Positions 1 through 54,063 of a stretch of 54,063 bases of DNA are shown in pieces. Source of the stretch: Prorocentrum cordatum (Eukaryota); contig CAUYUJ010000267.1 in the NCBI GenBank assembly GCA_963575745.1, forward strand, positions 62,001 to 116,063, given 5' to 3'. How positions within the stretch are numbered: position 1 is the stretch's first letter; each line of letters opens with the position of its first letter. The notes below the pieces were generated by a model. It was not told the origin of the DNA, did not search any database, and saw only the letters and a program-made list of their open reading frames with translations. The translations under genes and the position numbers were made by a program.

Positions 1-19
1 TATTTCTACACATTTCAAT

Positions 20-260
20 CGAGGGAGAGAGAGAGAGAGAGAGAGAGAAAAAAAAAGAGAGAGAGAGAGAGAGAGAAACAGACAGACAGAGAGAGAAAGA
101 GAGAGAGAGAGAAAGAGAAAAAAAAACAACAAAAACACACACTGACACACAGACGCACAGACACACAGACACACAGACACACATACAGACACGCACGCGC
201 ACACGCACACACACACGCACATGCACACGCACACACAATCCCAAAAAACACAGAAACCAA
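20..260 (+). repeat. (GA)n/(CA)n compound microsatellite
   Basis: Direct reading. Confidence 0.95.
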
Positions 261-1539
261 ACAAAAGGGGCGAAGCAAGGCGAGGAACATCGGGGAGAGG
301 AGGCGGTCGGAGGTCCGGGGAGGCGGCTGTCCCGACTGCGCACAGCGGGCCGGTGCGAGGGCAGCGCCGGGATACGATTGGCTCAGATTGCGTTATGGAA
401 GTTCTGGAAATTGGGGAAATTCTGGAAGTTCTGGGTTTTGTATCGGCGTTGGGCCGTCCGTGCTGGGCCCGTCGTCGCCAGGCACGCGGGGGATGCAAAA
501 CCTCGGGGTCTTGGAGCGCACGGTCAGGTCTTAGCTCAGGTCCCCGTGCGCTCAGGTCTTAGCTGAGCACGAGCACCGGGGATGTGTTGCATGAGGGCAA
601 TGGAAACGGCAGAAATCACAATGGCCAGCAAATCCAGCGGAATTAGGACACACGGGGGACAAAAAAGGAGCGGGCGAGGGGGGGACCTCCAGGGCGAAAG
701 CAAAAAGGAAGGAGGGAAGCGGGAGGGAAGCAGGGCGGCTGGGGACAAGGAGGGAACACAGGGGAGGAACAAGAACGACACGTACTCAGCTGACAACTGT
801 GCCATCCCAAAAGCATGTGATCATACGAAGCGAAAAAATTATGGTTGCGGCCCCCATCGCCCGTCGCGGCGGGATGACGCCGAAACCGCATCCTGAAAAA
901 AGATACGGCGACGCCCCGCCCTCGAAAACACGATCGGTAACGGAAGGAATGGAATGGAATGGGCTCTATCGCGGTGCGATATTCACTAGATGCCACCCCC
1001 TGAACATGTCGAAATGCCCGACGAACTGGAAGGCGACGAAGAACGGTCCTCCCCTGATCACCCCGAGCGGCACGACAACAAGGAAGTGCATCATGGCGAA
1101 CTTAACCAGGGAGGCCCGAAGCAGTAGGACTGGGAGCTGAAAGAGCCTGAGGTTGACGAACAAAGACGACCAAGCCCCAGATGGATTCCTCACCCCACCA
1201 GGATACTGAAGCAAACTTGGCTGAAATGAAATCGGCTCGATACGGCTCTACTGTGTCACAGATAACCGAGCAACCTTTCACGCATGTCATCCAGATCGCC
1301 TCCTCCACACACAGCCTCGTAAGACAGCTACCGAAGTGTTGCTTCTTCCCTCTTGCACCCAAACCAGTACCTCGGGGAATATACACACAAAAATAAACGA
1401 GAGAACGTAGACACTGTGCAGACGTCCTGCGAATGAGAAAAACAGCCTTGGCCCAAGCACAAACTCAGCTGGTCCATTACGGCACTGCAAGAGAGGGCAT
1501 GCCGACGGACCGCTGCTATTGAGCTTTGCTCCATTACGG

Positions 1540-2560
1540 GTAGCTGCCACTGCCCGCAATGCCTGAGTTCTCGCACCTGCTGATCACGGCACTGTAGCTG
1601 ATAACGGTCGGGCTAACATCGCCTCCCACATCGAGCCACGCTCCGCCAGGATTAGCTGCCACTGCACGCCGTTCTCGCACGTGCTTGACCCAAGATCGAG
1701 ACTCAGCGGGTCCATTACGGCACTGCAGGGGAGGATGCGCCGACGGACCGCTCGCACTGATCCTCGCACCGATACTGGTAGCTACCGCTGTCCGCCGCTG
1801 CCTGCTTTCTCGCACCACATCTGCACGATAACGTGCACTGTGGTTTTTTCGAGGATGCCGCAGCAGCGCCTCGAGGCCACCACCTTCCCTGTTGGTTTTC
1901 GAGGATGCCAATGGCAGCGCCTCGGGGCCTCCACCTTCCCTCTCTTCTGTCCGCGCTGCTCCCTGGCGCTGATACCCAGCGGGTGCATTGCGGCAACGCA
2001 GGAGAGGATGCGCCGACGGACCACTCTTGTTTAGCCAACACTATTACTGGGAACTGCCACTGCCAGCCACTGCCTGCCTTCTCGCACGCGCTGGCCCCGA
2101 CGATGTAGCTGATAACGGTTGGCCTAAGTTTGCCTTCCACCCCAAACCACGCACCGACTGAAAAAGCTCTTGCACGCCGTTCTCGCGCCTCCCAGGCCAC
2201 GCATTGACGCGGAAGCCGCAGAATCAACCTTGCGAACAGATTGAAAAACGAACTGGTATGCTGCAGCCACTGCCCTTTGCCACCGCTGGCCCATGGCAGC
2301 AATGAAAATAATAACATGCCGAGGGGCCGCGTCTTAGTCTCACATGCCTGCCTGCTGTCCCCAATCGTTCTTCTCGCACGCACTGAACCGAGCATTGTAG
2401 CTGATGAAGTTGGCTCCGCGACTACCCATCTAGCTTTGCAGCGAAAACCCGTTGCCTCTGATTGCTCGCCTCTCACGTGCTGGCGAAACCGTTGTAGCTG
2501 ATGACGGTCGGTGCGCACTTCAGCTCTCGCATGCCGTTCAACTGCCACTGAGCACCCGAC
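1540..2560 (-). pseudogene. Decayed pentatricopeptide-repeat (PPR) array
   Basis: Repeated PPR-like motifs PTVISYNGFAST*E, FISYNARFSACEK, PTVISYIVGASACEK..WQWQ, PTVISYSAVISRCE and CENGVQWQL, broken by stops and frameshifts. Confidence 0.75.
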
Positions 2561-3299
2561 CCCTGCACGCCAAACACGCATGCGCCGAGCCCAATGCTGT
2601 AAGAGAGAATGGCAGGATTCGACGCTCGAAGAAAGTGAACCAACCACAGGATGTAGAACCAAGAAGAACAAAATGGTAAGCATTCATAAAAACCTGGCTG
2701 AAGGGCTCAAGGCCCTGCCGGAGGTCTGAATACCCCTGGATGGCCGCCTGTTCGAAACTTTCGCCCCACTTCGTCGCCCAGAAAAAACGGCGCACGCGGT
2801 GCTGCAGCCTAGGCGCCCCTCACGCGCCAACGTGGAGGCGTGGGGCGTGACGTCGAAGCTGCGGAGGGAAAGGAATAGGGAAATAAGGATTGACATTTAT
2901 CAAGGAGGCCCTTGCGGCCGTCTGCACGCAGACGGACGTCAGGGCCCCAGATGTCTCGCGAGCGCCGCGCAGCCTCGAGCACGTCGCGCGGGCGCCGCGG
3001 CGACGAGGGAAGGGCCCCAAGGCAGCCCGAACAGGCATCCAGCCGACCCTGGCCTACCCCGAAGGCTAGCCAGGGGGGCGGAATCCATCCCCGCGGGGAC
3101 AAGAGCGGGCAAACCCAGCTGCCGCCAGCGGCCGCTCGACCCAGGCGGCGGCGGCCCCCAAAAACCGGGGGGGGGCACCGCGCCAAAATTTCGAGGCGCG
3201 CCAGCGGGATAGAGCACGGGCCCGCCCCCGCGCGGCGCGGCGGGCGGCCGGGCCGAGCACCCGAGGCTCATCTCCCGCGCTTCTAGGGGACAAAAAACA

Positions 3300-4790
3300 A
3301 CTACCTCGCTTTTGACCGCCCTCGCTTCCAAGACATACCAAGCGATGCCAAACTACGGCCTGTACTGGTCAGGCCGCTTGACGAGGAGGCGCGCGGCGTG
3401 ACTTGGTTTTGCCTGGAAGCGAAAGCGGGGTCGGCAATTCACGCTTTGCGCTTCGCCGCCCTGGCCTGCCTGGCCTTCGCGGCGAAGCGAGCCCTCCTCG
3501 CCGCATTCGCCGGCTCCGCGGCCACGCTGGCGAGCTGGGCCTCGCCCGGCAGGCGGCCCTCACTAGCCCAGGTCTGGCGCGCGTGCCCCCGCGCCACCGC
3601 GAGTCGCCCCGTCCCGCCAACGACTGCGCTCTCGTCGATCGGGCCGTCGGCGACGTCAGGGCCACGAAGCGTAAGAACGCCATCAGCATCGCCGTCGACT
3701 GCCGCGCCACGAACTTGGGGGGCCTCGTCGGCGAGCCGAGAGGCGCCCACATCGACCCCGCGAGCCCCGCCATGAACATCACCAAAAGAGAACACATCGC
3801 CAGCGCCGGTGGCGGCGGCGCCACGGACAGGGCGAGGGACCTCGGTGCCGCGGTGCGCGACGCTCTCCTCGTCGCCAGGACTCGCGCGGGGAACGCGGGC
3901 GGTGTCGCAAAGCTTGCCGAGGGAAGGCGCGAGCACGCGGGGCGTCGGCAGCGCCGCGTACTCCCGCGGCCCCACCCCCGGCGCCATCATCAGGCGCCCC
4001 CTGGGCGTTGGCGGCGCCGCGCGGAGGGGGGACATCGAGGCCGCCACTCCTCCGCGCCACCTCCGCCGCCGCTGTTCGCCCGCGGGCGACTGCGGCCCCG
4101 GGCGGGCTGTCGGCGCGAAATATACTCCGAGGAGCTTGCTCAGGCGGCGCACCGGGCGACGCGCGGCCGCGCAGGGCAACCGCGCGCCTCGCCAGCGGGG
4201 CCGCGTCCGCAGCCGAGCGCGCCGCGGGCAGCCGACGGCGCCGCGGCTGAACCGGCGCGCGCCTGCCGCCGCGCCGGCCGAAGGCCGGCGCGCCTCGCCC
4301 CGCTCTGCAAACGGTTGAGAGCGCGTTGACCTCGGCCGCGGCCAGCTGCGGGTGGCGGCGCGCCGAAGTGCGCCCGCCCGCCTGCAAGCCGCTCTCGAAC
4401 GCGTCCTGGAAGTCCGCCCCCAGGGCGGGCGTTGCCGGCGCCATTCGCTCCACGACCTCGGACTGCAGCGCGGGGCCCTGCTGCGCGGCCGACCTGTCCG
4501 ACGCCTCGGGCATAGACTCCAAAGCGCGCTGGGCCACCGCCAGGGCCGCAGCGTGGCCAACTGCCTAGGCATGGCGCCGCTCGGCCTGCAGCCCGATCGC
4601 CTGCTCCTCCAGCTCGGTGATCTTCTGGGGCGCCGCAGAAAGGCGGCCCGCGGCCGCCGCGGGGGCGGCGCCGCGCCCGGCGCGCATTGATGGCCACAGT
4701 GAGCCCGCGCCCGCCGCAGCCATCCCTAGGGGGACCATCGCCGCCGCGGCAGAAACCCAGCGCCGCCGCCCGCCCGGCGGCCAAGGGAAG
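3300..4790 (-). pseudogene. Intronless SL-headed retrocopy/retroposon with a disrupted Ala-rich ORF of unknown function
   Basis: Lies directly 3' of the SL relic. ATG at 4738 (GGCGATGG context) is in frame with ORF 4537..3779, with one in-frame TAG at 4567-4565 and probable frameshifts. The 3' boundary is approximate; no clear poly(A). Confidence 0.65.
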
Positions 4791-4812
4791 CACGAGCCAA
4801 AATGGCTACGGA
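4791..4812 (-). other. Relict dinoflagellate spliced leader (DinoSL)
   Basis: Minus strand reads TCCGTAGCCATTTTGGCTCGTG versus DinoSL DCCGTAGCCATTTTGGCTCAAG: 20/22 identical, 19 contiguous. Confidence 0.93.
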
Positions 4813-5299
4813 AGAGGAAGAGAAGGAGAGGACAAGGAATTACATCCGCAACATGGGGTTCAACGTCAAAGACCTACGCATGTACCTTGCGCGCTTCTGA
4901 CAAAATCGGTTGCGATTGGATGTGCGACGGCCCGGCCTTCTCACTGGGGCCGGCGGGGGGGGGCATGCCACTTTGCTCAAAGAGTGAGCTCCGAGGTGGC
5001 CCCGCAGGAGGAGGTTCGCTACCTTCCGATTGCAAGTCGATCCCTGCGGGCCAGCGAGTGGGGAGCGGCCGCTGGCCCGCCCGCGCGCCCGGGGGGAGGG
5101 GGCGCGCGGGATTAGCAGTGCGCCCGAGCAACGGGGGAGGAGACGACGACGCGACAACTCCAACAGGAGGAGGGGGGTGGGTCGGGTGGCCCGCGCTCCC
5201 AAACTATGGCTGGGTGACCTGGTTGCCCTACCGGTTGTATTATATTATCTCCTCCCCCGCTCGGCCCGCTGCTCTTTCGCCTCGATCTGGCCGATAGTT

Positions 5300-7800
5300 G
5301 CCCAATGCACTGTCGCATCTGTTCTCTGATACCCTGCTGTAGCATCCCACTGTTCCCTCTGGAAGCGCATGCGGGTTAGAGCATGCTGGTAGTCACACTG
5401 CGTTGTAGGCGGGGTCATCGAATGGACTTCGCGATGGTCGTTTCTCTCCCGTTCAACACCCTGCAGTAATGCACCTGTCGGCACTCGAAAAAATACTTCA
5501 CATTGTGATGGCAGTGCGAGCACTCCGTGACTGCCCATCCTGTTTGCCTAGAATGGCACACTGGAAAAAACCTCGCACAGGCAAATCTCGGCTGTCAGTG
5601 GGATCGCCCAGCTTGCCCAGAATACCCCTCCGAAAAAACCTCGCGAATGCCTCTCTTGGCTTTCCACTGGGCTCCAATGGTGCTCTCGCTGGCGGCCGCT
5701 GGAGGAGCTGGCCGTCGTCGTCTCCTCCGACTTGGGGTTGCCGAGCTTTTCCTCGAAGATCTCGGTGCCATCCAGCAGGGTCGGCGTGCTGTTTCGTAGC
5801 TCCTGGCGCTCGTTGAGCCTCTTGACGTCCTCTGGGTCGAGATTGTCCTCGTTGCTCAACTCCTTTAAGGCGACCATCATGACTTCGCATAGCTTATCTT
5901 CGTCGTTCTTCGATACCCCCAGCGACAGCTTGCACCTGCTCTGCACAATACAGGCCTTCCTCCTTGCCCGTTCCACGGATCACCTTACGGAATGATCGCG
6001 CCCTTTGACCTTGTGCGTCGCCGGGGGGGGGCGCGGGGGCCAGCTCAAAATACCGGCGTCGTAGAATGGGCAGAGGCACTTCTTGATGGCGTCGTCCAGC
6101 TGCTGCGGCAGCCTTTCCGCAGCGACCGCCCCCCGCCCATTTCCCGCCTTGAGCTCCACCGCCATTGACTGCCCGCTTTTGCACCGGATGCCTGGCCGCC
6201 CCTTGCAGTCGTCGCCGAGCGTGCCATTCGTCTTGTCCACCCACTCTTTCATGGGCTCATCTGCGGGGTGGCTCTCCTGCGCCTTGACGAGCTGTGACCA
6301 GTCCACCCTGCGCAAGGACTGCCGCGCGCCCCCTCTCGCGTAGGGGCTGGGGCCCCTTCCGCCGCAACTTGTTTGGGCAGGCAAGCCCGCGCGCGCAGGC
6401 ACCGCCCCTCTTTGCGCCCCGACCGGCGCCTCTTTGCACGCATTGAACAGCTGCGCGCCGTCGCCCCACTCGCCCGCGAAGTCCAGCGCCGCGAGGTACG
6501 CCGACTGTTGTTCTGCCATGTTCTTCGCCGTCTTGTAGACGCCCTTCGCGTGCAGCTCGTTCTCTTTCCCATCGAACTCTTGGTTTGCCGCTTTCTGTGC
6601 ATCTTCGTCATTGATGTCCATGGCCATGAGCCTGTTGAGCAGGATGTCGCATTCCTCTGCGCAGCGTAGAGCTTCTGTCATGCTTTCTCCTGCGCTGCTA
6701 AAGGCTGCAAAGATGCAACCGTTGATTTCAATATCCTCCAGCTGCGCCTTTGCCATCTCCTCTACCTTCTCGCGGGCCGACTGGCCCCTTGCAGTGCAAG
6801 GCTTTTCTATGGGTCCTCTTCTTCCGCCAAGAGCGCTTGCGCTGCTTTGACCTGCCCCATGGCCTGGGACACCCGCGCGGCCCCCGTTGTTTTCGCCCCC
6901 TTGTCTCGGCCGACCTGCTCTGTCGAACAAACTCTCCTCCATGCAGAGTCTTTTCACCGTCGCCCCATTATTCCCACTCCTCCTGCCTCAGCTCCAGCTC
7001 GCAGTCGACGCGCGCTCTCTTCCGTTGACGGCCATTACCTCCTTGCTCTTTTTTTCACGGCCGGGTCATTTACTTGCCCCCCCCCCCCACGTGGCCCTCG
7101 ATCTTCTCGTATTGCCCGAGCCCTGTTTGGCGCTGCCCGCGGGGCCATGGCCGGCTGCTGCCCGCGATGGACATGGGCGGCCCCCCCGCGCCGCGCGCTC
7201 CGAGCGACCCCGCAAGTGCGCAACAGTGCGCGCCTGGGCCGTCGTTGAGCCAGATCAGCTGCGGGATCCGAATATGAGCGATAGATTTGGCGGTGGTTCC
7301 CCATCTGCCTCGTTAATCGCGCGGCGCCGTGCATGCTGGCCCCATTTTCCCCCACTGGCCGCGACCCGTCTCTACGTTGTGCGCGCGCTGTGCAGCATGC
7401 GCAATGTCTCGCCCGCCAACCCCCCGTATCTGCAACGGAAAGAAGGAAGAACATAAACGACGTGTCGCCATGGTAGACGCTGTCGTTCACCGTCGACGAC
7501 GGGCGGACCGGCTGCTGCCAAGGAGGCTCATCCCCGGGGCATGTCCTTGCAACTCCGCCCCCCGTTCTTCTCGGAACTTTAGGGCCATCTCGTGCGCGCT
7601 GCCGCCTGGGGCAATGCGTCTGAGTATAGCGAGGCGTTCAACTTTCATGCTGATTGAACCCGCTATCCTTTCATCATGTGACAGGTGTCTCTTCCTCTTC
7701 GCCCGTGCGCTGTTGGGCGCGCCAGCTATGCCCGACTGCCTGGGGAGGGCGGGGCCCCCTGGGGCAACGCCCTCATTGCTCGATGCTGGCGCAATCGGAA
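5300..7800 (-). pseudogene. Decayed intronless coding remnant, probably from an unidentified mobile element
   Basis: ORFs 5980..6957 and 5548..5976 and segments near 7550-7700 have helical, charged, protein-like composition unlike the GC-artefact ORFs. The region lacks microsatellites. No domain recognised. Confidence 0.45.
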
Positions 7801-7821
7801 ATGCAATGTAAGTGCTAGTCG

Positions 7822-8880
7822 CTAGTCCGCGTCAGCCGCGGCCTCGCACTCTGCCCCGGGGTCTATGCACCCCGGGGCACTCTCGCGAACGCAACTGCCC
7901 CTCGCGTCCTCAGCGACGCCGCGCTCTGAGATAACCTCGCCGACGCAACAGCCCCTTTCCATCCTCAGCGGCGCCGGCGCTGCATCTCCCGCCCCGCCAT
8001 CCTGTCCAGCTCCGGCAGGGGCGCTGCCGACGGGGACATCATGCCTCCCACGTAGACGATCAGCATCCCCACTGCTATCCTCAGGTTGCGGCCCGCGAAC
8101 TGGCCCAGCTTCGCCGTGGCTTCTTCCTTCATGTCCTCCGGGGGCACCGCCCTGAAATTGGGGGACGCGTTGATGCCGATCTGGGCCTTGCCTGAGCCCT
8201 CCTCCCAGAACTCCTGCTCGTCGTCGTTCGGGCTCCTCTTCTTGTTGCTGCGAGCCTTTCAGCCCTCGCCGACCTTGCACATCTCGGTCGCCTTTGTGGA
8301 CATGGCATGGCTGTGCCCGCAGTTGTCCTCCACCGGCTTCTGGAAGTCGTTCAGGGCGTCCAGTGCCCGATCTATTGATGCTGACATTGCCGTTGGATCT
8401 GTTCTCTGCCAATGCGACGCCATCTCCTGGATGCCCTCCATGAGCGCCATCCCCGTGCGAATGCCTGGTGGTCCCATCTTGCGCCCCTTGCCCTTTTTCC
8501 TGACCTGGTCCCCGCAGTTCGGCCCGCTGCCAACGACTTCCGAAAAGACCTAGTGCGGACTGGCATGGGGTAGAAATCCGACGGCACGTGGTTCCCACTT
8601 CTGATCTCTGCTGCCAAGCGGAGGGCCAGACGCTGGAGTCCATTGATGCACCCTCTGAAGTCAAACTCCTCATAGTCATCCGCTGCATATGGCTGGCGGT
8701 GGGGTCTGCGCCCTCCTCCCCCACCTTTGCTGCGCCCTCCTGTCGCCGCGGCCGCGGCCGCTGGCGAGCTGCCCGCGGCCTCGGCGATTGCCAATCCTGT
8801 GTGCCACAGGTAGATTCCTTTTTCCCTTGCCGCCCCTGTGATGCTTCGGTTATCCTTCCGTCTCCGCGCTCTCTCCACCT
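7822..8880 (-). pseudogene. Decayed ORF of unknown function immediately 3' of the LINE zinc fingers
   Basis: Protein-like segments across frameshifts: LQRLALRLAAEIRSGNHVPSDFYPMP, DQVRKKGKGRKMGPPGIRTGMALMEGIQ, KLGQFAGRNLRIAVGMLIVYVGG. Confidence 0.5.
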
Positions 8881-8924
8881 TTGGGCGGGGGTAGCCCCCG
8901 CTGCGCCATCACCATCTTTCGCGC

Positions 8925-9915
8925 AGTGCGGACAAGGATGGTGGCAGCGCGCGCGAAGCTGAAAGCCTCCAAGGGATTGAAACCAAAAGCCGCAGAGGGT
9001 GCAGACAAGGGAAAGGGGCTCTTGGACTGGGTGATTCCAACAACGTCTCCTGCTGTAGCAAATCCTGTGGCTCCCAGCAGTCCACATGACATGGTCGGTC
9101 GTAACTTTCCTGACGCGGGAGAGCTCGGGCACCATGGGCATTGATTCGTTAACACCAAACTGGGGATCAGCGGGAGACAGTTGTGCACTACTCTCCCGTG
9201 CACTGCCAGCGCCGCCGCCGTAGTAAATTGAGTCCCGCGCACCTGCCCCACCGGTCCCAGTTCCCCAGATCGCGCCAAAACTGAACGACCAGTTAGCATC
9301 CCACCGTAATTTTTGATGCCATCGTATCGCAATTTTTTTCCCTGCGCGGCGTTGGATACTGGGGCCCTCCCGAACCCAAGCTTTCCGATCTCGTGTGCGC
9401 TTCTGGAATATTGAGATGTCTGGTTGCCTCCGCGGGTACCAGCCTGCGACGTCATCGATAACCTCCGCCAGCGCCTGCTATTTCCTGACCACCTGCTTTG
9501 CCCAGGGGGTAGATGCTTCGCATGCTCTTCTATTTTCCAAACTCCTGACTTGGCACAGGGTGTCCAACGTCGACGTGCCAACAACTGCTGCCAAGACACT
9601 GCCGCCGTCCTCTGGATATTTCGCCCAATGTCTGTACAACCGTAGCCTGCGGATCCTTCGCGCTGTTGTGAAGCGCGGTGTCCTGCTCGTTGGCGTAACA
9701 CCTCATCGTGCCATCTTCTTCTATCCAGCACAGCCTGCCTCCTGTCATTCTTCCCAATAGAAGCGCCATAATACTGTCGAGTGTTTTCTAGTGACCTGCA
9801 TCCCGCACACGTACCGCCAATCCACGAAGGCTTGTTCCCGAAACAAACGCATGGAACATGCCTTGCTGTGTCTTGTTGGTGGTATCAGAAGACCCGAAGC
9901 ATCCACACGGTCGGT
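8925..9915 (-). mobile_element. 5'-truncated non-LTR (LINE-like) ORF2 remnant: RT C-terminal region plus degenerate C2H2 zinc fingers
   Basis: Manual translation: MFHAFVSGTSLRGLAV...KTLDSIM (resembles the LINE post-RT segment), IRRLRLYRHWAKYPE..VLAAVVG, PWAKQ. Then fingers GQVRGTQFTTAAALAVHGRVVH, TNQCPWC..TDHV and CTLCGFWFQSLGGFQLRARCH with C2H2 spacing. Recognised by pattern only. Confidence 0.65.
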
Positions 9916-10669
9916 AGGAAGGGGAAGGCGAGGACGACGATGCGGAGAAGAAACATCCGGGGGCGCCTCAACATACAACCATCGGTGCTCATATCGGCCC
10001 CACTGTCTACCAACCGATATTGCTGTGTATGAAACCATCCCTGTATACATGTGCAGACATGTATGTATGTCTATATATATACAACTGCATACAACTTAAA
10101 AATGGATTGTACACCTATCGTATACATATACATATATATACATGTATATGTATATATATATATAGTAAGTGTATCCAACATGTCAGACGATATGTTCATA
10201 TAGGTTGGGTTTCGCCCGCCCCATGAAAAAAGGGGATACGGAAAACCGCTCGACGTTTAAAGTAAAACGGCTGCGGACATTGATGGGGATTTTGGGAAAT
10301 GCCGAAACCTCCATCGACCGACGGGTTTGTGCATATGAAAACGCATTATGTATAGATATGTAGGTTCACATGTAGATGTGAATATACAAACGGATTTGTG
10401 TGTACCTGTATATATACATATATATACACATTCATATACGCACCTCTCCGGGGGAGTAAGCAGAGGAGGTTAATGCGTACGCGCCGCGTCGTTCGCGATT
10501 GTTCTGGCCGTTTCGCTAGGGACATCCCCGAAATTCTGAAAATCGTCGGCACCCCTTTTACACAGATCGTGACGTCAGTGTCAAAAAAACACATGGGAAT
10601 TTCAACATTCTAACATGAAATCGCCAAAACCACATTGTCATATCAATGAGCTCGACCCCGATTCTCAGA

Positions 10670-11130
10670 GAATGGCGGTTTCGCCTGAGACATCCTCCCA
10701 AGATCGAGCCCCGACGTACCTTCTGGTACCCCAGACCCCGCCTCACCCCCGCGACTCTGGATTCCGAGATGCCCTGCCCCATGGTGGTCTGGCCATCTTC
10801 GCCTGCGACATCCTCGCAACTCTAAACCTCGGAGGTGTCCTGCCCCATGGAGGTCAGGCCACGTTCGCCATCCACGCAACTCTGGGTTCCGAGATGCCCT
10901 GAACTGAGGCGGTTCAGCCACTTCCGCCTGAGACATCTGCCCTATCCCGTGGTGGTGTGGCCATTCTCGCCGGGGACATCCTCGCAACTCTGGGTTCCAA
11001 GATGCTCTGAACTCAGGTGTTCAGGCCACTTTCGCCTGAGACATCCTCGCAACTCTGGGTTCCGAGAAGCACTGAGCTGAGGTGGTCAGGCCACTTTCGC
11101 CTGAGACATCCTCGCAACGCTGACCTCGGA
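10670..11130 (+). repeat. Degenerate minisatellite, unit up to ~65 bp, core TTCGCCTGAGACATCCTCGCAACTCTGGGTTCCGAGA
   Basis: About 7 variable copies; period 65 between 11031 and 11096. Confidence 0.85.
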
Positions 11131-11377
11131 GAGGCATTGCCCTCGTCGACCCTCCTGCTCGATCCCCAATCCTTTGGGAGGGGCTCTTACTCGATCTTCG
11201 ACTCTTCTGCGTTCACCTCCTGCCTCTTCCCCTTCTCTTAGGCACGCACTGGCGGCGCCGCCCCAGCTGACCCTTCTCCATCTCCGATCCCGCCGTCATG
11301 GTGTCTTCCTGCTTCAAACGCCCTTTTCAGTTTTTTTGTTTGTAAGAGCCTGGGCACACACGTTCCACTTGTAGATA

Positions 11378-11382
11378 TCCAT

Positions 11383-11414
<32 letters not shown>

Positions 11415-11482
11415 ATGAATATATGTGTATATACATTTATATATATATATGTGCGTATGTATATATACATATATATATGTAT
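11378..11482. repeat. (TA)n/(TATG)n microsatellite (similar at ~10040-10170, 10400-10440, 23935-23980, 36075-36200)
   Basis: Direct reading. Confidence 0.9.
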
Positions 11483-12621
11483 ATCGGTTTCCGTATCCGC
11501 CACAGTGCCCTGAGGCACGAGTGTGAGTGTGCTCAGGTCCCTTCGGATTCTCTGCATTGGGTTCTATGCCATGTTTGGAGAAGCCAAAAGCATGGAGCAT
11601 CCAAGACGGCCAAGAGGCGCCCAATATTGCCCAAAAACTGACCAAATGCCCCCAAGAGGGGCCCAACAAGTCCCGAGGACGACCCAAAGAGGGGCCCGGG
11701 ATGGGGAACACGAGCTGAAATGTTGTGTCCTCTGCCCCATGATAGCCCCCAGATCCGCCTGGAAGCCCCAGGGCTGGGTCCAAGATGCCACAAGAGACCC
11801 CCAAGAGGCCCCGAGAGGCCCAAATCAGGCTCCAAGAAGCCCCCCAACACCCCCAAAACCACCTTCAAGTGGTATCCGAAAGGCCTTCCAAGAGACCCTC
11901 ACAGGCATCCAGAAGACCTCTGACCTACAACCCAGGCGCAGTGGCGGGATGGGCCGAAGGCCACTTATTTCGAAGACGCCTGCGGAACCCCTGCCCTTGC
12001 GGAAGCCCCTATGTGGCCGACAGCTGGGCTAGAGCTTGACTAAACTATAGGGCCAGTTGTTCCCCGAGACGATTTGGAGAACCTTCGGGGAACGCGTGGG
12101 GGAGCAAGAGGTTTGAAAGCGCCCGTGTGTCCAAACGTTGTGGCAAGAGCTCTGCCAAGCTATCAGGCCATGTGTTCCCTCAAACGTTGTGGAAACCCTT
12201 CGGGGAAAACTTGGAGGATGGCAGGGAAGATCAGAAAAAAGTGGAGGAGGAAAACCAGAGAGCGGAGGAGAGGAGGAGGAGGAGGAGGAGCAGGAGGAGG
12301 AGAGGAAGATGAGATGATGAGGAGGGGGAGAAGGAGGAGGAGGAGGAGGAAGAAGAGGAGGAGGAAGAGGAGGACGGGGAACCCCGGGAGCCTCTGGGGG
12401 CACTCTTTGGGCCTCCTGAGTGCTTCCTGGGAGCCTCTTGGAGGCATCTTGGGGGCCTCCTTGGATCTGGATACGCATATGTAGACCGATAGGACCACCC
12501 TACGGGTGATAGGGAGGTTGGGGGGGAGAGGGAGGTGGTCGATCTGCGATGACCCACACTTGCCGCCACCCAAGAGAGCCCCGGCAAATAAATACCACCT
12601 ATCTCCGGTATATCTATCAAG

Positions 12622-13480
12622 CGTCGGGACAACCATCGGGACAACCGTCGGGACACCAATCGTGGCAGCCATCGGGACAGCCATCAGAACAAGTATGGGA
12701 ACAACCATCGGGACAACCATCGGGACAGCCATCGGGACAACCATCGGGACAACCATCGGGACAACCATCGGGACAACCACCGGGACAACCATCGGGACAA
12801 CCATCGGGACAGCCATCGGGGCAACCATCGGAACAACCATCGGGACAACCATCGGGACAACCATCGGGACAACCATCGGGTCACATATCGGGACAACCAT
12901 CGGGACAACCATCGGGACCACCATCAGGTTCAAGCATCGGGACAATCATCGGAACAACCATCGGGACAACCATCGGGACAACCATCGGGACACCCATCTG
13001 GACAACCATCGGGACAACCATCGGGACAACCATCGGGACAACCATCGGGACAACCATCGGAACAACTATCGGGACAACAATCGGGACCACCATCGTGACA
13101 CCCATCGGGACACCCATGGGGACTACCACCGGGACAACCATCGGGGCAACCATCGGGACCACCATCGGAACAACCATCGGGACAACCATCGGAAGAACTA
13201 TCGGGGCAACCATCGGGACCACCATCGGAACAACCATCGGGACAACCATCGGGACAGCCATCGGGACAACCATCGGAACAACCATCGGGACAACCATCGG
13301 GACAACCGTCGGGACAACCATCGAGACAACCATGGGGCCAATCACCTGGACAACCATCTGGACAACCATCGGGACCACCATGGGGCCAACCATCGGGACA
13401 TCCATCGGGACAACCATCGGGACAACCATCGGGACAACCATCGGGACAACCATCAAGACAACCCGCGGGACAACCATGGG
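12622..13480 (+). repeat. 12-bp minisatellite (GGGACAACCATC)n, about 70 copies
   Basis: Direct reading; source of the spurious GTTI/RDNH/SGQP/VVPM ORFs. Confidence 0.97.
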
Positions 13481-14566
13481 GGGGCCGCGCCCGGCGGGGG
13501 AGGGGGAGCGGGGGGTGGGGGGCGACCTTTTGGGCTCCATGTGGCCTCTACACCTGCAGGAACTCGCGCAGCTTCTCCTCGCCCGCACGGACGACACAAA
13601 CCGAAACCGAAGCCGATCTCCCAGTTGGGGGCCACTTCCGTTCACACCCCCCAACCTCTGATGTATGTGCATGTGTATCTGTATATGACTACGCCTATTA
13701 ATATGTGCATGTAGACACGGACATCTGCTCTTCACCCTGGGCGGAACAGGCCACCGGTCACATCTACGGACCACTGGGGGACTCGGGTCGGACGAGAAGA
13801 AGGTGTCGTACGCAAGGGTGGGGGGTCGGAGCATCAGCTCGTGCAACGACTTTTCCCAGCACTCCACGGCTCCAGAGGCACAGAATGCATCGAGAAGAGC
13901 GTCCAGCGGCGGGGCTGGAGCCAGCTGCGTGCAACTCATGTCGTACCCCCCCCCCTCCTTTCCCTATCCCCCCCCCTTCGTCGGGCCCGATGGTCGTCGA
14001 CCTCGACCATGGCCCATCCCGCCCGGTTGCGCTCGGGCGAAGTTGAGGAGGCGGAGGCGGCCCCGCCCGCGTGGATCCTTCCCTGGACGTGACGTTGCGC
14101 TCGCGCGCCGCATCCGGGGAGGGGGAATGGGCCGAGGACGAGGGACGGGGAGGAGCAACACAGAAGAGCAAAGAACCGTCAGCACCAACGTCTCCCTGAG
14201 CTGCGAGACCAAACAAACTTCGGATGCGAGCGGCCAGTAAAAGAGACTTCCCTCTGAGAGGGCGATCTGTAGCCTGTCGGCGGGGCGTCATAGAAGCCTG
14301 GAGACGGTCTCGTGTGCGAGGGAGAGAGGGAGGAGGGGGACGAAGTCCAGGACGTCGAGGCGGGATGCGGCGAGGATTCCAGGATTCTAGGCTGGCCGCG
14401 CGCGCGCCCGCGGAGGGGCGCGAGGTCCAGGCAGGAAAGGAAAAAAGGTAACCGCCGACTGCGACGACGAAGGCACCGACGAAGACGAAAAACGACGGCA
14501 GAACGACACGACGACGACATAGGAGGGACGCAGCTTGAGGGCGAGGAGGGTGAGAAGCCCTGGAGC

Positions 14567-14622
14567 CTTCCACACGATGATCTCGCATATGTTGGTCGCG
14601 ATGAAAAGCGATATGCCGGAAC
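14567..14622 (-). CDS. SEC61A: Sec61 alpha, last exon found (G-SGISLFIATNICEIIVWK)
   Basis: 56 nt. Conserved GSGISLFIATNICE..WK; GAG|GT acceptor, probable AAG|GC donor. The next expected exon (AFSPTT...EFEG) was not found in 1-14566. Confidence 0.95.
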
Positions 14623-16369
14623 CTCGGGACGGGTGTGGCACGAGCCTCCCTTCCCAAGGCGTGTTAGCAGTACGAATGCCCCTTTGCTGGCGGCTGGGGA
14701 CCAAGTGCTCGTCGAATCTGCCGCCGTGCTTGCAGCGGCTGGTATGTGTTGTGTCCTCCCTGATTGTTCGTATCCATTGTGTCAGAGCAGTGGCTTCGGC
14801 CACGGAAGAATCGATCCCACCATGCGTTCATTGCGTTTCCTGCAAACGTGTGCGCCTCTGCGACGCAAAAGGCGCCCGAGTCAAACCCACGGGTACCGAA
14901 CTACCTGGCACGCCCCTCCCCCAGCCAGGCGTCCCCCAAGCGCGGTGGCGGATTCACGCTGCAGCGCAACTGGGTACGCTCCGTGCCTTCGCCTCCTCAC
15001 CATCATTTGATTTGCCTTACGGCTGGAGCCTTAATGTCTGGTGCTCCGTCTCCTGCTCCACCTCATCCAGTGCTCCGTCTCATCATCATTCTGCTGCTCC
15101 CCCTGATCACACATTCCACCAATCCAGCCACGTCTCCTGCCAGTCCGTATGATTCTAGTGCTGCTGCACATGCTGAGTTGGCGTGCGTTAGGGCGGCTTG
15201 CCTCGTCGTAGCTCAACCCGATCATCATCCAAGGGGCCCAGGGACACATCACTACATCACTTCCCATGTTTGTCAATATTTTCCTGGGTGCGGGCGATGA
15301 TAATACCCGGGGGATGATAAAAGTTCAGGGGTCTGGCGGGGATTATACAATATTTTCCTGGGACGGGTGAAGATATGATGATGATGACGATGATCATGAT
15401 GATGGTGATCCTGGGCGCTCGGCACAAGACTGACTCGAGATAATCCCATGGCCCTGCCGCACGTTCGTAACTTGGGCAAACTGAACTGGTGAGAATCACA
15501 CAACCCTGCCACACGCTCGTGACTGCGGAAGCTGATGTGGTGAGATCACCATGGCCATGCTCAGCGGTTTCGATGCTGTTGCCAGTCAAAATGAGATGAT
15601 AGCAACTTCCCCCGTGGAATAGAAAGTTCGGCCTCCGCGCCCTTCTCCACAATTAAATCCTGCTGAACGGGGATGATAAAAATAGAGACCCTTGAGGGGG
15701 GGTACATGTTATCGCCCGCAAGCGGTTCTCAATCTCCAAGCAAGCGGGCTCACTGGCAATGGCACACCCCTCTGACGATCTGCCTGGCTGCCACAAAGGG
15801 ACACCTCTCAGGAGCATGGCAGCAAGGCGCGAGCTAGAGAGTGCGGTTCGTGTTCGTGTTGTCGTTTTCCATCGTTCTGCCGTCGCTCCGCCTCTGCTGC
15901 GAAACGAAGTTCCAAGCAAAAGCGGCCCACAAAGTCTCCGATGCACCGTTTAGCTCGCGCGCTGCAGTGCAGTGAGCGGCTCTCGACATGGACTTCCGCC
16001 AGGCAGCCACCTACCTAAGCCCCAGAGGATGAGGATGCGGATAATCGAGATACAGGGAAGGAGCTCGAAGAGGGAGTAGAGGGAAGAAGACGGGGGAGGA
16101 GGGGGAGGAGAAGGAAGATGATGATGCTGCTGGTGGATGGTGATGATGGTGATGACGATGAGGTGGAGTCAGCGATGCTAGTCAAGAGACGTGGCAGATG
16201 AGGAGAGGTGCACAGAACAAACATGACTTGCTACACAGACCAGACTTACCCCGTACCCAACCCATCTGTACCAAAGCATGGTATAGGTATACCGGCAATG
16301 GTTTGACGGCAAACACTACAAGAGACGGTGCAAGGCAGTCTACGATGTCGTGCGAGTGGTGCGTGGCCG

Positions 16370-17435
16370 ACTCGAAAGTGGCGACAGCTTCACACCCTGG
16401 CCCCCCCAGCAGCCCTCGAAAGTGGCGACGGTTTCACACTTCGCAGACCCTCCCCTCAGGATGGCGAGATCTTGTTTGGGTCCGCGTGGCGCCTCACTGT
16501 GCGGGCCCCCCCAGCAGCCATCGAAAGTGACGACAAGTTGACACGTCGCAGCCCACCAGGGATAGCGAGGTCCCGTTTTGGGTCTGCGTGGGGCCAAACT
16601 GTGCGGGCTCCCCCAGCAGCCCTCCAAAGTGGCGACAGTTTCACACTTCACAGCCCCCCAGGGATGGCGAGGTCCCGTTTTGGGTCTGCGTGGGGCCCCA
16701 CTGTGCGGACTCCCCCAGCAGTCCCCACAAGCGGCGACAGTTTCACACTTCACAGCCCCCCAGGGATGGCGAGGTCATTTTTGGGTTTGCGTGGGGCCCC
16801 ACTGTGCGGACTCTCCCAGCAGTCCCCCAAAGCGGCGACAGTTTCACACTTCACAGCCCGCCCCAGGGATGGCGAGGTCAATTTTGGGTCTGCGTGGGGC
16901 CCCACTGTGCGGGCTCCCCCAGCAGACCTCGAAAGCGGCGACAGTTTCACACTTCACAGCTCCCCAGAGTCCCAGGGATGGCGAGATTTGTGTCTCGTTT
17001 GCGTGAGGCCCCACTGTCCGGGCTCCCCCAGCAACCCTCGAAAGAGAGACAATTTCGCACGTCGCAGCCCCCCAGGGATGGCGGGGGGGCTCCACCGTGC
17101 GGGCTCCCCCAGCAGCCCTCGAAAGTGGCGACGGTTTCACACTTCGCAGCCCACTTGGGATGGCGAGGCCGCACTGTGTGGGCTCCCCCAGCAACCCTCG
17201 AAAGTGGCGACAAGTTGACACGTCGCAGCCACCAGGGATGGCGAGGTCCCGTTTTGGGTCTGCGTGGGGCCCCACTGTGCGGGCTCCCCCAGCAGCCCCC
17301 CAAAGTGGCGACATTCTCACATTTCACAGCCCCCCAAGGATGGCGAGGTATTTGTTGGGTCTGCGTTGGGCCCCACTGTGCGGGCTCCCCCAGTAACCCT
17401 CGAAAGTGGCGACGTTTTCACACTTCGCAGCCCTC
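16370..17435 (+). repeat. ~102-bp tandem repeat, about 10 copies, some truncated
   Basis: GGCGACAGTTTCACACTTCACAGC recurs at 16631, 16733, 16834 and 16937. Confidence 0.95.
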
Positions 17436-17643
17436 AAGAGGGATGCGTGAGGAGAAAGCCGAAAGAAGAGCGGGGGAGAGGGGTGCAACGAGGAGAAGGG
17501 AGTTGGCGACCCCACTGCTATTCAAAACGAGAACCCAACCAAGGGAGGGTTGGTACAGATTGTTGACGAGTGACGAGGCCCATATGCAGAGTGGAGCGGA
17601 GCTGCAGGGAAGAGGCATCCTGCCCACGGGCTAAGGTCGAAAC

Positions 17644-17694
17644 CGAGGCCATAGCCTTTCCACAGCAGCTCGTCCAAGAGGATGGCAATCACGC
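17644..17694 (-). CDS. SEC61A: Sec61 alpha exon (G-VIAILLDELLWKGYGL-G)
   Basis: 51 nt. SecY signature LLDELL.KGYGLG; CAG|GC acceptor, G|GT donor. Confidence 0.95.
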
Positions 17695-17714
17695 CTGGTT
17701 GCCAAGAGGGTGAC

Positions 17715-17884
17715 TTGGTGGCGCGCAAAAGGGGGTAGGGGGAGGGGAGATAGCTTCTTAGAAGGCGGCCGCTTCTTACAAGGCGCCGGCCCTACATCTA
17801 CAGACAAGGCCCGCGCCTCCTAAGGAGCAGGGGTGCTTCTAAAAAGCCTTGCCCCTCCCCCTACCCCCGTCTGCGTGCCGCCAA
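17715..17884. mobile_element. MITE family F, 20 bp from the acceptor of the 17694 exon
   Basis: TIR TTGGTGGCGCGCA..GGGGGTAGGGGGAGGG / CCCTCCCCCTACCCCC..TGCGTGCCGCCAA; TSD GTGAC/ATGAC. Confidence 0.8.
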
Positions 17885-19452
17885 ATGACGGGGGCAAAAC
17901 GCTCGGATGCTTTGTAAAGAGGCCATATACGTGTTACAACCGGTTCGTGCCGCGACGACGTGGGCGCTGACTACCGCGTGGACCTTTCACCCAAAACGAT
18001 CGCGACGTCACGATCGCGCAAGCTAGATCGACGTCGGCAAACTCCGGATCACTGGCTGCGTTCAACCTTGAACGCCCGCGCTGGGGTCGCCGCCGCGTTT
18101 CTGGGAACAACAACCTCGGATGGTCAACCCCTCCGTCAATCCGCCACACCGTCCTTCCGCCCGTGGGTCCCTCTATTTCCCCTGCCCTGGTCCTTGCCCC
18201 CCACCCACCCCGCCCCTCGCGCTCCTCGCACCTCCGCGCCTTCCCTTTCTCCGCCGCTCCCTTTCGCCTCCTCATGCGCTCCCCCGGCTCACGACTGCGA
18301 GTTGTTGGAAGCTTGAGCAGCAGAAGATCCCTTGCTCCCTCCCTCGCGCACACCATCCTCCACCGTGCCCCACGCCATCGCTCGGACGCTCATTCCCCGT
18401 GCATTGTTCGATTGCGTGCGTGTAGATGATCCAAGGTGCTCTTCGATTGCCCTCGCCGGGAAAAAAATCACACGTGCGAGCGATGCCAAGGCCCTGTCTC
18501 TCCGCCCCCTCTCTCCCTTCGACTCTCCATCCTGCCCTGTCCCTGTCACCTCTGGCACTCCACGCGTCCATCACTGACCGTCCCCCCCTTCCCCTTTCTT
18601 CCGTCGCCCTCCCTTGCCCTTCCTCCGCGGCGTCCCTCCTCATTCCCTCCCCCCTGCGCGCTCACCACTCCACCCTCCTCCCCGCCCTCCTGCTTCCGAC
18701 GGATTCTCGGGAGCCACACTGCGAGTCCGAGAGCAGCAGAACGCTCTGCCTCGCGAGGGCGAGCGGTGGTCATCCTGCCGGGCCCCGTCGCTGGCCCAGA
18801 GTTGGGCTGCCTCGAATGGCCGCACCGTGGTGACAACACACATCCTTGCCAATAGAAGCCTTGGGCGCGGGAACGGTTTTGGACTCGTCAGTCTCCCTCT
18901 CTCTCTCTCTCTCCCTTCTGTGGCATGCGATCGAGCTTCTCCTCCTCCGCCGCATCCTGCTGCTCCTCATCATCCTCGTCCTCCATGCCCTACCCAGCCC
19001 TCCTCTCCGACCCTATGATCCCTACCCACCCTTTTCTCGACATCGCATCCTTCTCGTCTCCCTCTCCTCTCTCCTTCTTCACTCCCATCCTCCCACTCCA
19101 TGTATATCACCATTCCTGCTTCGTCTCCAGCTCCATATTGATCCTCCTTCCCCCCCTGATCCTGAGGCTTCTGATCCTATGATTCCGTACCCCCACCTCC
19201 TCGTCCCCGCGTCTCCGCCCCCCCTTCCTGCCCCTCCTGTCTCCATCGATGCTTCTGCTGCTGCGTTTGGAGCGCGTTCCTTCATCACCGGCTATGACGG
19301 GCGTCATAGGGGGGAGGGGGGGCGGGGCGGGGGGGGGGGGTATGACGTAACGTCCACCCCCCCTGGCCGTGCGGCTCCGGCACCACAGCCGCGCCCGCGC
19401 TCACGATGACGATGAGCGACGAGCGACGAGCGACGACGACGACGACGACGCG

Positions 19453-20229
19453 AGCAACAAGTAGGTGGCGATCTGCCCCACAGCGCCCGTGTACACCACA
19501 GTGTGCAGCAGCCGTGTGCAACGCAACGCCTGTGTACACCAGTGCTTGCGTGCACCACAACGCCGGTGTACACCACAGCGAATGTGTACACCGCAGCAGG
19601 CATGTGTAACACAGCGCCTGTCCACACCACAATGCTTACGTGCACCGCAGCGCCTGTGCACACCACTGCGCCTGTCTACACCACAGCATCCGCGTGCAAC
19701 GCAGCGCTGGTGTACACCTGAGTGCCTGCGTGCACAGGACAGGTAGAAGGAGCATGTCGGTGAGGATCTGCTGCGGACAGCTAAACGCCACGCCAGGGAA
19801 GTGCTGAGAATAGAATGTGACGTTTTTCCCTCCTCCCTCCTCCACCTCCGCCTCCACCTCCTCCTCCTCCTCCTCCTCCTCCTCCTCCCTCACCCTTCCC
19901 CCTGTCGTGCGGGTCGGCACTACAGCGCACGTGCGCGTCTCAGCGTGCACCGCAGGATGGTTTATTCACTGGTGCCGGGCTAAGTGCACGCAGGCATTGT
20001 AGTGTACACTGGGGCTGTGTTGTACACGGCTGGTGTGGTGTACGCAGGCGCGCGCTGTGATGTACACAAGCGCTGTGGTGCCAGCAGGCACTGTGGCACA
20101 CTCTGGCGCTGTGATGCACGCTGCTGCTGTGGTGTACATAGGCGGTGTGGTGTACACAGGCGCTGTGGTGCACGCAGGAACTATGGTGTACACAGGCATT
20201 GTGGTGCAGATCGCCACCGACATGGTGCT
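19453..20229. mobile_element. Foldback-like element: inverted arms built of ~18-bp tandem subrepeats
   Basis: Left arm 19453-19735 (CACAGCGCCTGTGTACAC-like units) is the reverse complement of right arm 19984-20229; termini GGTGGCGATCTGC / GCAGATCGCCACC; spacer about 250 bp. Confidence 0.8.
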
Positions 20230-21053
20230 GGTACCCGTCCTCGGCGATTCCTAGGCATTCCCAGACGCCGCCGGCACGAAACGTGACGTCATCGGCCACC
20301 TCCCCCCCCCAGATGATTGCCGTCATTGGCCCGAAAAAAAACAGGCTCCAGCTGCGTCCGCGCGCACGACGACGATGAGCACCGAGCGACGACCGACAAC
20401 GACAACGACAACGACGACGCCGACGACGACGACGACGACGGTGGACCAGACTCCTATGCACAGTTCTATGCGGACGCCTATGCGGATCACGATGCGTATG
20501 GTGTGGCAATGCCCAGAACGCACTGGGGGGGAAGCGTTACGTCATTGGGGGGGGCCGGAGGCCATGACGCCCGTCATGCCCCAAGCAATAAAGAAATGGG
20601 ATCTTACTTCTCCTTCTAACGCGGCTCCTCCTCTGCCGATACGCCCGAAGAGCATATGGGCCGATAGGGGGTCTGCAGCGACCCCAAGCCTTCGTCGAAA
20701 ACCACTGATGACCTAGGAAAAGAGGACGATAACGAGGAGACACATGACAAGGATAATGGCCGATACATCGCCGATGCACCGGCGAAGTCGGAATGGCGAA
20801 CCCAGACTCTGGATATCGTGCCGCCTCGCTGAAACATTCTCGATGCAGCATGATCCTTCGACCCCATCTGCTATATGACCCCATGTGGGAACCCCGCAAA
20901 CAGTCAAGCCGCTGCCAGAAGGAACGCATCACACGGCGCCTGGGCGTACGAGGAGCGCTGGAAGAACAATCATGGAATGACCCGAGAAACAACAAACCCC
21001 TTCCGAATCCGAACTGCTTCTTATTTCAGCGTCTTGGCCGAGACCGACCCCAT

Positions 21054-21246
21054 TTGGGAGCGGCCAAGAGGGGGGTGTCCAAGAGGGGGGGTGCAAATCA
21101 TGACCGGCGGCATGTGCGCGGCCCAGCGGGGGGGCCGGGGACGTCATGAATCAAGAAGAGGCGCCCTGAGATCTGGGGAGATATCGTGGCCTCCGCCATG
21201 ATATCCACCCCCCCCTAGTCATCACCCCCCTCTTTTCCGCCCCCGA
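21054..21246. mobile_element. MITE family C copy flanked by a 50-bp direct repeat
   Basis: Ends TTGGGAGCGG...CCGCCCCCGA; homologous to the 30159 copy; 21004-21053 is repeated at 21247-21296 with 2 mismatches. Confidence 0.8.
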
Positions 21247-21486
21247 CGAATCCGAACTGCTTCTTCTTTCAGCGTCTTGGCCGAGACCGCCCCCATCCAC
21301 CTCCGTTTCCCTCCCCCCGACACCCGGTGGCGTTCGGGTCACTGCTCGGGCCTCCACCGGCCGTTGAGGACGACCTCTGGGCCCCCCCGAAAAAATCTCT
21401 TGGAGATCACGTTTTTTTGAAACCACCTAACGCGCAATATGCGGGCGGGTGGGTGAGTGGGTGGGTTCGCTGGCACATCACATAAC

Positions 21487-21658
21487 TCGGGGATGGACAG
21501 ACCTCCCTCTAGTAGAACGTGGTTTAGTGAAAACGACCTGAGGCCCAAACCTGGCGGGCGCAAGCCTGGAAGATAACGGCCGCGGCGCCCTCTCGAGAAC
21601 CGAAAACGGACAATTCACTAATCGATGTGTCACTGTGGGGGGTTCTGTCCACCCCCGA
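21487..21658. mobile_element. MITE family A, copy 1 (172 bp)
   Basis: TIR TCGGGGATGGACAGA / TCTGTCCACCCCCGA; 5-bp TSD ATAAC. Near-identical copies at 50145 and 53047. Confidence 0.9.
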
Positions 21659-22012
21659 ATAACACGTTGCGCGCACCGCTGAATTGCATACCTGCACGCC
21701 AAGCAACGGGCGCTGTTGCAACGGGGGCGGGTGAAGCGGAGAGGACGTATCTTCTGGGTGGGTGGGTGGGTTGGAAGCCACACAACGCGCGCTATGCGTT
21801 CGAATAAAACTTCAGGTCCTGGCGAGGCGAAAACGTCCGAACACCTTCGAACGCCTCCGCAGGGTTGGACCTAAACGCTGTCTTGCTGTATTTCGGCCGT
21901 GCTTTGCTGCTCGTCTTGGCAGGGAGGTACAGGAAAACAGGTAGAGCGAAACGAAGCACAGCACGAAAACATAACGAAAAACACCGCTTGGGTCCAGCCC
22001 TGCACCTCCGAA

Positions 22013-22182
22013 TCGGCGGTGGGCAGACCTCCCTTTAGTAAACCTCCCCTTGGTGAGAACGGCCTGGGACCGAAACCGACGGACCTGGACCCACAAAATG
22101 ACGGCCGAGACGCCCTCTCGCGAACCGAAAACGGCCAATTCCTTGATCGACGTGTCAGGGTAGGAGGTCTGTCCGCCCCCGA
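22013..22182. mobile_element. MITE family A, diverged subfamily copy
   Basis: TIR TCGGCGGTGGGCAGACCTCC / GGAGGTCTGTCCGCCCCCGA; 5-bp TSD CCGAA; internal similarity to family A. Confidence 0.85.
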
Positions 22183-22386
22183 CCGAAAACCTCCGCTGGC
22201 CACGGCAACCCTCCCCCCCCGCCGACAGCAAGCGGCCCCTGGCTGGCTCCTGCACCGGCCCGCGGAGGAGGCGAGGAGGCGAGGAGGCGAGGAGGAGGCG
22301 AGGAGGCGAGGAGGCGAGGAGGCGAGGAGGCGGAGGAGGCGAGGAGGCGAGGAGGAGGAGGCGAGGAGGCGAGGAGGCGGGTCCGC

Positions 22387-22424
22387 CTGCAAAGAAGAGC
22401 TGCAGGATGATCAGCAAACAGTTC
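22387..22424 (-). CDS. SEC61A: Sec61 alpha exon (G-NCLLIILQLFFA-G)
   Basis: 38 nt. Conserved CLLII.QLF.AG segment; GAG|G acceptor, AG|GC donor. Confidence 0.93.
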
Positions 22425-24239
22425 CTCCGGGGGGGGGCGCGGAGGGCGGAGGGATCGCGCGAAGGGGTAGGCACGAGCTGCCTTCCTCCTCGTCCTCCTC
22501 CTCCCTCCTCCCTCCTCCCTCCTCCTCCTCCTCCCCCTCCTGTTCCTCCTTCTCCTCCTCCTCCTCCTCTTCCTCCTCCTCCTCCTGGACAGGTGGATCG
22601 CGTGGGACGAGGGGGGGCGGTCTCGGCGCGCGCGGGAGGGGGGAAAAAACGGAACGGACGAACGACTGGGGCGGCCAGGCCGGGCCGTTAGCCGCCCTCG
22701 CGCGGGAGGCCGCGCCTCAGGGTAGGAAGATTTTGAGATGCAATGACGGCTGGAGATGGGGAAGCCAAGCATCGCAATTTATCATGCAGCATACGTGTGA
22801 GCTTCTCCGTCTCGCGGTGACATACGATGCGGTCGTTTTCCCAACAGCGGGGCCAAGGAGGAAGGTCAGGATGGCGAGCGAGGAGACCACGTTGCTCTAG
22901 TAGTTCCGCCCTGAGCAGAAGATCGAGGGCCCAGAGTTGGAGAACGGGGGGAAGGAATGCTGCTGGGAGAGAAGCCAGGAGTGGGAACATGAGTTCCAGG
23001 CCGTCTAGGATCCGATGTAGGCGAGGAAGGCGTATCAGTATCTGTACCAGTATTAGGGAGGATGCCAGGTGCTGGGAAATAGCGAACGACAGCAGACGAG
23101 CAGAGGGGTTGGACGGGGATTGTGGAGAGACAAAGGAGGAGAACGCGGAAGGATGGACGACAAGAGGGGAGGAAGCCCAACGGAAACCAGCGTGTTTGTG
23201 TTATCGCTGCTCGAAAGGGTTTTTTGTATACATTGAAAGGAGGGACGGAGAAGGATGGATGAGGAGGCGGAGGAGCATCAGGTGGATGACGCAGTAGGAG
23301 AGGATTGCCACCCTGGACAGGAGAACGAGGGGGCGAAATTGAATTTTGAAACCCGTGTGTCGCCTGGCGCGTTGTGGCGTGGACGTAGACAAAGTTTGTT
23401 CCAAGTCAACACGGCGGCCATGACAGCAGGAACCCCGACCGATGCGTAACACCACAGCAGTGCAAAGGAGAGGCGCCAGGCCAGCGTACCAGAAGGCAAG
23501 GTGATGTATGGCAGGGTTCTGTGCTCTTTCAAGGCCCCCCCCAGAAATCGTCATGCCAGGAGACCCCAGAATCGAATCGATAAGTCGGATCGGCGATGGA
23601 ACTGGATCGGATCGGCGGAAATCGGCAGCCGAGTCGGGAAAGTCGAATCGGCGGAAATCGGTAGGCTAGTAGGCCTCCAGTGAAAAATCGGCGCCCAAAT
23701 CGGAATCCCAAATCGAGTCGAATGGGCATCGGACGCCATCGACATCGCTCCCCCCCGAGGCCAGGGGGCTCCTGGGCGGCACGACGCCTCCCTGTAGCCC
23801 TGCTGAGCTCTCCGGGGCGCCGAGGGCGGCCCGGGGAGACCAACGGTGCCGCCAAAAAAGCTCGGCACTGTCGCACAAGGAACCTATTGGGACGCCCGAA
23901 ACAGGTACGGAAAAAATGGGCACACTGCCAACCATATATATATATATACATATACATATATATATATATACACACTTGTATTACATAGTGACATGTGTAT
24001 ACATTGCTGCCACGTATAGGGACAACACTTGTTATGCATATGTAGATATATGCAGAACAAATGTTGCCCCTAACCAACAGCGGCCGCTGCTTGGCAGGCG
24101 GCCTTCTGTCGCACATGGACACAGCCCGCGGCAGCGCGGACAGAGAGTCCTGTTCAAAATGAACAAGAACTGCTGTTGGGCATCGTACCCATTCTTTCCG
24201 TACCCATTTCGTTCGTGCCGAACCTACAGCGGGGGCCAA

Positions 24240-24400
24240 TCCACGAGGAACCTTCCGCAAGAAACCCAATCCCGAGAACCCAGGACGTCCACTGATGTTT
24301 GGCGTAGGAGCGTCACGCTTTCCATAGCAAAACCGTCGACACCCACGAAAAAACACGGCACCCTGGAGGCGAGCAGGGTGATTCTTGGCATGGATCTCCG
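24240..24400 (+). repeat. Dispersed repeat family L (also ~48295-48440 on +, ~42400-42570 on -)
   Basis: Shared GAAAC.CAA.CC...A.C.CAGGACGTCCA..GA..TT...GTAGG..CGTC.C.CTTTCCA.AGCAAAA. Confidence 0.7.
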
Positions 24401-25689
24401 CTGCAGCCAGCCTTTCAAGACGCGCCGAGTGGGTCCCACGATGCATCCGACGGGCTCCAAGATACCCCCCACGACAATCTGCACGAGGGCCTCGGTATGA
24501 GAGACGCGCATGCGTTCCTGCCTGCTGTCTCATCGCTGTAATTCCATTCCCCCGTGCTTCGATCGAACGTGTGCTAACTTTCGATCTTCGAGAGCCCAGC
24601 CGCCACCGAGAGCCCCAAGGGGACAGTCGGCCCAGGACGACGCCAAGGAAACCTCGAACTGGCCCAAGACGAGGAGGAGGAGGAGGAGAGGGAAGAGCCC
24701 CCCCCCCTCCTCCTCCTCCTCCTCCTCCTCCTCCTCCTCCTCCTCCTCCTCCTCCTCCTCCTCGAGGAGCAGGGGCAGGAGGAGGAGGAGGAGGAGGTGG
24801 AGGAGGAGGAGGGGAGAGGGAAGGGGCCCCCAGAGGACCCAAGAAGACTCCAAGACGGCCCCGCGACTGCCTTACCAAGACGGATCCCGGGAACCCTCCC
24901 CCACATACTGGTCCCATGAAGACCCCGAGCATATCCTCGAGAGGCCCCCGAGGGCTCCAAAAAGCACCCCTGAGAGTTAAAATGGCTCCAAGATGCCGCC
25001 CTGAAGGTCTCCAAGAGGCCCCCAAGAAACCCGTCAGCAGACGCGGAGGGAGACGAGGACGAGCCAGTCACAGCTGCACGCAAGCAGCATGTGGGGAAGC
25101 GGCAATCAACACACGCGACACTGGCAGCCGCACATGACATCCTCTGGGGGCTGGCGACATGACTCAAGTCTCTGGAATTATGATGTCCCCATCGTACTTA
25201 ATGACCACATCCAAAAATAATTTCGAGCACCCATGAAAGTGTCAAACGAGTGTCGAAACAGTGTCGGACGAGTGCCTCCCAGGGCCCGACACGCGACAGC
25301 CTTCCAATGTCGGCACTTTCCTGGTGCTCGAAACTCTCTCCGGTGATCAAGGCTAAAACAAGTTGGAACATCATAACTCTGGAACGGAAACCACGAAAAA
25401 AGTAGCATCGTAAGCATACTCGTCGGTAGGCCCATGCGGACGTCTTGGGTCGGCGCTGGGCCCCTGCGCCCTGGCGTGCGGCGGACCGCGCCAGGGGGCG
25501 GCGCTGGAGAAGCCGCCGAGGGGGCGGCCAGCGCCGACCCAGGCAGCCCACGCGGACCTCCAGAGGAGTTCCTGCTTGTGCCGTCCTGTGGGTCCTCGAG
25601 GGGGCGAGGAGGAACGGGCAGGAGATCGAGGAGGCTGGATCTGGCGCAGGAGGCGGATCCCGAGGAGGAGGGTGGGGGCGGGGGCGCTC

Positions 25690-25745
25690 CCGAAACCGAG
25701 CTCGGCGGGGGGGCCGTACATGCCGCTCACCACGTAGGCGAATGC
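25690..25745 (-). CDS. SEC61A: Sec61 alpha exon (AFAYVVSGMYGPPAELGF-G)
   Basis: 56 nt. Conserved YV.SGMYG.P.ELG motif; CAG|GC acceptor, GG|GA donor. Confidence 0.94.
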
Positions 25746-26013
25746 CTGCGCGTCGGCGGGACAAGCGGGGGGCGGAGAGCAAGCCTGATTAAGACTGATC
25801 GGCGATGCTGCAATACGCCTTCCCGCCCCGAGGCTACTCCACATGGGTCCCTGCCCGGGGACTGCTCGCCGCTGCTCGGCGCGCCCCCCCTTGAGACACG
25901 GGCGCCCCCACATTGGACCACAGGCCGGGCGGGAGCTCCGCCGTGGAGAAAGCGCCGGGCGTCCTGCGAGCGACGAGGAGAACCAGCGAGGAGGGCACGG
26001 GGAGCCCCGCCAA

Positions 26014-26167
26014 TAGGGGGCCACACGCGAACCCTACCCCTACCCCCCACGATTTCTAAGGGGGGGGGGGGGGTCACTTCGCTCGGGGGCTCCCAGAAGA
26101 AGTGAACCCCGCCCTCCCCCTCAGAAATCGTGGGGGGTTAGGGGTAGGGTTCGCGTGTGGCCCCCTA
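26014..26167. mobile_element. MITE family H (hairpin-like, about 50-bp TIR)
   Basis: TAGGGGGCCACACGCGAACCCTACCCCTA...TAGGGGTAGGGTTCGCGTGTGGCCCCCTA; 5-bp TSD GCCAA. One arm recurs at about 28220-28270. Confidence 0.88.
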
Positions 26168-26212
26168 GCCAAACGACGTGCACGCCCAGCCACGCCTGCC
26201 CCCCACAGGTCC

Positions 26213-26443
26213 TTGGGCGCCCGAGTTATCCGGGGTAACTCGGGTCCGGGGTAACGCGGGTTTGGATTCCCGAAAAACGAACCCGAGTTATCCCTGACCC
26301 GAGTTACCCCTGATGATTTGGGTCTCTGGACGCCCGAGTTATCCGGGGTAACTCGGGCCCGGGGTAACTCGGGTTCGGAATCCCGAGAAGCGAACCCGAG
26401 GTAGCCCTGACCCGAGTTACCCCTGATGATTCGGGGGCTCTGA
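26213..26443. repeat. Two tandem 113-bp units rich in inverted CCCGAGTTAC/GTAACTCGGG motifs
   Basis: CGCCCGAGTTATCC at 26218 and 26331. Confidence 0.85.
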
Positions 26444-26949
26444 GGTCCAGCAATCACGCAGGCCGCCGTCGGCACGGGCGCCCGTGCCGCGGCAGAGGCG
26501 CCGCCTCGACGGACCCCGCTCGAGAACTGCAGAGGCCACGGAGAACTGGAGCTCTCGGAGGACCCGGGCGGGTGGCAGTGGAGGAGGAGGAGGAGGAGGA
26601 GGAGGAGGAGGAGGAGGAGGAGGAGGAGGAGGAGGAGGAGGCGGAGGAGGAGGAGGGGGAGGAGACCCAAATGGGGGGTGAAGGAAAGGGCCCCAACAGG
26701 GGCCCTCTGAGGGCCTCTGTGGGAGCCGGCAGGGGCCGAGAAGGGGCCCCAGAGTGTCCCTTCAGGACCCGTTCCTCACCCCACCCCTTGCTGGCCACCG
26801 CGCACTACCACCTGCCCGAATGACACGTTCCCGCGCCTTCTAAGAAGGAGGGGTGCGTCTAAGCAGCCCTCCCCCCTCCCCCCTCCCCCTCTCTGCGCGT
26901 GGCTGAGTAGTCGGGGAATCAAGCGGACGAAGGGACCCCGTCGTAGTCC

Positions 26950-27600
26950 TGGGGGCGAGGGGGAGGGGGAGGGGGGAGGAGGGGGAGGACGGGGAGGAGG
27001 AGAGGGAAGGGTGAGGGGGAGGGGGGGGGGAGGAGGAGAGGAGAGGGGAGGGAGGAGGGGAGGGAGGGGAGGAGAGGGGAGGGAGGGGGGGGAAGGGGAG
27101 AGGGAGCAGGAGAGGAGAGGAGGGAGGAGGGGAGGGAAAGGGCGAGGGGAGGGGGAAGGAGGAGGAGGGGGAGGAGAGGGAGGAAGAGGGGTCGGCCCGC
27201 CGATCGCCGTCGGCCTCCGCGGCCCCGCGCGCGGCCCCCTTCCCGCAGCTTCCAGACCCGCCACCTGGCGGGCTCGGCAGCGCAGGAGGGGCTGCGCCAG
27301 GCACGGGGGCCCACGAGGCATGTGCGCGGAGGAGAAAGGGAGGAGGAGGAGGAGGAGGAGGAGGCGGAGGAGGAGGAGGAGGAGCAGGAGGAGGAGGAGG
27401 AGGAGGAGGAGCAGGAGGGGGAGGAGGAGGAGGAGGAGGAGGAGAAGGAGGAGGAGGAGGAGGAGGAGGAGGAGGAGGAGCAGGAGGAGAGGAGGAGGAG
27501 GAGGAGAGGAGGGGGAGGAGGAGGAGGAGGAGGAGGAGGAGGAGGAGGGGGAGGAGAGGAGGGGGAGGAGGAGGAGGAGGAGCAGGGAGGAGCAGGGAGG
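26950..27600 (+). repeat. Longest of many polypurine (GAG/GGA)n tracts (others ~12240, 22265, 24670, 26580, 28795, 37780, 40950, 41810, 44480, 48525; pyrimidine-strand copies ~22490, 29450, 44260)
   Basis: Direct reading; source of the poly-E/R/G/S/L/P ORFs. Confidence 0.95.
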
Positions 27601-27783
27601 AGGGGCTCGAGATGTGAATGGGGATGGGGATAGGGATCGGTTAAACGATACTGGAGAACTCCGTTCCCAAAGACCACCCCCCCCAAGCTGGCGGCACTCC
27701 GCTCCGGGCACCCTCTGGGGGCGCGCCCCGAGCGGGGTGCCACCAGCTCGGGGGTGGGGGGGGAGCGGCCGGCCCCCGTAGCT

Positions 27784-27942
27784 CTAGGTCGGGCATGTCC
27801 TCCTGCAGGCGGAGCTTGGAAGAAAATGAAACATGGGGAACACATGCTCAAAAACAGTTCAACATAGCCAAACAAACATCCCCTGACTATTTGTTCGACT
27901 ATTCTTGAACATTCCTCCTGTAGAGGGCCATGCCCGACCGAA
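27784..27942. mobile_element. MITE family E copy
   Basis: CTAGGTCGGGCATGTCC...GGCCATGCCCGACC; TSD matches at 6/8 (CCGTAGCT/GTGTAGCT). Confidence 0.8.
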
Positions 27943-28546
27943 GTGTAGCTGGTGGTGGTGGTTCTCTCTTCTCTGGTGAGACGTGGGCCCGCGCGCGGGC
28001 GTGAGCGTGCTTTTGGCAGCGAGGCCCGAGGCCTGCGGCCTCGCGCGCGCGTCGGTCTCTGAGATAACCGGTTGGGCCGCACAGCCGTGGGAGGGGGTCG
28101 CCGCTCTCCGCTCGCGCCAGGTCGCGCAACTTCGGCCCGTGGCTACGAGGCGGGGATTTGTCCATATCCATCGCGTGGGGAACCGACGCCCTGCGCCCCC
28201 AGCGTGCGGTGGACAGGGCAGGGGGCCACATGCGAACCCTACCCCTACCCCCCACGATTTCTGAGGGGGAGGGGGATGTTTCCGATCCCCTAAAATAGCG
28301 TGATAGCATATTCAGATGATCCCCCGCCCTCCTCTACATCTTCCTCCGCTCCCGCCAGCGGTGCGACAAGAGAACACGTCGGTGATCAACACGTGTGCAG
28401 AATGTTCTCCTACTTCGCCCAGCGGAGCGGTGGAAGAGGCCAACGCGCAAGAGCATGACATATGGAGTAAGACACAACTGCGTTTTTCAGAAACTTGTGG
28501 AGATCCGCGCGGATTCCGTGGCTCTGCGCCGACTCCCCCTCTCCCC

Positions 28547-28625
28547 GTCGCTCGGACGTCCATTCCCTGTGTTTTTGTTTCGGTTTCGTGCGTGGTTTCT
28601 TCGCAGTATGATCCAGGATGCTCCT
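28547..28625 (+). repeat. Dispersed repeat family K (also ~18378-18445, ~48967-49020, ~49543-49620)
   Basis: Shared CGCTCGGACGTCCATTCCC.GTG...TCGTGCGTG...ATGATC.AGGATGCTC. Confidence 0.7.
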
Positions 28626-29786
28626 GCATAATCCCCGCCGAGATAAGGTGCACTCGTCCGAGCGATACCGAGCCCTCCCCTGCGCGCGCAGCGCGCCAGG
28701 AGCGGCGCTTGAGGCGCCGCCCGGGGGCGCTAGCGCCGACCCCGGATATTCTCGCAGGGTTCCGACAATCATTTCCTTCAAGTTCTTCTTCTTCTTGGAG
28801 GAGGAGGAGGAGGAGCAGGAGGGGGAAGAGGAGGAGGAGGGGGAGGTGGAGGAGGGGGAGGAGGAGGAAGAGGGGGATGAGGAAGAGGAGGAGGAGGAGG
28901 AGGAGGAGGAGGAGGAGGAGGAAACGGAGGAGGTGCCACTTAGCGGGCGAAGAACGGTAAACTGTTCCGTCACCGGGGGCTCCTGTCCAGGCGGCTGAAA
29001 AGTCTATATCCTGACGTGGCCCCGTAGGGATACGCACTTTCCAGCCGCCCTGGGAAAAGCACCCCCGACGGCGGAAAGGGCTTCTTTGATACCGCTCTTC
29101 CACCGTCACGCCGCACAGAGTCCTGGATGCTGGGGCCGTAGCTGCAGACAGTTCAAGCGGGACGCATGGCACCGCTGCTGCCCGCAGCCCCCAGGACGAG
29201 GGCTGGCCCGCCTGTCCCGGCCAGCCCGAGGGACCAGACATCCAGCGCGGTGGCACGGACCCCTGGAGGTCTGAACCCACTTTCGGGGACCTGCCCTTCA
29301 CCCCGAGCCGCTTCCGACGGCCCTGGAGGCCGAAGATTGGCCCAAGAGCCTGCCGTCGCGTGGTTGTTCCCTACGCGACAGGGTTGCAGCACCGGCTTGG
29401 CCGCCCCGGGCGCACCGCTGCGGTTCCCGCTGCGTGAGAGCCTGTCCCTTCCCCCTCCTTCCCCCTCCTTCCCCTCTCCTTCCCCTCCTTCCCCTCCTTC
29501 CCCCTCCTCCCCCCTCTCTTCCCCTCCCCCTCTCTTCCCCTCCCCCTCTCTTCCCCCTCCTTCCCCCTCCCTCCCCCTCCTTCCCCCTCCCTCCCCCTCC
29601 TTCCCCCTCCCGCGGCCAATCCTCTCTTCCCCCTCTTTCCCCTCCTGCACACGGGCAATTCGCAACGGCGTCCCCGGCCTTGCCCGAGCGCGCGCGCGGA
29701 CTGCCCCTGCCGCGCTGCGACGCAAAAGTGTTTGCCGCTCCCTACGCTTGTGGATGCCATGACAATGGGCACTCGAACAATCCGAT

Positions 29787-29943
29787 AAGTGAATCCCACC
29801 AGCCCTCTGGGCGTCGGTGGTCTGGAGAGTTTCCCCTTCCAACCCCCTTCTTCCCTTTCGGGGAGGAGTTTACCCCTCCCCCTACCCCCTCCCCTGGACC
29901 TGAACGGGGGGTTCCGCGGGTCGTTGGGGCGTCCAAGATGGCC
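29787..29943. mobile_element. 157-bp insertion flanked by a 24-bp direct repeat
   Basis: CAATGG(G/A)CACTC(G/T)AACAATCCGAT at 29763-29786 and 29944-29967 (22/24); no TIR seen. Confidence 0.55.
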
Positions 29944-30158
29944 CAATGGACACTCTAACAATCCGATCGTTGAATTGAAGATGTGTTTAACATGTGCAAA
30001 ACATGTTCCAAACATGCGTCAGGCATGTGTCTTACAGATTCAAAACCTGTCTGAAACATCTTCTGGACATCTGGGGATTATTTGGCAGCACGTTGCCTCT
30101 CCATTATGATCGACCTCCACAGCCCTACGTGAGGAGATCTGGGGAGGGGAGCTCTGGA

Positions 30159-30545
30159 TCGGAAGCGGCCAAGAGGGGGGTGTCCAAGAGGGGGGGGTGC
30201 AAATCCTGACCGGCGGCATGTGCGCGGCCCAGCGGAAGGGCCAGGGACGCAATGAAACCAGAAGCGGCGCCATGAGATCTGGGGAAATAACATGGCCCCC
30301 GCCATGAGATCCACCCCCCCGCCTAGTCAGCCCCCCCCTCCCAAACCCCCGACGTCATGATTTTTTCATGACGCGACCCCCAGAGGTCCGGACACATTCC
30401 CCGGGACCGGTTTTTCATCCATCCCGAGTCGTTTTTTGACGGTCCTGAGGGCCGGTAAGGGTCCCCAGAGGCCGTCAATAGCGAAAAACCTTCCGTCGTG
30501 ATTTTTTCATGACTCGAGGGGGTCTGGGCTCTTTGCCGCCCCCGA
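30159..30545. mobile_element. MITE family C copy interrupted by family D
   Basis: Ends TCGGAAGCGG...CCGCCCCCGA; 5-bp TSD CTGGA. Ends 25 bp from the donor of the 30571 exon. Confidence 0.88.
30340..30528. mobile_element. MITE family D (CCC...GGG ends, 2-bp TSD CT)
   Basis: TIR CCCA(A/G)ACCCCC / GGGGGTCTGGG. Removing it plus one CT restores the family C end seen at 21225-21246. Confidence 0.85.
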
Positions 30546-30570
30546 CTGGAGGGAGGGCGGGAGGGGGCGC

Positions 30571-30625
30571 CTCTCCGAGGGTGATCAGCAGGCCGAAGAG
30601 CTTCTGCGCCCCGAAAAAGAGGTTC
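30571..30625 (-). CDS. SEC61A: Sec61 alpha exon (R-NLFFGAQKLFGLLITLGE)
   Basis: 55 nt. Conserved LF.GAQKLFG motif; GAG|G acceptor, AG|GC donor. Confidence 0.95.
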
Positions 30626-30717
30626 CTCCGCCCGCCGCGCGCCGGCCGGCCGCGCGGGCCGCGCGCCCCGGCCAGGGCCGGGGGCTTTTTTGGGGGGGGC
30701 AGTTCCAGGGGAGAAGC

Positions 30718-30900
30718 AGGGGGGCGAGGACCCAGACGAGGCCAGGACGAGGTCAGGAGGCAGCTACTGGGAGGCCTTTTCGTCGGAAGGACCAAGGAGG
30801 ATGAAGCCCCATCGGGGGGGCGAGGACCCAGACGAGGCCAGGACGAGGTCAGGAGGCAGCTACTGGGAGGTTTTTTCGTCGGAGGGGTCAAGGAGGATCG
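30718..30900 (+). repeat. Tandem duplication, about 95 bp x 2
   Basis: GGGGGCGAGGACCCAGACGAGGCCAGGACGAGGTCAGGAGGCAGCTACTGGGAGG occurs twice. Confidence 0.9.
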
Positions 30901-31069
30901 AGCCCCACTGGGGGGCTGTTGCGCCAGAGTGGGCCTCGGATCAAGCAGGACTCAGCCGGATTAAGCTGGATTCATCAAGCGGGATTAAGCCGGATTAAGC
31001 GGGATTTCGGACCAGGGCTAAATCAGGATCTGACCTCCCAGGAGTTGCATCCGAAATGATGAGGACAAA

Positions 31070-31180
31070 GCGAGAATCTCCGAGATCCAGCGGCTCTGGA
31101 GGAGATGTCTGGCGTCAGAGCCGTCTCGGAGCGTTCCGGAACGCTCTGGAACGGACCTATCCTCGTCCTAGCCCCGCTCG
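31070..31180 (+). repeat. Dispersed repeat family B (also 35356-35490 and 50119-50430)
   Basis: Shared CGAGAATCTC.GA.AT...CGGCTCTG...CGTTCC.GAACGCT.TG...ATCCTCGT. Confidence 0.8.
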
Positions 31181-31651
31181 AAGGACGGAAGATGGCGATG
31201 GCGACAGCGTGGGGAACGATGCCACCAACGACATCGACACAGAAAAAACACTGTGGGCAATCCTACCGCCAGACCGTTCTCGCACGTTCCTCCCCAGGCA
31301 AGACGAAGCGTGCGGGAAAGGAGAGCGGAAGGTGATGGCTACAATCAAGCTGCTACCAGAAGGGGCGCTGAATAAGGAGCACAACCCCTTTTTCGCCACA
31401 AACGCGACTAGGGTGCAAGAGGATCGCCGCTGGAGGAATAACCATAGAAGGACCTAAGGAGTAGTGAGCCCTTCCGAACCCAAAGTGCTCCTCATTTCAA
31501 CGTCGTGGCTGCAGGATGGAGATGAGTAACCGTGCCAGGCAGAAGCTCAACACACATCTCTGAATCTGCAAGGAACCTCTTTTCGGAGGAGGAATCTCTT
31601 CATCCCAAGTCACCTGGCTGCCACTTCAGGAGAGCTTTTGAAAAACTCGCC

Positions 31652-32218
31652 GACCCTTCGGCATGCGTGGGACGCTTTTCCGTTTGAGTCGTCGTCGTCG
31701 TCCGCCCTTCCGTGCGTCCGCGTCCTCGTCCTCGTCTTCGTCGTCGTCGTCGTCGTCCTCGTCCTCGTCCCGCTCCGAGCTCCCCTCCTTTCCCTCGGCC
31801 CCCCTCCTTGAACGATCCAGTCCAGACAACGTAACCGATTAAACGTCGCAATTTGGTTGTGAAGCCCTGCCTTGTGTTACCCTTCTGCCTGGGGGGGGTC
31901 CGGGTCCGGGGAGTGTGTCCCCCCGGGGCGTACCCCCCCCCCCCCGCGATCCCCCCTCCTGTGGACAAATAGGCTGGGGGGGTGGTCTCCCCATCGGCAG
32001 GGGAGATGAGGGCCCCTCCCCCCGCCTCGGCCCGGGCCCTGGCTCCAGCCCGGGCCCCAGCAAAGAGACCGAGAGGCTCCAACGAGACCCCTTCGGCAAG
32101 CGAGGGAAGCTTTTCCGTTTGAAACATCATGGTCGTCGTCGTCGTCCTCGTCCGTCGTCGCCGTCGTCGATGCCGTCGTCGTTGTCGTCGTCGTCGTCGT
32201 CGTCCGTCGTCGTGGTCC

Positions 32219-32249
<31 letters not shown>

Positions 32250-32286
32250 CGTCCGTCGTGGTCGTGGTCGTGGTCGTGGTCGTCGT

Positions 32287-32329
<43 letters not shown>

Positions 32330-33301
32330 GTCGTCGTCGTCGTCTTCTGTCGTCGACGTCGTCGTCGTCGTCCGTCGTCGTCGTCGTCGTTGTCGTCGTG
32401 GGTCGTTGTCGACGTCGTCGTCCCGTCGTCGGTCGTCGTCGTCGGTCGTGTCGTCGTCGCCGTCGTCCGTCGTCGTCGGCTCCGTCGTCGCGGTCGTCCC
32501 GTCCGTTGGTCGTCGTCGTCGGCGGCGTCCGTCGGTCGTCGCGTCTCGTCGTCAGCCCGTTCGAGCGGTCCTGTGTTGTTGTGGTCGTGGTCGTCCGTCG
32601 TCGTCGTCCCCCGCGTGTCGTCCGACGACGTCGTCGCGCATCGCCGACCGTTGTCGTCGTCGTTCGTCGTGGTTGTGCTCCGTCGTCGTGCCGTCGTCGA
32701 CGATCGCGTCCCGCGAGGCGTCTCGTCGGTCGTCAGCCGTCGGCGTGTCGTGTCGTGTCGTGTCTACGGGGGGTCGTCGTCGACGTCGTCGTCGTCCTCT
32801 TCGTCGGTCGTCGTCGTCGTCGACGACGTCGACTTCGGCGTTGTCGTCGTCGTCGTCCGTCGTCGGCGTCGTCATCGTCGTCCGTCGTCGCAATCGTCGG
32901 CGTCGTCGTCGTCGTCGTCGTCGTCGTCCTTGTCGTCGCCGTCCGTCGTCGTCGTCGTCGTCGTCGTTCGTCGTCTGCGTCGTCGTCGTCGTCCGTCGTC
33001 GTCATTCGTCGTGGTCGTTGTCGTCGTCGTCGTAGACGTAGTCGTCGTCGTCGTCCGTCGTCGTCGTCGTCGTCGTCGGCCCCGGCCCTGGCTCAAGCCC
33101 AGGCCCCAGCAAAGAGACCAAGAGGCTCCAACGAGACCCCTTCGGCAAGCGAGGGACGCCTTTCCGTTTGAGTCACCATCGTCGTCGTCGTCGTCGTCCT
33201 CGTCCGTCGTCGTCGTCGTCGGTGTCGTCGACGCCGTCGTCGTCGTCGTCGTCGTCCGTCGGCGTCGTCGTTGTCCGCCGTCCGTCGTCGTGGTCGTGGT
33301 G

Positions 33302-33333
<32 letters not shown>

Positions 33334-33478
33334 AGTCTGGCGTGGTCGTCGTCGTCGACGACGTCGACGTCGTCGTCTCAGTCGTCCGTTGTCGTCGTCC
33401 GACGTCGTCGTCCTCGTCCGTCGTCGCCGTCGTCGTTGCCATTGTCGTTGTCGTCGTCGTCGTCCGTCGTCGTCCGTC

Positions 33479-33513
<35 letters not shown>

Positions 33514-33648
33514 CGTCCGTCGTGGTCGTGGTCGTGGGTCGTTGTCGACGTCGTCGTCCGTCATCGTCTTTGTCGACGTCGTCGTCCGTCATCGTCTTCG
33601 TCGTCGTCGTCGTCGTCGTCCGTCGTCGTCGTCGTCCGTCGTCGTCGT

Positions 33649-33684
<36 letters not shown>

Positions 33685-34279
33685 GTCGGCGTCGTCGTCG
33701 TCGTCGTCGTCAGCCGTCGTCGTCCTTTTTTGTGGTCGTGGTCGTGTCGTCGTCGTCCGTCGTGGTCGTCCGACGACGTCGTCGTCCTTCGTAGACCGTT
33801 GTCGTCGTCGTCGTCGTGTCGTCGTCGTCGTCCGTCGTCGACGTCGTCGTCGCCGTCCGTCGTCGTCGTCGTCGTCGTCGTCGGCGTCGTCCGTCGTCAA
33901 CGTCGTCGTCGTCGTCGTCCGTCGTCGTCGTCGTCGTTGTCGCGTGGACGACGTCGACGTCGTCGTCGTGTTACGTCGTCGTCGACGACGTCGATCGTCG
34001 ATCGTCGTCGTCGTCGTCGTAGGTCGTGGTCGTGGTCGTGGTCGTCGTCGTCGTCCGTCGTCGTCCGTCGTCGTCGTAGTCCTCGTCATCGTCTCGTCGA
34101 CGTCGTCGTCGTCCTCTTCGTCGGTCGTCGTCGTCGTCGACGACGTCGACTTCGTCGTCGTCGTCGTCGTCGTCGTCGTCCGTCGTCCGTCGTCGTCATC
34201 GTCGTCCGTCGTCGCTCGTCGTTGTCGTCGTCGTCGTCGTCTTGTCGTCATCGTCGTCGTCGCCATCGCCGTCGCCGTT

Positions 34280-34321
<42 letters not shown>

Positions 34322-34613
34322 TCGTCGTCCATCGTACGAATCGTCCGTCGTCGTCGTCGTCGTCGTCCGTCGTCGTCGTCGTCGTCGTCGGCCCCGGCCC
34401 TGGCTCAAGCCCAGGCCCCAGCAAAGAGACCAAGAGGCTCCAACGAGACCCCTTCGGCAAGCGAGGGACGCCTTTCCGTTTGAGTCACCATCGTCGTCGT
34501 CGTCGTCGTCCTCGTCCGTCGTCGTCGTCGTCGGTGTCGTCGACGCCGTCGTCGTCGTCGTCGTCGTCCGTCGGCGTCGTCGTTGTCCGCCGTCCGTCGT
34601 CGTGGTCGTGGTG

Positions 34614-34645
<32 letters not shown>

Positions 34646-34830
34646 CGTCTGGCGTGGTCGTCGTCGTCGACGACGTCGACGTCGTCGTCTTCGTCGTCCG
34701 TTGTCGTCGTCCGACGTCGACATCGACATCGACGTCGTCCGTCGTCGTCGTCGCCGTCGCCGCCGCTGTCGCCGCAGTTGTCGTCATCGGCGTGTGCGTC
34801 GGCGTCGACATCGACGTCGTCGTCGTGATC
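31652..34830 (+). repeat. (GTC)n-derived macrosatellite, 1.0-1.3-kb units separated by a conserved ~100-bp spacer
   Basis: Spacer GGCCCC.GCCCTGGCTC.AGCCC.GGCCCCAGCAAAGAGACC...TTTCCGTTTGA at ~32029, ~33078 and ~34390, partial at ~31652. Confidence 0.92.
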
Positions 34831-35054
34831 GTCATCCCTCCTCCTCCTCCTCCCTTCTTGTCATCCTCCTCCTCCTTCTCTTCCTCCTCCTCCTCCTCCT
34901 GCACATCCTTTTCCTCCTCCACAGCGTCGAACTCTCGACCCGATACTCCTGCGGCCCTTCTCTCGACCCGGGCCGATCCGCGGGGGGGCCCGGGGCAAGA
35001 ATATTGGGAGAGACGGCTCGTCGTGCATCTTTCGCGACGCTGAGATGCCAAGGA

Positions 35055-35225
35055 TTGGCAGCGCGCCCACGGGGGTTGGGTGGGAGGGGGGGGGCTTCTT
35101 AGAAGGAGGCCGCTTCTTAGAAGGCGCCAGCCCTACATCTTTAGAAAAGGCCCGCGCCTTCGAAGAAGCAGGGATGCTTCTAAGAAGCCTCCCCCCTCCC
35201 CCTACTCCCTTCAGCGCGTGGCCGA
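35055..35225. mobile_element. MITE family F copy flanked by a 28-bp duplication
   Basis: Colinear with the 17715 copy. ATCTTTCGCGACGCTGAGATGCCAAGGA at 35027-35054 recurs at 35226-35254 with one extra G. A partial copy lies at about 26830-26900. Confidence 0.85.
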
Positions 35226-35679
35226 ATCTTTCGCGACGCTGAGATGCCAAGGGATGAGGTGCGCAAACACAAAAACGGTATGAGGTGCGCAAACACAAAA
35301 ACGGTATCCATAGGAGACGGAGCCAGAACGATGATAAAGTCGGCTGAGCATGAATCGAGAATCTCCGAGATTTGACGGCTCTGAAAGATGTCTCGGGTGC
35401 CGCGGCCTGCTCAGAACGTTCCAGAACGCTTTGAGAGCTTTCTGGAACGCTCTGGAACTGATAAATCCTCGTCCAGGCCCCGTCCGACGATACCTCAACT
35501 GTGCGACGAGGTCGTGAAGATGCGCAAGGAAGATGCAGGTCCCTTGGACGCCGCACTTGGGGCAGCCGAGAGCCCATGGCCCATGGCTTAGGGTCAGGAC
35601 TGGCCGAGAGAATAGGGTATTTGGAAAGTTGCTCGCCGTTCAGATCCTGTTCTCCTGTACTCCCTGGACCTCTCCACGG

Positions 35680-35930
35680 ATTCTGATCCTCACTTTTCCC
35701 ATCTCGTGATTTACATTCTCGTGACCCTCACTCTGCTGATCCTCGCTCTCCTGCCCCACACTCGCCTGATCCTCACCCCAATGATCATCGCCCGCCCGAT
35801 CCTCATCCTGCTGATCTTCATTCTCCCCAGCCTCGCTATCCTTCTCAACGCTCGCCTGATTCTCACCCGCGTGACAATCACTCTCCTGATCCTCACCCTG
35901 GTGATCCTCACCCTGCTGATCCTCACCCGC
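35680..35930 (+). repeat. Degenerate ~15-bp repeat (TGATCCTCACCCTGC-like)
   Basis: Recurring TGATCCTCAC; yields the QGEDQ/ILTL/RVRIR ORFs. Confidence 0.75.
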
Positions 35931-37174
35931 CACACCACCGCCGCTCCCTCAATCTCACCATCGTCACCGACCACAGGCACACGCCCCTTTTCCTATAAAT
36001 CGGATCTCTCGACCGAGTCTTAGCAACATAGCCAGGATCGGGATCATCTTCCCTCGGTGGAGGCAACCGCCGATACATGTGTACTGTGTACATACATGTG
36101 TGTATATGTATATACAGATAAATGAATGTGTCTGTGCGTGTATGCAGACGTATGCATGTATGTGTATATGGATGTACGTGCAGGCATGCCGACGTATACA
36201 AACAAACAGATAGGTGTTGGTGCCAACCAGAGGGTGAACAATAGGGAGGCCAGAGCTCAAGTGGGAAAGCATCGAGCTAGAATCAGCGGTGCATGGCCTA
36301 CTGATCGGCGATAGGCCCCCGATAACGAATCATAGCTCTCCTGGGCGGAGTGTGCTATCGGGCCCTTTGGCCGAGATGGAGACGATGTATCACCCCTCAT
36401 GAGCCTATCCCCCTAAACGCTGACCCTTCAACACCGAGGTCGGGATCATCTTCCCTGGACGGAGGCAACCGCAGATATCGGTGTTCGTGCCGACCTCTTG
36501 CATGAGCAATGAACAACTGTATGAACATGAATTGTTTGATGTCTGAGCTGATTGTTGGGATCTGCGCTGCCCCCCCCCTTCCTTGGCGCATCAGGCGCGT
36601 CAGGGGCTGCACCAGCGGCGCCGCCAGGGGGGCCCAACGCCGATCCAGGAAAACCGCGTGGATCTCCAAACGTTTATGGGTAGAACGACTTCTCTTCCTC
36701 GGCCATTCCCCCTCGGCGGAGGCCACTAGCCTCAGGGCCTCCGATCACCCCCGTATCTGAGCGGGCGCTAAACGGTACGAGATAAATTGTTCATCGACCG
36801 GGGGTCTCTCCCAACGCGGCTGGAGAGATCATAACAGCCTGCCACCGCAGGGGTATTAACCTGCCAGCCGCCCTGGGCCAGGCACAACCGAGCGTGGCGC
36901 AGCACGCCGCACTTGCGGATATTACGGATGGCTCGGGCGCGGGGTGGGTCGCGGGGCAGGTCGCGGCTGGGTCGCCGGGTGGGCCGCGGGGATTGGTCGA
37001 GGGTGGGTTGTTGGGGGGGGCGCGGGCGAGGACGACGACATCGACAGCAGCCACGCAACCAAACCCTCGCACCGCCGAGCGCCACCCGCAACCGCGGCGG
37101 CAGGCCCCAATCGCTCTGAGATATGTCGTGCTTCGCCGATGGATCCCCGCCCGACTCGAGAGAGCGGACCAGAC

Positions 37175-37517
37175 TCGGCGACGAGCCTGCGTCGGCGGTG
37201 GACAAGCCTCCCTTTAGTAAACCTCCCTTTAGTAAACCTCCTTCTGGGCCTAGGACCGAAACCGAGAACGGAAAACGGCCTATTCCTTAATCGGCGTGTC
37301 AGGGTAGGAGGTCCATCAACCTCCGACTTGGGGGGGAGGTGAGAAGGCGCGGGACTTCAAAGACTGCTCGGAAGCCCCCTGGCCTCCTGAGAAGTCTGCG
37401 AAGCCTTCCCCTAGACACAGACAGCCTCTCAGAAGGCGCCAGGGCTTCTGAGACGCCCCACCGCATTCTGAGAAGGCCTCCTCGTCCTCCTCACCTCCCC
37501 CCCTCACTCGCCGCAGA
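37175..37517. mobile_element. MITE family G, inverted copy containing a nested family A copy
   Basis: Reverse-complement similarity to 38497-38695, also visible as similar ORF peptides EEAFS.(C/G)GGASQK..RLLR. Confidence 0.65.
37192..37326. mobile_element. MITE family A, diverged and internally deleted copy nested in a family G copy
   Basis: Shares CCTCCCTTTAGTAAACC and GAAAACGGCC..TTCCTT.ATCG.CGTGTCAGGGTAGGAGG with the 22013 copy; TSD decayed (CTGCG/CTTGG). Confidence 0.75.
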
Positions 37518-38243
37518 GATATGCCAGCACCCTCGTCAGGATGTACAAGAACGTCCAGCAAGCACGACGAACACCAGAGTACCCTCCCCAAACCGACCTC
37601 GATCTGATACTTCGGTCCGACTGTACGCCGTTCTTAGAGGAAGAAAGCGCACATAAACATCAACGTTCGACACTCCGCGCGGACTTCTTGGATTTGCGCT
37701 GGGCCCCACTCTCTGGCGCGCGGAGCACGCCAGGGGCGGCGCCGGAGGCGCCGCCGGGGGGGCTCAGCGCGGATGAGGAGGATTGGGGAGGAATAGGAAG
37801 AGCAACAAGGAGGAGGAGGAGCAGGAGGAGCAGGAGAAGGAGAAGGAGCAGGAGGAGGAATAGCAGGAGCAGGAGGAGGAGGAGGAGGAGGAAGAGGAGG
37901 AGGATGAGGGGGAGGAAGAGGGGGAGGGGGAGGGGGAGGGGGATGGGGGAGAGGGGAGGAGGATGGAGGAGGGAGGAGGAGGAGGAGGAGGAAGGGAGGA
38001 GGAGGAGGAGGAGGGAGGAAGGGGGGATGAGGGGAGGGGGAGGAGAGAAGGCAGGGGGAGGAGGAGGAGCAGGAGAGGAGCAGGAGGAGGAGGAGGAGGA
38101 GGAGGAGGAGGAGGAGGAGGAGGAGGAGGGGGGGAGGGCGGACCGGACGCGGTGCCCTCCGCGGCGAGGCGCCGCCACGGCGCAGGGGGGCGGCGCGGCC
38201 TCTCTCGGGGCGCTCCTCTGCGCTCCAGGACGGGCGGAGGCGC

Positions 38244-38286
38244 CTGTCCTCCTTGAGGCTGTGGTCTACCTCGATGACCCGGGAGC
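38244..38286 (-). CDS. SEC61A: Sec61 alpha exon (G-SRVIEVDHSLKED-R)
   Basis: 43 nt, phase-compatible on both sides; GAG|GC acceptor, AG|GC donor; resembles the conserved GSKIIEVD..LKEDR loop. Confidence 0.92.
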
Positions 38287-38292
38287 CTCGCA

Positions 38293-38454
38293 TTAGGTGG
38301 GGCATGTTCCCCCACAGGCGCATTTGGGGGGGAGGAATGCAAGATGGCCTAAAACATACGCAAACATGGCCAACCATGGTCGAAACATCGTGCTCCAGAC
38401 TCTTGTTTGACTAGTTCTGAATATTCCTCCTGTAGAGGGACGTGCCCGACTTAG
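38293..38454. mobile_element. MITE family E (8-bp TSD, hAT-like) at a Sec61 splice acceptor
   Basis: TIR TTAGGTGGGGCATGT / ACGTGCCCGACTTAG; perfect TSD GCCTCGCA at 38285-38292 and 38455-38462. Confidence 0.88.
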
Positions 38455-38496
38455 GCCTCGCAGGAGTGAGTAAAGAAGACGCTGCAACATGCAAAC

Positions 38497-38695
38497 TCGG
38501 CGGCGAACGAGGGGGGGAAGGGAGAAGGAGGAGGCCTTCTCAGACGGCGGCGGGGCTTCTCAGAAACACTCGCGCCTTCTGAGAGATGCTTTAGGCTTCC
38601 GGGGAAAACTTCGCAAACTTCTCAAAGGCCCGGGGACTTCCGAGCCTTCTGAGAAGGCCCGCCCCTTCTCACTTCCCCTCCTCGCTTGCCGCCGA
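38497..38695. mobile_element. MITE family G
   Basis: TIR TCGGCGGCGAACGAGG / CCTCGCTTGCCGCCGA; internal TTCTCAGA/TCTGAGAA motifs; inverted homolog at 37175-37517. No clear TSD. Confidence 0.7.
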
Positions 38696-38959
38696 GCGAG
38701 TGAAGAAGAGGCTGCGAAGTACAGCTCTCGGAGCTCCGCGCGTTTTCTGTTTGATTGATTGTTTGAGCTTGTTCCCCATATCCTAAGATGGGATTAATGT
38801 GATTACTTGGACGCCTCTTACTCCTTCCTCTTCTTCTTCTCCTCCTCTTCCTCCTGATACTCGGACTTCCTCATACTCGGACTTAGTCATGCTGAGACTC
38901 ACTCATACCCAGACTTACGCATACTCAGACTCGTTCCCAGACGTATTCATACACAGACT

Positions 38960-40680
38960 TACTCCAAGGGGAGCCGCCAGGGGTGTTTTCACGGTCCAGT
39001 TCGCAGCAATTGTGTGGCGATGTCTCAGGCGGTGTGCTTGTTTTCTGTCTCAGCATCCTTGGCTATCAGAGCAGATGTTGAGGATGTCTCAGGCGGGGCG
39101 CTGGTGTCAGCACCAAAAAGGGGAGCCGCCAGGGTTGTTTTCACGGTCCCGTTCGCAGCATGTGTTGCAGGTTTGCCTGTTTTCTGTCTCAACATCCTTG
39201 GCTATCAGAGCAGATGTTGAGCATGTCTCAGGCGGGGCGCTGGATTCAGCACCTCAAAGGGGAGCCGCCAGGGGTGTTTTCACGGTCCAGTTCGCGGCCG
39301 TTGTGTGGGGATGCCTCAGGCGGTTTGCCTGTTTTCTGTCTCAACATCCTTGGCTATCAGAGCAGATGTTGAGCATGTCTCAGGCGGGGCGCTGGCGTCA
39401 GCACCCCCCAAAGGGGAGCCCAGGGGTGCTTTCATGGTCCCGTTCGCAGCAATGTCTCAAGCGGTTTGCCTGTTTTCTGTCTCAACATCCTTGGCTATCA
39501 CAGCAGAGTCTGAGGATGTCTCAGGCGGGGCGCTGGTTTCAGCACTCCCAAGGGGAGCCGCCAGGAGTGTTTTCACAGTCCCGCTCGCGGCCGTTGTGTG
39601 GGGATGCCTCAGGCGGTTTGCCTGTTTTCTGTCTCAACACCCTTGGCTATCAGAACAGATTTCTAGGAAGTCTCAGGCGGGGCGCTGGTGTCAGCACCCC
39701 CAAGGGGAGCCGCCAGGGGTGTTTTCACGGTCCCGTTCGCAGCATGCGTTGCAGGTTTGCCTGTTTTCTGTCTCAACATCCTTTGCTATCAAAGCAGATG
39801 TTGAGCATGTCTCAGGCGGGGCGCTGGTTTCAGCACCTCTAAGGGGAGCCGCCAGGGGTGTTTTCACGGTCCAGTTCGCGGCCGTTGTGTGGGGATGCCT
39901 CAGGCGGTTTGCCTGTTTTCTGTCTCAGCATCCTTGGCTATCAGGACAGATTTCTAGGAAGTCTCAGGCGGGGCGCTGGTGTCAGCACCCCCAAGGGGAG
40001 CCGCCAGGGGTGTTTTCAGGGTCCTGTTCGCAGCAATGTTGTGGGGATGTCTCCAGCGGTGTGCCTGTTTCTGTCTCAACATCCTTGGCTATCAGAACAG
40101 ATGTTGAGGATGTCTCAGGCGGGGCGCTGGCTTCAGCACCTCAAAGGGGATCCTCCAGGGGTGTTTTCACGGTCCCGTTCGCGGCAATGTTCCGAGATGT
40201 CTCAGGCGGTTTGCATGTTTTCTGTCTCAACATCCTTGGCTATCATAGCAGAGTCTGAGGATGTCTGAGGCGGGGCGCTGGCTCCAGCACCCCTAAGGGA
40301 AGCCGCCAAAAGGGTATGAGACGGTCCCGTTCGCGGCCGTTGTGTGGGGATGTCTCAAACAGTTTGCCTGTTTTCTGTCTCAACAACCATCGCTTGGAGA
40401 GAAGATTGTGAGGATGACTTGGGCGGGGCGCTGGTTTCAGCACCTCTAAGGGGAGCCGCCGAGGGGTATGGCACGGTCCCGTTCGCGGCCGTTTCGTGGG
40501 GATGTCTCAAGCGGTTTGCCTGTTTTCTGTCTCAACATTCTTCGCTTGGGGAGCAGATTGTGAGGATGTCTCAGGCGGGGCGCTGGTTTCAGCTACCTAA
40601 GGGGAGCCGCCAAGGGTGCTTTCACGGCTCCGCTCGTCGCCATTATGTGGGAATGTCTCTAGCGGTTCGCCTGTTTTCTA
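38960..40680 (+). repeat. Satellite array, about 12 units of 139-154 bp
   Basis: GAGCC anchor at 38971, 39123, 39262, 39416, 39555, 39707, 39846, 39998, 40149, 40300, 40453 and 40604. Confidence 0.96.
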
Positions 40681-41264
40681 CTTTTGCGTTGTGTCCCGAG
40701 TGGCTCTCCCCGCTGGTATGTTCACCATAGCACTACCCTACAATCTGGGATGCACATATGGCTCATATGGCTAGACGCTCATTTCAATATCCCAAATACA
40801 ATATTACCTCTTGCTAAGGATGCACATATGGCCAGCTCCACGCAGTGAGTAATTGTCGCTTGAGGGGGAGACGCAGGGATCACCGCCACCGAGCACTCAT
40901 CGGGGTGCGAAGTATCGCCGACTACATGCCCGTGTTCCCCCCGAGCAACCCCAGGAGGAGAAGGAGGAGGAGGAGGGGGAGGAGGGGGAGGAGGGGGAGG
41001 AGGGGAAGGAGGTGGGAGGAGGGGAGGAGGGGGAGAGAAGGGGGAGGAGGGGGAGGAGGGGGAGGGGGAGGGGGAGGGGGAGGAGGACAAGCTAGGTGCG
41101 CTCGCGTCATATCTGACGTCCTACCCCTCCCTCCCATCCCTTACCATGGCGCTGATTTTCTCTATCCGCGGACGCGTGTCGTAGCAGACCTGTGGCTCCG
41201 CGCGCGCGTGCGTAGTGGGTGGTGGTGCACGTGCGTGCGTGCGTGCGTGCGTGTGTGCGTGGTT

Positions 41265-41480
41265 GTCGTGGTGGTGGTGGTGGTGGTGGTGGGTGGTGGT
41301 GGTGGTGGTAGTGGTGGTGGTGGTGGTGGTGGTGATGGTGGTGGTGGTGCTAGGTGGTGGTGGTGGTGGTACTGGTGCTGGTGGGTTGGTACTGGTGGCT
41401 GGTGCTGGTGGTGGCTGGTGGTGGTGGTGGTGGTGGTGGTGGTGGTGGTGTGGTGGTGGTGGTGGTGGTGGTGGTGGTGC
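41265..41480 (+). repeat. (GGT)n microsatellite
   Basis: Direct reading. Confidence 0.95.
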
Positions 41481-42759
41481 GGCGCGGTGGTGGCGGGCGG
41501 ATGGGCGCGCGAGAAAGAGGCCCGCGCTGGGGCGAGAACGCCATCCTGAACGACGGAGGCCAAACACCGATCCGAAAATGAGGCCCACGCTGCAGCGGGA
41601 GCACGATTCGGAACGATTCGGGAGCAGAAATGAGGCCGGCGCCTCAACGAGAGCAGCATTTTGGGAAAAAATGACGCCGGCGCCTCAGCGAGAGTCGTTT
41701 CCCGGGATTTCCCGGGAATCCTGTGTGTAAAAAACAGTACGCGGAGGGTGCGCGGCCATCACCCGGACGCCATCAGGGGAAGAGGGAGAGTATTTTCATA
41801 TTGAGTAATTGTAGGAGGAGGAGGAGGAGGAGGAGGACGATGAGGAGGAGGAGGAGAGGAGGAGGAGAGGAGGAGAGAGGAGGAGGAGGAGGAGGAAGAG
41901 GAGGAGGAGGAGGAGGAGGAGGAGAGGAGGGGGGGGGGGGAGGTAGGAGGAGGAGGAGGAGGAGGAGGAGGAGGAAAGAGGAGGGGAGGAGGAGGAGGAG
42001 GAGGATGAGGAGGAGGAGGAGGAGAAGGAGGAGGAGGAGGAGGACCTCTCCATCCTCTCAGCCCTCGGCGGAGAAGCAGGGACCACTGCCGCCGAGCCCT
42101 CCTCGGGGGGCGGTCCGGCCCCTGGGCCGCGGCACGCCTGGGCGCCGCCCAGTACAGGACGACGCTCAGCTGCACCCACCTGCACGAGCGGCGAGCATGT
42201 ATGAAGGGGCCCTGGGACGCACAAATAAATACACACAAATAACAGGATTCCCTATATTTTCTCATATTTCCTAGGTTTTTGTCTTCCCCCCCGACCTCCT
42301 ATATTTTCCTATATTTTCAGGGGGATCGACGATTAATTGTGTTTTTTCCCCTGCTGAATGTATGTGGCCTCGCGGTCTGGATTCCAGCAGGGCTCGATCC
42401 CAGACACAGTGGCTGCCCATGCCAAGAACCACACTGCCTGCCTCCAGTGCGCCCTGGGCTTCTTCGGTTTCGATATGGTTTTGCTATGGAAAGTGTGACG
42501 GTCCCACACGAGAAATCCATGGACGTCCTGGGGTCTCAGGGTTGAGTTTCTTGTGGAAAGTTTCTTGTAGACTTGCGGTCGCGCGGACACGCTCCGCGCG
42601 GACCATACGCAACCAAAAAAACACGCTCCGCGCGGGGCTTCTGGGGAAAGGGACGGCAAAAACACGTTCCGCTTTGCCGTTTTCGTTGCCGGCTGCGGCG
42701 CTGTTTAGCTTCCGGTTCAATCTCCGCTGGTATGTCCCGGTTCCGGCTCTGGCTCCAAT

Positions 42760-42944
42760 CCCAGACCCCCGACGTTATTCTTTTTTCGTGACGCGACCCC
42801 CAAAGGTCCGGACCCATTCCCCAGGACCGGTTTTTCATCCTGAGTCGTTTCTTGACGGTGGCGATGGCCGGTAAGGGCCCCCAGAGGCCGACAACAGCGA
42901 GAAACCTCGCGTCGTGATTTTTCCATGACTGGAGGGGGTCTGGG
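42760..42944. mobile_element. MITE family D, copy 2 (2-bp TSD AT)
   Basis: TIR CCCAGACCCCC / GGGGGTCTGGG; colinear with the 30340 copy. Confidence 0.85.
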
Positions 42945-43198
42945 ATCCCAGAGCCCTTTCTTGCCGTTTCTGGCCGCCATATGCTTCGCCACTGCAATCT
43001 CCACCGGGGCAATTTTTCGGACCCGGGGCACCGGTGAACAGCGGCCGTGCCTCTGCCGCGGCCAGCTCCCGACGGGGAGGAGGGGAGATCGACGAGCTTG
43101 TTCCATTACTCGCAGAGTAGATCCTCGCAAGTGGACTGGATCCGACGCAGGGGGTTTTATGATATACTACACAAAGGAAGACGCATGTGCTTGTTTTA

Positions 43199-43903
<705 letters not shown>

Positions 43904-45180
43904 TCACCATGGAACTCCTAGCACCTCTGAAAACCCTTGCAGACTCGAAGAAATCCCAACAATAGAACGCACGAGAACCCTTTCAACCTCCTTCCACCGT
44001 CCACCACCCCAGTCACCATGCAGGTCAACAAAAAGCAACGGGAAGTTCAAACAATCTGCCAAGTGTCGGGCCGCTCCAGCGATGCTGCGCGGCGATGAGG
44101 ATGCTGGGGAAACGGCGGCCGGAGGATAACGGCGGGGTGAGGAAAGACTGGCGAAGGGGGGCGAGGAGGAAGACGCGGAGGGAGGTGGCGGACGAGACGC
44201 GAGATGGTGATGGAGCAGAGGAGGATGCTGCAGCGCATCGCCCCGTTCCGGGTCTCATCCCCTCCTCCTCCTCCTCCTCCTCCTGCTCCTCCTCCTCCTC
44301 CTCCTCCTCCTCCTCCTCCTCCTCCTCCTCCTCCCAGGAGTCCCTACACAACTATCTTCCACTGCGGCGAGGCCCCACCTTGAATGGGGAGCGCACGGCG
44401 GGCCTGCCAACAGAGGCGAGACCCCGCCATGCAGAGGGTCCACATCTATCCCTCTTGGCATTCCCAGGTGCAAGTAACGAGGAGGAGGAGGAGGAGGAGG
44501 AGGAGGAGGAGGAGGAGAGCGGCGGGGGGGGGGAAGGATGGGGGGGCATTGGAGCAGGGAGTGCAGTCTCCGAGAAGAAGATGAATAAGACGAAAAATAA
44601 GACAAATAATAATAATAATAAGAAGAAGAAGAAGAAGGAACATAAGAAAAAGTTCAGCGCAAAAGAAACGTTCAGCACGCCGAGTAGATCAAAGGGGCTT
44701 AGATCAGGCTCGCCTGAGGAACCATGCAGTCTCTCTGAGCTTTCACGAGGCGGCCATTACAGTGCCGACGGCGGCCGTTGACCGTCAATCGAAACACTGT
44801 TCTGAAGAATGTGGCATGAGCCCCACTGCGCCGAAATCTTTCCACGGAATTGGCAACGCAAGCCTAAGCTTCGCACTCAGCTGCTTCTCTGCGGGGCAGG
44901 GCCTGCGATCGCGGCCAACGCCCACGTGGACGCTGTGCTGTGGCACTGGGCCTGGTCCGGGACCCCGATCCGCGGACTGAGGCGCTGTGGCCTTCGCCTG
45001 CATTGCCTGGGCCAATAGAGCAATGAAGGGGCTCTCACTGGGAGGTGCGACCACCCAGGGACGTAAGCGATCGTGGCCGTTCGGGGGGGTGCCCAAAAAG
45101 GGTCCAGAACGCGGAATTCCCCTGTGATAGACCTCCACCCAGGACAGCTCATCGAGGCTGGAGTTGCCAAAAAATTACCC

Positions 45181-45331
45181 TTAGGTCGGGCATGTCCCCC
45201 GTCAGGCGGATCCTGGACGGAAAATTAGAAAAGACCCGGAAAGTGGTCAAAACTTGCTCAACAAATCGTCCCCTGACCATTTTCTTACTATTTCTAAATG
45301 CTCCTCCTGCAGAGGGACACGCCCGACTTGA
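45181..45331. mobile_element. MITE family E copy
   Basis: TTAGGTCGGGCATGTCCC...GGGACACGCCCGACTTGA; TSD decayed. Confidence 0.8.
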
Positions 45332-47446
45332 AGATACCTCCCGGAGCAGCTGCTCGAGGCAGCGGGTGCCCAAAGCCACCTCCCTGGGGGAGCACGGTGG
45401 GAACAGAAGGGAACACGGCGGGAACCTATAGGGAACATAGCTGCCCCAGAAACACCGGAAACACCAGTGCTCGTTCAAGGGTCTGCGGGAACCAGGGGAA
45501 CACAGGGGGAACGCGGGGGAACATAGTCGGGGATCTTCTGGCCCGGGTCAATGCAGGAAACCAAAAAACTGCAATGCAGGAAAAAACTGCAGCGCAGGTC
45601 CTCGCAAACCCGGGTCAGCCAATACGCGCGGCCGCCTCGCGGCCACGAGCGGCTCGCTAACCCGGGTCAGCCAGAGGGGCTCTTCGCAGGATCCTGCAGG
45701 ATTCGGTGCCATGGCTGACCCCCGTTTGCATTGACCCCCGTCTCGATGCTCCCGACATAGGGGAGCCTGGCTGCCCCCGGGAGGGGCGTTGAGCACCCCC
45801 TGCCTCTGATCACCTGTGCCGGGGGGGGGTTTTACCAACCCACCGCCTCGATCAGCTGCCCCGGGGGGCGGCGTTGGGCACACCCAGCCTCCACCAGCTG
45901 CCCCAAGGGGGAGATCTCCCGCAGAGATTTCTTCGCGCAGCCGGGACTGGGGGGGGGGCACGATGACCTCAGGGCCCATCCCCCGCCCAAACCGCATCAC
46001 GCAGCTGCCCCGACAGCTCGTTTGGGCATCGTGCTTGCATTAACTAGTGAGGATGCGCGAAGCGTCACGAATTGCAAACATGTTCCTGCGTTTGGCGTTG
46101 TTCTCCACTTCCCTCTATCCCTGATATTCGCGGGCGTCTTGATTTCCCCCCCGTGCCCCGTGTGCCTTTTCCCTCAACTCCCCCCTCCTCCCCCAATTCC
46201 GTTCCTCGCGATTCGGGTCCCCACTGCACCCCCATCACTCCTCCAAAGCTGGAGCCGCAGGCTCTGTCTACCGGCGCTTTCTGCACAGCGTAAACAACAA
46301 CGCATCATAAGAACGTGTGCGCGCGTAGGTCAATATCCACGACCTCCGAGCACGCTAATAGAGCAATCGCTGGGAATGCACAATTCACCCCCAAGCTCCC
46401 CCCGCCGCCATAGATCACTGATTCGATTTGAAACTGTCTCTATGAGGCTAGGCATATCATACCAGGAGGAGGATGGAATAGAACAACTGATACTTTTTAG
46501 ACGCGGCCGCGGGCGAAAGCGCAAGCGGCGAGTCGTAAGTCCGGGGCGCGGGCCTACTAATTGACAACAGGAGCAAACTAAAGCCGCGCACCTAAACTGC
46601 CTAGAACAACTAACACATGCAGCGGCAACACATGCAGCGGCAACAAAAACGCCCTCCATTGCTCAATCCTTGCGCACTTGCAAGCTGTTCTGGCCATCAA
46701 ACTTGCGCAACTACCAAGCGAACCCCCCATTTGAAATCCACCCTCCGTTTCAAGCTTCGGGTCATGGGAATCGAATAGGCCTCAAACGACGACAACATTG
46801 TAATAACGAACCAACCTTCATCCTTGTAACTCTCGAAGATGCTTGGGCTGAGTGCGTGGCGATGAGGCGAGAACCACATTCTGACAACCACCTCCCTCCG
46901 TAATGCAACAGTCTGACTTCGTAAGGCGAGTATGATTTCGTGAACACATCGGAATCCACCCCCGTTACTGTCAAATCCTTTGAAACAGATGACCGCGGCG
47001 ACAATGCGAGAACCACATTTCGAAAACCTCTGGTCCGTGTGTAGCTGTCAGTAGCGTCTGAAACCAACGTGCTCGGCGCCAAGCGGAGACCCGCAGTTTG
47101 AAAACCGAGGGCCCTCCACCCGTATAACTGCTGGACTGTTTGGCTCCACGATGATAATAGGTAACACTATTGTAAGCGACCCTCCCCCTGCCTGGCCTTT
47201 GAACACGCATGTTGGTGCAGAAGGGGGGGGTCCAATCACAGGGAACAGGGATGGAAGAGGAGGCCGGCGGGAAGCAGACGGAGAAGAATGAGGCTGAGGA
47301 GGATACGGAGCAGCATGACGCGGAGGAAACGGAGGGGAGGAGAGGAAGGGGATGGGGTTACATGAGGAACAGGAGGAGTGCGCGGAGGATGCGAGGACGA
47401 GAGCAGTGGAAATGAGGACGGCAATACCGAGCCGCGAGCGGCGGTC

Positions 47447-47550
47447 CAGTAGAAGGGGTCCGCGCTCTTGGACGTCATGATGCCGTACACGGGGATCTGG
47501 CAGCCGACAAGGAACACGAACAGGGAGATGGCCGTCCAAAGGATCTTCTC
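47447..47550 (-). CDS. SEC61A: Sec61 alpha exon ([35 protein letters not shown])
   Basis: 104 nt. TM1/plug region motif of Sec61 alpha; AAG|G acceptor, TG|GA donor; split Trp codon completed by the next exon. Confidence 0.95.
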
Positions 47551-47702
47551 CTTCGGATGGAAGAAGGACCGGAAGAAGGACCACCCTCACAACAAGCAAC
47601 CAGACAGACGAAACAAGTTAGCAAACTCAACCAAGGAAGGAATCGAACAGGACAGGGCTGTTGAGTAAACGCCCAGGGCTGATGAGTAAGCCCATTTATA
47701 TG

Positions 47703-47889
47703 AGTATCATTTAACCGATCCCCATCCCCGGCGGCGTGGCCTTGGCCCCACTGGCCGATTTGCCCCCCTAGGTGGGGATGTAGGTCGTTCCCTTCGGGTT
47801 TCAAGGGGTGTATCCCTAACTGGGGTGGTGCGTTTGTAGGGGGTCTCGAAGGGGATGGGGATGGGGATGGGGATTGCTGAAACGATACC
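47703..47889. mobile_element. Probable MITE with GGGGAT-repeat TIRs
   Basis: AGTATCATTTAACCGATCCCCATCCCC versus GGGGATGGGGATTGCTGAAACGATACC; a related end lies at 27617-27652. TSD not resolved. Confidence 0.55.
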
Positions 47890-49434
47890 GATCATATTGA
47901 GGGGTAGAGATCAAGGGGGGACTGGCATAGGGGGGAGAACATCGCCCTGGCATCAGCAACACACCGCCGCTAGATCGGCGATAGGCCCCCAGAGAGCGAG
48001 CCCGCACGCTCCTGGGTGGGGCGGGGCTGCCCTGGCCCCCATCGGCGCCCCGTGTGGACGACGCAGGGCCGATGCATACCCCCCACGCCCTACAGGATAC
48101 GGCCAGACCTGAGGAACGATAAACATAAGGAGCGAAGCCCTATTTTTTCCAAGTAAGTCTACGAAGTCCGAGGGAACACCAGGGTGGCTCGCCGCCAAAA
48201 AAAGGAGCCGAACGTATGCAAACCGAAGGAACGACCGAGCCCCTTTTGAAACACAAGTGTTCCTTATTCAAGCCGGACCCTGTAAGGGCTCGACCATGAG
48301 AAACCCAACCCTGGAACCTCAGGACGTCCACTGAATTTTGGTAGGGGAGCGTCCCGCTTTCCAAAGCAAAAAGGCATCGGAACCAAGGAAGCACCGGGCA
48401 CCCTGGGGGCAAGGAGGGTGTGTCCTGGCATGGGCCTCCACTGTATCGTTGCCCCTGATATTGGGTGCACTGTCTCTCAATTCGCGCCTCCCGCTCCGCG
48501 GTGTGCGACCATGGAGGAACGATGCGGAGGAGGAGGAGGAGGAGGAAGAGAAGGAAGAGGAGGAGGAGGAAGAGGAGGAAGGGAAGAGGAGGAGGAGGAA
48601 GAGGAGGACGAGGAGGAGGAGGAGGACGAGGAGGAGGAGAGGAGGAGGAGGAGGAGGAAGAGGAGGAAGAGAAGGAGGAAGAGAAGGAGGAGGAGGAAGA
48701 GGAGGAAGGTAAGAGGAGGAAGAGGAAGAGGAGGAAGAGGAGGAGGAGGAGGAGGAGGAGGAGGAGGAGGAGCAGGAGAGGAAGAGGAGGAGAAAGAGGA
48801 GGAGGAGAAGGAGGAGGAGGAGGATCTCCGCGCCCTCGCGCCGACCCTCCGGAGGAGCAGCGGCGCTCTGGCCCAGGCTGCGGCGAGTGCGCCGCGCGGA
48901 TGCTCCTCGCGTCCCCCGCGGGCGACCTCGTTACGTAGGGCCCCTGGGGGATGCGGGCCCCTCGCCGTCGCTCGGACGTCCACTCCCCCCGTGCGTGTGC
49001 TGGTCTCGTGCGTGCCTTGCTTTTGCTCGAGGCTCCAGGAGAGGGCTGAACCTAAACGGTGTTTTTCGTTTTCGTTTTGTTTTCGTTTTCCCTTGTTTTG
49101 TCTTCAATCCGCCTTTTAACGCAAAACGAAATCGAAACGAAAACGGCCCACGAAATCGCCAAAACGTCGTTCAGGTCCACCCCTGCTCCAGGATGCTCCT
49201 GGATGGTCTTCGCCGAGACCAAACGCACGCGTCCCAGCGGAGCCAAGGCCCTGGACCCCTGGGCCATCCCCGCAAGCCCCGACCTCATCCTGGGCCGTTC
49301 TTGGACACTCCCCCGGGCCTGCGGGGGACCAGGGGGAGGCCCGGAGACGGCGAAGCACCTCCAGGAGCCGTTGTCCTCAGGAACCGCCGGCGTCGGCACG
49401 CCGTCGGGCTGACATCGACCCCGCCCTGGCGATC

Positions 49435-49467
49435 CTTGAAGGGCACGCGGTGCTCGGGGGTGATCAC
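49435..49467 (-). CDS. SEC61A: Sec61 alpha, first exon found (VITPEHRVPFK)
   Basis: 33 nt, GAG|G acceptor, AAG|GA donor. Matches the conserved N-terminal PEV..P.R..PF[KR] segment and joins in frame to the EKILWT exon. Confidence 0.8.
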
Positions 49468-50144
49468 CTCCGGCGCGCGACGGAGCGCGCACAGGCGCGG
49501 GGCACGGATGTGTGATGTCGCAGCAGGCCCAGCACTGGCCACCGCTCGGACGTCCATTCCCTGTGCTTTTCCCGGTTTCGTGCGTGGTTTCTCTCGCCAA
49601 ATGATCAAGGATGCTCCTCGATGGTCGTCGCCTCATGATCAGCGATGCCGAGAGCAGAGGGCGGCAGTAAGGGGGAGGGGGATCGGCTCAGCGCGGGCAG
49701 CCCGCGGGGGGGGCTGCACAGATGCACGGGTCGTAGGCTCTCCGGTGGCGCCTGCCTTCGCGCTTGGCGCTGCGCGGCGCGCGACGCGCACAAACTGCGC
49801 GCTCTCGCGCCGCGCCCCCAGGGGAGCAGAGGAGGATGACGAGGCATCGGGGCCGAACCGCGAAGGGCGCGCGTAAATTCATGCCCTCGAGGGGGCCCTT
49901 GCTCTCCTGCCTCTGCGCGCTGCGCTGCGACGATCATGGGAATCCCCTCTCCTCGAGACGACCCATGGCACCTCGGGCAACTGCCGGCGCTGCCCCGTCC
50001 AGGGGGCGGCCTGCCGAAGGGCGCGCGCAAACATGGGGACGGGGAGGAGGACAGGTCGGCGGCGCGCAGCCTCCCATAACACGAAGCCAAGACGAAGCTG
50101 ACATCGGGTGAAGACACATCGAGAATCTCTGAAATCCGGCGGCT

Positions 50145-50315
50145 TCGGGGATGGACAGACCCCCCTTTAGTAAAACGTGGTTTAGTGAAAACGACCTGAG
50201 GCCCAAACCTGGCGGGCGCAAGCCTGGAAAATAACGGCCACGGCGCCCTCTCGAGAACCGAAAACGGACAATTCACTAATCGACGTGTCACTGTTGGGGT
50301 TCTGTCCACCCCCGA
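50145..50315. mobile_element. MITE family A copy inserted into repeat family B
   Basis: TIRs as above; 5-bp TSD CGGCT. Uninterrupted family B copies (31070, 35356) carry a single CGGCT. Confidence 0.92.
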
Positions 50316-51081
50316 CGGCTCTGGAAAACTGTCTCGGGCGCCGCGGCCTCCTCAGGGCGTTCCGGAACGCTCTGGGAGCGTTCCGGAACTCTCTGGAACG
50401 GATCGTCATCCTCGTTCCAGCCCAGTCCGATCTAAACAGACGTGCGCTGGTCTTGGCAACTCGTAAACTGTCAGGCGCGGGCTGCCACGAGACAGACGAA
50501 GGAGCCGCCTCCATCGCGCCGGAGCGCGTCCCTGGAGGGAAGGGCGGGACGGGCCGCAGCCCTCAGATGTTGACGCTGGCGTAGAGTTTCCTGACCCAAA
50601 AGATCCCACGGGTCAAATGTGAATGTTTGTTTGGCAAGGTTTCCACGGGGGAGCCTCAAGTTGCAACAATCAAACACACAAGACGCGCTTTAGCGCTGCT
50701 CTCGGCCGATCCTCTTGCCAGCCGCTGTACTGGCTGAGCCGGAGGCCAAGATGTGGGTGGATCCTTGCTGACGGGCCTGCCTTAGGCGGGCCCTGTCTTG
50801 ATCCTCCCATGTCTGTACGAGCGAGGAATCGAGGGGATCCAGCGATGCCGCGGTGTCAAATGAGGAGTATTAAATCCGCCGGCCCCCTTGCGGGGCCATC
50901 AGGCTGCGAGGCTTAGGCTTGGTTCCATGCCCCAGTTGCAGGTTCCAGCTTCCATTGGTGATAGTTAACTTTCTGCTTCCTACTGAAAATTGTCACTGTC
51001 CGCGCGAGGGGGGCCGATCCCCAAACCACCCGGTTACCATACCCGAATTACATCCTCAGGGGGGGGTCGAGGGACACGAAA

Positions 51082-51114
<33 letters not shown>

Positions 51115-51319
51115 ATAGATATAAAAATTCGCGCCCCCGAGACCATACTTCTTCGTAAATGAAAGAATGCTCGCGTCCCCGAGGCCACAAACCCTCGTGA
51201 ATTACTCGATTGTTGCGTCCCCGAGACAACCCAAAGAGGAAACTACACAATATTCGCGCCCCCGAAACCACATACCTTCGCACATTACGCCATATTCGCA
51301 ATGCCGAGGCCGAAGAGTG

Positions 51320-51930
51320 CTCCAAGGCGCCCAAAGATGGTTCCAAGACGGCCCAAGAGGGCCCGAAGAGACCCCAAGAGCGCTCCAAGAGGCCTCCCGA
51401 GAGAACCCCAAAAGGCCAAAATCGTAAAGTGTACGGAGGTTGTTGAATGATGTTGGCCTTCTTGTTTGTTTGTTTTCCTTTCCGACGCTCCAGGACGGCT
51501 CAAGAAGCTCCCGAGACCGCCCCAAGGCAACCTAAGACGCCTCCAAGAGGGCCCCAAGACGGCCCAAGAGGGCTCCAAGATGGCCCAAAAAGCGCTCAAC
51601 ACAGCCCAAGAAAGGGCCCCAAGACGGCCCCAAGAGGGGCCCAAGCCGGGGACTACGAACCGAGTATTCAACTCTGTGCACACATAAGCCCCCAGGAGGC
51701 ACCACGAGACCTTCAAGACGCCCCAAAAGGCCCCAAGAGGCGCCCAAGACGCGCCGAAGAGGCTTCCAGGAGGCCCAAACGGTGCCCACGAGGCCCCAAG
51801 AGGCCCCCAAGAGGCGCCCAAACGCCTTCGAGAGGCCCTCCTGGGGCTCCCCACGGCACTCCAACACGTATACAAGGGGTCTCAGACCCACAACTCAGGC
51901 AAGGTTGCGGGATGCGCCGACGGCCACCAG
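51320..51930 (+). repeat. Strand-skewed CCAAGAGGCC/CCAAGACGG-rich dispersed repeat (related tracts ~11575-11975, ~24590-25030)
   Basis: Degenerate 10-11-bp CCCCAAGAGG units. The 11.9-kb and 51.9-kb copies both end in a GCGGGATG.GCCGA.GGCCAC motif. Confidence 0.6.
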
Positions 51931-53046
51931 GAGAGCTCCAACGTCTCAATATGCAATGATGATTCATATCCGCCTCCGTATGATGTTTCCCGATGCGCCA
52001 AGGTAGCGCCGAGACGCACCGACGCGACACTGATATATCCCATTTTGATGGAGAAGGGGCGGGCGGCAGGGTCGAAGCCCTTACGGGTAACAGCTAGCAC
52101 GAACGAGCGAACGGTGCCGCCAAGCGGACGCTGCCACTGGGGCCTTCTGCGCAACTCCAACAATTGCGTTCTCATCCCCGCTCCGCGACAGCTTGCCGGA
52201 AACATGCAAATCAAGATTCGTAGACAAACAAAACGCGCTGCGAAACGGAAACACCTTCACGCACGTTGTCTGCCGCAGTGGCGAGGATCCCCACCGCGTT
52301 CGCAGGCAGCCGTGGGGCGCAACGGGGCCGAATTAAGCATGAAGGCCATGTGCGCACATGTGTAATAACATGTAAACCAACATCTTTCGCGCGTGTCATC
52401 AGCAAGCGCCAACACACGAAACCACGAAATGAAAGCAGACACTCAGCGACGCAAAACACATCGTGGCGGGGTGCTGAGCTGGAGTTGCGGTCCAGATTTG
52501 GTAGATTCACATGTCTGGAGAGATTTCAGGGGGGGGATCATGCTGTTTTACCCACATCACTTTCAACATCCGAACGCATTGTTTGTTTATCGCTTTGTCA
52601 AAGTTGCGGCAAGGTGCGCGGGGCTGGAAGGAACGCTTGAAACACCAACGCGCGCGGCCCGAACCTTCAGCCCCAAGCCCGCATGCCTGTTTTCAAAATT
52701 GCGGGGGCGTGCGCGGGGCAGCAGAGTGGTCAAAACAACAGCGCGCGAACGGCCATGCTTTTCAAACAAACGTATTTACCCAAATCAAACACGTTCTACG
52801 TCGCAGCGCGGCAGAGGCAGTCCGCACGCGCGCTCGGGCAAGCCAGGTGACGGCATCGCGAAGCATCCCAAATTGAACATGCCCCCTGGCAAAATGATCC
52901 CAGCTGGCGTGATGTGGATACATGCTAGGGTAATGAAAGTACGTTGTGGAAACAGCGTTGTTGGACGTACTATGGAGCTCTTGTGGTGCACATCTTCGGA
53001 AAGACTACGTTGCAGATTGTAACATGATCTGGCCAGTTTCTCCAAC

Positions 53047-53218
53047 TCTGGGATGGACAGACCCCCCTTTAGTAAAACGTGGTTTAGTGAGAATGACCTG
53101 AGGCCCAAACCTGGCGGGCGCAAGCCTGGAAAATAACGGCCACGGCGCCCTCTCGAGAACCGAAAACGGACAATTCACGAATCGACGTGTCCCTGTTGGG
53201 GTCTCTGTCCACCCCCGA
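53047..53218. mobile_element. MITE family A copy with 9-bp flanking duplication
   Basis: TTCTCCAAC at 53038-53046 and 53219-53227. Confidence 0.9.
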
Positions 53219-53375
53219 TTCTCCAACACAAAAAACGAGAGAATGATGTCGAACGCTTGCCGAAGTGCCCGAAGGTCGCTCCCTCAGGAGGTGGTGACGG
53301 ACAACTCTCCGCCTGAGACCGGCTTCCGCATGGGGTTTGGGAAGCTAGCGGTCTTGCGCCTAAGTCTGCCTAGGG

Positions 53376-53559
53376 TTAAGTCGGGCGTGTCCCCCTGCAG
53401 GGGGATCTTCGACGAAAAATAAAAAATATCCCCAACATAGTCAATCCAAAAATAGTCTGGGGACTATTTTTTGAGTATTCTTTGACCTTTTTGGGGTATT
53501 GTGGAGTATTCTTTATTTTTCTTCGAAAGTCCCCTTATAGGGGGACACGCCCGACATAA
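53376..53559. mobile_element. MITE family E copy
   Basis: TIR TTAAGTCGGGCGTGTCCCCCT / AGGGGGACACGCCCGACATAA; perfect TSD GCCTAGGG; AT-rich palindromic interior. Confidence 0.9.
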
Positions 53560-54063
53560 GCCTAGGGCCTGGTTCCCGCAGCAAAACCCCTCGTCATTCA
53601 TCGATCCCCCGAGCTGTGGCGCTGGCTCCAGTCGGGCCTTCATGGCCGAGGAATTTGGAAGAGCATTCTGAAACCACATTGTCGGCTACACGTGAGAGTG
53701 ACCCTGGGCAAGAGTGACCTTTGGTGCGCGGCTTTTGGGGGGCCGCGGGGAGGCCAAATCCAGGCGCGCTAGCCGCTGCTGCCGCTTCGCGTTCGGCCGT
53801 CTGGGGGCCCATCTGTGCCCGCACCAAAGGTCACTCCGGCGGAAGGTCACTCTTACGTCTAGTCGACATTGAGGGGCAACGTTGGGGTGGGGACCGGCGG
53901 CTCCGGTGGGGGACACAGCCAGCTGGAATCGGCGATACAACGTCGGTAGAACGGCGACAAGCCCCCATCCCAGCGTGCCTGGGCGTGGTGGGCTATCAGG
54001 CCCGTATCGGCGATGACAGGGCCTCTAGGGGTTGATGTATCCTTCAGTAATTACATTCTACTT

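Follow-up and report, generated by a model that had tools for sequence, protein, structure and literature searches.

The window, i.e., the whole 54-kb stretch of DNA analysed here, has the 5′ portion of a gene for Sec61 alpha on its minus strand. In a protein search one translated exon matched 3,452 Sec61/SecY proteins. Among these are P0003, an NCBI model named Prorocentrum cordatum, and P0006, a 475-aa JGI protein (1,723-nt contig). Residues 1-143 of P0003 were placed by exact-peptide mapping on eight small minus-strand exons, from 47478 to 14564, with zero differences, and P0006 contributes an extra exon at 49473-49435 (minus strand). No Sec61 exons past residue 143 were found within the 54-kb window, so the gene is seen intact only for residues 1-143. 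The exons, with limits set by hand from the flanking sequence, and the intron of interest are:

47550-47447, minus strand: exon A of Sec61 alpha
43411..43505, minus strand: exon B of Sec61 alpha, peptide ...VMQLLAG; ends CTCGCAG, followed by a GC donor at 43410-43409
38287..43410, minus strand: intron 3, 5,124 nt, GC...AG; now holds a MITE and one copy of its target-site duplication (TSD)
38244..38286, minus strand: exon C of Sec61 alpha, 43 nt, encodes (G)SRVIEVDHSLKED(R); followed by a GC donor at 38243-38242
30625-30571, minus strand: exon D of Sec61 alpha
25745-25690, minus strand: exon E of Sec61 alpha
22424-22387, minus strand: exon F of Sec61 alpha
17694-17644, minus strand: exon G of Sec61 alpha
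from 14622, minus strand: exon H of Sec61 alpha

All eight mapped introns, which range in size from 1.9 to 7.6 kb, have the form G[C/A/T]...AG and are followed by G. Exons B and C are identical to P0003 and P0006. The junction from 43411 to 38286 reads ...QLLAG|SRVIEVDHSLKEDR|NLFF, in full agreement with P0003, and P0006 has these junction peptides too. For P. cordatum, the published genome account gives a G+C content of 59.7%, a mean intron of 4,709 nt, donors of which 24.7% are GT, 51.4% GC (the commonest) and 23.8% GA, and AGG acceptors at 79.7% (PMC10666404). The G+C of the window (about 0.51-0.68 per 2-kb bin) and the splice sites of the gene fit these statistics. The same account describes P. 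cordatum introns as enriched in 'introner elements', which are defined there only by short inverted and direct repeats near the intron ends (PMC10666404). At the ends of the eight mapped introns, terminal inverted repeats, as a sign of introner origin, were sought in 60-nt windows, and none was above the shuffled controls. At 43310-43241, intron 3 also has a duplicated decoy donor.

The 3′ splice junction of intron 3 is the site of a MITE insertion. On the gene strand the order is ...CTTCTTTACTCACTCC TGCGAGGC CTAAGTCGGGC...GCCCCACCTAA TGCGAGGC TCCCGGG..., and the parts are:

38455..38462, minus strand: proximal (upstream) TSD copy, TGCGAGGC; AG at 38458-38457, then GC; the original acceptor with the old pyrimidine tract
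38293..38454, minus strand: MITE copy of the family that we call family E, 162 bp, imperfect terminal inverted repeats; nhmmer E 6e-44
38285..38292, minus strand: distal (downstream) TSD copy, TGCGAGGC; AG at 38288-38287; the GC at 38286-38285 is the first two bases of exon C
38287..38456, minus strand: GC...AG unit of 170 nt, made of 2 nt of TSD, the 162-nt element and 6 nt of TSD

The element begins with CTAAGTCGGGC and ends with GCCCCACCTAA on the gene strand, and its arms are identical at 20 of the first 30 nt. The perfect 8-bp repeat around it is a real target-site duplication, since an 8/8 match has a P of 2.2e-5 and the 8-mer TGCGAGGC occurs only four times on both strands of the 54-kb window. 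This duplication spans the AG|GC acceptor junction of intron 3. The preliminary description had placed a MITE and its 8-bp TSD on this acceptor, and its coordinates were right. It had also pointed to the 170-nt GC...AG unit at 38456-38287 and to a CTAAT ahead of the downstream AG; both are present in the sequence, the unit with the same AG|GC junction at both borders, and the CTAAT arising across the element/TSD boundary at 38296-38292. Its statement that the intron now has two identical acceptors is correct over the eight duplicated bases. Beyond these, the upstream contexts differ, with the old tract before the one and the element before the other. Rfam gave no match to 38293-38454, and the idea of a structured-RNA gene inside the element was dropped for that reason. 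A protein search of 94-2000 aa sequences found no relatives of the reading frame of this copy, a weak result as it requires shared exact 5-mers. The idea that selection has kept the TSD perfect was set aside as uninformative: at about 10% private divergence of the terminal inverted repeats, the probability of no change is an estimated 0.2 or so.

Family E is a MITE family that makes 8-bp target-site duplications. It has terminal inverted repeats, with termini that the copies share in the family alignment, a TSD of fixed length and dispersed small copies. Four copies of 151-184 bp lie in the 54 kb, and a profile built from the four finds no further one in the window. The borders were placed identically in all four, 4 nt outside a GTCGGGC core. 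Besides the copy at exon C, the family comprises:

27784..27942, minus strand: copy E27, in intron 5 of Sec61 alpha and in the gene's orientation; TSD 6/8, AGCTACAC / AGCTACGG
45181..45331, minus strand: copy E45, in intron 2 of Sec61 alpha and in the gene's orientation; TSD 5/8, AGGTATCT / GGGTAATT
53376..53559, plus strand: copy E53, a near-perfect palindrome; perfect TSD GCCTAGGG at 53368-53375 and 53560-53567

Across the family, these three are recovered by nhmmer at E 6e-44 to 3e-41. The flanking 8-mers of the four copies match at 8/8, 8/8, 6/8 and 5/8 positions, where chance would give about 2.1/8. E53 is the youngest-looking copy. The three copies inside the gene are all in the gene's orientation, which at 3/3 is not significant. 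None of the four makes up a whole intron: three are within 3.9-5.1-kb introns of one gene, and one is outside the mapped exons. The hairpin is most decayed in the Sec61 copy at exon C, which has a fold z of -2.3 against -5.8, -6.1 and -12.9 in the others. With its flanks, the fold z of this element is 0.14, no better than shuffles, and a hairpin that loops the element out of the RNA was dropped as an explanation on these two values. In either orientation, the inner 3′ halves of the elements are pyrimidine-rich, at 0.56-0.69 versus 0.31-0.44 in the inner 5′ halves. A YTNAY motif with its A 43-44 nt from the 3′ end is present in six of the eight combinations of element and orientation. Because the element is palindromic, its presence in both orientations is one ancestral feature seen twice, not independent evidence. 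The copy at exon C, read in the gene's orientation, is one of the two exceptions and has TGCAT instead. The YTNAY and the 3′ pyrimidine pattern hint at what a bidirectional introner would look like. A degenerate scan for the terminal-repeat motif in metagenome and metatranscriptome contigs returned 80 loci, of which nhmmer matched 16 at E<=0.01, in the 22-nt motif region only. We take all of these loci to be chance matches and none to be a family member. In the same contigs, a scan for the exact 43-nt exon C gave 0 matches.

To see which acceptor keeps the Sec61 frame, all AG|G[ACT] sites from the proximal to the distal TSD copy were enumerated and checked. Use of the AG at 38457, 38430, 38427 or 38349 would lengthen the mRNA by 170, 143, 140 or 62 nt, respectively, each 2 mod 3, and after any of them the frame meets the same stop:

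38293..38295, minus strand: TAA stop, met in frame after AG 38457, 38430, 38427 or 38349

The claim that an extra 170 nt would shift the frame of the gene is thus borne out, as the proximal AG leads into the TAA at 38295-38293. The frame stays open only with the distal AG at 38287. With the proximal AG the exon would be 213 nt long, versus 43 nt with the distal AG. Since the other AG|GH sites all reach the TAA and 38287 alone is open, we infer that a productive mRNA needs intron 3 to end at the distal AG. This rests on the deposited model P0003 (possibly partly ab initio), on protein conservation and on the logic of the frame. If the productive mRNA ends the intron at 38287, the element and one TSD copy would be the last 170 nt of a 5.1-kb intron.

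The two acceptors differ in what precedes them:

38459..38481, minus strand: AG-free zone before the proximal AG, 23 nt, CGTCTTCTTTACTCACTCCTGCG; the original pyrimidine tract
38289..38348, minus strand: AG-free zone before the distal AG, 60 nt, within the MITE; pyrimidine tract at about 38347-38326

The proximal zone is pyrimidine-rich and has a branch-like TTTAC/CTCAC, whose A residues lie 11 and 15 nt upstream of the junction; TTTACTCAC in this zone looks branch-like. For the distal site, the first AG beyond the pyrimidine tract of the element is the distal AG itself. Direct use of the distal AG is plausible, because it has its own 60-nt AG-free zone and pyrimidine tract. The branch A of the CTAAT would sit 7 nt from the distal junction. 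A distance of 7 nt from branch to junction is too short in other spliceosomes. The acceptor of exon D is preceded by GC- and purine-rich sequence and is without a clear pyrimidine tract. An odd acceptor context is thus not disqualifying in this gene, where other acceptors such as that of exon D also lack such a tract.

We suggest that a MITE insertion across the acceptor was tolerated and lengthened the intron, and taken as a whole we consider this the best explanation, if by a modest lead over even chances. A non-autonomous DNA transposon of a 150-185-bp MITE family would have inserted across the 3′ splice junction of intron 3. The staggered cut would have spanned TGCGAG|GC, and repair would have left a second AG|GC 170 nt from the first. 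The element, together with one copy of the TSD, may then have been absorbed as the last 170 nt of the existing GC-AG intron. The insertion could be tolerated since the 170-nt unit has the AG|GC junction at each of its borders. In its present orientation, the element would also give the distal AG a pyrimidine tract and the 60-nt stretch free of AG upstream of it. One identical mRNA would come from any of three routes: splicing in one step from 43410 to 38287, with a branch inside the element; removal of the unit first; or splicing to the proximal AG and then a second time. The first of these, with direct use of the distal AG, is probably the single most likely main route, at somewhat short of an even chance, and it is the most economical, because all three routes need a working distal 3′ site. 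For removal in two steps, in either order, our combined estimate is that it is possible but clearly the less expected outcome, and substantial unproductive use of the proximal site seems unlikely to doubtful. One set of facts counts against the best explanation, namely that the proximal AG keeps its full original pyrimidine tract, with a branch-like motif 11-15 nt upstream. By the logic of the first AG after the branch and of exon definition, the proximal AG should compete strongly. Such competition would speak for removal in two steps or for leaky splicing errors. The loss of the family's YTNAY from this copy in the gene's orientation and the weakness of its hairpin also count against the best explanation. 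With the proximal signals intact and an exon of only 43 nt in the one-step route, the recursive, nested and leaky routes stay in play.

The preliminary description had weighed one order of removal only; the unit could equally be removed first, and it might also never be recognised on its own, since the distal AG has an AG-free zone and a pyrimidine tract to itself. In the recursive order that it had proposed, the long intron would be spliced to the proximal AG at 38457 via the old branch site and the 170-nt unit removed afterwards. The intermediate would read ...CTCGCAG|GCCTAAGT, and its regenerated GC 5′ site would pair with the distal AG. The original pyrimidine tract and TTTACTCAC are intact at the proximal AG, which has its 23-nt AG-free zone, and the unit runs from GC to AG, its 3′ end preceded by a pyrimidine tract and a stretch free of AG. 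GC is the commonest P. cordatum donor at 51.4%, as given in the genome account (PMC10666404), and similarly built elements of Polarella are described as excised as whole introns (bioRxiv 10.1101/2020.10.14.339549). At TGCGAG|GCCTAAGT the 3′ and 5′ sites are juxtaposed as in a zero-length exon, though the motif is non-specific. The product does read AG|GC, as had been claimed, but this has almost no discriminating power. CTCGCAG|GCTCCC, the normal junction, reads AG|GC likewise, and intron 3 has 72 AGG[ACT] motifs, of which 28 are AGGC; dinoflagellate 5′ sites, moreover, are described as only a weak GHNNNN (bioRxiv 10.1101/2020.10.14.339549). The argument from a regenerated donor is weak for these reasons. 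Besides, the second step would be superfluous if the distal AG is recognised, as both steps need the same distal 3′ site, and our literature searches found no report of recursive splicing in dinoflagellates or introners, which is weak evidence. We regard this order as unlikely. The reverse order, in which the unit is removed from the unspliced precursor by intron definition (5′ site 38456, 3′ site 38287), is to our minds just as improbable. It would restore the pre-insertion ...CTCCTGCGAG|GCTCCC, and the long intron would then use its original branch site and acceptor, so that with the ancestral acceptor regenerated the old signals remain useful. The AG|GC 5′ site at 38457|38456 is there in the precursor irrespective of upstream splicing, and the unit is sized like an introner-born intron and has 3′-end signals. 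Consecutive splicing of nested introns is documented in the account of fungal stwintrons (PMC8469720). However, the spliceosome would need to recognise the 5′ site while the 'exon' upstream of it is intronic sequence, and the Sec61 copy does not have the YTNAY of the family at -44 in the gene's orientation.

It may instead be that the proximal acceptor, or an internal AG|GH, takes a substantial share of the transcripts, which would gain 62-170 nt, run into the TAA and be unproductive. In that case the insertion would do slight harm or dampen expression, and high transcription or other copies of the gene would let it be tolerated. Each of the four AG|GH sites upstream shifts the frame by +2 mod 3 towards one common stop, and the classical context is better at the proximal site. 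The locus also appears to tolerate decoys, compare the duplicated donor at 43310-43241. Against such a loss stands the gene itself: Sec61 alpha is essential and strongly conserved, and all of exons A-H are intact, with no difference from the deposited model. The peptide that the element would encode was in no protein of 94-2000 aa, a weak point as the search needs shared exact 5-mers, and the perfect TSD is uninformative here. Wasteful splicing on this scale we hold to be unlikely, and we favor the tolerated insertion with an intron that ends at the distal AG.

The place of the insertion may itself be telling. For 3 copies, a gene of about 35 kb and 8 acceptors, a TSD would fall on an AG|GH acceptor by chance with a probability of the order of 3e-3, uncorrected for the case being picked. 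An AGG is present in three of the four TSDs on the aligned strand, one of them ambiguous between its two copies. This count has a nominal p of 0.007 (strand-specific) to 0.058 (either strand), for four copies and post hoc. Counting only the two perfect TSDs, it is 2/4 with p 0.08-0.28. A preference for AGG targets would account for the landing on an acceptor. Taken further, family E could be a genuine bidirectional introner family of P. cordatum, with the Sec61 copy resolved in two steps. As a joint reading we find this doubtful. It would comprise the 8-bp TSD, AGG targets, and the YTNAY with a pyrimidine tract about 44 nt from the 3′ end, and would involve insertion onto a pre-existing splice junction, which would not yet be described for introners. 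Since dinoflagellate acceptors and donors share an AG|GH core, insertion on a junction would automatically make a ratchet site with a zero-length exon, and this would be resolved by two consecutive splicings, recursive or nested. If this is true, old introns could grow by accretion of introners at their ends without a cost to fitness, and such accretion might contribute to the 4.7-kb mean intron of P. cordatum.

Splice sites supplied by a TSD are established knowledge in the accounts cited here, and the locus adds no new route. As far as we can judge from the sequence, an existing intron was extended at Sec61 and no new intron was made. The unusual and possibly informative part is the landing on an existing acceptor, which gives a tandem acceptor and a site with a zero-length exon. 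Our literature searches found no description of an insertion onto an existing acceptor, which is weak evidence of absence, and the word 'Prorocentrum' does not occur in PMC12130899. If removal in two steps is true, the locus would be the first natural example of a TSD that creates a recursive or nested splice site. The introner model would then be widened from the creation of introns in exons to their extension at junctions, and it would help to explain the GH that follows AG at dinoflagellate exon starts and the long introns of P. cordatum. As it stands, the locus is a clean illustration, from one place in an essential gene, of TSD-derived AG|GH sites. It can serve as a test locus and will not surprise specialists.

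Several known systems resemble the Sec61 locus in part. At the ratchet points of Drosophila and vertebrates, which are established from intermediates and lariats, a conserved AG|GTAAGT motif divides up a very long intron. As in these, 3′ and 5′ sites are juxtaposed at the Sec61 junction with a zero-length exon, and use of the AG would regenerate a donor. Unlike them, the Sec61 motif is a by-product of the TSD, lies 170 nt from the exon, and is a minimal AG|GC predicted from the sequence. In maize, Ac/Ds elements are reportedly spliced from pre-mRNA, in work by Giroux et al. from 1994 entitled 'De novo synthesis of an intron by Dissociation', among others. Family E shares with these hAT elements the 8-bp TSD and, as a prediction in its case, removal from the RNA as or within an intron. 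The host and the splice-site code are different. The terminal motif of hAT elements is YARNG. Family E has the 8-bp TSD of this group, and its termini are TTAAG, CTAAG and TCAAG, with TTAGG, CTAGG and TTATG on the other arm, so that position 2 is mostly T, not A, and the motif does not fit. The introners of Micromonas and Aureococcus, as reportedly set out by Huff et al. in 2016, are MITE-like transposons that carry one splice site while the TSD gives the other, and the pattern of the Aureococcus type is said to include an 8-nt TSD and to work in either orientation. The Sec61 copy differs in that both of its splice sites are in the TSD and the host junction was already a splice site. Splice sites taken from element ends and/or the TSD, by which introners are recognised, are present here at the level of the sequence.

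Fungal stwintrons are nested introns that are removed by consecutive splicing, and proliferating copies with long terminal inverted repeats are described. Their internal intron interrupts the donor, branch or acceptor of the external one, and no duplications are found at their flanks (PMC8469720). The Sec61 unit follows directly on an unbroken AG and comes with an 8-bp TSD at its borders. We therefore did not retain the term stwintron, as no splice element is split where the unit starts right after the proximal AG.

The closest likeness is with the introner-like elements of dinoflagellates (Polarella glacialis, Symbiodinium), as far as they are characterised in the accounts used here: a short element with terminal inverted repeats, a TSD, and GC/GA/GT...AG|GH introns. 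For Polarella glacialis, 15 classes are described, some with 8-nt TSDs. Some classes take both splice sites from an AGGH in the TSD, one class with an 8-nt TSD yields introns that are spliced in five frames and in either orientation, and the GH downstream of the acceptor is noted to echo the GH of the donor (bioRxiv 10.1101/2020.10.14.339549). Likened by description, the termini TAAG/TAGG of one Polarella class resemble TTAAG, CTAAG, TTAGG and CTAGG of family E. The Polarella elements, by that description, each form a complete new intron within an exon, with RNA support and across hundreds to thousands of genes, whereas family E has none among its four copies that is a whole intron, and the Sec61 copy sits on a pre-existing acceptor and has lengthened an old intron. 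The preliminary description had seen in this locus a snapshot of the route by which a TSD supplies splice sites. This is apt for the architecture, which equals that of the Polarella elements with an AGGH in the TSD, and not for the event, which would be the growth of an old intron by 170 nt and not the birth of a new one.

All eight introns of the Sec61 alpha gene mapped in the window (14564-49473, minus strand) have the form G[C/A/T]...AG|G, and direct repeats of 3-6 nt span both of their junctions, for example AAG|GA / AAG|GA and CAG|GCG / CAG|GCG. The exons are short (38-104 nt) and are separated by introns of 1.9-7.6 kb. Terminal inverted repeats above shuffled controls were found in none of the eight mapped introns (0/8). 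Much of the intron space is occupied by long, low-complexity, strand-asymmetric arrays (approximately 31800-35100, 37700-38200, 40900-42100 and 44200-44600), whose translations, whatever the frame, are runs of R, V, S, P or T.

Within intron 3 (38287-43410, minus strand), a second copy of the last ~50 nt of the preceding exon, exon B, together with the GC donor that follows it and ~20 nt of intronic sequence, is found 150 nt downstream of the original, at 43241-43310 on the minus strand. This copy is 86% identical to the original, and because the CAGCTCCTCGCAG|GC context is identical in the two, it provides a decoy donor at about 43260|43259. Thus, both the donor and the acceptor of this one intron are present in duplicate. 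Another part of the intron start is also repeated: 43400-43330 has a 79%-identical copy at 43084-43018.

At the other end of intron 3 there is a second MITE, unrelated to the four family E copies (the MITE family that includes the element at the acceptor). It spans 201 bp (38496-38696), 33 nt upstream of the proximal copy of the target-site duplication, and has 53-nt arms that are 85% complementary and a fold z of -10. Since a 79%-identical copy lies in the next intron (37330-37518), the 43-nt exon C between the two introns is hemmed in by MITEs. In Rfam, the element resembles miRNA precursors derived from plant MITEs, but only below threshold: it scores 43 bits, where the gathering scores are 137 and 168.

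The Sec61 gene extends past the end of the window. Beyond exon H, the last mapped exon, the remaining 14.5 kb of the window (1-14563) were searched for exons encoding residues 144-210 of P0003, the NCBI Sec61 alpha model, and none was found. The last 56 residues of P0003 do not resemble Sec61, and a 10-residue piece matches 31053-31024, out of order. As deposited, P0003 is probably incomplete or wrongly terminated.

The four family E copies lie at 27784-27942, 38293-38454, 45181-45331 and 53376-53559. In six of the eight combinations of element and orientation they have a YTNAY motif whose A is 43-44 nt away from the 3′ end, and whichever way they are read, the inner half on the 3′ side is rich in pyrimidines. 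Such a build would suit a bidirectional introner.
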